DNA of 64,000 bases from Rebecca billardiae RCC1528 (lineage: Eukaryota; Protista; Haptophyta). The notes below the pieces were generated by a model. The model saw nothing but the letters and a program-made list of their open reading frames with translations, ran no database searches and was not told the origin of the DNA. The position numbers and the translations under genes were made by a program. Positions within the stretch are counted from its first letter, which is position 1. Each line of letters starts with the position of its first letter. Below, piece after piece: positions 1 through 64,000 of the stretch. The stretch spans positions 2,108,001-2,172,000 of the forward strand of contig OZ251227.1 of NCBI GenBank assembly GCA_965240325.2. Reading direction: 5' to 3'.

Positions 1-63
1 CCGTTTGGAAATGCCGGCGTGGACACGGGACGATGGCCCGTGGACTCACCACCCGGCCAACAG

Positions 64-125
64 CGATTCTCTCGACGTGATCACCGCCGAGAAGATTTCT
101 CTCGACGTGATCACCGCCGAGAAGA
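64..125. repeat. 30-bp tandem duplication, related to the 3' end of the adjacent gene
   Basis: tctctcgacgtgatcaccgccgagaagat occurs twice; a diverged third copy (cgattcgcccgacgtgatcaccgcc) lies at about 157-181. Confidence 0.85.
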
Positions 126-141
126 TGGCCCCAAGGATTCG

Positions 142-720
142 TCACCCTGCCAAAGGCGATTCGCCCGACGTGATCACCGCCAGGTGGAGTGGCACGACCA
201 TGGACGAGACGATCGCAAAGTGCCACAGCGTGTGGTTGGTGACGTACATTTGGTACTGGCGATGCACGATGGCAAACTTTGCTTTGAAGTGCCAGAAGAT
301 TCCCGCGGCGACCAGCCCGAGCATGAGAGCGCGCAAGCGCATCGGCATTGCGGAGAAGAGCACGATGGTGATCTCAAAGTAGACAGCAATGAGGGTGAGG
401 ACGATGGCCATGATGCGGTCGATCGGGTGGGCGATGGAGCGAGTGTCAGTGAGCATGACGTCGGAGACGTAGCTCGCGAAGCTCTGTACGATGCAGGCCC
501 ACGCCTGCGCCCGGAAGCTCCACTCGGTGAAGTAGGGCCACTTGGAGCCTGCATGCGTATGCGCGAGCCATGCGCACACGGACGCGGAATGAATCAAAGC
601 CCAAACGCCTGCGGCGCCGAAGAGGAAGCATGACGCTCCATAGAGCCACTCGCGCCTCAGATCCGGCCCCCAGCGGGCGTGACAGTTCTTCTTCCTCGAG
701 AGCAGCGCGTATCCGCCCAT
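142..720 (-). CDS. Multi-pass membrane protein, possibly CREST-superfamily-like
   Basis: ATG at 720 (MGGYALL...), about 6 hydrophobic segments, motifs SYVSD, HPIDR and C-terminal HTLWH (HxxWH). Confidence 0.6.
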   Translation of the reverse strand: MGGYALLSRKKNCHARWGPDLRREWLYGASCFLFGAAGVWALIHSASVCAWLAHTHAGSKWPYFTEWSFRAQAWACIVQSFASYVSDVMLTDTRSIAHPIDRIMAIVLTLIAVYFEITIVLFSAMPMRLRALMLGLVAAGIFWHFKAKFAIVHRQYQMYVTNHTLWHFAIVSSMVVPLHLAVITSGESPLAG

Positions 721-928
721 CGTCCCCGACGGGCGACGCCACTGTTGATCACGCCCAAGCCGAGTCCGCGGACGACCTTTCCGTGCTCTGCGGCTCCGGC
801 GGACCGACCGCCATCGCTGCTCTCGCGCCCTATTTTCCGCGCGGAAGAGCGGCCAGCGGCGGGCGGAGGTTGGCCAGCTCGCGCGTGCTCTGTAGGCCGG
901 CGCGGTCCCGGCCAGACCGCGGGCCGGC

Positions 929-1939
929 ATGCCCATCATCTACAGCCTCGTGGCACGCGGGACATGCGTGCTCGCCGAGCACACCACCACCTCTGGGAAC
1001 TTCACCACTGTTACGCGGCGCATCCTCGAGAAGATCCCTCTCGACATGGAGACTAAGATGAGTTACGTGTACGACAAGCACGTCTTCCACTACGCTGTGC
1101 AGGACGGGCTGGTGTTCCTCTGCATGGCCGACGAGGACTTTGGCCGACGAGTGCCATTTGCCTTCATCGACGACGTCAAGACGCGTTGGTTCAACACGTA
1201 CGGCGAACGCGGTGCATCGGCTCTGGCATACGGTGCGCGCGGCCCCAGCGCAGCGTACAGACCAGGTGGTCATGGGCTGAGCATCGCGCGCCGCGCGCGT
1301 GGCGCGGCGCCTGGTACGCAGGCATGAACGAAGACTTCTCGCGCGTGCTCGGGAGGCAGATGGTACGCGACCGCGCTCGCGCGGTCTTTTGCACGGCGCC
1401 ACACTGGGCTGCACTACGCGCTCCCTCCCGCTGACCAGCGCCCCTCGGCGCCCGCCGTGCGCACGCGCAGGACTACCACTCGGACGACACCGAGGTCGAC
1501 GCAATCTCGCGCGTGCGCGGCGAGATCGACGAGGTGAAGGAGGTGATGGTGGCCAACATCGAGCGCGTGCTCGAGCGCGGCGAGAAGATTGAGCTGCTGG
1601 TGGACAAGACGGACAACCTCAACCAGCAGGCGTTCCGCTTCAAGAAGCAGTCCACGTACCTGCGCCGCGCGCTGTGGTGGAAGAACTGCAAGCTGGTGGG
1701 CCGCCGCGCGGCACGCGGCGCCAGCCGAAACGCCCGCGGCTGCCTGCAATGCGCCCCTCTCGACACGTGCCCTTGCCATGTGCGCACGGCGCGCCCGCGC
1801 GCAGGCGATGCTCATCTTTGCCGTGGTGAGCGGGATCATCCTCCTGATCGTGATGAGCACATGCGGCGTCACTTTCCAAAAGTGCGTGAGCCGATCACAC
1901 AACCCTGGAGGATCAGGACGAGGCCACAAGCTTCTCTGA
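929..1939 (+). CDS. VAMP7: Longin R-SNARE VAMP7; exons 929-1232, 1322-1362, 1471-1695, 1805-1939
   Basis: MPIIYSLVARGTCVLAEH longin domain; synaptobrevin coil VKEVMVANIERVLERGEKIELLVDKT...LWWKN; C-terminal TM. Three GT-AG introns restore the frame. Confidence 0.95.
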
Positions 1940-2686
1940 CGCTCGTGTCATGCCTGATGACCATGACTTCGCGTGCACCAGCATTCACCGTGCCGTCAGC
2001 ACGGCAGCACCGCCGTCGCCCTGGGGCAGCCTTGAGCCTGCGGGACTGGCGTCGCACTGCACGCACGTTCAGCACTGCCAGGCTGTCAGTCGCAGTATCG
2101 CACTGCGCACGGCGCACGCAGTGACTGCAGCCGAATCGCACGCGCCAGCCGCGTGAGGCGCCGGGGCGCCCGCGCGGCGGTACGCGTGACGCGCCCCGGC
2201 TCATTGATGACAGATGATTCGTCGGTGACTCAGATTCAGAAGTTCAGAACGACGTACACTCTCAACGTGAGAGAATCCGACTACGAGTCAGACAGAGTTC
2301 GACAGTGACGGACGCCCACCGCGGCCACCGCCCAGGAGGCCCACCGTCGCACGACCGGCCGGGACTCGGAGGCCGGCCCATGCAGGCCTGCTAAGCGGGC
2401 AGCGCTAATATCGTCATGCACGTATACTGCTATACTGACACTCTGGGCTCCGGCTTGATGAATGATGGCGATGCGCGTCGCGGGCGGGCCGGGCGGCCCG
2501 CCGGCGGGCCGCGGGCCGTGGGGCCCCTGGTTTTCATTCAGCAGATTTTGGGGCGGCCGCCCGCGGGCCCGCCGTCCGAGTTCGGGGCGGGTCGGCTATA
2601 TTCGTCGTGAGTAGTACGTCAGCATCTCGCGTCGTCATGATGTGGGCGGCCGAGGTTGTCGCCGCACTTTAACAACGGTCTCATCA

Positions 2687-3520
2687 TCAGATACCATCCG
2701 CCGAGCGGAGCCGATCGAGCACTGCTGCTGTGCGCGCCTGTGCCTGGGCGACCTCGCCATCAAAGCGCCCACGAAACCGCCTGTGCAGCCCCTGCTTCGT
2801 GCGAGGGGTGCGCACGAGGACAGACGGGGGCCTGAGCTCGCCGTGCTCATCGACCATCTCCAGCGGCACGCCATCGCGAGGGCCGAACGCCGTGCCGTCA
2901 ACGTCTGACACCAGGTGCACGAGCGTCGAAGCATAAGCACCCGCGTGCTGCGCGCGAAACGCCGCGCTGGGCCCCAGCATCGTGCGATCCACGATGCCAC
3001 CGTCAACAAGCACGTGGCCATCGCGCACGATGGGGACGAACATGCGCGGCACTGCGCAGGATGCGGCAATCGCGTCGAGGAGCGAGCCCTCCGTGATGAG
3101 CACAGTCTCCTTGGCGCCCTTTGTGACCGTGCCCACAGCGAGAGGGACCTTGAGATCGGCAAAGGTGGTCGGCAGCACCCCTGCAAGGCGCGCGCACAGC
3201 GCGTCGGAGGTGAACATGCCACGCCACGGCTTGAGCGACGGGCGGCACAGCGAGATCGGTCGCTGCGCACGGAAGACGTCCGTGATCTCGTCAGCGCTCA
3301 GCCCAGCCGCGAACATGGCGCCCACAATCGAGCCTGAACTCGTGCCGACGATCGAGCGGACATTGCGGGCTGCGTCGTGCTCTTCAAGGGCGCGGAGGAC
3401 GCCCAGGTGGTTGGAGAAGCACAGGAAGCCCGAAGAGAAGACCACACTCGTCACCGCCCGCGCTGGCGGGGGCGTGCTCATGCAGACGAGCAGCGCTAGC
3501 ATTCGGGAGGGTGCCGCCAT
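2687..3520 (-). CDS. Patatin-like phospholipase with signal peptide
   Basis: Gly-loop variant FSSGFLCFSNHLGVLRAL, nucleophile elbow GTSSG, catalytic DGG. Confidence 0.88.
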   Translation of the reverse strand: MAAPSRMLALLVCMSTPPPARAVTSVVFSSGFLCFSNHLGVLRALEEHDAARNVRSIVGTSSGSIVGAMFAAGLSADEITDVFRAQRPISLCRPSLKPWRGMFTSDALCARLAGVLPTTFADLKVPLAVGTVTKGAKETVLITEGSLLDAIAASCAVPRMFVPIVRDGHVLVDGGIVDRTMLGPSAAFRAQHAGAYASTLVHLVSDVDGTAFGPRDGVPLEMVDEHGELRPPSVLVRTPRTKQGLHRRFRGRFDGEVAQAQARTAAVLDRLRSADGI

Positions 3521-3631
3521 CGTGGTACAGTATCACCACCGACAGCCGACCGGCCGCGGATCACGTGCCGCGTGAGCGCTGCAAGCGCATCGGCGTGCGG
3601 CGGCGTGGGTTCCTCGGCCGACGCCAACGGC

Positions 3632-4996
3632 ATGTCGGCGCGATTACCCACCGGCGCGACGCGTGCGTTGGTGGGCCGCTTGTTCGAGCAGGCTGTGGGC
3701 GTGTGCGAGGCCCTCGCTGGCAGAGCTCGCGCTTCCCTCCCCATTGCGGACACCACCGCCCTTGTCCCGGTCCCGCCCTCTACTGAGGTGCAGGCGCAGC
3801 GCACAGAGCTCCTGAGCAGGGTCGCCTGCGATCGTTCGATCGCATGCGAGGAGACGGTGGTGCGGGAGCTCGACGAGCAAGTCGGTGCTCTGATCGCCGC
3901 CCCAGTGCCGCCGGCTGCCGAGGACCTCTCCGAGCGCGTGCTGCACAAATGGTGCGCGGCCAACCGAACTGTGCTCTTCCCGCGGACGCCGTATCTCTTC
4001 GCGTACGAGTGGCAGGTGGGCTCTGGGACCGATCAGATTCAATTCAAAGGCGATCTCTTACTCTGGGACGGCTCGCACACTTTCACCGCGGTTGAGTGCA
4101 AGTACCTGAACGGCAGCGGGACCAGCTCGTACAAGACGAACAAGCTGCTGTCGCAGGTGTCCGCAGCCGTCGCCGTGGCGCCTGGATTTCTCAACTTGCT
4201 CCGCGCGGCCGACTCAGACGCGAGGTTCTCGATGCTGGCCGAGCGCGAGGCCCTGCCGGCGCCTACCGGCTGGACCGCCGCCGTGGGCTCTGCGCGGTTC
4301 CCCTGGGAGTACCCGCGCGGGCTGCTGCAGTACCTGGACGAGCGCATGCAATTTCCGCGCGTGCACGGCCTCTTCGTCACAAACCGCATGGATGCGCTGA
4401 GCGAAGAGCCCGGGGGGCTGTTCAGCTCGGAGCACCTCCCCGAGAGCTGCAGGAAGGTGTGCCAGGCCTCGTACGACGCGTTCAGCCAAGCTGCCGGAGT
4501 CGTCGCGCCCTCGGAGTGCGACACGACGCTGAGCCGCAAGCTGGCGCTGAGGACTCTGTATGGCGGGGCCGCGCGCGCTGTGGCGCACACGGCGACGGGC
4601 GGGCAGGGTGATCCCGATGAGTCGGAGGCAACAGGTGATAGCGGCGAGGGTGACGACGACGAGGGCACGTACCCCGCTGTGGAGGAGATGGTGCGCAGGG
4701 GCGTGGCGGCGCTGCAGCGAGCTGACGGCGGCCCGATCACGCTGACCGAGCTGCGCCTGGCGATGCTCCCCGGACACACCAACGGAGCGTTCAAGAACGT
4801 CCCGCTATTGCGCGAAGAGGAGCTCGAGCGCTTTATGGGCGCGCAGGACGCCGCGGAGCTGCCGGAGCCGCGTTTCATGCAGTTCAAAGAATTCCTTCTT
4901 TCGGAGGGGCCGTTCGTGATTGACAACATCAACTATGTGCGGCTGGACAACGCAAGAGCAGCTGTGGCGAAAGCCCAGGGCCAGGGCCGACGGTGA
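3632..4996 (+). CDS. Hypothetical protein with a PD-(D/E)XK nuclease-like motif
   Basis: Intronless ORF of about 454 aa; YEWQV...KGDLLLWDGSHTFTAVECKYL at about 4004-4107. Confidence 0.6.
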   Translation: MSARLPTGATRALVGRLFEQAVGVCEALAGRARASLPIADTTALVPVPPSTEVQAQRTELLSRVACDRSIACEETVVRELDEQVGALIAAPVPPAAEDLSERVLHKWCAANRTVLFPRTPYLFAYEWQVGSGTDQIQFKGDLLLWDGSHTFTAVECKYLNGSGTSSYKTNKLLSQVSAAVAVAPGFLNLLRAADSDARFSMLAEREALPAPTGWTAAVGSARFPWEYPRGLLQYLDERMQFPRVHGLFVTNRMDALSEEPGGLFSSEHLPESCRKVCQASYDAFSQAAGVVAPSECDTTLSRKLALRTLYGGAARAVAHTATGGQGDPDESEATGDSGEGDDDEGTYPAVEEMVRRGVAALQRADGGPITLTELRLAMLPGHTNGAFKNVPLLREEELERFMGAQDAAELPEPRFMQFKEFLLSEGPFVIDNINYVRLDNARAAVAKAQGQGRR

Positions 4997-5260
4997 TCGG
5001 ATCTCACTGGCACCTGACATGTCACACAGCAGCTGTCACTTCGTCGTCAGCGATCAGCAGGGTGATGCGCAGATATCGCGATACTACTGTACTGCTACCG
5101 TGCTACAGAATAACGTGACTAGCTACTACTCTTGTTCTAGCATCAGCATTCCTTTGTCAGCAGTATGTATCCTTAAGACGACTGTACAACTATGGGGCTA
5201 TACAGTACAGTCTGTACAGTACAGTACTCTGTACTGTACGTGCAATCTGCATGCGACCTG

Positions 5261-6874
5261 ATGACGGCAGCGCCAATGAGAACGATGGCGACGGGCTCGC
5301 CCCGCCTCGGCCGTCTCGTCGCCCTCGCCCTCACCCTCCTCGCCAGCGCCCGCGCGCTCGGCGCCCCGCCGCCGCCTGCGCCCCGCCGCGGCCAGTGCTT
5401 CCGGCCGGCTGGCGCAGCGCCGCCGCCCACCCCGGCCGCCGCCGCCGCCGCCGCCGCCGCGCCGCCACCCGCGGCCGCCCGTGCCTCACTCGGCCGGCGG
5501 TCGGCGCTCTCGCGCGCGAGCGCAGTTGCCGCGGGGGCGGCGGCGGCGGCGGCGGCGCCGGTCCCCCTGGTGGCCCCGGGCGGGTCCGCAAGCGCGGCCG
5601 TCGGCCCCGAGGCGGCGTGGCCCCTGTGGCCCGCCCTGCCAGTGTTCCCCTACGCTCGGCGCAAGACGATCCGCCGCGAGGTCGGCCCGGGCGTCTGGGC
5701 CTTCGACCAGCTGATCGGCATCTACTACGTGCACGTGCCAATCCGCATGACCGTCGTCCGCCTCGACGCCGGCGGCCTCTTCGTTTACGCCCCCGTGGCC
5801 CCCACCAAGGAGTGCCTCGCCCTCCTCGCGCCCCTCGTGGCCGCGCACGGCCCCGTGCGGTGCATCGTACTGCCCTCAGTCGCGGTCGAGCACAAGGTGC
5901 TGGCGGGGCCCTTCGCCCGCGCCTTCCCCGACGCCGACTTTTACGCCGTGGACCAGCAGTATTCGTTCCCCGTCCCCCTGCCCGGCCGGTTCCTGGGCCT
6001 GCCGCGCTGGACCAAGCCCCTGCCCCGAAGCGGTGCCGGCCTGCCCGGCGGCGGCCTCTGCGGCGGCGAGCTGGCGCACGAGGTTCTGACGGTCAAGCCC
6101 GGTCCGGGGTCCTTCTTCCAGGACGTGGCCGTGGTGCACCGCCCGTCGCGCACCCTGCTGATCTGCGACGCGGTGCTCGGCGTCACCGACGAGCCCCCCG
6201 CCATCCTCACCAGCGACCCCGAGTACGTGCGCGCGCTGCTGTTCCACGCGCGAGATGCGCCGACCGAGCAGGTGGCCGACTCGCCGGCCGCGCGGCGCAA
6301 GGGCTGGCGCCGCATCGTCCTCCTCTTCAACTTCTTCATCCCGGGCGCCACCCAGGCGGACGTGGGCCTCGGGCCCCTGGGGCGCCTCGATCCGCGCTTC
6401 CCCCTGGGCTGGGGCGGCTGGCAGCCCTTTGCGTGGCGCGCTGACGACGAGGCCGAGAGCTTTGCGCGCTACAGCCGCGGCGGGGCGCCCACCCTCCTCC
6501 CCATCGTGCAGATCATCCTCGCCCGCGGCGCGGCGGATGGCTCCGTGGCGCGCTGGGTGGACGCCGTGAGCGCCTGGGGCTTCGACCGCGTGGTGCCCGC
6601 CCACCTCGACGCGCCCCTTGCCGCGGGGCCCAGGGAGTTCGCCGCCGCCTTTGACTTTGTCCGCGAGAAGGGCGAGCTCGCGGCGGGCAACGCGGTGCGC
6701 TTCTGCGACGAGGACGTGGCGCTCCTCCGCGAGGCCGAGCGCGGGCCCCTCGCCTTCTCCGTGGGGCCGACGCCCCTCGGCCCGCTCCGCGGCGAGCCCT
6801 GCGGCCTCGGCGGGGGCGAGCCGCGCGTCGTCTCCCGCGAGCTCAACCTCCGATGGACGCCGCCGTCGCCTTGA
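5261..6874 (+). CDS. DUF4336-family (metallo-beta-lactamase-like) protein, probably plastid-targeted
   Basis: WPLWPALPVFPYARRKTIRREV...DQLIGIYYVHVPIRMTVVRL...APVAPTKEC, EHK, and WGFDRVVPAHLDAP; N-terminal signal peptide followed by an Ala/Pro-rich presequence. Confidence 0.85.
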   Translation: MTAAPMRTMATGSPRLGRLVALALTLLASARALGAPPPPAPRRGQCFRPAGAAPPPTPAAAAAAAAAPPPAAARASLGRRSALSRASAVAAGAAAAAAAPVPLVAPGGSASAAVGPEAAWPLWPALPVFPYARRKTIRREVGPGVWAFDQLIGIYYVHVPIRMTVVRLDAGGLFVYAPVAPTKECLALLAPLVAAHGPVRCIVLPSVAVEHKVLAGPFARAFPDADFYAVDQQYSFPVPLPGRFLGLPRWTKPLPRSGAGLPGGGLCGGELAHEVLTVKPGPGSFFQDVAVVHRPSRTLLICDAVLGVTDEPPAILTSDPEYVRALLFHARDAPTEQVADSPAARRKGWRRIVLLFNFFIPGATQADVGLGPLGRLDPRFPLGWGGWQPFAWRADDEAESFARYSRGGAPTLLPIVQIILARGAADGSVARWVDAVSAWGFDRVVPAHLDAPLAAGPREFAAAFDFVREKGELAAGNAVRFCDEDVALLREAERGPLAFSVGPTPLGPLRGEPCGLGGGEPRVVSRELNLRWTPPSP

Positions 6875-7341
6875 CGGCCGTGAGCAGGGAGGACGGTGAG
6901 AGATCGAGCCTACTACTATCGTAAATATGTACTATATACTACTACTTCTACTAGCTACTACTACGACTACTACTGTATCTTATAGAAGTCGATATATAGT
7001 ATATATTCAGCCGATATATGGCACATATGCTGCGTGCTAGTAACGGTAGTATAGCAGGGAGATTGGCGGCGACCGTGCCGCGCCGCGGGCGGCACAGCGA
7101 GCGGGCCAAGCGCGGGCAAGCGGGCGGGGCCGACGGCCGTGTCCAACCCAGCACTCGACAAGGCGGCGCCGGTCGCCTCGCCAGGAGGTTGAGCTTGCTT
7201 GGTGTTGTCCGGCTTCCTCAGCTCATCATGACATCATCACTCTGAAGGCAAAGGACCATCCTGAAGGTCTTGTTGTTGTTGGCGCCTCGCGACTCGCTGC
7301 GACGCTGCCAGTCGCTGGAGAGCTGGGAATCATTCAGCACG

Positions 7342-8511
7342 ATGGGCTCCACGATGGCGTTGCGACGCCAACCGCTCAAGCGAGTTTTGGCCTGGCCGCT
7401 CCTGGCGGCGCTCGTCAGGGCGGGGCTCCCGCCCGTGTACAAAGCATACCCATCGCCGCAGATGCTGCCGATCCGTCGCGAGTGGTGGGTCACCATCGAC
7501 CCCGCCAACCGCACCCTCAACGCGCTCAACCACTGCTGCAACAACTCCAAGATGTACCGGCCGTGCGCGACCGCGGAGCAGCTCGCCGAGTTCCCGATGA
7601 AGCGCTTCGTCGGGCCGAGCGGGCGGATACGGAACGACGCGCCCGCCCGCCTGCGCGCGCACCTCGCGCATCGGCGCGTGTTGCTGCTCGGCGACTCGAT
7701 CACGCAGGAGTGGTACGAGTCTCTCGTGTGCTACACCGGCCTCGGACCCTTTGACGGCTACCTGCCGCGCGCGCCCACGGACAGGACGGGGCCGCACGCG
7801 GAGATCGCGCGCTGGTGCGGGCGCATCCGGCAGATCTTGGGCACGGTGCCGATCCACATCCGCACCAACGACCTCGGCATGCACATCACGCCCGGCGACG
7901 CGGGCGGGCGCGCGGGCAGCGGCCTCATCTACCTCAACCTTCCGGCGCTCAACGTGGCCAAGGTGGCGAAGACGATGCCCGCGATGATGCGGCTCGCGAG
8001 CGAGGAGCGGGTTGACGTCATCGTTGTCGACCCGGCGATGAACCACCTGTACCCCAACCGGCTCACCCAGGCCCTCCGCATGATCCCGGAGCTGTGCGCC
8101 GAGCTCGCGCCGAGCGGCATGCACTGCGCGATGCGCGAGCCGACGCCTCAGCACTTCATCTACCCGTCCGTGCCGCAGTCGTACAACTGGGGCACGTTCC
8201 TCCGGCGGCACTTCGAGGGCACGTGCAAGCCGTTCGACGGCCCCGAGTACGACACCTCCGTCGCCGGCTTCAAGCGCGACATGGTGCGCAGGCTGCACGG
8301 CAACGTGACGCTGTACGAGGTGTTTGACGCTCTTGTGCCGGTGCCCTTCCACCCCGGCCGGCCCGACGAGCGCTTCTACACGAAGCAGCGCTCGTACGAC
8401 TGCCTGCACCTCATGACGGACACGGAGGTGTGGGAGCCGCTGCACCTGCAGCTGCTCGACCACCTCGACAAGCTCTTCGGCCCGCCGCCGCCGATGCCAA
8501 GCAGTGCCTGA
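7342..8511 (+). CDS. SGNH/PC-esterase (TBL/Cas1p-like) O-acyltransferase or esterase
   Basis: N-terminal hydrophobic anchor, LLGDSITQEWYESLVC (GDS motif), C-terminal YDCLH (DxxH). Confidence 0.75.
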   Translation: MGSTMALRRQPLKRVLAWPLLAALVRAGLPPVYKAYPSPQMLPIRREWWVTIDPANRTLNALNHCCNNSKMYRPCATAEQLAEFPMKRFVGPSGRIRNDAPARLRAHLAHRRVLLLGDSITQEWYESLVCYTGLGPFDGYLPRAPTDRTGPHAEIARWCGRIRQILGTVPIHIRTNDLGMHITPGDAGGRAGSGLIYLNLPALNVAKVAKTMPAMMRLASEERVDVIVVDPAMNHLYPNRLTQALRMIPELCAELAPSGMHCAMREPTPQHFIYPSVPQSYNWGTFLRRHFEGTCKPFDGPEYDTSVAGFKRDMVRRLHGNVTLYEVFDALVPVPFHPGRPDERFYTKQRSYDCLHLMTDTEVWEPLHLQLLDHLDKLFGPPPPMPSSA

Positions 8512-8703
8512 GCAGTGGCGGGCAGAGGCTTCGTAGCAGTTCGAGTACGGTGAGACTTGAGTCAAGCGCCCGCGGGCGTCGGCAGTCACGTTTGCTGACG
8601 TTATACTAGTAGTACGTATACTATACACGTAGTCGTACTACATTTAGAACTCGTCAGAGATGAGCAGGGTGCACCGCGCCCCCCCATCTACTCATCATCA
8701 TCA

Positions 8704-11700
8704 TCACTGCGCCGCCGCACTCAAACTGACACCGCGGCGGCTGCTGCTGCTGAGATTGCTCGCAGCCATCGATGGAGAAAGCGCGAGAGTGTCGGAGAGT
8801 GGGCGCCCCTCGCTGAGCCGCGCGTCCGCGACGCTCACCGCCTTGCTGAACACTGAGCGCGCGCGCGGCGTGCGCGAGGGCCTCCGGCTGCTGGCGCTGC
8901 CCGAGCCGCCCGCCCGGCTGCGTGCGGTCGACTGCGGCGAGAGCGCGCCCAGCCACGCGTCGCTGTCTTCGCTGTCCTCCTCCTCCTCGGCCGAGCCGCC
9001 GCCCCAGGCGCTTGCCCTGCTCCGCCCGAACGCCTTTGAGAGCTCGGCGCTGCCGATGGCGCCGAACGCGTCGGCGCCGAGGGCCGCGCGTGGCGGCGCG
9101 CGCGCGGGCACGCCAGGCTCAACGCCCGCGGCGGCGGCGCCGAGCGCGGGCCTCACGAGCGACAGCCAGGCTCCCGCCGCGCCGACGGGCGGCGCGGTCG
9201 GGTGGCCCTGGATTGCGCCCGACGCGTCCGCCGTCGCGGCGAGCAGCGCGTCGCGCTGCATGCGCCCGAACTTGGTGAGCGCGCGCAGCTGCCGTGTCAG
9301 CGTCTCGTACGCGAGCGCAAAGCGCCACGCGCGGAACGCGGCGCGCGCGCGCGCTCGCTCCTGCTGCTTGGACGCGAGGACGAACGCTCGCCACACGCGC
9401 GACTGCTCGGCGCGCAGCGCGCGCACCGCGTCGCGCTGCTCCGCCGAGCGCCGCGTCGCGCGGCCCGGCGCGGCCGCGAACAGCGCGCTGCCCTGCTCGG
9501 CACGCAGCTGGATCTCAGCACCGCGCGGCGCGGAGCTGATGGTCGCGGCGCGCGCGCGCGGCGCACTCGGCTCCTTGCTCAGAGCGGCGTGCAGCGCGCG
9601 CGCATACGCGGCCAGGTCAGCGGCGAGCTCGCCGTTGAGAGTGGAGGCGCGCGCGTCGGCGGCGGCGCGCGGAACGGCCTGGACGCCGCGTGCGGCCGCC
9701 GTGGCGTGGCGCCACGCCGCGAGCAGCGCGCGCAGGTGGCGGAAGTGGCGCGCGTGCGCGCGCGCCGCCGCGCGCGCCGAGGCGTCCACGGCCGCAAGCA
9801 CGCGCGCGCGCGCCGCCTCGCGCGCCGCACTCGGCGTGTCAACCACCGCACCCGCCGGTGCACGCTCGGCGTGAGCTGGCACGCCGCCGCGCGCGCCGCC
9901 CGGTGCGGCGGCGGCCGCCCAACCGCCGCGTGCCGCTGCGGCGCGGGGCCCGCGCGCCGGGTCGCTCAGCCGGCGTACGCGCGCGGCCTCAGCCGCCTCC
10001 ACACTCGCCGCCAGCCGCGGCGAGCGCCCAGCAAAGGCGGTGGCGGCGGCGACCGCCGCGCGGCAGCTGGCAAGACCTGCGGTAAGCACACCGGCGCGCG
10101 CGCTGCGCTCCGCCTGGGCGTCGATGTCCGACTCGGCCGCGAGACCTGCGGCGCGCCGTGCCCGCTCCCGCGCCGCCGGGCTGCCGCCGTCGCTGTCCTC
10201 GCTGTCAAAGACTGCGCCGGCCGCGCGCGCCGCGCGCCGCGCCGCGCCGCGTGGGCTGTCGGGCGGCGACGCCGCGGCCGCGGCCGCGGGCGCTGCCACG
10301 GCCGCGGCCGCCGGCGGTGGCACGCTCGGCGCCGGCTGTGGCACAGGGCCAGCCGGCGGCCCGCTCGGCTCCGTCGGCGCCGCGCCCGCGCTCGCGCGCG
10401 CCGAGACAGCGCCCCAGCGGCCGCGCGGCGGCCCGTGAGCATCGCCGACGCACGCGCGGCGCAGCTCGGCATGCTGGGCCACCTGCTCAAACGCTGCGGC
10501 CGCGCGCAGCACGTGTCCGCCACCGCTGGTGGGGAGGAGGGCCTCCGGCTGCAGCTGGGGCGGGGCGCCCACCGCCCTGCGCAGCCGCGGCGCGCTCGTC
10601 GCGCGCGCGCGCTCCGCCGCCGCCGCCGGCGCGGCCGCCCCGGCGGCCTCAGCCCCGGCTGCCGCGGCCGCCGGGGCGGGCGCGGCGCGGGGCGCCGGCG
10701 GCGCTGTCGGCCTGAGCGGCTCACTGCCGCTCGCTCCGCGCTCGTGCGCGCGCGCCGACTCGGCGGCCGCGGTGGAGATCGCGCCGGCGAGCCCCGCCGC
10801 GAGTGCCTCCAAGTTGGAGGCCGGGCGGGATTGCGCGCGCGGCGCGCTGCTCGCGCCCACGCCGCCGCCGTCGGCGCGCGCGCGCCGCTCGCGCGCGCGC
10901 CGCTCGCGCGCGCGCCGCGCTGCACGGCCCCACGCGTGCAAGGTGCGTGACGAGAGGCGAACACGTGCCTCGCTCTCGCGCGCGCGCGCCACGGCCTCCG
11001 CGGCGCGCACGCTGCGCGCGTGCGCCGCGCGCGCCTTCGCCTCCGCCTCGCCCTCGCGCACGCGCAGCCGCCTCAGCATCCTCTCTTCCGCGTCGCTGTC
11101 GGCGCGCGCGGTGCGGCTAGCGACCGCCTTTTCCGCGTCCGCCTCCGCGCGCTCGATCAGGTGCCGCGCCTCCGCCTGGAGCCGGAGGCGCTCGAGGGTG
11201 AGCTCGGCGTCGAGCGCGTCGACCGTGCGCGCGAGCTCGGCGCAGCGCTGACGCCACTCGTCCGCCTCGCGCAGGTACGTGCCCGGTGCCGACGTGGCCT
11301 GGGTGCCGCGTTCACGCGCCGCTGTGGGCGTGGCGGCGGCTGCGGGGCGCGGCGGCCGCGGCGGCGGCTGCGGCGGCGTGAGTGCCGATGCGCGCTCGAG
11401 CGCTTCGGCGGCTCGGCGTGCCGCATCGGCGAGGAGCTCGGTGTGCACCACCTGCTGCGCACGCACGTCTCGCGCCGCGTAGTCGTCGCCAAGTACCGCC
11501 TCTGCGAGCCGCACGCGCCGGCTGCGCAGCGGCCACTCCGCCTCGTCCACCGCGGTCCAGCCGTGGGGCGCGTCGGGCGCGAGGTGGTCAGGCGAGCGAG
11601 AGCGATATGGTCTCGGCCGCGCCCCGTCGTCCAGCGCGCCCGCCGCGCGTGCGGCACCGGACTGCCGCGGCGATCGCTCGGCGGTCAGCAATTGCTCTGT

Positions 11701-11889
11701 CGAGAGCACGTGCTCGGCGAGGAGCCGCGCGCGCTGACGCCAAGCGCTCATGTCGTGCCGCATGCGATCGCGAGCGAGGGCGAGCGTCACTGCAGCCCAC
11801 GCGCGCAGGATGAGCCGTGCGCACGCGCGAGCGCGCCACGACGACCCCTCGCCCGCCATGCACCAGTTCGCCACGGCCAGCAGCGCCAT
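8704..11889 (-). CDS. Large Ala/Arg-rich coiled-coil protein with spaced Trp motifs (Sfi1/POC5-like centrin-binding candidate)
   Basis: Open frame of more than 1000 codons; repeated LRAWA, LHAWGR, LAAWRH, VWRAF, FRAWRF; start codon uncertain. Confidence 0.55.
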   Translation of the reverse strand: MALLAVANWCMAGEGSSWRARACARLILRAWAAVTLALARDRMRHDMSAWRQRARLLAEHVLSTEQLLTAERSPRQSGAARAAGALDDGARPRPYRSRSPDHLAPDAPHGWTAVDEAEWPLRSRRVRLAEAVLGDDYAARDVRAQQVVHTELLADAARRAAEALERASALTPPQPPPRPPRPAAAATPTAARERGTQATSAPGTYLREADEWRQRCAELARTVDALDAELTLERLRLQAEARHLIERAEADAEKAVASRTARADSDAEERMLRRLRVREGEAEAKARAAHARSVRAAEAVARARESEARVRLSSRTLHAWGRAARRARERRARERRARADGGGVGASSAPRAQSRPASNLEALAAGLAGAISTAAAESARAHERGASGSEPLRPTAPPAPRAAPAPAAAAAGAEAAGAAAPAAAAERARATSAPRLRRAVGAPPQLQPEALLPTSGGGHVLRAAAAFEQVAQHAELRRACVGDAHGPPRGRWGAVSARASAGAAPTEPSGPPAGPVPQPAPSVPPPAAAAVAAPAAAAAASPPDSPRGAARRAARAAGAVFDSEDSDGGSPAARERARRAAGLAAESDIDAQAERSARAGVLTAGLASCRAAVAAATAFAGRSPRLAASVEAAEAARVRRLSDPARGPRAAAARGGWAAAAAPGGARGGVPAHAERAPAGAVVDTPSAAREAARARVLAAVDASARAAARAHARHFRHLRALLAAWRHATAAARGVQAVPRAAADARASTLNGELAADLAAYARALHAALSKEPSAPRARAATISSAPRGAEIQLRAEQGSALFAAAPGRATRRSAEQRDAVRALRAEQSRVWRAFVLASKQQERARARAAFRAWRFALAYETLTRQLRALTKFGRMQRDALLAATADASGAIQGHPTAPPVGAAGAWLSLVRPALGAAAAGVEPGVPARAPPRAALGADAFGAIGSAELSKAFGRSRASAWGGGSAEEEEDSEDSDAWLGALSPQSTARSRAGGSGSASSRRPSRTPRARSVFSKAVSVADARLSEGRPLSDTLALSPSMAASNLSSSSRRGVSLSAAAQ

Positions 11890-12004
11890 CTTGCGGGTTG
11901 CTGCCGTTTCAAGATGCTTAGAATTTAGATGCGCGTCTTGCGAGATCGGGATCTCCTCCGGCCGAGGGCGTTGAGTCAAGGGTGCGCTGGGGGCGCGAAG
12001 TCCC

Positions 12005-14583
12005 ATGAGGAGCCCCCCGGCTCGCGATGCCGGCTCGCCCAGCCGGCCGCGGGTGCCGGACGACATCAGCGTGCACTCGTCGCTGCCCTCAGCCGACTCG
12101 GACGACGATGGCCACTCCATCGACGGGCTCGACCCGCGCCGACTCCACCGCATGCGCCGAGAGGCGAGCCGCGCGCTGCAGGGGCCGATCGAGAGCGTGC
12201 CCAGCGAGCAGCGCGCCGTGCCGGTGCGCGAGCTCTTCCGGGACCTGGGCGAGGTCTTCGCGCGACGCGCACCGACGCCGGATCAGCTCGCGATCGCGCA
12301 GCCGGTCGAGGCGTACGACTACTTCTGCTCGCACGCGTGGGCGGAGGGGCGGCAGTACAAGCTTGCTGCGATGCTGTACCATTTCGCGCTGCCGCCTGCG
12401 CTCGTCGCCATGGTGCTGGCGTCGCACCTGGCAGCGGCGCTGTGGGCAGCGGGTGTGCTCCCGACCATGCTCACCGACGTGTACTGGCCCGACATGACCG
12501 ACCAGCCCGTCGCCGTGGGCTTCTACTGCCAGCTGAGCGCCCTGGTCGCCTTTGTGGTGACGCTCTGCCTCTGGCCGGCCGCGCACGAGCTCGCCGCGTG
12601 GTTCGGCGTGGTGGCGCCGATCAACGTCTTCATGGACAAGGTGCGCGCGCATGCGCGGCGCGCGCGCGCACGCGTGACAGCCCATCGTGCTCGCCACGCC
12701 CCTCACGCCCCACTCGTCGCGCGCGCGCGCGCCCGCGCCCCTCGCTCCCCTCCGCCCGGCTCGCCACCGTGTCGGGCGCGCGCTCGGCACAGCTGTGCAT
12801 CGACCAGCTGGACGTGCGGCGCAAGGTGAAGGGGATCGACCAGATCGGCGGGTTCCTGGCGAACTCGGAGCGCATGCTCGTCCTGTGGTCCCCCCACTTC
12901 TTCGAGCGGCTGTGGTGCTGCTTCGAGGTCGCCGTCTTTCTCACGCCGCCGCCGATGGCCGCGCCGCCGCCCAAGCGGTCGGGGGCCCGGGGGGTGCGCG
13001 CTGCGCCGAGCTCGGCGCCGGCCACGCCGAAGGAGCTGGGCGCGGCCGGCGCGGATGAGCGGGCGCACGGACACCGGCTCGCCGCGGACGCGGCCGCCGA
13101 GCCGCGTGGGCCGCTCGGCGTGCCCGCGCCGTCCTCGACTCTGCCGCCCGCTGGCGGCGGCGGCGGCGCGGGCGCTCGGCCGGCCGAGCTGCCGCCCGTG
13201 GCGCGGCTGCCTCCGATCACGCTGCCGGCGCCGCCTGCGCCGCCGCGGGAGGAGGAGGAGGCCCCCACGGCGCAGCTCAGCGACTCGGTCCCCGCCTCCC
13301 CCGCCGGCTCGCGCGCGACGACGCCGCGCGGCTCCTCGCTCGCGTCCCCGCCCACGCTGGAAGGGCCGCGCGCACGCGCACGCGCGCCCAAGCCCGCCCT
13401 CGCGCCGTGGGTGGTCCGACGGCGGAGCGGCGGCAGCGAGAGCGGCCGGCTGGGGCGCGCGCCGCACGCGCCCGAGCGGCAGCTCTCGCTCGTGCCGACG
13501 CAGCTCGCGAGCGCCTCGCTCATCGCCATCCCGTGCCTCTTCCTGGGCATGCACGTCGTGCTGTGGGCCGACTATGTCGACCTGGGCGGCCGGGCGGCGC
13601 CGGGGCTTCAGCTGCTCGCGCCCGCCCTTGGCGTCACCACGGCCGGTGCGATGGTCTCCAAGTTCGTGCGCACGTACGCGCACGACCGCTCGCAGCTCGA
13701 CGCGCAGCTCCGCGCGTTCCGCTTCGACGCCGCGTTCTGCACCGTGCCGCACGACCGCGCCCTTCTCCGCGCCGTGATTGGCCACCTGTACTCGCCAGGC
13801 GGCGGCGACGAGGCGGTGGGGGTGGCGAGGTTTGAGGCGGCGGTGCGCACGCGGCTGCGGCGGCACGTCGTGAGCTCGATCGGCGCCAAGTCGACGCTGC
13901 CGCTCGCGGCGACGCTCGCCGTGTGCTGCGCCGCGCACTGCTTCTACCTCGACCTCGTCGCCTCGCGCGCCGCGCTCCCCGCGCAGCTGTTCCCGTCGGC
14001 CGCCGCCAAGGCGCTCGACGTCCTCGCGGTGTGCTGCTACACGCTCGCCCAGTCGGTCGGAGCGATCCCGTTTGCGGGCGCGGGGATGGTGGCGCTCTCG
14101 CAGGCGATCCCGCGGCAGGAGACGCGGCGCGCCGAGCTCGCGGCGCACGCGCTGAACGTCGCGTTCGCGCTCCTCGTCGTCGTCGGCAACTACGTGCTGA
14201 GCGCGGCGGCCTTCTACCTCCTGCCGCCGGCCGCGTCGATCCCGCTCAATCTCGGGCTGGCCGTGTCGCTGTTTGTGGGCGCGACGCGGCGGCTGGACGA
14301 GCGGGGCGGGCTCGCGCTGCGCCTGCTCGCCGCGGCGGTCCGCCGCGTCGCGTGCTGCGCGACGCTGGACCTCAGGTACGAGTCGGCGACCGAGCTCGGC
14401 CGCGAGCACTCGTACACGGTCACGGAGGGCGGCGACGAGCCGGCGGCGGCGACGTCTCCGTGGTCGACGGACGACGGCAGAGGGTCGCCGGGCGGCGGCG
14501 ACCGGCCCGCGCTCGACGGCGGCGAGCGCGCGGATAGCGGCACCCCGCCCGCCTATGCGGCCAACGGCGGCTTTGGTAGGTGA
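12005..14583 (+). CDS. Membrane protein with a TIR-like domain interrupted by TM helices; exons 12005-12640, 12793-14583
   Basis: YDYFCSHAW, two TMs, VFMDK|LCIDQ across a GT-AG intron, MLVLWSPHFFERLWCCFE, then about 6 further TMs. Confidence 0.8.
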
Positions 14584-15297
14584 TCCCGTCGCGCCCGGTC
14601 CACTACCCACCTCTCGCAGCCGTAACGGCTACGCCGCACCTCGTGCCCGTGGCCACTAACTACTCACAGTACGGGCCCAGGGGGAGACTCAGTGGCTGGG
14701 CTGTGTCACACCGCATGATTCAGACTTTCAGTGATGAATACCTTATTCCTTTACTGAGTACAGAAAGGTCCGATCCATCTCACCCTTCAAGCCGTGGGTC
14801 ACTCAAGTCGGCGGCCCGCGCGCGGGGCCCACCGGCGCGCCGAGGCGCCGCACGCAGGCGTCACTAGCCCGGCGGGTTCGGGCTGCGCGGTCAGTCGTGC
14901 GACCGCCGTCCCTGGACGCACGGCTTCCGCACTCGCAGTCACAGCAGTCAGTGGCTAGGTGACACTCAGTGTTCCACGCTGTAAATCCGCGCAGAACCGA
15001 GACAGCCAACCGTGTCGGGCAGCACCGTCGGACTATACGGTCGCGCGGTTCACGGGCCGAATGTGCGGCGGCGCCTGTCAACAGCGGGGCGATCATCGAC
15101 CGACATCGCTAGCGAGGTGATCAGGGCTAGCAACAACCTTCTCTCGGACCAAGTCACACCATTTGGCGACCTCGCCGCCGCTCAATGCGGCACCCGTCCA
15201 GAGGCACGATGTGCCGCACTCTGGCCAGCCCCACCATTCCCGCCTCGGCGATCGACACAGGTAGGACGGCGCAGGTCTCCTGGACCCATTCTATGAT

Positions 15298-16290
15298 TTA
15301 ACGACACAGGTAGGACGACGCGGGTCTCCTGATTCCCCGGCCCAGGTTTGATGATCGGTCAAAACAGCGGGGGCCTGGCGGCCTTGTCCCGGTGGGGCTG
15401 GTCGAACACAGCGCGTCTAGGACGCGACGGAGAAGCTGGTTAGGGCCGGCAGACCCGACGACGATGGGACGAGTTGGCCGTTCAGCGCTGACTAACGGGA
15501 TCATCCGGTGGCGCGCCGCAGTCGCGCGTGCGATTAAGCCAGCGGCGCGGCAGCGCCGTGAGCGCGGCACTTCTGCAAGGCCCACCGAGGCGCACGGCGA
15601 GGCGCGCGTCGATGCAGTCGTCGCTGCGCACGGCCGCTCGGGCACGACGGCGCGGCAACAGCACGCACCGCAGATGGCCCACCGGTTTGCAGGTGCGGGG
15701 CGAGCGGCGCAGGGCACAACCGACTGCACGGCGTACTCCTGCAGCCGTCGCTGAGCACGGCCCGTCGGGCACGACGTGGTACGAGCGGCTCGCGTCGGTG
15801 TGCATGTTGTGTTGTGCAGCTCGCGCCGGCGGGCACGCACCTCCGCGATGGCGCCGCGAGCCGCGGGCGGCGCGGGTGACGGCTCGAAGGCCGCGCCCGT
15901 TGATGACGAGCCAGGGAGAGTAATACTGTCGGGCAAGTCGGCGAGTGGGTGGCTTATAGTAGGCTTGTTGTACGAGCTTCTCCATGAGGCCGTTCGTGCA
16001 CGTCATCTGATGCGGTTGCGGCTGCTTGATCGCCGCCACGTGCCGCTGGATCTCCGCCAGATCGGCGCAGTTCCTCGCGACGCCGACGATGGCATCTGGC
16101 GCTGGGTTCGGCGGAGGCCCGCGGACACGGCTGATCCTCGTCGCACACGTGTGTGCGAGCGCGAGTGCCGGCAGCGTCGTCGAGCCACGCCGGCTGAGCG
16201 CCATTCTGCGTGTCGCGCGCGGCCTTCGCCGCCTGCAGCAGCGCGCTGAGCTCGTTCGTCATACTAAATCGTGTGTGCCGAGCGCACGCG
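15298..16290 (-). pseudogene. Degenerate coding-like remnant, identity unknown
   Basis: Protein-like stretches switch frames (MTNELSALLQAAKAARD..., PDAIVGVARNCADLAEIQRHVAAIKQP...); lies in the TE block. Confidence 0.25.
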
Positions 16291-16543
16291 GCGCGGCGGC
16301 GAAAGCACTCGTCGCGGTTCCTCAAGGTGGGAGCGGATGATCGTAGAAAAGCGTCCTATGTGGGAATCGCAACGATATCCCTATGGGGCGCGCTCAAAAA
16401 GGTAACGACATGCGTTCTCGATTCCCGAGGCGTGCCTAATCAAAAAACGTTTGAGGCCCCATTGTTCGTATTCCTACTCCGGTATTACTTTCCCCATCAG
16501 TATTGGACACCCAATTAAAGGGGGTCGTCCAGCTGGGTCTGAG

Positions 16544-17641
16544 CAAGGGTAGTAAGGGTGAGCAACTCCGCTGGCGACAGCCGCGAAAGCCCTCTGTTTG
16601 CCGCGAGCGGAGCGGAGCGAGTGCTAACAGCGGCGGAGGGCGCTGAGGCCGCGCACGGCGTGAGGCGCGGCGTCGGCCGAGTCGGTCCGCGGAGGATGCG
16701 CGGCGCTCGGCCCGCTGCGCAGCGGCAGTGCGCCTCACTTTGCCCCGAGCGCCGTCCGCTGCGTCGCCTCCTTCCCGCCTTGGAGCAGCACGCATGTGCG
16801 CGCCGCCACCTTGAAGGCGGCACGGGCTTGCTCAGACGACCGCGCGCGCGTGGCGCGCGACTTGGTCGGCTGCGCGCGCGCGCCGCCGCGGTGCAAGGTA
16901 GCGCCACCACATGCGCGCGCCGTGCCCGCGCGAGCCTTTGCTCACGGCCATCTCATGAGCGTAGTGCTCGCTTGTCTGCTTGCTCTCACGAATGATTTGC
17001 TGTGCCTCACGCTGGCACTCGTCCGGTCGATCAGCGAGGTGTTGAGTGACATTGGATACCCAGGACGAAGGCCTAGTCTTGTCTATTCCTTCTCAGCACG
17101 AATGCAAGTGGACGCTAAGGCTCCGCATCGATGGTACCAACACTCACGCCGCTGTCTTTTCCAGCTTCCCGTCAGTCCGCAAGTCGGATGCCAAGCAGCA
17201 TTCGACATGTGTGTGAGGTCGCACTCAGGTCCGCGCACACGCTCTCGCGCTGGCACGGCGCGCGCATGCGGCGGCGCTACCTTGCACCGCGGCGGCGCGC
17301 GCGCGCAGCCGACCAAGTCGCGCGCCACACGCGCGCGGTCGTCTGAGCAAGCCCGTGCCGCCTTCGAGGTGGCGGCGCGCACATGCGTGCTGCTCCAAGG
17401 CGGGAAGGAGGCGACGCGGAGGACGGCGCTCGGGGCAAAGTGAGGCGCACTGCCGCTGCGCAGCGGGCCGAGCGCCGCGCATCCTCCGCGGACCGACTCG
17501 GCCGACGCCGCGCCTCACGCCGTGCGCGGCCTCAGCGCCCTCCGCCGCTGATAGCACTCGCTCCGCTCCGCTCGCGGCAAACAGAGGGCTGCCGACCTTC
17601 GCGGCTGTCGCCAGCGGAGTTGCTCACCCTTACTACCCTTG
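16544..17641. mobile_element. Non-autonomous fold-back element A (P-superfamily-like termini)
   Basis: Arms about 16544-16935 and 17244-17641 are reverse complements; termini CAAGGGTAGTAAGGG...CCCTTACTACCCTTG; 7-bp TSD gtctgag at 16537-16543 and 17642-17648. Confidence 0.92.
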
Positions 17642-18499
17642 GTCTGAGGGAGCACGGCCGAACTCGGACTCGTGTGAAGGTCCCTCCCACTGGGACCTTC
17701 ACACGTCTCGAGGGACCTTCACACGTTCGACGAGTGAAGGTCCCTCCGCTGGCGCCGCCCGTTGGCGCTGGATGGGATGGCCGCGTGCGTGCGCGAGCGC
17801 CCGCCTCGCGTCGCGCGCCCCGCGCGCAGAGCGCGCGCTCGGCCGCGCGCGACGCGGCGAAGTCGAGGCTGACATGCCCCTGGCCCACTTCGCGCCGCGC
17901 AACGCCGCCCACGCCCATCGCCGCTCGCACGCGCAGGCCTGCCGCGCACGGCTTGGGCTTTTCAGCACAGGCTGGCGGCGGCGCGCCGGGCCGAGGGCTC
18001 GGCCAGTGTTGTGCCCCTCGGCCAGGCCGAGACTTGGCGGAGGCGCGGGTAGTGCCATCGCCTGCCCAGATCCCGGGCCTCGCCGTCAGAGTGTGCACGC
18101 GAGGCGCGCTGTCGTGGTCGACAGGTGAGGCGCCGCGTGCTCGCCCTCGAGCGGGCAGCGGACATACCGGCAGGCGCGCGCGCACACAGCGGGGCTGTCG
18201 AGCTGCTTCCGGCTGGTTAGATCGACGGCGCATGCCCTGGCCCTGGTCTGGGAGGCGTGCGCGGGTTCGGAGGCCGGTGAACGCTCGGCGCGGACCCACG
18301 TGTCTTGCCGGGCACGGTTGCGCGACAGCTCTGCAGCCAGTCTCGAGGCTGAGTGGCATCAGAGCGCTTGCCGGCGTGCTGGCGGGCTCAGCCGCCGGGC
18401 CGATGCCCACGCCTTGGCCGGGATGCGACCGGCCTCCGCGTCCTCCGCAGCCGCCTGGAGCCGTCGACCCGCTGCCCACGGCCCGCGGCCGGCAGGCCG

Positions 18500-19230
18500 C
18501 TTGGCGGATGGCCAGAGGAGCAGGCGGCCGAGCCGGCTGGGCGGCAGCGAGGGTGGTGGGGATGGAGGCGGGCTCGGCGGCGGAGGCGGCGGAGGCGGGC
18601 TTGATAGCGGGCTCGGCGGCGGCGAGGATAGCAGGTTCAGTGCTGGCGATGACGGTGGGCTTGGCGGTGAGCTCGGCGGTGGCTGACGTGGCAGACTTGG
18701 CGGTGGGATCGGCTGCCGGCGGCTTGGTGGCAGCGGAGGCGGCGGCGACGGGATCGAGCTCGGCGGCGTGGTCGGAGGCGGTGCTGATGGCGGCGATGAT
18801 GCTAGCGGGCTTGTTGGCGGCGATGTAGGCAGCGACGGCTGCGGGCTCAGCGGCGGGCTTTGTGGCGGCGATGTAGGCGTTGATGACGGTGGTGGGCTCA
18901 GCGGCGGGGTCGGTAGCGGCGACGGCAGCGGCAGGCTCGAGGTGGGCTTGGTGGCGGTGATGGCGGCCGGGCTCGGCTATGGACTTTGCGGCGGTGGGCT
19001 CGGGGGCGGAGTCGGTGGCGGCGAAGGTGGCGAACCCAGCGCTAGGCTTGGCGCTGGGGTGGAGGAGACGGGCTTGGTTGTCCGTGGTGGGCTTGGTGGC
19101 GGCGATTTGGCGATGATGGCTGTGAGCGGCGGAGTGGCCGTGAGCTCGGCAGAGGTGACGGTGGCTCGGGAACGGTGGCTGGCTCGGCGGCGGCTTCGGC
19201 GGCCGCGACGGAGACGGGCTGTGAGGCGGC
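18500..19230 (-). pseudogene. Decayed Pro/Ser-rich (SPPPP-type) gene fragment carried inside the TIR element
   Basis: GGC/GGGCTC-rich plus strand reads as PPPSPPP-type repeats on the minus strand, with broken frames. Confidence 0.45.
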
Positions 19231-20304
19231 TAGGGCGGTGGTGTGGGATGGGATTACTGCGTCACTGTTGCCCTCGGTCAGAGCTTGGCGGGGACACAGC
19301 GCGGCCAAGCTCCGGGCGTTGGCGCTGCCGCCAGGTCGGCCGCAGGCCACCCACTCGTCGGCAAAGCTTGGGCGGCAGCGATGCCCAGACATGAAGGAGG
19401 GCACTGCGGGATCGCTGCGTCACCTCGGGAAGGCTGAGTCCATGAGAGAGATGATCGGCACTGCCCCGTCTGGTGGAGTTCGATGAGCTGACTTAGACTA
19501 CTTTTGCGACCGTAGGCTGCTGCTCGGCCTTGTCAGAGTCGACATCCGACCTAGCGCCAGCGCGGCGCAGTACGTATCGATTGAGTCATTGCGCGGACCA
19601 GCAGCATGAGACGTCATCGCGACTCGGAGTTCGTCACGTGCCACTCAACCGCGTCCGACCCGCCCCACTGCCACCTTGGGCAGGCGCCTGCAGACGATAC
19701 GGCGGGCCAGCATCATAAGCTGCGCTCCTGCTGAGTGCTGGCTGATGATGACTGCGTCAGACGACTGCGCATTGCAGCCGCAGCCATACCGTACATACGC
19801 TCTCAGCGGGACTACGCGCGAGTTGTTCTGCCTTCTAGCGGTGCCGGCACGTGGCGCGACGATTCTGGCGTCATTATCACTTGACGACTCGACTGATCAC
19901 GACGAGTGGCCCTTCTCAAGCAAGTGCAGCAGCATTAGAAGTATAGCCTACACTCGTCCGTCGTCGTCTGGTTCCCCTGAGAAGTCTTCTGGAATGCATC
20001 AGCGACATGCTCCCGCAGCCTGGTCAGTGGTCCAAGCCAGTCACATCCGGCAGCCTGACATCATCCCACATGCCGCGTGGGCAGAGAGGCGCGCTATGCC
20101 CACGCGACTGGCTTCCTAGAAGCTGCCGTGACGGAACGAGTGTCAGCAGTGGACCGCCGGCCGGTGCCGCGCGCCGCACCGCCGGGCCCAATGGCAACGA
20201 ACACCCGGTGGCCGGCGGTGCGGCCCTAGGCTAGTGCGGCGGATCTATCGCGTATAGAACGACCGGCCGTGACGCGCTCTGCACCACGTACATTCAGACG
20301 CGGC

Positions 20305-21942
20305 AATGAGCAGCATGCACCACCGTCCGGCCGTCTCAGGTCGCTGTCGTCGGCAGCCAGCCGGTGCCGGGCACGGTGGCGCCGGGCGCTCGTAGCTGAA
20401 GGACCGCGATCAAGGATTGATTGCCAAGTCGTCAGCCGACGACTGGGAAGTTGAGCCTGATGCTGCCCGCTGCCGGTTCGCGGGACGAATGACGAGCAGC
20501 CTATGGCCCGTGAACCTGCTTCAGCTCCTAGAACTCTTCCAGACGTGGTGAGGATATCCCTCACGAACTCAGCCCTCTCGCGCTGACGCAGCGCGTCTTG
20601 CGGCCTGCTGCGTGCCGCGAGCTATCGGACAGCGCGGCCCGCCGGCCGCGGGCCTTGGGCGGCGGGTCGACGGCTCCAGGCGGCTGCGGAGGACGCGGGG
20701 GCCGGTCGCATCCCGGCCAAGGCGTGGGCATCGGCTCGGCGGTTGGGCCCGTCAGCACGCCGGCAAGCGCTCTGATGCCACTCGAGACTGGCTGCCGAGC
20801 TGTCGCGCAACCGTGCCCGGCAAGACACGTGGGTCCGCGCCGAGCGTTCACCGGCCTCCGAACCCGCGCACGCCTACCAGCCCAGGGCCAGGGCACGCGC
20901 CGTCGAGCTGCCCAGCCGCAAGCAGCTCGACAGCCCCGCTGTGTGCGCGCGCGCCTGCCGGTCCGTCTGCTGCCCGCTCGAGGGCGAGCACGCGGCGCCT
21001 CACCTGTCGACCACGACAGCGCGCCTCGCGTGCACACTCTGATGGCGAGGCCCGGGATCTGGGCAGGCGATGGCACTACCCGCGCCTCCGCCAAGTCTCG
21101 GCCTGGCCGAGCCTGCCACAACGAGCAGCATGCACCACAGTCCGGCCGTCTCAGGTCACTGTCGTCGGCAGCCAGCATTCGCCGGGCGCGATGGCGCCGG
21201 ACGCTCGCGCGCGATCAAGGAATGATTGCCATCAAGTCGTCAGCCGTCGACTGGGAAGCTGAGCCTGATGCTGCCCGCTGCCGGGTCGCGGGACGAATAA
21301 CGAGCAGCCTACGGTCCGTGAACCTGCGTTAGCTCCTAGAACGCTTTCAGACGTGGTGAGGATCTCCCTCACGACCTCAGCCCTCTCGCGCTGACGCAGC
21401 GCGTCCGCTGCCACTCTACGGCCCTGCTTCCTGCTGCGTGCCGCGAGCTCTCGGACAGCCCGGCCCGCCGGCCGCGGGCCGTGGGCAGCGGGTCGACGGC
21501 TCCAGGCGGCTGCGGAGGACGCGGAGGCCGGTCGCATCCCGGCCAAGGCGTGGGCATCGGCCCGGCGGCTGAGCCCGCCAGCACGCCGGCAAGCGCTCTG
21601 ATGCCACTCAGCCTCGAGACTGGCTGCAGAGCTGTCGCGCAACCGTGCCCGGCAAGACACGTGGGTCCGCGCCGAGCGTTCACCGGCCTCCGAACCCGCG
21701 CACGCCTCCCAGACCAGGGCCAGGGCATGCGCCGTCGATCTAACCAGCCGGAAGCAGCTCGACAGCCCCGCTGTGTGCGCGCGCGCCTGCCGGTATGTCC
21801 GCTGCCCGCTCGAGGGCGAGCACGCGGCGCCTCACCTGTCGACCACGACAGCGCGCCTCGCGTGCACACTCTGACGGCGAGGCCCGGGATCTGGGCAGGC
21901 GATGGCACTACCCGCGCCTCCGCCAAGTCTCGGCCTGGCCGA
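20305..21942. repeat. Diverged tandem duplication of about 815 bp
   Basis: 20305-21110 aligns with 21120-21942 (both start gagcagcatgcaccac..tccggccgtctcagg and end gtctcggcctggccgag). Confidence 0.85.
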
Positions 21943-22254
21943 GGGGCACAACACCGGCCGAGCCCTCGGCCCGGCGCGCCGCCGCCAGCCTGTGCTGAAA
22001 AGCCCAAGCCGTGCGCGGCAGGCCTGCGCGTGCGAGCGGCGATGGGCGTGGGCGGCGTTGCGCGGCGCGAAGTGGGCCAGGGGCATGTCAGCCTCGACTT
22101 CGCCGCGTCGCGCGCGGCCGAGCGCGCGCTCTGCGCGCGGGGCGCGCGACGCGAGGCGGGCGCTCGCGCACGCACGCGGCCATCCCATCCAGCGCCAACG
22201 GGCGGCGCCAGCGGAGGGACCTTCACTCGTCGAACGTGTGAAGGTCCCTCGAGA

Positions 22255-23363
22255 CAAGGGAGTCAAGGGTGCCCGCGCCCCAGTGGCGCGCTCGCCGGAT
22301 GTGAGGATACACCTTTTTGCCCGCGGCCTGCGGCGGGCGGCGGCGAGGGCGTGCTCCGCTGGCGGGGCGAGCGCACGGGGCACGGCGCTGCGGGCGCGGA
22401 TGTGCCCGCGAAGCCGGCGCGTGCAGACGGGCTGTTGCGGGAGAGTATTCGGCGCCCTCCTGCGCCGCGCGACTTGCGCCACGCCTCTTTCGCCTCGGCT
22501 CAGAGCAGCGCGCACGCACGCGCCGCCTCAAGGCCAGCCTTGCCGCGCCGCAGCCGGCCGCGCGCGCGCCGTGCGCGGCGCGGTCGGGAAGGAACGGGCG
22601 CTGCTGCCGGGCGAGATGGCAAACGCATGTGCGCACGCCATGCCGCCCCGCGGCGCCGCGAAAGAGCACGAGAACGGATCCGCACAGCTGTTGACGAGTG
22701 CTGATCACTTGTCGTGCACGAAGCCAGACCTGAGCTCGCAGAAGATGATGAAAGAGCATCAGCGCGAGGAAAGCGTCGCACCCAGCACTTCTACATGAAC
22801 ACGCGGTGATGAACATGCATGTAAGAGTAGCCCGCGTGCCCGTCTGGCACTATTCTGTGTCTCAATGATCGTCCCAACAAGGGTCACGACCGCGCAGCCG
22901 TGCACACCATTTGTGACAAGTCGAAGAGGCATGCAAACAGACCGACGACACGCTCATCAAGGCGCCGCGGGGCGGCATGGCGTGCGCACATGCGTTTGCC
23001 ATCTCGCCCGGCAGCAGCGCCCGTTCCTTCCCGACCGCGCCGCGCACGGCGCGCGCGCGGCCGGCTGCGGCGCGGCAAGGCTGGCCTTGAGGCGGCGCGT
23101 GCGTGCGCGCTGCTCTGAGCCGAGGCGAAAGAGGCGTGGCGCAAGTCGCGCGGCGCAGGAGGGCGCCGAATACTCTCCCGCAACAGCCCGTCTGCACGCG
23201 CCGGCTTCGCGGGCACATCCGCGCCCGCAGCGCCGTGCCCCGTGCGCTCGCCCCGCCAGCGGAGCACGCCCTCGCCGCCGCCCGCCGCAGGCCGCGGGCA
23301 AAAAGGTGTATCCCAACATCCGCCGAGCGCGCCACTGGGGCGCGGGCACCCTTGACTCCCTTG
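22255..23363. mobile_element. Non-autonomous fold-back element B (P-superfamily-like termini) nested in the right TIR of the large element
   Basis: Arms about 22255-22657 and 22961-23363; termini CAAGGGAGTCAAGGG...CCCTTGACTCCCTTG; 7-bp TSD ctcgaga at 22248-22254 and 23364-23370. Confidence 0.92.
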
Positions 23364-23543
23364 CTCGAGACGTGTGAAGCAAAGGAAGTGAAGGTCCCAG
23401 TGGGAGGGACCTTCACACGAGTCCGAGTTCGGCCGTGCTCCCTCGGTCTCCCAGGGCTTTCTCACGATTAAAATTCGTTTAAAGCTGTAGTGTTCAGTGT
23501 TCACCAGAATAATGGGTTTCCAGGATATAATATTGCCGTTGGT

Positions 23544-23710
23544 GTACAGTTTACTAAGAATAAGAGACGCACACAGCTCAGGCAGGCGAGATTAACGACG
23601 TGGTATGCAATAACCACTAATTAAATCTGCCTTTTGATCTGATGATCGAGGATGAACTACAGTTTACTTAAGAATCAGAGACGCACACAGCTCAGACCGG
23701 CGAGATTATT
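23544..23710 (+). repeat. Two copies of a dispersed motif, probably a Tc1/mariner-type end
   Basis: tacagtttact..aagaat.agagacgcacacagctca at about 23545 and 23658; variants at about 33355 and 44000. Confidence 0.6.
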
Positions 23711-23989
23711 TTGATGATCAATACTAACGATAATTATGTGAGTAGGCGAACGACTGAGTGCCAATCACCATGATTAATGATACTACTATTGGTTTAATCA
23801 CTTGGCTTAATTACTGCCTGTGCATATGCCCCTTACGGATGCGGTTCTCGGCGGCGAACACTGAAGGCGAATGACGAATCATGGTCCAGCTTGGTGGGTC
23901 CACGCACGAGCCCGCGTCCCCGCGAGCGGCTTTTACAATACTTACTTGGTAGGTGTGCGACGCTTCGGGCGAGCCAGGCGCTCTTTGAG

Positions 23990-26900
23990 ATGAGAGCGTT
24001 GCAGCGCGCGCTCGGGCTGGTCGCGCTCGCGCTTGCGGCGCGTCCTGTGCGAGGGGGCGTCCTCGTGCTGCGGGACGTGCCGAGCTGCTGCGCCAACCTC
24101 ACCCTGCTCGCCGAGCCCTTTGCATTTGCGAGCCGCGCGTTTGACGTGTCTGGGCCGCTCGTGCACGTCCCGCTTGCGGCCGCGAGCTGCCCACCGCGGC
24201 TAGAGGCCGATCGCGATGCGATCGCGGGGGCGCTCGTCATGATTGACGCGTCGCATGCTTCGCGGTGCTCGCTCGAGGAGCATGCCGCGGAGGCCGCACG
24301 CGCCGGTGCGGCCGCACTGCTGCTGGTGCACCCGTGGCGCGAGGCCTTCCACGTTGTTCCCGGCCACGCGGCACTCGCGTGGCGCCTGGCTGGCCGCGGC
24401 GCGGTGGCGGCCGCCGGTCTCCTGCCCGTCGTCGACATCCAGCAGCCCGAGCTCGCCGCGCTCGTCGGCGCGCTGCAGCGGGGCGAGCGCGCACACGCGC
24501 GCCTCACCGCCACTCCGCTCACGCCATCCGCGTGGGCGCGCATGCACGGCTCGGCCGCGTGGTCACTGTGGCAGGGCGTGCTCACGCTCGGCGCGCTGAC
24601 CGTCATCGAGCTCGCGGCGCTTCGCGTCGAGGCGTTCACCCGCGCCGACGGCGGCGTGCGCCTCAGCTCGATCCCGCAGCTGATGCTGCTGCTCGAGCTG
24701 GCCGCCAACGCGGCGCGCGCGGCGCTGCTCGGCATCGACCCAGAGCTGTCGCGCGGCCGGCTGCCGACGGAGGCGGCGTGCGCGCTGCACGCGTGCGCGC
24801 TGTGGCTCGCGCTCCTCTCCGCCGTGCTCTTCCTCCTCTACTTCTCGCGGCTCAGCACGTCGCAGGGCCTCGGCTCGCTCCAGCTCTCGCGGATCCCCGA
24901 GGTGCCCGAGGAGCGCGCAGCGCGCGGTGCGCTGTTGAGGGCGCGCTGCTGGGAGGCGCGCTCGAGCCCGCTGTGGCTCGCGCTCGTGATGCTCGCGGGC
25001 ACTGCGCTCGGCACAGCCGCGTGCGCGCTCTACGCCACGGAAGCGCTCATCACCCTGCTGCGGATGGGCTTCCTCTGTGTGGACGCGGCGGTGCTCGTGC
25101 CATGCTCGCTCTGGTGGGTGCGCACGCGCGCGCTGGCAAAGGCGAGCGCGCTCCCACGGCTGCTGTCGGAGCGGCTGACGGGGTCGATGCAGCAGATCGT
25201 GATCGCGCGCGTGGTCTCGCTCCTCGCCGGCGTCCCCGCGCTCACCTTCGCCTACTACACCCCGTGGGCGCGCTTCGCCCTGCTCGGCGCGCACGTCGCC
25301 GCCGCGCTCGCGGTGAGCCACGCGCAGTGCGCGCTGCTCCGGCCAATCGGCGTGCGCGTGCTGCGCGGGCCGCTGCGCCGCGCGCTGCTCGCGATCACGG
25401 ACGTGTGGAAGAGCCTGCTCCTCTGCGCGCCGTTCGCCGACGACGAGCTCAGGCCCGAGGGCAGCCCGGGTGGCCCGCGCAAGGCCAGCCTGCGGCTCAA
25501 GCCGCCGATCGTGGTCCGGGAGACCATCCTCGACTCCGGGCCGGTGCCGGCGCACCTGCTGCTCGGCGTCAGCCTCGCGATGATTGACGAGTTCATCTCG
25601 GCGCGCGAGATTCCGGAGGAGGCGACGACGCTCGAGGTGGCGCAGTCCATCCGGGAGCTGACGTCCTCGTCGGCCGGCTGGTCCATCGCCGAGATGTGCG
25701 CCGCTGCGCAGACAGCGGATGGCTGGCCCGCCGTCGCAAAGGCCAACTTGGTGCGAGCACGCGCGCGCCCCGCCGCCTGCGCGCCGCCCCGCGCGCCGGC
25801 TCGGCCCTGATGGCGCGCCGCCCCTCCCCTCCCCTCCCCTCCCCCAACCCCTCCCCCTGCCCGCAGTTCATCTCGCACGCGCAGTGCTGCTCGTTTGCCA
25901 AGATGCTCTCGGCCGTGGTGGCGTACCTCCGGATGCACAGGCTCGAGGCGCAGGGCACGTACCTGTGGCTCGACATCTTCTGTGCGCGCGGCTGTGCGCG
26001 CGCACCGCGGGCGGGCGGGCGGGCGGGGCTCACGCGGCCGCGCGTCCTCCGCCGGCCGCCATGCGCGCTCGCGGTCTCTGACGCCCACGCCCACGCGCGC
26101 GCGGCGCACGCCTCGCGCCGCCACGCCCCTCTGCGCTGCCCCTCCGCGCTGCAGGCATCCGGCAGCACGAGGTGGCGGCGGAGGTGGCGAAGATCGGCGC
26201 GATCGAGCGCTCCGTCGGCCGCGTCGCGATGGTGCTCGGTGCGCACGGCGCGCGCGCACCGCAGCGTGCCCGCGTGCTCGCGCCTGCGCCCGCACGTTGT
26301 TCGACTGCCGCGCGCGCCCGGCGCCCGGTGCACGTATGCGAGTCAGGCAGCCGGGCGACCAGCTGACCCGGCGCGCCCCACCCCGCCCGCGCCCGCGCCG
26401 CGCCGCCGCGCGCAGACCCGTGGGATGCCCCCGTGTGCCTCACGCGCGTGTGGTGCCTGTACGAGGTGGTGCAGTGCTGGCTGCAGGGCGTGCGCTTCGA
26501 GCTGACCATCGCGCCCGACGAGCGCGAGGCGCTGCAGCGCGCGGTGCGCACCGACCTGGCGCGCGTGCAGAGCGCGCTCTCCGCCTTTGACGCGCGCACG
26601 GCCGACGCGACCGTCGAGGCGGACAAGCAGATGATCAACGCGCTCATCTGCGCGCACTTCTCGCCGCTCGGCGCGGCGGGCCACGCCGAGGGCGCCGAGG
26701 GCGGCGGCGGCCTCGAGTGCAGCGAGGCCATGGAGGCGTTCAACACCGCGGTGCGCTCGATGATGCGCACCGCGCTCGGCGGCTTCCTGTGGGACGACAC
26801 GACGCCGTCCGCGGGCAGCCGCAGACGGACGGCAGGGCTGGTCGAGCGCGCGAGCGGGCGCGTGAGCGCCGGCTCGCGCTTCGACGGCATGGAGCTGGGC

Positions 26901-28403
26901 ACCGCCGTGGACTCGGACGACGACCTCGGCCTGAGCGGCGAGCTCGGCCTGATCAGGGAGGTGAGCCACCGGCGCAGCAGCGTCGTCTCGGTAGCGGAGA
27001 GCAGCGTGGGGCCGCTGGACGGCCGCTGCTCGATACTGCCGTGCACTGGCGCGCCTGGCACCGCCGTGGCCGCCGCCGCCGGCTCGGTGTGCAGCAGCAC
27101 TCTCACCAGCAATCTCACCTCGCCCCGCCAGCACTCCTCGAACCAGTCAGACGTGGGCCGGGCGAGCGGCACGGACGTGGGGCGGACGAGCGGCACGAGC
27201 AACTACTCGCTCCGCTCCAGCTTCAGCGGCCTCCTCCGCTGCCGCCCGCGCGCAGCAACAGCTGCGCGGATGCAGCCGTCCAGCCAGGCACTGCACTCGC
27301 ACCCGAGCGGCTCGATGCCCAATCTCGGCGCGAGCGCGGCGATGGTGGAGGGGCCACCGCGGCTCCCGTCCGAGCCCTCGATGGTGTCGGACCGCAGCAG
27401 CAGGCTCACACCCGGCCGGTTCTCGATGCGCGCGCGCAAGGCCAGGGTCGTGCCGCAGGGCGCGCCGTGGCCGCGCCCTGCGATCACCTTGACCGTGGCC
27501 AGCGCGCTGTACAGCGCGGGCGAGCGCAGCAGCAGCCACGCCTCACACTCGCGCAGCCCGTCCGACAACTCGCGCTTCGCGTCGCTGCCGATCAGCCAGC
27601 GCGCGAGCACGAGCGAGACACACTCGGGCCAGCACTCGAGTCGGTGGCTCTCGACGCGGCCTTCGACGAGCGCGTGCCGCTCGTCGCACTCGGGCTCGGG
27701 CGTGTGCCGCTCGTCGCACTCGGGCTCGGGCGTGTGCCGCTCGTCGCACTCGGGCTCGGGCGTGTGCCGCTCGTCGCACTCGGGCGCGTGCCGCACTTCT
27801 CGCGCGGGCGTGTACTCGTCGCAGGCGTCGCACTCGGGCGCGTTCTCGTCGGTGCACTCTGGCTCGTGGTCGTCGGTGGAAGTGTTCCACAAGCGCGCCG
27901 CGCGCAGCCACTCGTCGCTCAACACCTCGAGAGACTCGTCTCCGGCGCTCGGCCACGCGCCGTCGCTCCGAGCGGGCCGGGCGGGCGCGGCCTCTCCGGT
28001 GGGCTGGGGGCTCGTGCGCGCGCGCGTGCAAACGGCGAGAGACATCTCCACGCTGCGGACCGCGGCGCTCGGGCCGGCTGCAGACTCCAAGTCGGCGAGC
28101 TGCAACTTCGACAACTACGGCCACCCGGTTGCTAGCGCCATGCGGTCTCATGGACTGTCGCCGCCGACGCGCAGGATCGAAGGCCCGCCCGGCACCACGT
28201 CAGCGCGTTGCATGGCGTCAGGCGCGCAGCACGCCACGCCGCCCCCGCCGCCACGCGGGCCTGGCCTCAGCCCAGCATGCGCCCTCCCTCAGGCCCGCAG
28301 GCTGCCGCCCTCTGCGCTTCGCGGCACCGTAGCGTCCGCGTCGTCATCCGCATCAGGGCGGTCGACGGCCACCAATACCATCCGGCGTTCCACTTCCACG
28401 TGA
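23990..28403 (+). CDS. Signal peptide - PA-like ectodomain - about 7 TM - TIR-like domain - Ser-rich tail; exons 23990-25750, 25867-25981, 26155-26238, 26416-28403
   Basis: PA-like segment FDVSGPLV...IAGALVMI...CSLEEHAAEAARAGAAALLLV; seven hydrophobic segments; spliced product reads ANLFISHAQ...YLWLDIFCIRQH...MVLDPWDAPVCLTRVWCLYE; all three introns are GT-AG and frame-preserving. Confidence 0.82.
27672..27795 (+). repeat. 30-bp coding minisatellite, about 4 copies (CRSSHSGSGV)
   Basis: gtgccgctcgtcgcactcgggctcgggcgt repeated in tandem. Confidence 0.9.
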
Positions 28404-29551
28404 GCCGCCCAACGGCGGGGACTCCTCGCGGCGAGTGACGACGCGCGCAGATTATTACTTAGCGCTATTAGCGCGCACGTCGTATCGACTAGATCTCGTT
28501 CCGATTATAATAAAGCTAGTCGCGTAGTCTGCTTAGCACATTGACCGCAGCGCGCGTAGTACGCATGCCGTTACAGATGAGTGGCCCGCGCGATGCACGC
28601 GTCGGATCGACCGATGCTGATATAACTCGCTCTTATTCGTCATGACTTTCACGGCATGCATATAGTAGCGCTACTACCGTGCCTCTGCTATCAGGCTCGG
28701 GCAGCCCGTCAGCCGGACTCCGCCCTAGTCAGCACTACGGCTGCGGCTCGCGCGTACTGCTATAGCAGTCGCCATATTCATAGATCGTCATAATATACGT
28801 AGTACTACTGAATTAATTACTACACGTAACAGCGCTGAGCAGTGTAACTTGTCACGCTCGTCACTGGCAACACTCACTGCTATACAGTGCGCTGATGCGC
28901 TGCGCGCTGCTTATACAGCATTCAGCGGCGGCATACGCGCCGCGCCTGCTTCTATCGCGTCGCGTCGTGTGACGCGCGACGTATTTATGAAATGTTGCTA
29001 ACGACTCGGCACTGACGACATTGATGACCGATGCTCGTCGTCGCGTCGACTTGACTCACTGACTAGATACTGAGTCACTTGATCAGCGAGTGTCTTGACG
29101 ACTAGTAGTACGACTACTACGGGCGGACTAGTTACGTCAGCAGACAGCAGTCGTCACTGCGTCCGACTACAGTCAGAGTCAGTGAGCGAGTCGTAGTCGC
29201 ACTTCTGATGATGATGATGGCTGCTATATTCTCATTCTGCGTGACTACTGTACTTTACTGCGCTAAGCTACTCTCACTCTCACTCTCAGAAGACAGAAGG
29301 TACTCATCATCGCGGCGGATATATATTGACTGCGCTGCTGCTCGAAGGCTCGATCTGACGATGATCATTGATCTCTGCGCGTCGATCTAGTGAGACTCTG
29401 ACGACGTGTAGCGTAGTCGCATCAGCAGTAGCTGCAGTAGTGCCATCGAGAACCATGTCTGTGACGTACTCGTAACTCGGCGCCGGTAGCTTATTAGTTA
29501 GCAGACTAGTATAGTTATTATAGTCGTCGTCGTAACAGCACGAATAGTTTT

Positions 29552-29693
29552 ATCACCCTCCAACAGCCCTGAAGATCGCGCGCGTCCCCCGTCCCCTTTT
29601 TCTTTGATCAAAAGATCTGTTTTTGACAACGTAGTTAGTGAGGGCCCCCGGCGGGGCTCCACGCTACGCGCTCCGCCCTGCACCGCGGGCCAT
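29552..29693 (-). mobile_element. Isolated 5' end of the Helentron-like element found at 54618 and 57438
   Basis: Reverse complement of atggcccgcggtgcagggcggagcgcgtagc...gggctgttggagggtga. Confidence 0.85.
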
Positions 29694-30375
29694 GAGACTT
29701 ATATTCGTCATTCGTGGCGCTAGCTGGCATCCGCCGCCTTAACAGGCCTGCGTCGATCTTATTGAGACTCGTCATCTGATGACGAATGATGCTGAAGTGT
29801 CCGATATATTATCAGCAAGTGACACGAGTCGCATATCAATCATGCTCATCAGCAGTATTGCTGCAGTGTCAGTCAGTCATCAGTGTGAGTGGCTAGTGCT
29901 CTCAGTGCCCGATCGCGAAGTTTGTCAGTGTGACGTACTCGGCGGCGGTAGCTTTAGCTTAATGTTATAATTAATATATATATATTATATATATAGTAGC
30001 CATAGTTACTATTATCATAATATATATAATAATAGCAGACTTATTAGTTATTATATAGTGGTAACAGCACGAATATAGTTTTAAGACTTCGTCATTCGTG
30101 GCGCTGCTGGCATCCGATTCCGATTCCGCCTTGCCGCCCTTGCCTGGCTCGGCTCGCATCACACACCCAGCACGGGCCCGAGACGTCGCAGCAGCACCGC
30201 TGCAGCCAAACTAATGCCACGGTGGGTGCTGCCGCACAAGCCTGGTGGCTAGGTGAGGCGACAACGCGTGGCGCCGGCAGAGCGGACACGCATCGTGCCT
30301 ACTGTAGTGTACTTGTAGCGTTGTCGCGCCGGCTTGCCTCGTCAGGGGCGGCGGTGCGCGCCGATGGCGCAGGGC

Positions 30376-32104
30376 TCAGCCCGAGGCATCCGGGAAAGGC
30401 GGCTCGATCGGCGGCACCACGAACTGCAGCGGGCGCGCGAGGGTGGGCAGGATGCAGTACGGGAAGAGGAAGTTGACCACCCCGAGCACCGCGATGTTGG
30501 CGAGGTCAAGAGCCACCAGCACCTTGAGGCCATCCTCGCTGTACGACGGCGGCGCGTCCGGCTCGGCGGGCGGCGCGCGCGGCGGTGCGCTGCCCAGCCC
30601 GAGCGCGCCGAGCAGCGCATCCGGCCCGCGCAGCGCGTCGTCATAGTAGGCGCGCTTGAAGCGCGCGCTCAGCTCCTGCACGAGGACGAGCACCATCACG
30701 CCGGCCGCCGAGCGCTGGCCCACGTGCCACGCGAGCTTGCGCGCCGTCGAAGGCGTGATGTCCTTCCATCGCGCGCGCGCGAACGCGCGCAGCGCGCCGT
30801 AGACGCCGCCGCACGCGCCGGCAGAGAGCACGTCGAGCGGGAGGCCGACGCGCTCGTGGAGCGTCGGCGCGCTCAGCTTCGCCGCCAGCTGCTTCAGCGC
30901 GCCCAGCTGCACGTCGAGCGTGCTCAGGTCCGCCTCAAGCTGGCGGCGCTGCGCCGCGGTCGAGGTCTCGCGCTGGCTGATGCCTGCGTGGGTGGCGCGT
31001 GCGCGCGTCGGGGGGGCGGGAGGGCGCGCGCGGAGGGGGCGTGAGCCCCGCGGCGGTCGGTCGTTCGCGTGCGGCGCGGCGTGGCGCGCGCCCGCGCCGT
31101 GGCCCTCCGCCGCGGCGCGCACCCGACGCCTGCCACAGCGTGCGCGCCTCCGCCGCAGGCGCGTCTCCCAACATGGACAGCGAGTAAGCGCGCGCGGCCT
31201 CGGCATCGCTCTCGAAGGCGGGGGCGTCCGCGGCCATGCGCGAGAGCAGCCGGTTGGCAAGCTCGCCGAGGAAGAGCTTGTTCGGCGAGAGCGACGAGCG
31301 CAGCGCGTCCAGCTCGGTCACGGCCGGCGACTTGAGGACGGCCAGCCGCTGCGTGGGCCACAGGTGGGCGAGTCCCTCGATGCCCGCCTGCGCGGTCTGG
31401 CCGCCGGGCTCCTTGGTGATCATCCACGCGAAGACGCCGGCGTCGAGCGAGGCCTTGCCCTGCGCCGTCCCCGCCGCCTTGCACCCCAGCATGCACGCGT
31501 TCACCAGCACCTCGTCGTGCTGCTCGGGCGGCAGCGTCCTGTACACGCCGAGAATGTTCCACACGCGCTCGACCGCGCCCAGCCGCCAGAGGTCGGTGAC
31601 GAAGGCGGGGTGCTCGGCGGCGAAGGAGAGCAGCGCGATCGCCGTCGGCGCCATGAAGTCCGCCTCCATCGCCGGCCCGCACATGAACTTCATATCGGGC
31701 GAGCGCGCAAACTTGGCGGTGACGGACTCGAAGAGCGCCATCATCATCCCCGCCGCGAGCGGCCAGCCGAGCATGAACATGACTTTGGGCTCGGGGATGG
31801 TCGCCTGCATCTTCTTCTCGTCCATGCCCTTCATGGTCTTCTCAAAGTCCTGCGTGAGCCCCTCGATGCGCCCGTCGTCTGCGAGCATCCAGCCCGCACC
31901 CCAGAAGCCGAGCGCGACGAACGGCAGCATGTACGCGCGGCCAGGGAGGCCCTCGTTGAAGCCGTCGGGGGGCGGCGCCGGCGAGGAGAGCCACCGCGCG
32001 GGTGTTCGTGCGGCTGGCCGCGCGGCTGGCCGTGCCCACGCGGCGCACGCCGCGCTCGCACCGCGCGACGCGGCGCGCGACGCGCACAGCCTGCTCAACA
32101 GCAT
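30376..32104 (-). CDS. Hypothetical membrane protein with a mitochondrial-type presequence; intron 30984-31122
   Basis: Arg/Ala/Ser-rich, acid-free N-terminus (MLLSRLCASRAASRG...ARWLSS), a TM, a helical middle region and C-terminal TMs; the GT-AG intron joins two long ORFs in frame. Confidence 0.7.
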
Positions 32105-32167
32105 GGCGCACGCGCGGCACGCGGACCGCAGCAAGTTCTGGACCCTTTCCGGTTGGTGGGAAGGTCG

Positions 32168-33221
32168 GAGGCCACTCGAGCGACTTCGTGTCAGGCGAGG
32201 CAGATCGCGCCAGTGCGAGGCGAGGCAGACGCTCGCCTGCCTCGCCCAGCAGGCGAGGCAGCTAAGCTAGTAAAGCCGCGGCCGAACTTTACGAAAGCCA
32301 AATGTCTGCCGGTGCGCCGCCCGTCTTTGCGCACGGTGACAAGGGCGCGCGAGGGCGCTTCCTCACGATCCCGAAGAGCGCTGCGCGCGGCGTCGCGTTG
32401 GCGGCGGCAGCGGCGCTGGGGTGTATCTTGCCCATTCTGCTTGGCGGTGCGCGCTCATGACGCCTCGGCCGCCGCCACGCCATGCGCGACCGGGCGTGTC
32501 GCCTTCTTGACGGGCAGTGCACACGCCCTTGCAAGCGCACAGCCGTGAAGAGCCGAGAGCGTCCGTCGCGCGCACGCCGCCCACGCGGGATGAGGTTTCA
32601 GGACTATTCGTATGACACTGAGCGATCGCGCTCTGGCATGTGCGAGCCATGATGACCATGGGTAGCAACTACGATGACCACTGCTCACCTGCATTTCAGC
32701 CGATGACATCCTCTCGTTCAGCGATCTTGACTGCTCTGAACGCATGGCGAACTCGGCGGAGCGCATGGGCAAGGTGGCTTCGTTGATAACACAAAGCATC
32801 CCGCGTGGGCGGCGTGCGCGCGACGGACGCTCTCGGCTCTTCACGGCTGTGCGCTTGCAAGGGCGTGTGCACTGCCCGTCAAGAAGGCGACACGCCCGGT
32901 CGCGCATGGCGTGGCGGCGGCCGAGGCGTCATGAGCGCGCACCGCCAAGCAGAATGGGCAAGATACACCCCAGCGCCGCTGCCGCCGCCAACGCGACGCC
33001 GCGCGCAGCGCTCTTCGGGATCGTGAGGAAGCGCCCTCGCGCGCCCTTGTCACCGTGCGCAAAGACGGGCGGCGCACCGGCAGACATTTGGCTTTCGTAA
33101 AGTTCGGCCGCGGCTTTACTAGCTTAGCTGCCTCGCCTGCTGGGCGAGGCAGGCGAGCGTCTGCCTCGCCTCGCACTGGCGCGATCTGCCTCGCCTGACA
33201 CGAAGTCGCTCGAGCGGCCTC
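32168..33221. mobile_element. Non-autonomous fold-back element C (GAG...CTC termini, 5-bp TSD)
   Basis: Near-perfect arms 32168-32592 and 32797-33221; TSD ggtcg at 32163-32167 and 33222-33226; subterminal GCGAGGCAG repeats. Confidence 0.93.
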
Positions 33222-34395
33222 GGTCGCCAAGAACCAATCCGGGCGGTCGATTCTTATATTTTATTTTATTCGCCCATCGTAGTTTTATTTATTAGCGGAT
33301 GACTGTCTTGAGAGTAATATTATAATTGAGGAAGTCAACTTGCTGAGTCACGACCACAGTTGACCAAGATTAAGAGACGCACACAGCTCATTGGCAGGCG
33401 AGATTGACGACAGTATCGTCTATCGAGTATCGAGCGCCGCTGCCGGCTGCCGCCGACCGAATCCGTCACTCTCCTATCTATTAGGCGGCAGTCAGGCGGA
33501 CCAGCAGCCGTCCGCGGAGCCGGAGGCCGCCGCACGGCCACGGGCACGGGCACTGCCACTAGGCACTACCGCACGGCGCACTACGGGCACGGCCAACCGG
33601 GCGGGCCACGGGCCCACGTTCGGTCGAACGCCGGAACGGTCGCCGGATTTAGATCATTGAATGATATCGATCATCGAGGGATTGTCGGAATCGACACTCG
33701 CCGCTGTCGCCGTCGAAATCCCGGAGTCGATTTATCCTCGGATACTTTCCGCAGTTGATCGACTGTGATCAATTATAAGCGTACTCAATACCGTAGTTGC
33801 TTAATTTATAATAATTAGTGTCTAGTGAGTAGTGACGCGATGATAATGATGACATATTATATACAACGACCCGTCGATCTACCGGCAGCGGCTCAAAGGC
33901 ACTAGTACCGAGTCGGCCAACGGCAACAGTGAGTCTACATGACTCATGAGAGTGATGAGGCACTTGAGAGTTGAGCCTTGAGGCACGGTGGCGGTCGACA
34001 CGCGCCTGACTGACAGTGACACGGGTTAAGACTCGCCACTCGGCCTCGGCCTCGGGCCGCCCCCCCCCCCCGCGCGGCCGTTACGACAGCCCGTGACTCA
34101 GTGCTCGGCAGACAGTCGCGCGGTCGCGCAGATGTGAGATGACCGATGACGATCGAGCACCTTAGCACCAACACCGGTGTCCGGTCCCGGACCCGTCAGG
34201 CGTCACTGTCACAGACCCGACTCACCGCGCCGCCGGTCCGCCCTCGGCCCCGCCGGCCTCGCGAGTCACGCCCTTGACCCGTCAGCACGGCCACCTGACA
34301 GCCAGCTCGCCGGTCACCTGTATTAACCCATCACGGAGAGTCTGGCCCATGCGCTGCGCGGATCGCATCCGCTCCCGCCGGGCCGGGCTCCCTGC

Positions 34396-36072
34396 TCACA
34401 TCCCAGCAGCACTGCGCATCCGCGCCTCGGCGATGCTCTGCCGCCGCTGCTCGAGCTGCTGCCGCCGGCGCTCGAGGTCTGAGCGGAGTCCGGCCGAGTC
34501 GAACGCGCCGCCTAGCGCGCGTGTCGTCACGTGCCCGCCCTCCCCGCCCCCACTGCCCGGCGCGCGCGCGCCTGCAGGCACGCCACTTGGCACGGAGCCC
34601 TCGCTGGTCGCTCCGCGCAGGCCCGCCGACTCGACGACCCCGGCGTCCACGACACGCGCCGGGTCCAAAGCGCGTGCGCCGCTGTCGGGGAAGGCGAAGG
34701 CGCCACCGCCGGCGCCACCGCCTGCGCGCCCGGCGTCGCGCGTCGGCGCCGAGCTGCCTCCCCCGGAGCCGGCCGGCAGCACCGACGGCGTCGCGAGCAG
34801 CCCAGCCGGGCCCTCGGCGTCGCGGGCGCTTGCGGGCTCCGCCACGGTGTCACCAGCCGCCGCCTGTCCCCGCGGTGGCGCTCGGCGCGCCGAGCCGGCC
34901 CCGCCGCGACCGAGCGCGCCGCCCACGCCGAGCGCGGCCGCGCCGAGCGCGCTCAGCTCGCTCTCATGCAGCTCGAGCCGCTCGGCGAGCGTGCGCGCGC
35001 GCGCATCGAGCTCTGCGCGCATGCGCTCGACCTCTGCGCGCAGCTCGTCCCGCGAGGCCAGCGCGAGCACGCGCGTCTCGAGCTGCGAGAAGTCCGCGCG
35101 CGACGCGCGCTCCGCCGCACTCGCCGACGCTGCGTCGGCCGCATCGGCGGCGCGCTCGGCAATGGCCGCTGTCGCCTCGACGCGCCGCGCGAGCTCAGTG
35201 GTCGCGGCGCGCGTGTCGGCCTCGGCGGCGCGCTGGCTGGCGGTGGAGACGCGCGTGAGCTCATCAATCTGCGCCACCGCCTCCTCGCGCCCCATCTTGC
35301 CCTGCACGTCCGCCTCCACCCGGCGCAGCGCCGCCCACACCTGCTCGCGCTCGGCGCGCGCGTCCTCGGCCGAGCGCTCGACGCGCCGGTCGGTCGCCGT
35401 CGAGTGCGAGCGCGCCTCGGAGCCGACGGTGGAGATGGCGGCCTCGAGCTGAGCGGTCGAGGCGGCGTGCGCGCGCTGCAGCCGCTCCACCGCCTCTGTC
35501 GTCGCCAGCCGCGGCAGCTGCTGCGCGTGGTCAGCGAGGAGGGTCGCGTGTGCGCCGAGCGATTCGCTCAGCTCGGCAGCGCGCGAGCGCGCGACGTCGG
35601 ACGCGGCGCGCTGCGAGGCCTCCAGCGCGGCGCGGGCGGCGTGGAGCTGATCGACGCTCACGCGCTCGCCCACCGCCGCCTCGACGCGCTTCAGCTCGCG
35701 CAGCGGCGCGAGGTTCTGCAGCTCGGCCTGCAGCTCGGAGACGGCGAGCGTGCGCGCCGCCTCGCGCGCGTCCGCCGCCTCGCTCATCGTGCCCACGCGC
35801 GAGGCGAGCTCGTCGGCCTGCCGGGCGAGCACGTCGCGAGCCTGCCGCGCATCGGCCTCGACGCGCCGAACCTCGCGCTCCGTCGCCTTGCTGCCGAGCG
35901 CCGCATCGATTGCATCGAGGCGCCGCTCCACCTTGGCCCAGCGTGCATCATTATCGGCACGCAGCTGCTCGATGACCGCTGCCTGCAGGCGCCGCGCCTC
36001 GACGAGCTCGGATAGCACTTGTTGGAGCCCGTCGAACTGGATGAGCCCGCTCAGGTCCGCGCCACCCGTCAT
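34396..36072 (-). CDS. Coiled-coil hypothetical protein (558 aa)
   Basis: Intronless ORF with a long heptad-rich E/R/A/L region. Confidence 0.7.
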   Translation of the reverse strand: MTGGADLSGLIQFDGLQQVLSELVEARRLQAAVIEQLRADNDARWAKVERRLDAIDAALGSKATEREVRRVEADARQARDVLARQADELASRVGTMSEAADAREAARTLAVSELQAELQNLAPLRELKRVEAAVGERVSVDQLHAARAALEASQRAASDVARSRAAELSESLGAHATLLADHAQQLPRLATTEAVERLQRAHAASTAQLEAAISTVGSEARSHSTATDRRVERSAEDARAEREQVWAALRRVEADVQGKMGREEAVAQIDELTRVSTASQRAAEADTRAATTELARRVEATAAIAERAADAADAASASAAERASRADFSQLETRVLALASRDELRAEVERMRAELDARARTLAERLELHESELSALGAAALGVGGALGRGGAGSARRAPPRGQAAAGDTVAEPASARDAEGPAGLLATPSVLPAGSGGGSSAPTRDAGRAGGGAGGGAFAFPDSGARALDPARVVDAGVVESAGLRGATSEGSVPSGVPAGARAPGSGGGEGGHVTTRALGGAFDSAGLRSDLERRRQQLEQRRQSIAEARMRSAAGM

Positions 36073-36263
36073 CGTGCCGCTGGCGAGGCTTTGGCGACGA
36101 CAGGCCCACGCCTCACGCCCGCGAGTGAGGCGTGCTTTTGAACCGGTGACGACTGCCGCGGACCCGGGCGCCGGACCCGGATCCGGCTCCCGGACCGCGG
36201 GCGGCGCTGCCGGGCTGCCGGCGCACCCTCCGGAAAGCGGACCTGGAGCGTTGTCAGGTCAGG

Positions 36264-37285
36264 ATGGTGCGCGCCTCGGCGGCCTCTTTCGTCGGCCACT
36301 GCCTCACGCGCGTGCGTCCGGCCGACGCGAGCGGTGCGTGACCGGTGCGTTTCGTTGCGTCATGCGCCCCGCTCTCGCCGCCCCGCTCGCTCTCCAGGGC
36401 CTTCTGACGCTGCTCCGAAGCCTGAAGCAGAATGACCAGGAGTATCGGGTGCTGATGCTCGGGCTGGATAACTCGGGCAAGACGACGGCATTGAAGCAGC
36501 TGGCCGGGGTGCGTGCGCGGCGAAGCGTGCGATCGCTCGCCCATCCGCTCGAGCTCGCCACGACCGCGGCACCCCGTCTTCACCGCGGCCGACGCCTGCG
36601 GCGCGCGCCCGCGCGCGTGTGGCCTGCAGGAGGACGTGTCGCACATCACGCCCACGCAGGGCTTCAACATCAAGTCGGTGCAGACGGAGGGCTTCAAGCT
36701 GAACGTGTGGGATATCGGCGGTCAGAAGTCGATCCGTCCGTACTGGAAGAACTACTACTCAAACACCGATGGGCTGGTCCGTGCCGCGCCGGCTCTCGCG
36801 GCGCGGGCGCCCTTGTCCGCGGGCCGCGCGCGCTTACCGCACCGCCGGCGCACTTGCCCACGCGCGACGCGCGTGCTTGTGCGCGCAGATCTACATGATC
36901 GACAGTGCAGATCGTGCGCGTGTGGAGGAGACCGCCGAGGAGCTGGTGCGTGCGTGCGACCGAGCGCGCCATGCGTGCGCGCTCCCACCCAGCGCGCGCT
37001 CTGACTTGGCCGTGTGACACCGCGCGCTGTGGCGCGTCTGGTGCGCAGGCGGAGCTGCTCGAGGAGGAGTCTCTCGAGGGCGTGACTGTGCTGCTCTTCG
37101 CGAACAAGCAGGACCTGATCACCGCTCTCGCTCCGGAGGAGCTGATGAGCTCGCTCGACTTGACCAACCAGCGCGGCCGAAAGATCATCATGCAGCCGTG
37201 CTCGGCCAAGACGGGCGACGGCTTGCAGGAGGGCCTCAAGCAGCTGCTTGACGTGATCAACCAGGCCAAGGCGGCCGGCAAGTGA
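36264..37285 (+). CDS. ARL3: ADP-ribosylation factor-like GTPase 3; exons 36264-36266, 36398-36508, 36630-36776, 36889-36945, 37049-37285
   Basis: [31 protein letters not shown] (ARL3-type), WDIGGQ, FANKQD, CSAK; four GT-AG introns. Confidence 0.93.
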
Positions 37286-37801
37286 GCGGTCGGCGACGCG
37301 TGCGCCACGGGCGGTACATCCTGGCTCGGGACGGAGCGGAGCCATTGGGCTTGCGAAGCGTTGCAGCTCGGGCCCACTGGCGGATCCGCACAACCTGACT
37401 GAAAGACCCTGAGTCAGGAAAGGGTGTGGCCCCACAGCGACCGCCCGGACGAGGGCCGCTCGGAATAGCCATGAGTGCGACGTCACGCGCTGCTGTTGCC
37501 AGGCCTGAGGGCCAGCCACTAGTGAGGCCCTGGCAGCGTACGGCCCGGCCCGTACGGGCCCACTAGGCACTACTCACGTCTGACTCCTGTCCCGCCGACT
37601 CCCGAGGCCGAGGCGGGCCGAGCCCGAGGCCACCGGCCGCACCCGAGGCGGAGGTTCAGGTCCTGTCCGTCCGCCGAGTCCGTCCCGCGTCGCCAGCCTG
37701 ACCCAGCCTCGGCTACCCCCCACCCTGAGGCCTGTCGGCAGACGTGAGACGGGCGTCCGACTCACCGTCTCACGCGGACTCATCAGACTTAGTGACTACT
37801 G

Positions 37802-37851
37802 TTTCGCTCACGCTCAGACCTTTCCGCCATTTCCGGGGGGGCCGTGCGCCA
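37802..37851 (-). repeat. Partial copy of the hairpin-forming element end at 40453-40511
   Basis: tttcgctcacgctcagaccttt...gggggggccgtgcgcca is shared with 40472-40511. Confidence 0.75.
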
Positions 37852-38073
37852 CAATGACAATATGAATAATGATGATCGGCTACGCCGATCCTCGGGTAGT
37901 AAACAACGAAGTTGAGAGCGCACGGCCCTGACTCGGCGGCCTGACAGTAGTTGTCGCGTTCTTCACCGAATCACGATGCGCGCGCGCGCCCGGCGCGTCG
38001 CCGTGCAGGAGACGCGGGCGCGAGTAATCGACGCGATCGACGGCCTCGGGGGGCTGCGCCGTGTCGCGGCTCT

Positions 38074-39480
38074 TCATTCAGTCTTCGTAACGCAGCCGGC
38101 TTGCCCCTCGAGCGCGCGCACGCACTCTGACTCGGCGGTGTCCCACGCCCACAGCCGCACGACCGCGTCGCTGTCGTCGCCCGCGCTCGCCGCGACGCGC
38201 CCGTCGGCCGAGAGTGCGACCGCCTCCACCCAGCCGGCGTGCGCTAGCAGCACAGCCTCGCACGGCCCGCGCGCGGCGAGCAGGGGCGCTCGCGCGCAGT
38301 GCTCGCGCCCGCGCGCCCAGCTGGCGCGGGCGGCCGGGTGCGCGGCGCGCGGCGCGCGCCGCGCCCACGCGGACTCGTGCGGCGCCGAGCCAACCGGCTG
38401 CTCGAGGCACAGCGCGAGGCAGCGGCCCGGCGCCGCGGCGGCGGCGGAGGCGCTCAGCCGCGCGAGCTGCAGCCAGTCTGCGACGCGCGCGCGCAGCGCT
38501 GCAGCCTCCGCGCGCGCGGCCGCGCCCGGCTCGCCGCCGCCGCCGCCGCGCGCGTCGGCGTCGGCGAGCGCCGCGGCCGTGTCCGCGAGGTCGCGCACGT
38601 ACTCGGTCTCGAGGCCGTGCCGCGCGCGCGCCTCCCACCCGTCCGCGCCCGCGTCGGTGAGCTCGCGCGCCGCGTCGGCCGCGCGCCCGGCCGCGAGCAG
38701 CGCTTGCGCTAGCTCCTCGCACCGGCGCACATTGAGCACGGCGGCGTTGCGGCCGGCGAAGGCCGAGGCGCGCGGCGGAGAGGAGCAGGGGCTGCGGCGC
38801 GACGCGCCGCCGCCCGTCCTCGCCGCCGGTGGCCTTCGGGTGGCGCAGCGGTTTGGCGGCCTCGCCCGCCCACGTGCCAGCCCAGAAATCCGCGAGCGCG
38901 TGCGCGTCGGCCGGGCGGGCGCACCGTGCCGCCGCCGCCTCGGCCACCTGATGACGGTGGTACCAGCGCAAAGGGCCGTCGCCGCCGGCGAGCAGCGAGC
39001 CGAGCGCGTCGCGCACGGCGAGCCACACGGGCAGCCGCACCACCGCCGGCACCCAGAACTCGAACACGGACGCCCAGCACGTCCTCGTGCAGAGGGAGCG
39101 AGTCCTCCAGCTCGGCACTCGAGAGGCCGCGGCGCGACGCGCAGATGGCGCCGCACGCACGAGCATCGCGCCGTGCAGCCGCTCGACGCGCTCGAAGGTG
39201 GCGGCGACGGCGGCGCGCGCGTCGGCGGGCAGGTGCGCTGGCGGCGGCTCGCCCGAGCGCCACTCCGCCGCCGCGTCGGCGAGCAGCACGGCGTGCAGCG
39301 CGCTCGGCATCTCTCCGTGTGCCGAGCGCACCGCCTCGGCCTGCCGCGCGTCGAGCGTGCGCCCCGCCGCGCCGAGCCGGCCTCGCACCACCGCCTCAGC
39401 GTCCGCCGCCGAGAGCCCGCCGAGCTGCAGCGCGGGCACGCCCAGCTGCGCGAGCCGCGTCGCGCACCCGTAACGGTAGC
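38074..39480 (-). pseudogene. Frameshifted fragment of a NACHT-WD40 (NWD/TEP1-like) gene
   Basis: Post-NACHT motifs GRTLDARQ, AAEWRS, FERVERLHG, RGLSSAELEDSL, LRWYHR, QPL, NVRRCEEL; WD repeat HAGWVEAVALSADGRVAASAGDD..VRLW; spread over three frames and lacking the P-loop. Confidence 0.72.
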
Positions 39481-39729
39481 CGCCAGCGTCACCGCCAGCG
39501 TCACCGCCAGCGTCAGCGCCCGCGAGTCGATCTGCGCCAAAAAGGACAGAGTCAAGAAGCGTGTCGAGCGGCGCGGTGGAGAGCAGCGCGGAGTAGCGCA
39601 CGCGCTCGCCGCCCTCAAGCACCGCCTCGTGCTCGTGCGCCGCGAACGAGCGGCTCGCGCCGCCGTCCTCGCTGGAGCCCGACGTGACGACGCGGCTCCG
39701 CGATCCGCGCGCGCGCAGCCGCGCAAGCA

Positions 39730-40511
39730 CCTGGGTATTTTTCGAGCACTCTGTCCCTTAAGTGCGGCAGCTCAAAAAATGGCGTTTCGCTTCAAAGAAT
39801 CATGTACGTATAAATCAAGGGGCTTAACCAAATAACCTGCTTGAATCGCTGTTTTTGAAGTGCGGTTCTCTTAAGAGGAGAGGGATGCTACTAATCTATG
39901 TTCCCGTGTATTACTCGTGTATGAATCAAGGGTTATCAAGGGGCTTAACAAGGGGCTTAACCTGATGATACCCGCCACTGAGAAGCGACGGTTCATGACA
40001 TCATATCGCGTGCCTAGGCGTTTTTGATTAGGCGAAGATCTAACAAGGTTCATTTCGCGGGTACCAATAGACAAACGAGCCGCGATGACGAACGTCGTGC
40101 CATAATACGTTAGTTGATACTGAAACGTTGTTTTTGAAGTGTGGTTCTCTTCAGAGGAGAAGGATAATTGGAGACGATACTTTACTCTTTGAATTGGAAT
40201 CAGCAAACCAAGAGTGTATATCAGCAGGAGAATCACGAACGGCCCACCATAATTATCAGAAAGATGCAGACGCCTTTGTCCTTATTCGAGTTCGATTTCT
40301 TCTATTACTTACTATCCAAGGATTAAGGAGCAGTACAAACGCAATCATGAGCATGCAGCGATATCGAGTCAAATGCGGATTTCACACCTAAACCCACCTT
40401 CAAAAATCCCCCAAATCCTGCGCGCATCCTCTTTTTTGATTTTGCGGAGCACGTGCGCCGCCCCCCCCGGCTTTCGCTCACGCTCAGACCTTTCGGGGGG
40501 GCCGTGCGCCA
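39730..40511 (-). mobile_element. Lower-GC transposon end region with a terminal GC hairpin and internal short repeats
   Basis: C-run/G-run stem at 40459-40503; repeats caaggggcttaac (x3) and tgtttttgaagtg.ggttctctt (x2); abrupt junction with the coding fragment at 39730. Confidence 0.55.
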
Positions 40512-40557
40512 TAATCACAGTCACACGGTCCGACGGCGGACCGTACTCTTCGCGTCG

Positions 40558-41847
40558 TCAACACAGGTCGGCCAGCGGCTTGAGCCTGCTCGCCGTCGGT
40601 CCGCCCGTCGCATGCCGTCTATGATCACGATGCCTGCGACTGGACGCGTCATTATTGTCAGGCGCACTCGAGCGAGTAGTTGCCTCTGCCATCCTTCTGC
40701 TGTGGCTGTGCCTTTGGTGGCTCCGCGACCAGGAAGATGATGACCATCGTGACGATGTCTGCTTAGCTGAGTTGCCATGGCCGTCGGTGGTGCCCAGCGC
40801 CTGCGCTGCTGGCTGCGCCCTGCCCACGCACTCGTAGAAGTCGTCGATTGCGGGCGAGATGATGCCCATCGCCATGCACATCTCGTCCTGCACGTTCTGC
40901 CCGGGCAGCTTTGTGTCGCTTGTGCGCGCGCTCGTGTTGTACACGCAAGTGACCCTGAGGGTGTCGCCGCTCTGAACGGTGGCGTGACTGCGCACGATTG
41001 AGAAGTCATGCGCGGTCGGGTCGTACGGTGTGTCCACACCGGCCGCGAACAGTAGCTCACGCGTGCCGTTCGGCCGCACCGCCTCGAGCAGGCCGTACTG
41101 CCCGGCGGTGTGCATGTGCAGATACGCGAGGAGCACCCGGAGCGAGTCGGCACGGCCGAGGCGGAGCGCAGCCGCGATGCACGCGGGCGCGCACGCCACG
41201 GGGACATCGATGCCCACCCGCCCTGGTGGCAGCACGGCGCGCTCCGTACGCTGGAACAGCGTCGCGAGCGTGAGGGAGAAGTACTGCGCCGAGCGCATGG
41301 CCGGCTGGCGGCGCGCCAGGTGCAGCCGGAAGCCGGACGCGTCGTGCAGCGAGGCGCGGCGCTCGTCGGTCCGCCCAACCGAGTAGTGGACCTCCATGAC
41401 AGCTACCTCTGGCAGATGCATGTAGTAGCCGGGAGGCAGGCGGATCCCAGTACCCGCCAGAGCGAGCTGCTCGCAGCCCTTCATGAAGCGCGAGACGGCG
41501 CATCTGGTCTCTGCGTGCCTGCCGAGGCTCTGGGCGGCTTTCAGCGCGAGACTGCGGGGGCAGGCATAGAGAGTGACGTGATGGATGTAGCGATAGTTCT
41601 GGGGGGGGTCAAAGAGGAAGTCGTACCCGACCACAGCCTCATCGGCGTCGTCGTTCATTGCCTTCTCCATCCTTCGCCGCTGCGGCATCATCTGGACATA
41701 CGCGCAGCGGTATATGTCCGTGCCTCGGAAGAGTCGGACGCTTGCGTTGGGCATTGCCAAGCGGAGCGAGTGCTCGCCGTCTGAGCGCGGCAGGACGACG
41801 GCTGCACGAGGAAGGCCGATGAGGAGCGCGACGACGAGCCATCGCAT
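40558..41847 (-). CDS. Copper type II ascorbate-dependent monooxygenase (DBH/PHM/MOXD1-like)
   Basis: Signal peptide; CuH ligands YIHHVTLYAC and MEVHY; CuM ligands HMH and DEMC. Confidence 0.9.
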   Translation of the reverse strand: MRWLVVALLIGLPRAAVVLPRSDGEHSLRLAMPNASVRLFRGTDIYRCAYVQMMPQRRRMEKAMNDDADEAVVGYDFLFDPPQNYRYIHHVTLYACPRSLALKAAQSLGRHAETRCAVSRFMKGCEQLALAGTGIRLPPGYYMHLPEVAVMEVHYSVGRTDERRASLHDASGFRLHLARRQPAMRSAQYFSLTLATLFQRTERAVLPPGRVGIDVPVACAPACIAAALRLGRADSLRVLLAYLHMHTAGQYGLLEAVRPNGTRELLFAAGVDTPYDPTAHDFSIVRSHATVQSGDTLRVTCVYNTSARTSDTKLPGQNVQDEMCMAMGIISPAIDDFYECVGRAQPAAQALGTTDGHGNSAKQTSSRWSSSSWSRSHQRHSHSRRMAEATTRSSAPDNNDASSRRHRDHRRHATGGPTASRLKPLADLC

Positions 41848-41917
41848 CCTGGCGCAGACGCTCTTGGCCCTGGCCGGGTTGAAAACAGTTGCTACACCCA
41901 AACACCAAAGAAATTAA

Positions 41918-43079
41918 GAAATACAGGGGGGTCCAAGGGCGTTCCCGGGATCCTGCCACACGCTCCGCGAGGGGTTTTGGCCCCCTGGGGGCCAAAACCC
42001 CTCCGGACTGGCGCTGCGCCAGTGGCGGCCGCCAACCCGGACTGCAGCGCACCAGCGCTTGGCGCGCGCGCGGCGCGGCGCGCTGCGGCCGTCGAGTTGC
42101 CGTGCGAAGGCGGCGCGTTGCTTGCGTGGCATCGGAACACGACCATGCTCCGCACTGCGCCCCGCAGCTCGCTCCTCGTCGACTTTGCCGCGCCTACGAT
42201 CAGCGCGCATGCGAGCGTCGCGTCGGAATGAGCAGCCCGCGCCGGCCTCAGCCGTGAGCGCCCGCCTGGCGCGCGATGCGATCAACTCGGGGCACGAGCT
42301 GCGGCTGAGCGAGGAAGCATGTGCCTGCGCGCAAGCCGCGCCGCCTTGAGACACCGATCGTGAGCAGGGCATGCACCTTGCACGCAACGTTTCTTCTTGC
42401 CCTTGCGAATGTCGCGGTGCCCTTGAAAGGACTCCTCATCAGCGCAACTACTCAAGCATGGCATGACGGCAGCCACGCGCGCAGGCGATGCATGGATGTA
42501 CACGAGTCACTGCGCGCACACGCAACCCGAAGACTCCTATTCATCGCTTCAGGGCGCTCACGGTCTGTTGTTTCATCTCCACTGCATGCAAGGCTCGTGC
42601 AGGCTGATTGGCATTCGTTGACAGCCGTCTGAAGCTGCATCAACGCGCACGATCGATGTCTCAAGGCGGCGCGGCTTGCGCGCAGGCACATGCTTCCTCG
42701 CTCAGCCGCAGCTCGTGCCCCGAGTTGATCGCATCGCGCGCCAGGCGGGCGCTCACGGCTGAGGCCGGCGCGGGCTGCTCATTCCGACGCGACGCTCGCA
42801 TGCGCGCTGATCGTAGGCGCGGCAAAGTCGACGATGAGCGAGCTGCGGGGCACAGTGCGGAGCATGGTCGTGTTCCGATGCCACGCAAGCAACGCGATGC
42901 CTTCGCACGGCAACTCGACGGCCGCAGCGCGCCGCGCCGCGCGCGCGCCAAGCGCCCATCGGCCAGCGCGCCTTCGCGCCAAGCGAGTTTTCATTTTCCG
43001 CGCTTTGTTTTCGCGCGTGAGTTTTTATTGGCGCATGACCCGCGCGGGGAACGCCCCTGGAAGGGGGGCCATCATAGTC
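41918..43079. mobile_element. Non-autonomous fold-back element D, probable TTAA TSD (Kolobok-like RR termini possible)
   Basis: Inner arms 42055-42362 and 42648-42955; outer inverted motif tcca(a/g)gggcgttccc; ttaa at 41914-41917 and 43080-43083. Confidence 0.7.
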
Positions 43080-43131
43080 TTAAATAATAAGTGTCGAGTC
43101 TGAAACGCACGAAGCTCCAGACGGCCAAGGT

Positions 43132-43823
43132 GCGCATCTCGGGGCGCGCGCGCGTTGGCGGGCGCGGCGTGGTCGGACATGGGCGCGGGGAGGGGAACGC
43201 GGACTGTCATGACATCCGCGGAGCCACCGGCAAGCGCGCCGGACAGCGCGCGGGTGCACCCGACCGAATGCCCGACCTCCAGCTGCCGCACAAAATCGCC
43301 CGCGCATCTGCGGCCTCGTGGTGCGCGCGCGTCGGCGGGCGCGGCGTGGTCGGACACGGGCGCGGGGAGGGGAACGCGGACTGTCATGACACTTGCGGAA
43401 CCAGCGGCAAGCGCGCTGGACAGCGCGCGGGTGCACCCAACCAAATGCCCGACCTCCAGCTGCCGCACAAAATCGCACGCGCATCTGCGGCCTCGTGGTG
43501 TGCGCGCGTCGGCGGGCGCGGCGTGGTCGGACACGGGCGCGGGGAGGGGAACGCGGACTGTCATGACACCCGCGGAGCCACCGGCAAGCGCGCCGGACAG
43601 CGCGCGGGTGCACCCGACCGAATGCCCGACCTCCAGCTGCCGCACAAAATCGCACGCGCATCTGCGGCCTCGGGGTGCGCGCGCGTCGGCGGGCGCGGCG
43701 TGGTCGGACACGGGCGCGGGGAGGGGAACGCGGACTGTCATGACACCCGCGGAGCCACCGGCGAGCGCGCCGGACAGCGCGCGGGTGCACCCGACCGAAT
43801 GCCCGACCTCCAGCTGCCGCACA
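43132..43823. repeat. 177-bp tandem repeat, about 3.9 copies
   Basis: ggcgggcgcggcgtggtcggaca recurs at 43157, 43334, 43511 and 43688. Confidence 0.95.
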
Positions 43824-44645
43824 ATGCCGTGGTACGGCTCACGTCGTTGACGGATGCCCTGACATGCTCTGATGCTGAGAGCTTGGGCGAGAAGGGGGCG
43901 AATCTTTTTTTTTCGCCCAACCTGGACGCCGTTTCAAACTTGACAGTTATAGTGTGGCCCCCCTGTAGAGGGGGCTACATCACCGTATTTCAGAGCCGTT
44001 ACAGTTTACTACTAGTAAGAATATGAGACGCACACACTATACACAGTTGGCGGCGTGCGCGAGTCACGCGCAGCCGCACGTACGCACTGGCCAGTGTGCG
44101 CCGACTGTGCGCGCACGAAAGGGACGACGGAGTAGATTAGCCGCGCGCGCCTGCGAGGGCGCGCCGAAGCCGCTGTATGGCAGGCTGCGCCAGTAGCAGA
44201 TGCTGTCGTGTCGTCGACTGTGCGCGCGCGCGCGAGAGCACTGAGCACGGAGTGCGCTGCACGTGCAGCTTCGCACGTAGCTCGCACACCTCACTGTCCT
44301 CAGGTGACAGGTAGCCGTGACAACGCGGGCCGGGACTACCGAAGAGGCTCTCAACCACGACGACGTCGCCGATCAGCGCTAGAGCAGCAGGGTCGTGCTC
44401 GTCGCAGAAGAGCCAACGCTCGTAGCCCACGGTAGGCGCGGGCGGCAGCAAGCCGACGCCGCAGCCGTGCTGGAGCGACCTGAGGCCCCAGCCTAGAGCT
44501 GCGACTCCTGCACGTACACGAGCCTCGCCTTCTCCACCCACGCGCACCCGGCCGCACAGCACCGCGAACGTGCCCCTCCCACGACGCACGTTGGCATCGC
44601 CCGGCCGGCGGCCGCTGCGGCGCTGCCTGGCCGGGGCCCAGTGTA

Positions 44646-45395
44646 CAGTTTACTATGTTTTAACGTGCACACTTGGTTAATTAAGGCGTGATTGACGCCA
44701 TCCAACACTGCACAAAGACACCGCCAAAAAACAGACTGGCGCAGGCAGGTGAGGGGCGCGTTGCCGCACCTCATCGAGGCGGCCATTGCAGCAAGCGGCC
44801 GCCCCGCGCTCGGAGGCACGCGCTCGAGAGCGCGCTCTGACACCACACGGGGAGGGTGCTGCACCTGGATGTTGTATCCCAGCCACCTCGAGAGTGCAGC
44901 CACGCCAAACACCTGCCTGCGCTGTGAGCGACGTACCTTCTGAGCTCCTCGCGCGCCACTCCGTCCCGTATGGGTATTGACCAAGAAGGGCGCGAGAGGA
45001 GGTTCGCTCGCGAAGCCCCACCCGCTCCGGCCAGCATGGCATGTGCAGCACCCTACGTTGGTCCGCGTGCACGCGGGATTGCACGGTCGACGCGTGATCG
45101 CTTGCAGTCGGCAAGCAGCGACAAGGAGCCGGGGTCGCGGACCACCAAGCTGTCCCAAGGCTCTGAGCATACCTGCGGGCGACCTGCGAGGCCACCTGCG
45201 CCGCCAAAACCGCACCGCGAGCGCGTGGATTCCCGGCCTACGGCTCGCTTGAACACGCCGCCGCCGGCCAGGCAGCCATGCTGGCCGGAGCGGTGGGGCG
45301 ATCGACTCGCGCCCTTGGTCAATTCAGACTCCAGATGATGGGTAGACATACTGTCACGCCCTAACCAAGTGTGCACGTTAAAACATAGTAAACTG
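44646..45395. mobile_element. Tc1/mariner(pogo)-type MITE, 750 bp
   Basis: 34-bp TIR cagtttactatgttttaacgtgcacacttggtta with its exact inverse; TA on both flanks. Confidence 0.9.
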
Positions 45396-45442
45396 TAGAA
45401 ATACTGATGTGACTTACACACGATACTTTTTTAAAAAACTCT

Positions 45443-47485
45443 GCCCTGGCGGGCGGGGGGTTCGGCGGGCCGTGCCAGTGCTGTCGCAATATTTCCCCAG
45501 CGGGTTCGCGCCTTTTATTTATAGCGGTTTGACGGGCAGGATGCCACTACGAATAACAATGCGACATACCGAGATGATTGTGAGCTACCCGACTCACTGA
45601 CGAATAATAACGCGACAGATGACTCTGGTGCGAGCTCAGCGACAGTGTGATTGCGCGTGTATTCCTGCACCCACTGTGCTACTCGTCATCGTGCCGAGCC
45701 TTCGACTGCGCGCACGCACTGTCAACTGATTGGCGTGCGACGGCGGCGTGCCCGTGTGCGCCTGACGGTGACGGTTTGTCCTTGGAGCTAAACACGAAAA
45801 CAGTTCAAGTTGCGGCGGAGTGTGATGTCCTAACTCAGCCCTGGCGGGCGGGGGGGTCGGCGGGCCGTGCCAGTGCTGTCGCAATATTTCCCCAGCGGGT
45901 TCGCGCCTTTTATTTATAGCGGTTTGACGGGCAGGATGACTACGAATAATAACAATGCGACATCATACCGAGATGATTGTGAGCTACCCGATCGTCGCTC
46001 AGCGGCTCCTCGGCGACGTGGTCGTCGGCGCGCGGCGGCGCGCCCGGCTGCAAGGCGCCCACGGGCGCTGCGCCATTCGTGTGCCCGCGTGAGCAGCTCG
46101 TGCCCACTCTCGATCGCGAGTGGCACACGCTGTCGCTGTGCGCGCGCGCGCGCACAACCAACAGCTCCTCGTGCCGCCGAACACGCGGGCGCCATACCTG
46201 TCGAAGAGGCGAAGAGCGACGAGCGCGTGAACGTCAACGCGCTCGTGCTCAGCGTGGCGGCCGTGTACGATGTCAACGCGACCTGCGCCGAGCCCATCAT
46301 GCCCGGAACGGACATCGGCAAGCGTCCTCGCGACGACCGCTCTCGGCTGGCGGCAGGAGGACATGCACACGATCTACTCTGGCGGCTTCGTCGGCGGCGA
46401 GGCGCTCGATTACGCCATCGCGGTCGAGATGCGGCACATACAGCGCGTACCCGCGCTCGCGCGGAGCAACGGGCTACCCGCCCCGCCCCGCGTGCTGCAC
46501 GTTCCCTCGTGGGTGTGGGCCTCGCTGATGCGCACAGAGTACAGACGTGTACACGTGGGAGAACTTCAGCCTTCACGTTACAGCGTGGGGTGGCACCCGC
46601 GCCTGTCAACGCGACCGCGTTCTGTCAAGAATGGACCCATATCCTGCGACCACCCTCGAGCACCGCATACTATGCCCACACTCGGCATAGGGAAGGATCG
46701 CTGAGCGCCTGCTGCCGCTGTCAAAGGCCCTGCTGATCTTCCTGGCGCTGGATCGTGCACACGGATGGCAAGTCGGCGTGCTCGCCGCACATCGCGGCGG
46801 CTTCTCAGCATCCCAAGTCCTCAGTGCACCCATCCTAGGCATGCTGGTCGATGATTGGTACCAACCCCCACCAAACACGCCCTCTCGGAAGTCGCCAATC
46901 GCTCACATGGCTCCCCGAGAGCCCGGGGCTGGCTGTCGTGCGTTCTCACGAGCAGCTTGCGCACAGCCCAAATGTCACCTTCACGGTGCGTTGAGCTGCT
47001 CAAGATGGCGGGAGCGTCAAGAGCATGCCCGTGCACGACACTGGCCCATGCCTCCCGTCGCCTGACCCGCATGTGGCAAAAACTGACCCTGCTCGAAGGC
47101 ACGGGTCGAACACCCGCCGATCGATTCAAGTTGTCTGTACGCGTCTAGCCGGGCGAGAGTCAAACATGCGGGCACGTGCCAGGCGGGGGATGTGTGACCA
47201 CGGATCCCATCCGTGAGCACGCGCAAAGCGCTGGAGCGCGCGATAGGTGTTGGCTGTGGTCTACCCGACACACGGCGGCTCGGTCGCGCTGGAGAGGCGC
47301 TCCGACATCGTCGGGAGCGTTCAGATCGGACCTCGGCCGGCGGCCCGGCGATTTTCCCGAGCCGCGCGCCCCGCGCGCGAAAGAAATCAGGCCAGAAAAC
47401 CCGGTAAATGTTTAAAAGACCGCTGGAAAATCGCCAGGGACCCACCTACTGGCACGGCCCGCCGACCCCCCCGCCCCCCAGGGCA
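45443..47485. mobile_element. Degenerate TIR element with a duplicated left end and decayed internal coding sequence
   Basis: About 150-bp direct repeats at 45443-45592 and 45838-45991; their first ~38 bp are inverted at about 47448-47484; no clear TSD. Confidence 0.65.
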
Positions 47486-47589
47486 CAGTCCTCGCGCGAT
47501 GTCCGCGCCGGCGTTGGATTCGGCGCGCGCCGCCCACGCGCTCCGCGCCATCGGGGAGATGGTTTTCGGCCGAGCGTCCCCAGTGGGAG

Positions 47590-48590
47590 CTGCGAGGGCG
47601 CCCGGTAGTGAGCGAAGCGACCCGGCAGTGAGCGAGGCTCCGGTCACTGTCCGGGACGTCCAGCAGGGGTGCATTCAGACTCTCTGGGGGGGTCTGGGGG
47701 GGGCTCCCCCCAGCCGATCGAAGGACCAAATACGCCTCAATAAGGCCCCAACTCGCCAGAATTCGCATAGCAGACCGTGTTCGCTGGTGTTGGCTGAGGG
47801 CTGCGTCGTGCGGCGTCGGCTCTGCGCCGGGCGGCCATGACGCATTACACACAGCCCCGATATCGGCGCCTCCCTCGCGAGTCAAGACGTAGCGCAGTGC
47901 AGGATCATCGAGCAACGCATTGACCGCTGCGGCGCACCGCGCAGGCCACGCCGCACCTCAGCACTCGCGAACAAGCTCTGAGCCAGCCAGCTGTGGCAGT
48001 CCTCTGAGGAGCTGCAGCCAAGCACGAGCTCGTGCGCATACCCGTGGCACCACGAGCTGACGGCGCGGCCCGGGGCGCGAGCAGCTAGAAGCCGACAAGC
48101 TCATGCGCACGCCCGCACCGCCGCGAGGTGTGGCCGCCGGCGCGAGCAGCTCGACGCGGATAGCGCGCAGCTTGCTCGAGTCGACGAGCAGCTTCTCGCC
48201 CATCGGTGACTCTCACTGCACGAAGGTGCACCCGGGGCGCGAGCGCGACAGGGTGCCGCGGCCAACCAGGGGATGCGCCCGGATCAAGGCCTCCAAGGCG
48301 TCTCGTCTCCTCGCCCGCTCGGCGGAGCTCCATCGTGCGAGAGACCGGTCCGGGAGCCCCAAAAAAAGTTCAGCACGATGGAGTCCTCCGTGTTCGACTG
48401 TGACGACGCGTTCAAGGACAAAGAAACATACGAAATCGTCTGCGGCTTCGGTTTTGAACCTGCGGCTTCGTCCGCCGCCCCGGAGATCTTTCGATTGGTA
48501 CCCTCATCGCTCCCTGGCTCCCAGGGGTTCGTCTAAATGCACCCCCCCATAGGGTCAGTGGACGTCCCTGACTGTGGCTGGAGCCGCGAG
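47590..48590. mobile_element. Degenerate element with imperfect inverted repeats and GC hairpins
   Basis: 47632-47680 is an imperfect inverse of 48531-48589; gagcgaagcga at about 47610; hairpin ctgggggggctcccccag at about 47694-47713. Confidence 0.45.
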
Positions 48591-48685
48591 GCGATTTTCT
48601 TTTCTTTGCGAGGCGATTTTCTGTTTTCCTTTTCTTTTTCTTATCTTTTTCCCGGGCACTACAAGGGGCGGACCTACGGCCCGCC

Positions 48686-49121
48686 ATTCCCCTTTATAAC
48701 GGGCTCTGGGTGATCAGACTGGCGGCCGAAGCCTCCAGTCCTACCCTGGCCAGCCCCCAACCAACCACCGCCCTCACCCAACCTCAAAGTGTCCTCAAAC
48801 CACTGACAGAGACACCAAGTGCCTTGACACCACTCCGCTGTGGGCAGCCCGCCTCCAGAGGGGGCGGGGGTATGCCATTGCCAACAGCATACAAGCCCAA
48901 CACTGTGGGGTGGTCCCAGGTACAGCAGTGCACGGCCTTGCGATTCAATTTCAAATTCAAGATCATCGAGTTTGCCAGCCGAGTCGGCAGAAGGGGCACC
49001 CCCTAGGGTGCCCCAGTGTGGGCAGAGGGCCAGCCACTAGCCGATCCCTGCGCGGGGAAGGGGACTGAGGGGACTGTCATCGAGCCCAGTAGCTGGGCAG
49101 GGGTCTGGGCCACTGGCCCTG
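48686..49121. repeat. Dispersed repeat of about 430 bp, with an inverted copy at 56482-56893
   Basis: High identity throughout; the ORF-track peptide WAEGQPLADPCAGKG appears on opposite strands at the two sites. Confidence 0.9.
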
Positions 49122-50576
49122 GCAGCGAGGCGCCTGTAGTTTCACTCGTGCAGCTATGGAGGCAGAGGGGGTCATGTCAGACATGTGTGCTACATCGGGC
49201 ATCAAGTCCGCGTGGGCCGCTGTAGGAAGCAAGCAAAGTGGTGGCGATGGCTAATACGCCTGGGGAGGTGTCGTTCGCTCGCCTCTTCCTGCTGCGCTTT
49301 GCAGGGGGTAGCGTGCTCCGCTGCGGCACATTTGCCTGGCGGCAGGGTGGGCAGTGTCGTTTCCGGGCGGGGGGCTGTCTTGCTGAGCTTGACTCATTCT
49401 ATGATTTAACGACACAGGTAGGACTAGGAGGAGGCAGCCTGCGCTGCTGTTAACCTCAGAGTAAACTATAATATGGGTTGGCGCTGCGCGTCAACTTGGG
49501 CTGGAAACCTGTTTCTGAAACGCATGATGGCTCGCAGCCAGTAGCCCGAGCTCGGAATTCCGACGCTGCCAACGGCGCCACAGGAGCGCAACGGCGGGGC
49601 TGACGACGCGCGCGCGTGTGCACGTCTGACCACGGAATGCGCGCTGCAATGACTGGCCCGTCCGCAGCACCACGCCCCGCGCTGTGAGTGAGAGTGTGGC
49701 CCGCGCCCAAGCGAGAACGCGGGCCGGGCGGCACTCCGCCGACCTCGCCGGCCGCCGACCAGCCCGCAGCCGCCTGCTGCAGCTCGTGGAACACGCAGTC
49801 GCGCGCTCGCGCGTGGAGGGCGGACCTGCGCGTATGCGCCCGCCGGGCTTGCCGCTTCATCCGCTGGCACAGCAGTGCAGGTCGAGCCGTCCGCCGCCCA
49901 CCGAGCCGGCGCCACGCCTCGCGCTCGTGCTCGAGCTGAGGCGGCGCGTGTCGCCGGAGCCGGCGGGTTCGCGCGCGTGCGCGTGGTGGGCAGCCTCGCG
50001 CGTGCGCCCGCCGCGCGCCCCGCGTCGCTCGCTTGGCGCCGCACGCGAGCCGCTCGTCGCGCGACCGAACGAGACGTCAATCAAGGGCGACCCTTGTCGT
50101 CGACGCGAGGCCGCGCGAGGTTGCTCCGACCGGGCTCGTAGTCCAATGCAAGATGATACCCGCGTGCCGCTATCAGCGCGCCCTTTCGCGAAGTGTGAAC
50201 TCGCGACACGACGAAAGGGCCGATGCGATTCGCGCGAATGTGAGTACGCAAAGCGCCGAACGACGAGCGGTTTTTGACCGAACGACGAGCGGTTTTTGTC
50301 CTATCGAGCGCGTAAGTGGGTACGCGAATTGCGCTTATGTGACCCGGTGGATGGGTGGTAAGAGGGCGTCAAAAAAAGGCCTAAACTATAATAAATAAGG
50401 GGGATATTATAGGGACAGGCCGCGTTGTAGGCCCAAGTACTCAAGTAGGCCTATCGACGAATCCGGTTCTTTTCCCTTGCTCGCTCCCTACAGATGATAC
50501 ACTCCCGAGGGGGCAAGGCCAAACCGAAAGGTCCTGTCGCCACGGTGGCCACGGGCAGGTCCAGACTGGGGCGAGC

Positions 50577-53500
50577 ATGCCTCCTCGGGGCGTCATGCGC
50601 GCTGTGCTCCTCTCGCTGGCACTGGCGACGGCCCGTGGTGCCGTGACGGTGGACGACGTCCCTGTTGGGCCGGAGGGGCTTCGGCCGAAGCAGGAGTGCA
50701 GCGACCTCCACCTCTGGTTGCGCTGGCTCGTGCACCATCGGTCGGTCGCGCCCGACGTCGCGTGCGGCTCCGTGCCCACGCCGCAGTGCGTGGCGCTCGC
50801 GCGAGACCAGGCGCCGGACTGCGAGGACGTGGGCGATGCGGCGTTCGTTCGAGCGGCGCTGCACGCCATGCGCACGCGCCATCGCTCGGAGCTGTGGGAC
50901 GGCATGGCTGCGTTCACCATCTCCGCCTTCAACAACTGGGCGGTGGTCGAGGCGTTCCTCGAGTCGGTGCTCTCCATGAATCCCGCGCTGGGACACGTCG
51001 TCTGGTTCGTCGCGGACCGGATGGAGTCGGACCACCCAGAGGTCCACGCCATCCTCCGCGAGTTCGCCGCGCTGGCCGCGCGCCACCACCCGCGTCGCGT
51101 CGAGATGATGAGCGTCGCCGACGTGCAGCGCGCGATGGACTACGACCCGCGCGAGCTGGCGATGCGGTACGAGCTCAAGACGTTCAACACGGCGATCAAG
51201 CCGCACGTGTTCATGCGCCTCTTCCAGATGAACGTGTCCGCCGTGCTCTACTTCGACCCGGACATCCACTTCTTCTCCGACCTCGACGAAATTACGCTGC
51301 TGCTGCGCACACGCAGCATCGTGCTCACGCCGCACATCGTGCGCGAGACGCCGTCCGACGGGAAGTGGCCGTCCGACCTGGCGCTGCTGCGCGCGGGCGC
51401 GTTCAACTTTGGCTTCGTCGCGGTCTCGCGCGCGCACCCCTCTGTGACCGACCACTTCCTGCCATGGTGGGCCGCGCGGCTGCGTTACCAGGGCGACGTC
51501 GACCTCACGCGCGGGCTGCACTTCGACCAGAACTGGGCCATGTACATCCCAGCGTTCTACCCGCAGAGGACGTACGCCGTGCTCATCGACCCGCGGTACA
51601 ACGCGGCGTACTGGAACCTACACTACACCGCGGCGCACATCGAGGTGCGCAACCTGACCGCGCGCGACGTGCGGTACAGCGGCGCGCCGCTCGTTTTCTT
51701 CCACTTCTCTGGCATCGCGACGAACAGCTTCGACATGCAGGCGGTCTCGCCGCACCAGTCGCGCTTCAAGCTGACGGACATCGCGCACTTGAAGCCGCTC
51801 TTCGAGTTCTACGTCGCGCTCACCGGCCCCGAGCGGCAGGCGCGCTTCCGCAGCGTGCCATACGGGTACAGCTACTTCGATAACGGCGTGCCGGTGCCGG
51901 CGTACCTGCGCGCTTGCATGTTCGAGGTGCACCCGGAAGGGCGCTCGGAGCAGCTGGCGATGTACCACCCCGAGCCGGCCTACGCGCAGCATCTGCGAGA
52001 CGTGCTCTCGATGGATCCATTCGACGTGCGCCAGCAAAACTCGCTGTGGGGCTGGCTGTCGTCGAGCAGCTCTGAGCAGATGCTCATCATCGAGAGCCCC
52101 GGCGCTGAGGAGCACGTGCCGAATGCGGCAGTGCTGTTCCTGCGCACGACGGCGGGGATCGCGCGCGGCGCGTGCGGCTCGCCTGCGGCCGAGGCGAGCT
52201 GGGCGCTCTCCTTCTTCCCGCTGCTCGTGTACGCCGACGCTGAACTCGTCCGCCACCAGCCGTTCGTGGACATTGTCGCACGCCGCCCGTGTGCTGCGCT
52301 CTCGTCCTCTGGATGGCACCCTGCTAGGGGCGAGTGCAATACCGAGCAGGAGGAGGGGGCAGCCGACATGCATGCGAGCTTCGGCAAGGAGTGCCCCCCG
52401 GCTGTCGCCGACCTGATGCGCGCGGAGGGGAACCCCCTGAGGCCGCACATCGGGCCTGTCTGCAACAGCATCTTTACTAACCCGGGCATGCGCAAGCACT
52501 TGAACTTGAAGCCGGTCAGCCAGCTGTGGTGGCGGCGCGATGGTGCGGACAGCACGGCTCCGCGCGGCTTGGCAGACGCGCAGTCGTTGCCAGCGCCCCC
52601 GCCCGGCTCGCTGCTCGCCCAGCTCGAGCGGCAGTGCGGCCTCGCGATCGAGTCGGCCAACGAGAGCGCCCCCATGCCTCACCGCGTGTGGTGGCGCGCG
52701 CTGCGCGCGCGTGTGCCGCCTTGGGACGCCGACGCGCGCCGGCCACACATCCGGCCCTTTGGGGTGAACGTGATTGGCCACTTTGGCGGCGTGTTCGGCA
52801 TCGGCAAGGAGGCGGAGTACCTGCACGCCGGGCTGCGGCAGCACATGCCCACGCACGCGCTCGCGATGCCGCGCACGCGCGAGCACGTGTACGCTCCTTA
52901 CCAGCTCAACCACACCGCGCCGTTCGCGATCAACCTCGTCTGCATCAACCACAACCAAGTGCCCGTGCTCGCGAGCGTGTACCCGTGGTCGGAATGGCGC
53001 ACGCAGTACAACATCGGGTACTGGGCGTGGGAGACCGAGCTGATCCCCCCGGAGGCGCATAGCGCAGTGCTCGCCTTCGACGAGATCTGGGCGATCTCCG
53101 AGTACACCGCGCAGGCCATCCGAGCGCGGCTGCAGCACGACCCGATCGGCCGGAATATTCCGGTACTCGGCGACCAGCTGATCGGCGTGCCGAACCTGAG
53201 GCCGCTGGAGGAGGTTAAGGCGCTGCGCGCACAGAGCCGCGCGACGCTCGAGCTGCCGCGCGAGCGCTGCGTGTTCCTGCTCATCTTCGACTGCATGTCC
53301 ATCCCCGCGCGCAAGAACCCGCTGGGCGCGGTGCGCGCGTTCCAGATGGCGTTTGCGCGCAACGACTCGTCCGTGCAGCTGATTGTGAAGCACCTCAGCT
53401 GCGACGCGGCTTTTTCGAATGACCTGAGTGACGCGATCGGCGGCTGGCCGTCGATCGAGGCGCTGGCGGGCCACTACCCCATCGAGAGGCTGCGCGCGCT

Positions 53501-54314
53501 CAAGCTGAGCGCGGACTGCCTCGTCTCGCTGCACCGCTCCGAGGGTTACGGCCTCAACCTGCTCGAGGCGATCCTCGACGGCACGCCCGTGATCGCGTCC
53601 ATGTACTCTGGCAACCTCGATTTTATGAAGGAGCTGCCGCCGGCGCTGCGTGATGGGCTCGGCGTGCGCTGCCCGAGCGTGCCGATCGGCATGCAGCAGG
53701 GCCCGTACACTGCTGACGACGCGTGGTGTGAGCCAGACCTCACCGACGCCGCGCACAAGCTCGCAGGCTTCCGCGACCAGCGCGCGCGCCTCCAACGGCT
53801 GTCGGAAGCCGCTGCGGTCGAGATGCGCCGCAAGTTCTCAGCGAGCGCGATGGGCAAGGCGCACACCAAGCGGCTGCGCAGCGTGTACGACCGGCTGCAC
53901 GGGGGGGATCTCGCTAATTTCGCACGCAGCAAGGCTCTGCCCCCGCGATCCGACCTCAGCTGCTTCTGGTTGCACAAACGCGACAAGGACATCGCTCGTG
54001 CGCTTAAGCCAGGCACCAACCCGCTGCTCCCAATCAAGGCTGTCACCAGGCGTAGGCCAAGGGACGAGAAGCTGGGCAACTTGGCCAAGGCGCGTGCAGA
54101 GAAGCACAGCGGTGACAGCCAGGCAGGCATTCCGGACGGCTCGTCGTGCGCCTTCTACTCGGCGTCGGCCATCAAGCATGCCATGGCTGCATCCGCCGCC
54201 CATGAAGTGGGCGAAGCCGAGGTGGACGAAGTCGCACTGCCACCACAGCTGTCCGAGCTGCTGGGGCGAGCGCGCGACTTTGTGGCGTCAGTCCGGACTG
54301 CTCTTAGCGATTGA
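50577..54314 (+). CDS. Two-domain glycosyltransferase (N-terminal GT-A-like plus C-terminal GT4/GT-B), 1245 aa, with signal peptide
   Basis: FNTAIKP, LYFDPDI (DxD), LTPH, GAFNFGF, FDQNW, YNAAYWNL, FFHFSG; then IGYWAWETE, DEIWAISEY, RKNP, SLHRSEGYGLNLLEA (EX7E). Confidence 0.92.
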   Translation: MPPRGVMRAVLLSLALATARGAVTVDDVPVGPEGLRPKQECSDLHLWLRWLVHHRSVAPDVACGSVPTPQCVALARDQAPDCEDVGDAAFVRAALHAMRTRHRSELWDGMAAFTISAFNNWAVVEAFLESVLSMNPALGHVVWFVADRMESDHPEVHAILREFAALAARHHPRRVEMMSVADVQRAMDYDPRELAMRYELKTFNTAIKPHVFMRLFQMNVSAVLYFDPDIHFFSDLDEITLLLRTRSIVLTPHIVRETPSDGKWPSDLALLRAGAFNFGFVAVSRAHPSVTDHFLPWWAARLRYQGDVDLTRGLHFDQNWAMYIPAFYPQRTYAVLIDPRYNAAYWNLHYTAAHIEVRNLTARDVRYSGAPLVFFHFSGIATNSFDMQAVSPHQSRFKLTDIAHLKPLFEFYVALTGPERQARFRSVPYGYSYFDNGVPVPAYLRACMFEVHPEGRSEQLAMYHPEPAYAQHLRDVLSMDPFDVRQQNSLWGWLSSSSSEQMLIIESPGAEEHVPNAAVLFLRTTAGIARGACGSPAAEASWALSFFPLLVYADAELVRHQPFVDIVARRPCAALSSSGWHPARGECNTEQEEGAADMHASFGKECPPAVADLMRAEGNPLRPHIGPVCNSIFTNPGMRKHLNLKPVSQLWWRRDGADSTAPRGLADAQSLPAPPPGSLLAQLERQCGLAIESANESAPMPHRVWWRALRARVPPWDADARRPHIRPFGVNVIGHFGGVFGIGKEAEYLHAGLRQHMPTHALAMPRTREHVYAPYQLNHTAPFAINLVCINHNQVPVLASVYPWSEWRTQYNIGYWAWETELIPPEAHSAVLAFDEIWAISEYTAQAIRARLQHDPIGRNIPVLGDQLIGVPNLRPLEEVKALRAQSRATLELPRERCVFLLIFDCMSIPARKNPLGAVRAFQMAFARNDSSVQLIVKHLSCDAAFSNDLSDAIGGWPSIEALAGHYPIERLRALKLSADCLVSLHRSEGYGLNLLEAILDGTPVIASMYSGNLDFMKELPPALRDGLGVRCPSVPIGMQQGPYTADDAWCEPDLTDAAHKLAGFRDQRARLQRLSEAAAVEMRRKFSASAMGKAHTKRLRSVYDRLHGGDLANFARSKALPPRSDLSCFWLHKRDKDIARALKPGTNPLLPIKAVTRRRPRDEKLGNLAKARAEKHSGDSQAGIPDGSSCAFYSASAIKHAMAASAAHEVGEAEVDEVALPPQLSELLGRARDFVASVRTALSD

Positions 54315-54359
54315 CGACGGCTTTAATGACGACAGTCAATAATAGATATAATCTATATA

Positions 54360-54515
<156 letters not shown>

Positions 54516-54617
54516 AGGACTGCTGCTCGCGCTATCCGTGTCACCGCGGGTGTCACGGCGACGCAGCAAGGCAGAGTGGCGCGCAATAAGAATATAGAGC
54601 CAATGATGTTCATTATT

Positions 54618-57436
54618 ATGGCCCGCGGTGCAGGGCGGAGCGCGTAGCGTGGAGCCCCGCCGGGGGCCCTCACTACGTTGTCAAAATAAAGATCTTTTGA
54701 TCAAAGAAAAGGGGATGGGGGACGATTTTGAGGGCTGTTGGAGGGTGAGTTTTCGATTTTTCGAGGGGTACGTTGGCCCATAGTGCTCTGCATTAGCAAC
54801 TACGCGCTTGACGAAATAAGCGCGCCCACGCCATTCCGCATAAGTCGATGGACGGACGTGGGATCAGATTACCCCGGGGGTGAAACAAGTGAGTATTTTT
54901 GTCCTTCTTGTATGCTGGAGTACGAGTTTGCCGAGCGACGTTTGATTGTTTTGGGTCGAAAACAGCTATGAGGCCAGATTCTTTTGAATAGCGCTTGCGA
55001 AAAGAAGTTACCCGCCTGTCTCGATGGATGAACCGCCTCATGGTATTGAAAGAGATTCTTTTGAATAGCGCTTTTAAACCAAGTTACCCACCTGTCTCGT
55101 TGGATGAACCTCCTCATCATATTGAAGAGATTCTTTTGAATAGCGCTATTTAAAGCCAGTTACCCGCTTGCCTCGATGGATGAACCGCCTTGATAATATT
55201 GAAAGATACTCTTTTGAATAGCGCTTGTCACAACCAAGTTACCCGCCTGTCAGCTGTCTCGTGCTCGCGAGCGGCGCGACGACATCGGCCCGAGCGAGGA
55301 TGCCGCCTTCAAAGGCGCGCACCGAGTGCGTGCGCGACGGGTGCCGGCCGGCCGCTGGTCTCGACCTATCGCCCTCGGCCCTCCCCGAGCGCGCCTGCAG
55401 GTACCTCCGGACGCGCATTCGGCTTGCTCACTCGATCAGCTCACTCACAGCTGCCGGTCACGCAGCCGCGCGGCGGCCCCGCGACCAGGTCCGCGGCCCA
55501 AAGTGTGTGTGCGCGCCGCGCCGGTGCCCTCGCGCCGGTGGCGTGGGCTGGCTGGCCGCTGGTCTCGCCCACGCGCCCCACTCGCCCCAAGCGCGCAACG
55601 CCTGCGGGAAGCGCCGGCACCATACCTAACTAACCTGCGCGTCGACGCCCGTCCCGCCGCGGCCCGCGCCTCGATCGATCGTCGATCGGACCGCGTGCGT
55701 GCGACTCCGTCCGCGCCCGCGCGCAGGGTGGGAGGGGCTGATGCAGGAGCAGATGCAGGACTACCTCGAAATTGCACGCGACGAGGAGGTGCCCAGCGCG
55801 CACTTTACGCTGCGCGCATCATCGAGTGGTCGCCCAGCGAGCGCGGCAGCTGGCCACCGGGCCGGCTGACGGCGGGCGCAGCTGCCAGCTGCGGACGCGC
55901 AGCGGGCGCGGAGTGGAAGCCGGCGCAGCGGCCGGGCAGCGGCGGCCGGCGCGGCAGCACGCTCGTATACATCGCGGCAGCTACCGCCGTCGTGCGGGGA
56001 AAGCACACGCTCTCGGCGGCTTCCAAGATGCCGACGGGCCACGGCGTGCACTCCGTGCAGGCTGCGTGCGCGCTGCAGTGGCTGTGTCGAGCTGCTGCGG
56101 CGTGTGCTCGAGGCGCGGCGCTCGCACGGGCTACGCGGGCGCAGCGGGTGCGCGCAGCTGGCGCACGCAGTGCCACGTCCTGCGGCGCCAGTTTGGCGGC
56201 CGTCCGCCCCCCCGAGCTCGAGTTCTGCGCGCTTTGCGACGGCGCGGCCGGCAGCGCCCATCTGCCTGCTTGCTTGGGCACGCCGCAGCATGTCCGCCGC
56301 CGGGCCTGCTGCGCGCGCCGAAGCTGGAGGGCGGAGGAGGGCGCTGGGCTGCTCCTACGGCGTGCTGCAGCCCGGGCAGGCTCTACCGCGGCGCGGCGAG
56401 GCCGTCGCGCCTGCTCGCCGCCGTCGAGTCGCCCGTGCTGCGTGACCCTCGGCCGCACGTGCTCGCTCGGCGGCACCGCAGCAGGGCCAGTGGCCCAGAC
56501 CCCTGCCCAGCTACTGGGCTCGATGACAGTCCCCTCAGCTCCCTTCCCCGCGCAGGGATCGGCTAGTGGCTGGCCCTCTGCCCACACTGGGGCACCCTAG
56601 GGGGTGCCCCTGCTACCGACTCGGCTCAAACTCGATGATCTTGAATTGCAAGGCCGTACACTGCTTGTACCTGGGACCACCCCACAGTGTTGGGCTCGTA
56701 TGCTGTTGGCAATGGCATACCCCCGCCCCCTCTGGAGGCGGGCTGTCCACAGTGGAGTGGTGTCAAGACACTAGGTGTCTCGGTCAGTGGTTTGAGGTTG
56801 GGTGAGGGTGGTGGTTGGTTGGGGGCTGGCCAGGGTAGGGCTGGAGGCTTCGGCCGCCAGCCTGATCACCCGGAGCCCGTTATAAAGGGGAATTTAAAAA
56901 AGGCGTCCCATACCAGTATACTCGAGCCGCTGTGCGCACCCAAGGCGCGAGCTGCTCGAGCGGGCCAGGTGGGCCCAGGGGGTGCGTGCAGCTGGCACAC
57001 GCAGCCCCGGCCCGTGTCATGGGGTGTCGGTTTGACGGTCGCCAGCCCCTGTGGGCTCGAGCGCTGTGCGCTTCACCACGGAGGTGCTGGCAGCGCCCCG
57101 CGGCGCGCAACGGCGGGGCAGCATGGCCGCCGCCGGCGCCGCCGCACATGCCGCCGCTTACGGGCAGTCGAGAGCTTGGGGCAGCACCTACGGCGCATGC
57201 TGCAGCTCGGGGCGGGCTCTGCCAGCCTGCTGTGGCGTGATCGCGCATTTTCCAGACCGTCGACTCGCCCGCGCTGCATAATATTCCATTATTCGTTTCC
57301 CGCGCGTGCTCGACGGCGCTCCGCGCTGCTGCTGCCGCTACGGCCGCGCGTTGGACGGACAGCATATGCCGACGGAGGGTGCACCGCGGGCCCCTAACTA
57401 CGTTGGTTCTACGGAAGGACCGCGGAACGCGGTCAT
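54618..57436 (+). mobile_element. Non-autonomous Helentron/Replitron-like element, copy 1
   Basis: 5' ggcccgcggtgca (54620-54632) has a subterminal inverse (57380-57392), followed by the terminal stem-loop gaccgcg-gaa-cgcggtc (57418-57434). Confidence 0.75.
54976..55250 (+). repeat. About 76-bp AT-rich tandem repeat, about 3.6 copies
   Basis: tcttttgaatagcgc...agttaccc recurs near 54980, 55057, 55132 and 55210. Confidence 0.85.
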
Positions 57437-57437
57437 T

Positions 57438-59604
57438 ATGGCCCGCGGTGCAGGGCGGAGCGCGTAGCGTGGAGCCCCGCCGGGGGCCCTCACTACGTTG
57501 TCAAAAAGCAGATCTTTTGATCAAAGAAAAGGGGACGGGGGACGATTTTGAGGGCTGTTGGAGGGTGAGTTTTCGCTTTTTCGAGGGGTACATTCGCCCA
57601 TTGCTCTGCATTAGCAAGACGCGATTGACGAAATAGCCGCGCCCGGGCCATTTCGCATATGTCGATGGACGGACGTGCATTTGTCAGTATATCTGGGTGA
57701 ACGAATCTGCGATTTGTTGTAAATCTTCATAGCATATTGCCGAATAGGACGAGGACCCAGCGCGTGCGCTGGAGGTCCTGGGCTCCTGGCAAAAAGTCTT
57801 CGTCAAGTACTCAACTTTACTAACGACGAACCTTTATTGCGCGCTGCCAAATTACTCAACTTTACACCTGAATGACCCCAGTGGGCGGAAATGGCCATAT
57901 CTCCCGGAGATCGGGAGTACTCACACGTGTGAGTCATGTTTCGTCCTTTTTTCCGAGACGTTGATTGGTCAAACGCTCAGCATTCCATGTCCACGATTCC
58001 ATATCGACACAACACAACTCCTACCAACCTGTGTACTAAAAACCTTGGGTTAGCTGCACAACGACCAATCAGCGCGCAGCGAGCGGAGAGACTCGAAAAC
58101 CGAGAATCACTCACGCATTTACTATGATGTTTGCTCTTCGCCCATGCCAACTTTGCTATTGACAAAAACGCAGCGGCTTGGTTACGACCCATAGAAAGAC
58201 GACCACCAATCAGCACACAGCAAACGAGACAACCTTCACTTTCGAGCGGGCGAAAGGAGCTTTGGCCTTCAACCCGCAGGCATATGCGTCTGGCGCTGGC
58301 CTTCGTTCGGCGCCCGAGCATCATCGGTAGACGTGTGGCGTGCCGGCCCACGGTCCGCCGCCCTCGCCCTGCTCATCTTCATCGTCTCCTCATCCTCCTC
58401 GTCGTCCGCGCCGCCGCCGTGCGCCAGCGCCTCCGCCAGCGCGGCGCCGCGCAGGTGCTCGCGGAACAGCACGACGGCGCCAGAGCGCGCCGGCCGGCGT
58501 GGCGCCGGCGGGCGGGCGCGCGGCGCTCAGCGCGGTGCCGAGCAGCCCTCCGAGCGCGCGCAGCTGCGCACCCGCCGGCAGCTCGAGCAGCGCCGCGTGG
58601 CACGCGCCCGCGCCGGCGGCGCCGAGCTCCGCGCACAGCACGGACAGCCCTCGTGCCCACGCCGCCGCGCGCCCGCCCGCGCCCGCGGCGTGCAGCGCGC
58701 CGAGCGCGGCGCCGAGCGCGGCGCGCGCTGCGGACGTGTCGGCGGCGCACAGCGCACCCGCCGCCGCGCCCAGTGCACACGCGGCACACGCGAGCAGCTT
58801 GAGCACGCTCGCGCATGCCAACTGCGAGTGCGGAGGCGCTGGGCGCCGAGCTGGCGAAGCGCGGCGCCGAGCTCGACGCGCTGCGCGACGCGGAGACGGA
58901 CGCGCTGGGCGCGCGTGGCGCCCTCGTCGCGACGCCCCGTGCAGCAGCTCGAGCAGCCAGCTGTGGAGTAGACGGCCGTCGAGGCGATCGGCGCCGGGCG
59001 CCAGCGCGCACGGGCTCAGCCCGTGCCGCTGGCTCGGGCCGCCGCAGCCGTCTTCGAGGCCGACGCGGCGGAGGAGGCGGCGGGCGAGCACGGCGGCGCG
59101 GTGGAGCAGGCGCGCACGCGCGGCGGCAGGCGCGACGCGCCGCTCGCCTCGTTCCACCCCGAGCTCCGCTCGGTCTCGGTGTGCGGCTGCCGGCAGCGCA
59201 GGCCGGGGCAGCACTGCGCGGCGCGCGCTCTCGCTCCGTCTGCCGGCACGAGGTGCGCCGGCTGAGTGAGCGACCAGCGGCCCATCGTCGAGCGCATGGC
59301 GCCGCGCGAGCACGTCAAGCAGACTGTGCGCCCGCACGCGCGCACGCGCTGGCCCGCGCCGCGCGGCGCCTATCGCCCTGCCTGCGCGCGCGCGCCGCCC
59401 CGCGGCGGCCGCTTCCCCGCGCGGCGGCCCGCCGGCGACAGTCCTCGGCCCGCCGGCCCGGTGGGCGGTAACTGAGTTGTGGCGGTGGCAGCTCCGAGGC
59501 AAACGAACTGTTACACATGTCCGACTGAGACAGCAGCCGACGGAGGGTGCACCGCGGGCCCCTAACTGCGTTGGTTCTACGGAAGGACCGCGGAACGCGG
59601 TCAT
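57438..59604 (+). mobile_element. Non-autonomous Helentron/Replitron-like element, copy 2 (head-to-tail, different interior)
   Basis: Shares the ~240-bp 5' end and ~66-bp 3' end (59539-59604) with copy 1; interior holds unrelated GC-rich coding-like fragments. Confidence 0.75.
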
Positions 59605-60932
59605 ATATCATCATCAATATGCTCAGCATGCGCACCCAAGATATGATGATGTTGGGAGCTGGTACCAAAAATGAGCGAGCAGTTCTATTTGGATTGGTCG
59701 TTACCATCAGCAGAAAGGACCTGCAGGATCTTGTATATGGCAGTTGGAGGGAGAGGGCTCTTGACCACCAGCGGCAAGTCACCTATCTTATTGCCGCCGG
59801 ACACCCTCGGTTATAGCTCCGCTATAACGCCACTACATATATATATATTCCTTTCAAGCATATATATATAGTAGCAGCTTACTCGTCCTCGAAGTCGATC
59901 GACGAGCGGCGTGCGCGCGCGAGGCACGGCCACGGGCCACGCGAGCGCGCAAGCGCGGCTCTTCCTAGCAGCGGCATAGCCCTGTACGGCCAGATGTCCA
60001 CCTCGCCAGACCCCACTCGTCCCCATACACACAACACAGGCCCGTTCGTGACACGGCCAAAGCCTGTGTTGTGTGTATGGGACAACACATAACTGTATGT
60101 GCCGTGGGCACAAACGGGCCAAAGCGGCCGGCTGTGGCACAAGGGCCCTCGTCGAGGAGGTCTACGCCGGTTGCGGGCGCACGTGCCGATGTGCGCAGCG
60201 CCGTCTGACAGCGATGTTGCATTCGCTGTGACGATGAGACTCTTCTGGACCCTGGTGATTCGCTCTTGTGATTAATGTGGACGTGCCGCGTGCGAGGCTT
60301 GGAGCTCCTTGAAGACTTGAATCTGACTGAGGGGCGGCAGCGACTGAATTCAGATCGGCAGTTCCGATGACCAGCAGTTAGCAGTACGTCATGCCCCCGT
60401 GCCTCTTCGGTCGCTCTCACTCGGCCAGCGAGGGCCCTACCCCTGTCGCCGCGGTCGCTCCTAGCTGACTCGGCCCTGCTGCAATGACTGGCCCGCCTGC
60501 AGCACCACGCCCCGCGCTCAGCCGCCGCGCTGTGGCCCGCACGCGCCGGCGCAAGACGAGAAGGTCCGGTCATTGCAGCTGGACCGAGTCAGCTAGGAGC
60601 GGATCCGCACCAGCCCGCGCCGTCGCCTGCTGCAGCTGGCGAATCACGTCATGGTCGCGCGCGCGTGTGGCCAGGGCGACGCTGCGCGCATGCGCCTGCC
60701 GCGCCTGCCGCTTCATCCACTGGCAACCGCACGCGCGGCCGGAAGCAGCTCGACAGGCACGCGGTGTGGCGCGTGCGCCTGCCGCAATACGCGAGTCCGC
60801 ATCGCGGCGCCCTCCCGCGCTCGACAGCGACCGAGCCGGAGGGTGACTGGTTGGTGCTTCTGGCAGTGGGGTGCACACGTATTTGTTGATGCGATCGTCA
60901 ACTTGAGTGGCGCCGAGCCGGTTGAGCACCCG

Positions 60933-63900
60933 ATGGTGCCCGGCGAGCCGCGGGCACGGGCGAAGCCGACGGCGGCCGAGCTGATGGATCAGGCGATGAC
61001 GGCATGGGAGTCCACCACGGACAGGATCCGTGTGACCCTCTCCTCCACCTCGGACGCCGCCAAGCCGCTCTGGGCGAAGGGCCTCTTCCAGCCGCAGCGG
61101 CCGCAGCCAGTCGCGAACGCGCTCGTGCACCGGCCGGTGGTGATCAAGGCGCATCCGCTCGACGTCCCGGCGCTGCGCGAAGACAACGAGATCCTGGCCT
61201 CGTACGTGGACGACCTGCCGGTGGGCATGGGCATCAAGGGCGGCATCGCGCGCAAGCTGGTGAAATGGCTGAGCGGCAAGGAGGAGCCCGCAGGCTCGTA
61301 CGACATCGACGTGATCGTGCTGGTCGACGAGGCGGAGCTCACGCCCGAGCGCAGTCTCGAGCTGCGCGGGCAGGTCACGGGCACGCGCTGCGGCGACCTC
61401 GTGCTCGAGGCGCAGGACGTCGAGATCCACCCGAAGGAGGAGCTCTATGAGTAGTACGCGCATGCGCACGCGCCGGCCGCGCGCCCTCGCCCTCGCGTGC
61501 GCGCGCGCCCTCGCGTGCGCGCGCGCGCGCGCGCGACGCGAGCGGCCGACGGCGGCGCGGTCCCGGCGGCGCGGCGTACCCCCCCTCCGCGCGCAGCTTC
61601 ATCACGCGCGACGTGACGCAGAACGAGGTGCTGCTCCTCAAGCGCGCGCCGCACGACGCGCTGCTGCTCTTCACGGAGGCGTGCGAGCGCGACTGTGCAG
61701 ACGAGCGCGCGACGCCCTCGGTGCACACGCTCTCGGCCGGGCTCAACCTCGTGTGGGACGTGGACGAGTTCGGGCGGCCGTTCGTCTCCGAGCACATCTT
61801 CACGCGCACGCTCATCCGCTACCTCAAGGGCCACGCGACGCAGTACGGCGTCGACGACGACACGTGGGCGCACTTCCGCGCGGACGGGCTGTCTCCGATC
61901 GCGCTGTACAAGATCCTGCGCCACTTCCACGACGACGACGCGCAGTACAACGCGGCGGTGGACCACCTCGTGCGGCAGGGCCTGCTGCACCGCTGGCTGC
62001 TGCGCTCGCTCGGCGGGCCCAACCAGCTGTGGGGCCAGCTGCTGCAGGCGATCAACACGGCGTGCGCGCGGTACGGCGGTCGGCTCAAGATGTCCGAGCT
62101 CGATCCCGAGGCCGTCGAGCAGTGGATCGCGAAGAAGAAGGCGCAGCTCGGGCAGAAGCTCGTGCACAACCGCACGCGCGGCCGGCGCATCGGCTTCGTG
62201 CCGCTCGAGGAGTCGGTGTACACGCTCGGCCTCGTCACCGTCCCGCCCGAGCTGCACGAGTACGTGGAGCGCGGCGCGACGTTCGGCGCGGCGCGCTCGG
62301 CCGCGGCCGCGGCGCGCCCGGCGCGCTCGGCGTTCGAGCGCATGCTCGCGCGCGCGCGCTCGGCGTCGAGCGCGCGCGGCGGCGCGGCCACGTCGACGGG
62401 CGCGCCTCACGACGCGGCCGGCGGCGCGCCGATCAGCCTGAGCACCCCGCTGCTCGGGCAGCAGAGCGGCAGCGGCAGGTCAGCGAGCGCGGCGAGTATC
62501 GACCCCGAGTCGGAGCCGGCCGAGGCGGCGATCCGCCGGGCCGTGCACTCTGAGTCGTCGGGGCGTGTGTCCGAGGACACGATGGCGCGCAGTCACGAGC
62601 TCGCGCTCACGGGCTCCCCCCCGCACGAGGCGTACATGGACAAGCTCGACACCGGCCTCTTCCAGGCCGCGGCGGCGCACGAAGCGGACGCGGCGCACGG
62701 CCGGCCGGCGGGCGACGCGCAGAACGACCCGGCGGACGAGATGGTGGTGCGCTCGTACGCGCGCGCGCACCTCTCGCACGCCGAGCTGCTGAGCTTCGTG
62801 CTCGGCGTGATCTGGCCGTTCCGCCGCGTCATGTGCGCCGCGTACCTCTGCCTCTTCGCCGCGCTCGGCCTGCGGCTGCTCACCTCAAAGGCGGAGGGCG
62901 ACGCGCTCAACCTGCTGCAGGCGGGCGACGCCGCGGGCTTCTGGCAGCAGTTCAACACGGTCGCGGCGGTGTGGACGGGCTCGGTGGTGCTCGAGCTCGT
63001 GGGGAACGTGGTGATGCAGCTCTTCGCGCGGCGCTCGATGCAGCACCTCTTCACCCGGCTCTTCAACCACCTGATCCACCAGGACGCCGACTTCTTCCAC
63101 GCGCTCACGCTCGGTGAGATCTGCTCGAGATGCTCGGGGGATAGCCTCACGCTGAAGGGCATCATCAGCTCGACGCTCTTCGAGGTGGTGGCGGGCGGGG
63201 TGCAGGCGCTCGCGGCGATGGTGCTGCTGATGGTCGAGGCGCGCGCGCTCTTCCGGCACAAGCCGAGCATGGTGCTCGCCGCGCCGATCGCGCTCGGCCT
63301 CGAGGTCGCGTACTCGGTGCTGTTCGGCGCGCTGTTCGCCCACCCTCTCAACCACGTCGCTCGCTCGTCGCTCGGCCGGATGTACGGCTTCCTGTTCGAC
63401 ACGTTCTCGCAGCTGCCGACGGTGCAGGCGCTGGGGATGATGCGCCGCCAGGCGGCGGACTACTGCCGCTTCGTCGAGCACTACTGGGTGCACCGGCTGT
63501 ACCTCGACGTGTGGCTCTCCTCCGAGCGCTTCTTCTCGTCGGGCGTGGGCGTGGTGCTGGTGCTCGCATTCATCGCCACGCTCGCCGATGCGTACGAGGC
63601 GCGCGCGGTCGTGGGGATGGGCACGATCTACGCGGTGCTGCGCTACCTGCACGCGATGCAGCGCGGGATCAAGACGCTCTCCGACGCGAGCGCGCGCATC
63701 TCCGCCTCGCTCGGCTCGGTCGAGCGCCTCGTCCAGATGCACAACGCGGGCAAGTTCGTCTCCCCGCGGCTGGGCGCCTCGGAGCCGCAGCCGGCGCCGC
63801 GCGCCTCGGGCTCGTCGAGCGGACACGGCGAGCCCTCGCCGCTCGCGCCGCCGGCGGCGGCCGAGCTGCGCTCGATCACCGGCGGCGTGCGGCTGGTGAG

Positions 63901-64000
63901 CTGCCACTTCTGCTTCCGGCAGAAGTCCGACGTCACCGTGCTGCACGCCGTCTCCCTCCAGCTGATGCCCGGCGCGATCGTCGCGCTCACCGGCCACTCT
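60933..64000 (+). CDS. Nucleotidyltransferase-like domain fused to an ABC exporter (TMD + NBD), truncated at the 3' end by the window; intron 61454-61596
   Basis: KGGIARK...YDIDVIV...EY|FITRDVTQNEV; the frame stays open from 61597 to the window end through the ABC TMD (LFNHLIHQDADFF...GEICSRCSGD, LPTVQALG) and the NBD start (VLHAVSLQLMPGAIVALTGHS). Confidence 0.85.

Follow-up and report, generated by a model that had tools for sequence, protein, structure and literature searches.

A single spliced gene on the forward strand of the 64,000-nucleotide stretch of Rebecca billardiae RCC1528 DNA analysed here (contig OZ251227.1; hereafter the window) is predicted to encode a PA ectodomain, a seven-helix core with a GPCR fold and a cytosolic TIR/HET-like domain in one polypeptide. 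We consider it somewhat probable that this protein is a direct receptor-effector, with the PA domain outside, the GPCR-fold core in the membrane and an effector that is switched on by assembly. 'TIR/HET-like' is used as the accurate label for the effector because the domain has no Pfam TIR match and its local sequence pattern appears closer to HET.

Open reading frames and inspection of splice sites define a gene of four exons and approximately 1315 codons at window positions 23990-28403 (+) (Table 1). All three introns have a GTGCG donor and a CAG acceptor, and without splicing the exon 1 frame meets a stop at 25808-25810. An intronless paralogue (G000:C16, L044:2963-6844) was informative as it carries the PA, 7TM and effector parts within a single frame, with the same motifs contiguous across all three junctions. 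The four window pieces tile the effector domain of this paralogue, only the two split codons being missing between them, and the family HMM matches the pieces consecutively; splicing is therefore supported. Paralogues at 66-73% identity align with exon 1 across residues 5-587, and in the closest paralogues tblastn HSP breaks coincide with the three intron positions of this gene. Given that the genome contains 48 PA-7TM loci and 57 effector-domain loci, the gene is far beyond chance. The initial annotation had described a signal peptide, a PA-like domain, seven hydrophobic segments and motifs assembled from four exons; each of these was found in place, which at the sequence level confirms the predicted four-exon gene and its elements, and the transmembrane and TIR-like parts, as it had proposed, belong to one gene. 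The C-terminal tail is of approximately 530 residues; the alignment with paralogues ends at about amino acid 205 of exon 4 with the remainder unalignable, and a tandem repeat of 30 bp occupies 27670-27785 within it (3.9 copies, 98% identity). The DNA here is very GC-rich (75% GC), and GC content drops to approximately 54% past 28440.

Table 1. Features of the receptor-effector gene, in window coordinates (aa, amino acids; HMM, positions in the family profile)
Feature	Position	Strand	Details
Exon 1	23990-25750	+	587 aa; ORF plus GTGCGA donor at 25751; spans the five features in the next rows, from leader to effector N-terminal part
Signal-peptide-like leader	23990..24055	+	aa 1-22; hydrophobic core aa 8-26
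PA ectodomain	24056..24529	+	aa ~23-180; Pfam PA match 24146-24331
Seven TM helices, GPCR-like fold	24554..25336	+	aa 189-449; AF2 and structural alignment
Post-TM7 segment and linker	25337..25549	+	Arg-rich with helix 8 (aa 450-480); linker aa 481-520
Effector N-terminal helical part	25550..25750	+	LLLGVS...SIAE...; end of exon 1; HMM 9-78 at 25541-25753
Intron 1	25751-25866	+	116 nt, GTGCGA...CAG, phase 0; junction contiguous in intronless paralogue
Exon 2	25867-25981	+	FISHA...WLDIF; strand A, helix A, strand B; HMM 77-118
Strand A F-I-S-H	25867-25878	+	exon 2
Strand B W-L-D	W 25966-25968; D 25972-25974	+	exon 2
Intron 2	25982-26154	+	173 nt, GTGCGC...CAG; Cys codon split T/GC
Exon 3	26155-26238	+	split-codon (C)IRQHEV...GRVAMVL; helix B and strand C
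Exon 3 domain part	26154-26237	+	HMM 116-143
Intron 3	26239-26415	+	177 nt, GTGCGC...CAG; Asp codon split G/AC
Exon 4	26416-28403	+	split-codon D, then PWDAPVCLTRVWCLYE; stop 28401-28403
Exon 4 domain part	26416..26798	+	(D)PWDAPVCLTRVWCLYE, strand D, helices to ...GGFLW; HMM 144-259, E 1e-38
Trp and candidate catalytic Glu	W 26451-26453; E 26463-26465	+	W-x3-E in exon 4
C-terminal tail	26799..28403	+	Ser/Arg/Ala-rich, low-complexity; open frame to stop; predicted 3' end

The AF2 model of exon 1 places an N-terminal helix at amino acids 2-15 of the leader, with low confidence. For the ectodomain that follows, Pfam PF02225 scored 22.0 bits by hmmscan, under its 23.9-bit cut-off, and 26.0 bits, above the cut-off, at window 24146-24331 in a six-frame search of the genome; a relative, P0062, also exceeded the cut-off for PA (26.5 bits). 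Foldseek matched the modelled fold to the PA domains of ZNRF3, RNF43, GRAIL and VSR1 (E 3e-4 to 5e-3, probability 1.0) and to those of aminopeptidases (probability 1.0). The PA-like ectodomain of the initial annotation is thus predicted to be a PA domain of the ZNRF3/RNF43/GRAIL type, for which the profile match is borderline and the modelled fold is clear. It contains four cysteines, of which Cys67 and Cys93 are invariant across the family, and an NLT sequon at amino acid 36.

The window's own exon 1 was modelled by AF2 (pLDDT 77.6, pTM 0.73) with seven long helices (residues 189-220, 228-249, 260-290, 326-347, 351-385, 390-419 and 425-449) and a helix 8. By VIA-align, model residues ~180-459 superpose on solved GPCRs with Z 17-18 and rmsd 4.1-5.0 Å (~4.3) over 232-250 residues, this being a re-ranking among Foldseek's top 1000 chains in which the caution line for helical bundles, Z 13, was exceeded. 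The receptors superposed were P2Y14, CB1, GPR3 and MrgD, with the class F receptors Fzd7 and SMO lower (Z 16.4-16.7). The model therefore bears out a GPCR fold for the core, as had been proposed from the seven hydrophobic segments. Loop lysines and arginines number 21 inside versus 4 outside, and because of this charge distribution the N-out, C-in topology is supported and the C-terminus, with the TIR-like domain, is placed in the cytosol, the arrangement that had been deduced from an odd number of membrane spans. Searches of the window protein with the 7tm Pfam families gave no match at E<=1 and no DRY or NPxxY motif was seen by eye in the exon sequence; coupling to G proteins is therefore not expected, though it may occur. 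Across the genome the G-alpha profile (PF00503) exceeded its cut-off at one locus and matched partially at six others, which speaks neither for nor against such coupling. The family conserves other positions in this core, namely a Glu in TM1, an Arg in TM2, a D-P after TM2 and a P-W before TM7, together with an R-P-[IL]-G...R-G-P-L motif after TM7. In the exon 1 model a helix at 461-479 precedes residues 482-524 with pLDDT <50, and the linker is poorly conserved (mean paralogue identity 16%).

The N-terminal part of the effector has an invariant Gly and is also found in domain-only relatives. Of the exon 2 motif residues, the family keeps H and D without exception and F, V/I and W almost always. 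The R, W and E of an R-x-W-C-x-x-E motif were invariant in 46 diverse relatives, and the D, W and E in 25 further relatives. Despite these motifs, on which the initial annotation had based a TIR-like domain with the Glu that is catalytic in TIR NADases, the Pfam TIR families matched neither the window exons nor the paralogue domain at E<=10, and no TIR was present among the 25 commonest Pfam families in 25 relatives (scan at E<=1). The same genome has 10 loci elsewhere that score over the TIR_2 cut-off; comparison of the family with four of these canonical TIR_2 domains by hhalign gave a probability of 0.2, and the PADLOC defence TIR models did not match the domain. The HET profile (PF06985, cut-off 22.5 bits) stayed below its cut-off in every member tested, with 12.7 bits (E 0.16) for the L044 domain, 13.7 bits (E 0.082) for P0001, a best E of 0.0096 in one of the 25 relatives and 17.6 bits at the best place genome-wide. 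The two sub-threshold matches with reported coordinates (L044 domain and P0001) cover the middle block, HET profile positions 44-75; the outer HET blocks, at strand A and at helix C (W-x-x-Q-E), resemble the domain by eye only. The local pattern W-[LI]-D-x-x-C-I-R-Q appears closer to fungal HET than to TIR, and the domain probably belongs to a family without a Pfam model.

Because four exons each encode a piece of the effector domain in this gene, its fold was taken from a model of the domain of the intronless paralogue, which is 54-61% (tblastn) or 56-78% (MAFFT) identical to that of the window. AF2 modelled this domain with pLDDT 90.1 and pTM 0.88 in the order bA-aA-bB-aB-bC-aC-bD-aD-aE. A search against 48,161 chains returned the SARM1 TIR (Z 7.1), RPP1, SpbK and MyD88 at the top, approximately 38 of the best 40 rows of a second structural search were TIR domains, and the top Foldseek matches were likewise TIRs. 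The best neighbour was SARM1 (Z 7.5, rmsd 3.7 Å, 118 of 139 residues aligned), with RPP1 at Z 7.1 and RUN1 at Z 7.0. By the structural tool's own warning Z 5-7.5 is middling, and the argument for TIR lies in the uniformity of the hits rather than their height. The paralogue model thus supports a TIR-like alpha/beta fold for the effector. Its Glu lies 86 residues past the start of the alignment, compared with 81 for SARM1 E642 and 75 for RUN1 E100, by arithmetic from alignment ranges and entry titles rather than by superposition. Of the TIR-like domain originally proposed, the modelled fold and the invariant Trp-x3-Glu, including the Glu singled out there, therefore stood, but a Pfam TIR match was lacking and the local sequence was HET-like; the earlier reading as a whole is partly supported.

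An effector domain lies downstream of the PA-7TM part, on the same strand and within 6 kb, at 35 of the 48 PA-7TM loci, so that at least 35 paralogues in the genome are predicted to share the design. Mean paralogue identity is 38% for the PA domain, 35% for the 7TM core and 48% for the effector N-terminal part. The effector domain is combined with TPR repeats in 29 of the 46 diverse relatives and is also found in H-NOX fusions. The design is conserved in a second haptophyte, Diacronema lutheri, where several genes share it and full-length relatives exist, and three of its proteins (P0006, P0007 and P0166) carry the UniRef label 'Heterokaryon incompatibility domain-containing'. Two MMETSP transcripts, of 641 and 850 amino acids, belong to the family, and the profile match of the former begins in the PA region and extends as far as the block WCLYE.

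The NADase TIRs (SARM1; the plant TNLs RPP1, RUN1 and RPS4; bacterial SpbK, ThsB and AbTir) are the best structural neighbours of the modelled domain, aligning at Z 5.7-7.5 over as many as 134 residues. Both have an alpha/beta fold with its elements in the same succession, a strand A of the type hydrophobic-hydrophobic-Ser-His/Tyr and a strand B that ends in Asp. Plant TIRs carry W-C-x-x-E on helix C, as does the algal domain, in which the Glu is invariant. At approximately 250 residues versus approximately 140, however, the algal domain is larger than a TIR, with an extra N-terminal helical part of ~65 residues, an additional helix at the C-terminus and helices B and D that exceed those of TIRs in length. 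With fungal HET (PF06985) it appears to share W-[LI]-D-x-x-C-I-x-Q followed by a helix and strand and then R-x-W-x-x-x-E, and, like HET, it occurs alongside sensor modules, TPR repeats among them. HET strand A follows the pattern Y-x-A-L-S-Y-x-W-G whereas that of the algal domain is F-V-S-H-A, and HET occurs with NACHT-WD40 or lectin modules whereas the algal domain is attached to a 7TM receptor. HET is a remote relative of TIR with homologues in Haptophyceae (PMC4986451), and the means by which HET domains cause cell death in fungi has yet to be established (PMC10890737).

In its layout the predicted protein resembles Toll-like and IL-1 receptors, single chains that likewise run from an ectodomain through the membrane to a TIR-type domain in the cytosol, and by analogy the logic may be the same, an outside ligand bringing inside domains together. 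Those receptors, however, have a single TM helix and an LRR or Ig ectodomain in place of the PA domain and seven-helix GPCR-fold core, no sequence relationship to the algal protein, and, in most animal TLRs, TIRs that are scaffolds. Arabidopsis AtRGS1 (a 7TM-RGS protein) and Dictyostelium GPCR-PIPK also fuse a seven-helix core to a cytosolic signalling domain, although the algal core is joined to a TIR/HET-like effector and a PA ectodomain. ZNRF3/RNF43, GRAIL/RNF128 and plant VSR have the same PA ectodomain fold but one TM helix with a RING finger or sorting tail, and neither a 7TM core nor a TIR-like domain. 7TM-RGS proteins, including those of Naegleria, combine receptor core and cytosolic signalling domain in one polypeptide (PMC9283941). 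The receptor-like TIR proteins of the haptophyte Gephyrocapsa (Emiliania) huxleyi are similar in that an extracellular region or several TM helices at the N-terminus lead into an intracellular TIR domain whose Glu is conserved; in that alga, genes of this layout respond when a virus infects the cells, and the proteins are proposed to be virus-responsive receptors (PMC12489294). HHsuite and the Pfam TIR families served to define that set, however, and the example shown combines a single TM helix with a leucine-binding/EGF-like ectodomain, with no PA or GPCR-fold core described (PMC12489294). In the papers searched, no receptor with a PA ectodomain, GPCR-fold core and TIR/HET-like effector was found, and neither a GPCR-fold receptor fused to a TIR/HET-like effector nor one with a PA ectodomain.

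If the protein is a receptor-effector, a cleavable leader would direct the binding domain of PA type to the cell exterior or to the lumen of an organelle, and seven GPCR-like helices would cross the membrane to an Arg-rich helix 8, a flexible linker and the ~250-residue cytosolic domain. A ligand at the PA/7TM part might then change receptor conformation or clustering and so bring the cytosolic TIR/HET-like domains together, and this assembly, by analogy with TIR proteins, could activate them. The active domain may be an enzyme that consumes NAD+ or makes a signal via the invariant Trp-x3-Glu, or may act as a seed for the genome's many soluble proteins with the same domain. The analysis shows the gene structure, the three folds, the topology, the family size and the conservation in a second haptophyte; that a ligand gates the protein, that oligomerisation activates it, that it acts on NAD+ and that it serves in immunity or cell death is inferred.

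We regard it as unlikely, though worth weighing, that the same architecture ends in a non-enzymatic adaptor, which would recruit soluble TIR/HET-like proteins (TPR, H-NOX and other fusions) in the manner of TLR-MyD88. An adaptor role for HET was proposed by Dyrka et al. (PMC4986451), 22 of the 57 domain loci have no attached PA-7TM part, TPR fusions are frequent among the relatives, and the adaptor TIRs of MyD88, MAL, TRIF and TRAM are among the structural neighbours (Z 5-6.5); yet the Trp-x3-Glu is invariant in all relatives examined, as would be expected of a catalytic site more than of a surface for contacts, and the enzymatic TIRs SARM1, RPP1 and RUN1 are closer neighbours.

The protein could also be an endomembrane PA cargo or sorting protein like plant VSR/RMR, its helices a mere anchor and its cytosolic domain serving trafficking or housekeeping. 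VSR1 and GRAIL/RNF-type PA domains among the structural matches would fit this, as would a single candidate G-alpha locus over the cut-off beside 48 PA-7TM loci. We nevertheless think it quite improbable, since the core matches GPCRs at Z 17-18, the cytosolic domain also occurs in sensor-type H-NOX and TPR fusions, and the divergent paralogues, with PA and 7TM parts less conserved than the effector N-terminal part, resemble a diversifying sensor repertoire. An artefact (two adjacent genes, a pseudogene or chance frames) is largely refuted and is the least credible reading by far. High GC does produce long spurious ORFs in every frame, and a 1501-aa open frame in another paralogue (C1) proved to be mere intron read-through, but the single-frame paralogue holds the whole architecture and is tiled exactly by the exon pieces, the family HMM meets these in order, the canonical splice sites fall where the closest paralogues' HSPs break, and relatives exist in D. 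lutheri and as MMETSP transcripts.

To the receptor-effector reading we add a bolder and somewhat doubtful one, in which these proteins form a class of GPCR-fold receptors not recognised before that bypass G proteins, the core directly switches a fused NAD+-cleaving domain of TIR/HET type, and 35-50 divergent copies per genome would form a haptophyte surface repertoire for pattern recognition (e.g. of viruses, bacteria or non-self cells) that converts ligands into NAD+-derived signals or cell death. Bacteria, plants and animals all use TIR-type domains in innate immunity, and here a TIR/HET-like domain would follow immediately on a GPCR-shaped receptor whose ligand-binding ectodomain can be recognised, in dozens of divergent copies. 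Should the domain act just as a scaffold, or the protein sort cargo, this would be an unusual but modest domain shuffle. The family, with an intronless paralogue from which the domain is easy to clone, offers a tractable test of whether HET-like domains are enzymes, of what a seven-helix receptor may do without a G protein and of how bloom-forming algae may sense viruses and other cells.

The receptor gene lies in a block of 70-80% GC (window 23990-28440) with AT-richer spacers on either side. These spacers have 47-54% GC (window 23480-23990 and 28440-30000) against 70-80% inside genes, and such sharp drops are an aid to placing gene ends in the Rebecca billardiae genome. Read without splicing, the frame of exon 1 meets a stop at 25808-25810; the three short introns have 83-85% GC, and two codons are split (Cys as T/GC and Asp as G/AC). 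By codon count the predicted product has about 1315 residues, with a candidate catalytic Glu near residue 670 (codon 26463-26465), and the motifs cited in the initial annotation lie in exons 2-4 exactly where it had placed them.

Predicted features of the receptor gene (window positions)
Feature	Position	Strand	Remarks
Exon 1	23990-25750	+	ATG start, frame 23990+3n, 587 codons, GTGCGA donor at 25751
Intron 1	25751-25866	+	116 nt, GTGCG(A/C) donor, CAG acceptor
Exon 2	25867-25981	+	F-I-S-H-A ... W-L-D-I-F
Intron 2	25982-26154	+	173 nt, GTGCG(A/C) donor, CAG acceptor
Exon 3	26155-26238	+	I-R-Q-H-E-V ... A-M-V-L
Intron 3	26239-26415	+	177 nt, GTGCG(A/C) donor, CAG acceptor
Exon 4	26416-28403	+	P-W-D-A-P-V-C-L-T-R-V-W-C-L-Y-E ...; 3' end predicted
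Effector domain	about 25550 to about 26798	+	L-L-L-G-V-S to G-G-F-L-W, ~250 residues

In the organism's own genome (72 Mb, 41 contigs), exon 1 as query found at least 48 related loci, against 57 for the beginning of exon 4; in 35 cases an exon-1 match is followed by an exon-4 match on its own strand at a distance of no more than 6 kb. A paralogue on contig C16 (L044:2963-6844; 1294 aa, 45% identity in exon 1) is truly intronless and reads contiguously through the domain (...A-T-L-F-V-S-H-A-Q...F-L-W-L-D-L-F-C-I-R-Q-H-E-V...V-V-M-V-L-D-P-W-D-A-P-V-C-L-T-R-V-W-C-L-Y-E...). Single exons or this paralogue served as input to all searches. The four window pieces tile this domain end to end, with only the two split codons between them; the family profile matches them at consecutive positions (9-78, 77-118, 116-143 and 144-259); and in tblastn the window gene and its closest paralogues, on C1 and C11, share all three points in the domain at which matches are interrupted. 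As judged by this comparison, the tiling, the ordered profile matches and the shared breaks confirm three introns within a single gene, as initially annotated, as opposed to separate transmembrane and TIR genes.

The 1501-codon open frame of the C1 paralogue was dropped as an intronless proxy in favour of the C16 paralogue, as it reads through introns without stops: at this locus (L043, G000:C1:4419500-4429499, minus strand 2369-6841) an ORF of 1490 codons runs straight through three introns. In a genome of 75% GC, an unbroken frame is no evidence for the absence of introns. Rows L029, L036 and L009 were left out of the domain alignment because of read-through introns. By eye, a Logan protein call from public read archives (P0002, 1317 aa) shares its read-through stretches with the C3 paralogue L009 (G000:C3:3107427-3112106) when that is translated in six frames, the gene call behind it ignoring splicing; the shared read-through indicates that Rebecca billardiae or a very close species is already present in those archives.

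The Pfam PA model covers residues 53-114 of exon 1 at the edge of its threshold, scoring 22.0 bits with hmmscan as against 26.0 bits, over the cut-off, in a six-frame genome search (window 24146-24331); a relative in Diacronema lutheri scores 26.5 bits. Pfam scans of single exons gave this weak PA match alone, the exons being too short for an effector match. A structure model of exon 1, built on the window's own sequence and aligned sequences from 10 paralogues and 5 foreign relatives, reached a mean pLDDT of 77.6 and a pTM of 0.73; for its N-terminal part, Foldseek found the PA ectodomains of ZNRF3, RNF43, GRAIL, VSR1 and aminopeptidases as matches (probability 1.0, E from 3e-4 upwards). Profile score and predicted fold thus both support the PA domain initially proposed. 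Elsewhere in the genome, a single open frame of 4125 codons (G000:C14:2070083-2075926, +) carries three strong PA domains (70-75 bits); this very large protein is unrelated to the PA-7TM receptor family.

The same model contains seven long helices (189-220, 228-249, 260-290, 326-347, 351-385, 390-419 and 425-449) and a helix 8 (461-479). Many solved GPCRs of class A superpose on it (Z 17-18, with 240-250 residues aligned at an rmsd of about 4.3 Å), as do class F receptors (Z 16.4-16.7); these values come from re-alignment limited to Foldseek's top 1000 chains and lie above the level up to which the tool advises caution with helical bundles. No Pfam 7tm family matched exon 1, however, and neither a DRY nor an NPxxY motif was seen by eye in its sequence, so the modelled membrane core has a GPCR fold but falls in no known GPCR family. 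Predicted cytosolic segments carry 21 Lys and Arg residues versus 4 in outside-facing segments, a hydrophobic leader stands at the N-terminus, and two family-invariant Cys and an N-x-T sequon are found in the ectodomain; the combined evidence puts the PA domain outside (or in a lumen) and everything beyond helix 7 in the cytosol, in keeping with the topology first suggested. The G-alpha profile (PF00503) passed its cut-off at a single place in the genome (G000:C32:945181-945435), and there only with neighbouring pieces summed; six weaker places cover the switch region alone (profile positions ~168-262). Judged by these partial matches, the G-protein complement looks small against 48 PA-7TM loci.

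The effector domain begins upstream of its intron-split part. No Pfam TIR family matched the window exons, the paralogue domain or 25 relatives, and HET (PF06985) stayed below threshold throughout (E 0.16 and 0.082; 0.0096 in one of 25 members), those matches with reported coordinates covering profile positions 44-75, the W-I-D-x-x-C-I-x-Q block; across the whole genome the HET profile found two weak places and nothing more. For relatives named HET or RGS by UniRef, current Pfam models recover neither family. No TIR-type PADLOC model matched the domain, a single-sequence PDB search returned noise, and the T4-lysozyme fusion met over a helical stretch in a PDB profile search (E 0.0086) was taken as chance. 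The ESM Atlas gave an oomycete cluster and a haptophyte H-NOX cluster (scores 0.76-0.78) as leads only. Canonical TIR_2 (PF13676) exceeded its cut-off at at least 10 places in the genome (among them G000:C13:293189-293515, C5:1949398-1950210, C34:1015527-1015853 and C10:2301163-2301417), none at a PA-7TM locus, so that the genome holds the TIR/HET-like family alongside classical TIR domains; hhalign of the family against four of these TIR_2 domains was negative, and three of the four template sequences are without strand A. Within the family, R-x-W-C-x-x-E keeps its R, W and E in all of 46 very diverse relatives, and G, D, W and E are invariant in another 25.

The domain of the C16 paralogue, standing in for that of the window gene, was modelled from a 12-row alignment (pLDDT 90.1, pTM 0.88) as strand A (F-V-S-H), helix A, strand B (W-L-D) and helix B, followed by strand C (V-V-M-V-L), helix C with R-V-W-C-L-Y-E, strand D and more helices. 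Foldseek against the PDB ranked TIR domains best, if weakly (E 0.02-0.7). In an exhaustive alignment to 48,161 representative chains, the SARM1 TIR domain headed the first group (Z 7.1), together with RPP1, SpbK, MyD88 and IL-18R-beta; below them came nucleoside deoxyribosyltransferases, ThsB and SEFIR, which we take to be folds related to TIR. In a second search TIR domains took about 38 of the top 40 places, led by SARM1 (Z 7.5, rmsd 3.7 Å, 118 of 139 residues), RPP1 (7.1) and RUN1 (7.0). Taken by themselves such Z values are middling; what makes a TIR-like fold credible is that the list is so uniform and that the TIR domain is covered almost completely. The Glu lies 86 residues from the start of the structural alignment, compared with 81 for SARM1 E642 and 75 for RUN1 E100 (from alignment ranges and entry titles), which in the model is consistent with the catalytic position, short of residue-level proof. 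The accurate label, where the initial annotation has TIR, is thus a TIR/HET-like domain of a family without a Pfam model.

Downstream of this domain are about 530 Ser/Arg/Ala-rich residues, including a tandem repeat (window 27670-27785; 30-bp unit, 3.9 copies, 98% identity) that encodes C-R-S-S-H-S-G-S-G-V units; the C1 paralogue can be aligned for ~200 residues from the beginning of exon 4 but not over the tail beyond, which is probably disordered. Among 11 paralogues in the genome, the PA domain and the 7TM core have mean identities of 38% and 35%, the linker 16% and the N-terminal part of the effector 48%; conservation is thus lower in the sensor half than in the effector half. The paralogues on C1, C12 and C11 are closest to the window gene (73, 69 and 66% identity) and on sequence form a young subgroup with it. 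About 10 kb upstream, a second open frame (window 11929-14580, +) matches family profile positions 171-250 at 13627-13914 (E 6.8e-8, whole sequence), with a further weak piece at 12886-12933, and is therefore a second, more divergent gene with the same effector-type domain. Pfam found no match in six long ORFs neighbouring the window gene.

Searched with a profile, 1.84 billion representatives yielded 5996 relatives at E<=0.001, whereas a word search with exon 1 matched nothing, probably owing to the length window and high divergence. Many of the top matches span the entire PA-7TM-domain profile; those full-length matches that are named all belong to the pavlovophyte haptophyte Diacronema lutheri (about ten distinct genes). 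Two MMETSP transcripts (641 and 850 aa) fall in the family, the profile match of the 641-aa one starting in the PA region and ending at the WCLYE block; two JGI contigs showed no poly(A) on checking and are therefore not called transcripts. In 29 of 46 relatives the effector-type domain occurs with TPR repeats, including proteins of the chytrid fungus Phlyctochytrium planicorne, so the family extends well outside algae. Two of the latter (P0048 and P0057) are long TPR proteins, one named 'Kinesin light chain 3'.

Remote homology between HET and TIR has been demonstrated, with HET homologues noted in Haptophyceae (Dyrka et al., PMC4986451), and the mode of cell killing by HET domains is still unknown (PMC10890737; PMC12881547). 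In Gephyrocapsa huxleyi, a 2025 study described virus-responsive TIR genes whose proteins have extracellular regions or several TM helices followed by an intracellular TIR domain with a conserved Glu (PMC12489294). In open-access papers and bioRxiv, no description was found of a fusion between a TIR or HET-like domain and a receptor of GPCR-fold or PA-7TM type.

Paralogue comparison and structure models together uphold the overall description in the initial annotation, and we consider it very probable that one spliced gene encodes a PA fold outside, a GPCR-fold core and a TIR-like fold inside. The TIR-like domain has an invariant Trp-x3-Glu, and the family is large and divergent, with conservation extending to a second haptophyte. 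Ligand binding to the PA/7TM part would alter the conformation or clustering of the receptor, which may then assemble the cytosolic domains; these in turn could turn over NAD+-type substrates or seed soluble proteins with the same domain. We lean slightly towards such a direct receptor-effector mode, and put forward NAD+ chemistry specifically as a more tentative hypothesis, for signalling by this family.

Follow-up and report, generated by a model that had tools for sequence, protein, structure and literature searches.

At the 3' end of the window, the whole 64,000-nucleotide stretch of Rebecca billardiae DNA analyzed here, the first-pass annotation had noticed a nucleotidyltransferase (NTase) resembling CCA-adding enzymes and poly(A) polymerases that appeared to be fused to an ABC exporter. 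This raises the question of whether the fusion is real and, if so, what a protein of this kind might do. Both building blocks are known folds. Their fusion is very probably genuine, because the two parts meet within a 1019-codon exon of uniform codon bias, a Tetraselmis transcript encodes the same arrangement, and uninterrupted open reading frames (ORFs) with it are found elsewhere. The overall best explanation, to which we assign a probability of about 0.5, is an NTase–ABC membrane protein that handles nucleic-acid-related cargo.

Gene structure and coding evidence

The locus is one genuine gene with two exons, present as a single copy in the R. billardiae genome, and its spliced product is 1193 amino acids long. 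The features of the gene are listed below in window coordinates; positions beyond 64000 are window-equivalent and lie in the adjoining downstream DNA.

60933..61453, + strand: exon 1, with the start codon, a poorly conserved N-terminus of 33 residues and the first half of the NTase-like domain (translation, codon bias, tblastn with P0001)
61065..62275, + strand: class II-like NTase domain ("X domain", about residues 45–400, about 355 residues), split by the intron
61230..61310, + strand: motif A, comprising GIKGGIARK at 61230–61256 and DID at 61302–61310, 15 residues past the K (family conservation)
61413..61427, + strand: QDVEI strand with a candidate third catalytic carboxylate, D162 or E164 (conservation; beta strand in the model)
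61454..61596, + strand: GC-repeat-rich GT-AG intron of 143 nt in which a C-rich tract precedes the AG (sequence; junction agrees ungapped with P0001)
61597..64000, + strand: exon 2, truncated by the end of the window and extending to 64655–64657 (open frame)
61604..61627, + strand: motif B-like TRDVTQNE, directly past the splice junction (family conservation)
62276..62749, + strand: low-complexity linker rich in Ala, Ser, Gly and Arg, about 160 residues, in frame and free of stops (third-position GC 0.96)
62786..63640, + strand: ABCB-type (type IV) transmembrane domain with six predicted helices (PF00664, hydropathy)
63941..64000, + strand: start of the ATP-binding domain, with Walker A GHSGSGKST from 63992; the domain runs to about 64650 (PF00005)

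Left unspliced, the frame that opens at the ATG at 60933 closes at a TAG at 61452–61454. Removal of the intron, with GT at 61454–61455 and AG at 61595–61596, joins TA to C as a Tyr codon, and the product then reads ...EELYEYFITRDVTQNEV. The frame of 61598 stays open up to the end of the window, and its stop is reached at 64655–64657. The single frame claimed by the first-pass annotation was thereby reproduced, and its account of why a list of ORFs had missed the second exon, namely that the exon runs off the window without a stop, is correct. The motifs, linker, ABCB-type membrane domain and start of Walker A that it described are all present where it had placed them.

Splicing and fusion are called from an orthologous transcript together with codon statistics. 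The transcript protein P0001 of Tetraselmis sp. GSL018 is 61% identical to the spliced product (E 8e-86), continues without a gap over the splice junction, where it reads ...SLRDYFITRDVTQNEV, and spans junction, linker and transporter start as one protein; in tblastn it aligns with 61032–61445 of exon 1. Third-position GC is 0.88–0.98 across exon 1, exon 2, linker and membrane domain (0.88–0.95 for exon 1 alone), as against 0.60–0.76 upstream of 60933, where no codon bias is found. The intron at 61454–61596 has no codon periodicity. An organelle transit peptide starting from an ATG at 60651 was considered and dropped, since codon bias is absent there.

Long open frames arise easily in DNA of 70% GC, and the fusion might on that account be an artefact of the gene model, either of two adjacent genes or of an unspliced intron with exon 1 ending at the TAG at 61452. 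Such a reading is very improbable. The 1019-codon frame of exon 2 keeps a third-position GC of 0.96–0.98 throughout, linker included, and the NTase domain spans the intron so that its second half shares an exon with the transporter. The Tetraselmis transcript encodes the same fusion, as do many ORFs from other sources that run without interruption. Downstream of the gene lie a weak Sir2-like ORF and a leucine-rich-repeat (LRR) gene, both unrelated.

The nucleotidyltransferase domain

An alignment-based structure model of the N-terminal domain has a pLDDT of 96.1 and a pTM of 0.92; it was used in place of a single-sequence AlphaFold model, which was discarded at a pLDDT of 40.6. The model contains a Pol-beta NTase head followed by a helical neck, and the top 30 Foldseek matches are all class II CCA-type enzymes, with aminoglycoside NTases among the weak matches. 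Neighbors in the ESM Atlas are unnamed clusters from CPR (candidate-phyla-radiation) bacteria first and PolyA_pol clusters next. As modeled, the domain has the class II head-plus-neck fold of CCA-adding enzyme, bacterial poly(A) polymerase and TENT5, which bears out the class II Pol-beta assignment. TssK and JetA, returned with low recognition by a protein-atlas feature search, are regarded as noise, as the fold search disagrees.

Within 62 aligned relatives, the best conserved columns are GG..R, DxD, D.E and RD.T.N, and they include the motifs A and B of the first-pass annotation. The glycines of motif A are kept in 39/43 and 37/44 relatives, its arginine in 43/45, and its two aspartates in 37/43 and 39/44. 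In the QDVEI segment, a beta strand in the model, the counts are 35/39 for the aspartate and 34/39 for the glutamate. Motif B retains R in 40/44, D in 35/44, T in 34/45 and N in 38/47 relatives, and the position of the first R in RRD is usually T or S. The spacing from GG to DxD is longer than in CCA enzymes. The EDxxR of motif D, which selects the nucleotide, is not recognizable in the family. There are two candidate counterparts: an R...R..KG helix (R 37/48, R 36/51, K 38/51, G 43/47) and a poorly conserved HDDD loop, which hhalign pairs, at a probability of 1%, with DDPLR in the CCA enzyme of this genome.

At the level of sequence profiles, no match to PF01743 (PolyA_pol; membership cut-off 23 bits) or PF12627 was obtained at E ≤ 1 for any of the 62 family members, and the family has no match in NCBIfam or PADLOC. 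The family profile found nothing among PDB sequences, and searches of them with the two exon pieces gave only a chance DUF262 match at E 0.036. Alignment of the family with the head of the genome's CCA enzyme by hhalign reached a probability of 1%, which is no profile-level link; the two true PolyA_pol genes of this genome lie elsewhere, on C7 and C15. In profile terms the domain falls outside Pfam PolyA_pol and forms an uncurated family of its own. The description as CCA/poly(A)-polymerase-like holds for the fold and for motifs A and B and fails for the PF01743 profile and for the tRNA-binding body and tail, neither of which is recognizable in the domain.

The domain is probably catalytically active, an expectation we hold with moderate confidence, because GG..R, DxD, D.E and RD.T.N are the most conserved positions in relatives. 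The most likely reaction would be addition of a ribonucleotide, donated by an NTP, to an acceptor of the 3'-OH type, given that the GG..R helix cap, the DxD pair, an acidic third strand and the ribose motif RD.T.N are all kept. The domain is mostly acidic (pI 5.1–6.7 in 10 of 13 members). Such a charge does not favor RNA binding in general, and the acceptor could also be a small molecule or a protein.

The linker and ABC module

The linker shows no homology to the one that P0001 carries at the equivalent position. The membrane domain that follows scores 36.9 bits against ABC_membrane PF00664 (E 4e-9; cut-off 28), and with the downstream DNA added, the ATP-binding domain scores 57–61 bits against ABC_tran PF00005 (E 3e-15; cut-off 25). 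The nearest solved relatives of the ABC part are ABCB1, ABCB4, ABCB10 and TAP (E 1e-34 to 1e-15), and identity to any unfused ABC protein among 5.8 billion sequences is at most 25%.

The ATP-binding domain is non-canonical. Walker A (GHSGSGKST) and Walker B (ILLVDE, with the catalytic Glu) are intact, and ATP is therefore probably bound. The LSGGQ signature is replaced by LGEGL. The Q-loop is SLST where P-glycoprotein reads VSQEP and has no Gln, and the H-loop is CW where P-glycoprotein reads AH and has no His. The closest orthologue, P0140 (47% identity), conserves both Walker motifs and departs from the canonical signature and H-loop in the same way, so that this form of the domain appears to be under selection. 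Other family members have a more degenerate ATP-binding domain, and several are without even Walker A, which makes ATP-driven export doubtful. Of the ABC exporter originally annotated, the ABCB-type membrane domain and Walker A are confirmed; the non-canonical ATP-binding domain makes "exporter" a fold assignment with a putative activity.

Distribution and domain architecture of the family

The NTase family comprises 118 representatives at E ≤ 1e-3. The domain stands alone in CPR bacteria, an archaeal contig and a chytrid, and fusions with an ABC module occur in green algae and in ichthyosporeans, which are close relatives of animals. Named taxa with family members are Tetraselmis, Chlorella sp. 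A99, Chromosphaera and Creolimax. On metagenomic eukaryotic contigs, the fusions are encoded as uninterrupted single ORFs of 1200–1760 amino acids. The search for a like architecture in algae and for stand-alone bacterial homologues, as proposed in the first-pass annotation, returned both. With members in green algae, ichthyosporeans, a chytrid and CPR bacteria and on an archaeal contig, the family must be old or mobile; it is also under selection.

The N-terminus of fused relatives is often made up of a signal peptide, a nuclease domain of the RNase T2 (PF00445) or Endonuclease I (PF04231) type and one transmembrane helix. A single helix lies directly ahead of the NTase domain in 12 of 13 long members, and canonical RNase T2 catalytic motifs are present in P0019, P0027 and P0029. 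The R. billardiae protein has no nuclease and no N-terminal anchor. No RNase T2 similarity was found within the window. The + strand has no hydrophobic segment from 58500 to 61040, and no upstream exon for a membrane helix was found. Separate RNase T2 genes are encoded elsewhere in the genome.

Around the stand-alone homologues, the prokaryotic and archaeal neighborhoods contain no transporter and no clear nuclease linkage; a faint PD-(D/E)XK gene, an alpha/beta hydrolase and a second Pol-beta NTase occur there and are uninformative. Some picoeukaryote contigs carry paralogue pairs side by side, which suggests obligate heterodimers of non-canonical halves. The R. billardiae protein probably works as a homodimer, as it has no close paralogue.

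Proposed function and alternatives

In the preferred reading, the protein consists of a cytosolic NTase domain, a disordered linker, a six-helix ABCB-type membrane domain and an ATP-binding domain. Because relatives are ordered as signal peptide, nuclease, one membrane helix and NTase, the nuclease is predicted to face the far side and the NTase and ATP-binding domains the cytosol. At the mouth of the ABC module on the cytosolic side, the NTase could bind, tag or extend its substrate (RNA, oligonucleotide or nucleotide). The ABC module would then move the cargo or product to a vacuolar or lysosomal lumen or to the cell exterior, where fused or separately encoded nucleases would degrade it. The RNase T2 and Endonuclease I domains of relatives, which are predicted to be luminal, shift the likely cargo toward nucleic acid or nucleotides. 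TAPL, a transporter of peptides into lysosomes, is a parallel for such a mechanism; we know of no precedent for polyanion transport through a type IV ABC fold. This particular choice of cargo and direction is tentative. A bolder version, in which the family would be a machine for nucleic-acid disposal or transfer that captures or tags RNA or oligonucleotide 3' ends, passes them through the ABC module and destroys them on the far side with the attached RNase T2 or Endonuclease I, is speculative and unlikely.

The same parts can be assembled differently. The idea put first in the first-pass annotation, which also proposed modification of cargo ahead of export, was that a nucleotide-derived product is made and exported. 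In such a scheme the NTase would make a nucleotide, a signal in the form of an oligonucleotide, or a small molecule that has been nucleotidylated, the ABC module would export it, and in relatives the outer nuclease could trim or inactivate it. Conserved catalytic motifs and an exporter-type membrane fold fit this scheme, an acidic domain without tRNA-binding body or tail suits a non-RNA acceptor, and the aminoglycoside NTases among the weak fold matches are Pol-beta enzymes that nucleotidylate small molecules; on balance we regard it as improbable. Traffic could also run inward, with an outer nuclease digesting external or vacuolar RNA or DNA, the ABC fold importing the products and the NTase-like domain binding or processing them, in which case the R. 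billardiae protein would be a nuclease-less version that partners a separately encoded RNase T2. Both RNase T2 and Endonuclease I are well known as scavenging enzymes that are secreted or periplasmic, and in relatives they sit behind signal peptides and ahead of a single membrane helix; the genome has the separate RNase T2 genes that this version calls for. Some type IV-fold ABC proteins, such as IrtAB and ABCD4, do import, and IrtAB shows that an importing exporter fold can carry an enzyme domain at its cytosolic N-terminus. However, an NTase takes NTP donors and would have no obvious role for 3'-NMP or oligonucleotide products, the module is without a known substrate-binding protein or import signature, and the ATP-binding domain is degenerate; we regard uptake as improbable.

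In a further reading, the ABC-like module would be no pump but a membrane scaffold, channel or receptor with a degenerate ATP-binding domain, and the NTase would serve as effector or NTP-sensing regulator, for example in a sensor that couples outer-nuclease events to cytosolic nucleotidyl transfer. In its favor, signature, Q-loop and H-loop are lost family-wide, and Walker A in several members, while the NTase motifs stay. The side-by-side paralogues of picoeukaryotes, with their suggestion of heterodimers of non-canonical halves, fit this as well. Yet in the R. billardiae protein and P0140 both Walker motifs and the catalytic Glu are maintained by selection, and the membrane domain still exceeds the ABC_membrane cut-off; we regard a module without transport as unlikely.

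Comparison with known systems

The closest structural counterparts of the N-terminal domain are the class II NTases of PF01743, that is, the CCA-, A- and CC-adding enzymes and E. coli poly(A) polymerase I, with which it has the head and neck fold and motifs A and B in common. It differs from them in having no detectable profile similarity, no recognizable EDxxR, no PF12627 body or tail and no HD domain. Further differences are the longer GG-to-DxD spacing, extra beta hairpins after motif B, the acidic character and the tether to a membrane transporter. The TENT5/FAM46 non-canonical poly(A) polymerases score below CCA enzymes in structure, at 8–12% identity; they are animal-specific, soluble or ER-associated, and have no transporter fusion.

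The ABC module has the membrane-then-ATP-binding domain order of ABCB half transporters (ABCB10, TAP1/2, TAPL/ABCB9, MsbA and the halves of P-glycoprotein), and both PF00664 and PF00005 are above their cut-offs. Unlike these, the R. billardiae protein has the LGEGL signature, no Q-loop Gln or H-loop His, and an N-terminal enzyme domain. A cytosolic N-terminal catalytic domain on a type IV ABC fold is likewise found in peptidase-containing ABC transporters (C39 peptidase, PF03412) and in IrtAB (siderophore-interaction domain). The likeness is one of analogy only, with the sequence relation limited to the ABC core and with a nucleotidyltransferase in place of a peptidase or reductase. By that analogy, processing and translocation of cargo may be coupled, as in enzyme-plus-exporter fusions. 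The far-side nuclease of relatives is absent from both of these systems.

Novelty and significance

A literature search found no paper on the NTase–ABC architecture. Relative to the literature and family libraries searched, three things are new: the NTase family, for which Pfam, NCBIfam and PADLOC hold no model; its fusion to an ABC module; and the three-part nuclease–NTase–ABC architecture of relatives. The last of these points to an undescribed handling of nucleic acids or nucleotides over a membrane.

Provided that the NTase is active and its action is coupled to that of the membrane module, the family would be a new class of enzyme-coupled ABC systems and possibly a new route for RNA or nucleotide traffic over membranes, with relevance to vacuolar RNA turnover, algal phosphate scavenging and extracellular nucleotide signaling. 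Should the disposal or transfer scheme hold, there would be a protein-encoded route for nucleic acid over a eukaryotic membrane (vacuolar, lysosomal or plasma) unrelated to RNA uptake of the SIDT or LAMP2C type. For structural work, the NTase domain is a compact, confidently modeled new branch of class II NTases, and the ABC module is a natural case of an ATP-binding domain that has Walker A and B and is without signature and H-loop.

Gene Structure and Orthologue Support

The nucleotidyltransferase (NTase)-ABC fusion gene is a real gene, and the stretch reads as the first-pass annotation described it in exons, intron, frame, and motifs.

Features of the fusion gene
60933 (ATG) to 61452-61454 (TAG), +, exon 1 frame in translation
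61454-61455 (GT) to 61595-61596 (AG), +, 143-nt intron, C-rich tract before AG
61230-61256, +, GIKGGIARK, NTase domain
61302-61310, +, DID, NTase domain
61413-61427, +, QDVEI, NTase domain
61604-61627, +, TRDVTQNE, NTase domain
From 63992, +, Walker A GHSGSGKST, ATP-binding domain

Excision of the 143-nt intron joins TA and C into a Tyr codon, after which the frame of 61598 is open through the window end. The window corresponds to G000:C10:2108001-2172000; with downstream DNA added (L003, a stretch starting at window position 60000), the stop falls at window-equivalent 64655-64657 and the spliced product has 1193 aa. In this genome of roughly 70% GC, third-position GC tells coding from non-coding DNA: it is 0.60-0.76 upstream of 60933, 0.88-0.95 in exon 1, 0.98 in the NTase part of exon 2, 0.96 in the low-complexity linker, and 0.98 in the membrane domain, and by this measure codon periodicity is absent from the intron. 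This places the start near 60933 and puts translation of the linker in frame with both flanking domains. That a gene-model artefact takes the place of a fusion gene is very improbable.

Among 5.8 billion proteins, a region-restricted search yields a single relative, P0001, a Tetraselmis sp. GSL018 transcript protein (E 8e-86, 61% identity). At the junction, P0001 reads ...DVEVRARDSLRDYFITRDVTQNEV and the spliced window product ...DVEIHPKEELYEYFITRDVTQNEV, with equal length across it, and in P0001 the sequence goes on to a linker of its own and then the same ABC membrane domain. In tblastn, P0001 matches the window at 61032-61445 and 61598-63730 only. Transcript support for the predicted splice and fusion is by orthology, via this Tetraselmis protein.

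The Nucleotidyltransferase Domain

Pfam matches neither exon piece of the N-terminal domain nor the orthologue's domain, P0001:540-895, and PDB sequences give no match. Searched exhaustively with HMMER, 1.84 billion cluster representatives include 118 relatives at E<=1e-3, 61 of these at E<=1e-10. AlphaFold on P0001:540-895 with a 62-row family alignment (A1) gives a confident model with pLDDT 96.1 and pTM 0.92. Every one of its best 30 Foldseek matches in the PDB is a class II CCA-, A-, or CC-adding enzyme, with TENT5 (FAM46 non-canonical poly(A) polymerases) next; its ESM Atlas neighbours are unnamed clusters from candidate-phyla-radiation (CPR) bacteria, then PolyA_pol clusters. The catalytic positions are exactly the best-conserved columns of A1.

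Catalytic positions (model numbering) and their conservation in A1
G58, 39/43
G59, 37/44
R62, 43/45
D79, 37/43
D81, 39/44
D116, 35/39
E118, 34/39
R132, 40/44
D133, 35/44
T135, 34/45
N137, 38/47

In the model these fall on strand-GG-helix, next strand, third strand, and following turn, the same succession as in motifs A and B of class II NTases. Together, the structural matches and the conserved positions show a predicted class II-like (Pol-beta-type) NTase fold with an apparently intact active site. The earlier assignment to CCA/poly(A)-polymerase-like NTases thus stands, as does its expectation that the DxD and RD motifs are conserved in homologues.

None of the 62 family members matches PF01743 (PolyA_pol) or PF12627 (RNA-binding body/tail) at E<=1, the family profile has no match among PDB sequences, and hhalign against the genome's own CCA enzyme gives a probability of 1%. 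NCBIfam and PADLOC hold no model for the family. The EDxxR nucleotide-selecting motif is not recognisable, the tRNA-binding body and tail of class II NTases are absent, and the domain is mostly acidic. Because the domain resembles class II NTases and TENT5 in fold and motifs but not in sequence profile or accessory domains, it is filed as a new family within the class II NTase fold class. Two canonical PolyA_pol genes lie elsewhere in the genome, at G000:C7:2637409-2637819 (L011) and G000:C15:483570-484159 (L012, L013), so the window domain adds to the housekeeping CCA/PAP enzymes and does not replace them.

The ABC Module

The ABCB-type membrane domain and Walker A of the first-pass annotation are upheld: PF00664 (ABC_membrane) and PF00005 (ABC_tran) both score above cut-offs, and hydropathy shows the usual helices. 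The best solved relatives are P-glycoprotein, ABCB4, ABCB10, Ste6, and TAP. Walker A and Walker B with its catalytic Glu (ILLVDE) are intact; in alignment to P-glycoprotein, the ABC signature is replaced by LGEGL, and the Q-loop Gln and H-loop His are absent. Domain content is thus that of an ABCB-type half transporter, but signature and H-loop are not. The NTase is tethered covalently to a divergent ABCB-type module, which supports the earlier structural interpretation of an NTase fused to an exporter-type module. The only close relative of the ABC half, in the closest orthologue P0140 (49% identity), has the same motif pattern; all other database matches are at <=25% identity, and in more distant family members Walker A too is gone. 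Genome-wide, neither half has a close paralogue, and the simplest expectation here is a homodimer whose two sites are both non-canonical.

Family Architecture and Distribution

By Pfam scans and a family-specific iterative search, all long members carry the same ABC-like module C-terminal of the NTase domain. N-terminal of it lies RNase T2 in seven (P0001, P0019, P0027, P0029, P0048, P0085, and probably P0003), with canonical catalytic motifs in P0019, P0027, and P0029, and Endonuclease I in one (P0049). A single hydrophobic helix directly precedes the NTase domain in 12/13 long members, and several begin with a signal peptide. The predicted topology implies that the nuclease would be outside or luminal and the NTase and ATP-binding domains cytosolic; such far-side nucleases recur in relatives.

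The search for this architecture and for stand-alone bacterial homologues proposed earlier finds both, the fusion in the Tetraselmis transcriptome, Chlorella sp. A99, and the ichthyosporeans Chromosphaera and Creolimax, and the stand-alone form in CPR bacteria, the chytrid Geranomyces, and a contig with archaeal Spt4/Rpb7 genes. The window protein is the minimal form, lacking nuclease and anchor helix; a search for an upstream exon able to supply either found none, and RNase T2 genes sit on other contigs of the genome.

Residues 1-540 of P0001 hold two RNase T2-like repeats. HGLWP and KHG are both present in the first; in the second the first catalytic His is gone (LGLW), and this repeat may be an inactive binding module. 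On L020, a metagenomic picoeukaryote-like contig, the nuclease-NTase-ABC paralogues P0003 (1661 aa, 6315-11300, +) and P0048 (1763 aa, 11410-16701, -) are arranged tail to tail with 110 bp between them, and P0019 has a similar paralogue alongside on L021 and L022. Such pairing hints at heterodimeric half transporters.

Possible Function

The family-wide nuclease association constrains the function of NTase-ABC proteins. The NTase probably transfers a ribonucleotide at the cytosolic face. In the tentatively preferred model (probability roughly 0.3), it would bind or tag RNA, oligonucleotide, or nucleotide cargo, which would then be passed outward and degraded by fused or separate nucleases. This model is preferred because three nucleic-acid-related parts are ordered cytosol-membrane-far side, and because in type IV ABC folds cargo normally moves away from the ATP-binding side. 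It is weakened chiefly by the degeneracy of the ATP-binding domains and by the acidic character of the NTase domain.

It is unlikely that the ABC-like module is a scaffold or sensor that does not pump, the NTase acting as its effector. That a small nucleotide product is made and exported is similarly doubtful. Uptake or salvage fed by nucleases is slightly less likely still. Peptidase-containing ABC exporters and IrtAB are enzyme-plus-exporter fusions like the window protein by analogy only. Full-text literature searches of incomplete coverage turned up no account of NTase-ABC or RNase T2-ABC proteins, which is absence of evidence only.

Genomic Neighbors

On three prokaryotic MAG contigs (L017:5953-9117, L018:5881-7588, L019:944-4103), an alpha/beta hydrolase (Hydrolase_4) follows the stand-alone homologue on the opposite strand. 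Next on L017 comes an ORF of 503 aa that matches Pol-beta NTase families (PF01909/PF18765), and L019 has an ORF of the same size at that position. With bins labelled Shapirobacteria, Gammaproteobacteria, and Desulfotomaculum, some of the binning may be wrong. On a Staskawiczbacteria contig, a gene with a faint PD-(D/E)XK nuclease match (L006:1210-1893) lies directly downstream of the stand-alone homologue, on the same strand after a 72-nt gap, and may echo the nuclease association of the eukaryotic fusions.

Past the window end lie a long ORF with a sub-threshold Sir2 match (L003:6426-8297, -) and a leucine-rich-repeat ORF (L003:8492-9529, +; LRR_6, E 5e-18), neither with an evident tie to the NTase-ABC finding. 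Two inverted repeats (60456-60601 and 60022-60081) lie in non-coding DNA immediately upstream of the gene, one with 39-nt arms, 90% complementary, and a 68-nt spacer, the other a perfect 20-nt pair with a 20-nt spacer; these could be transposon ends or hairpins.
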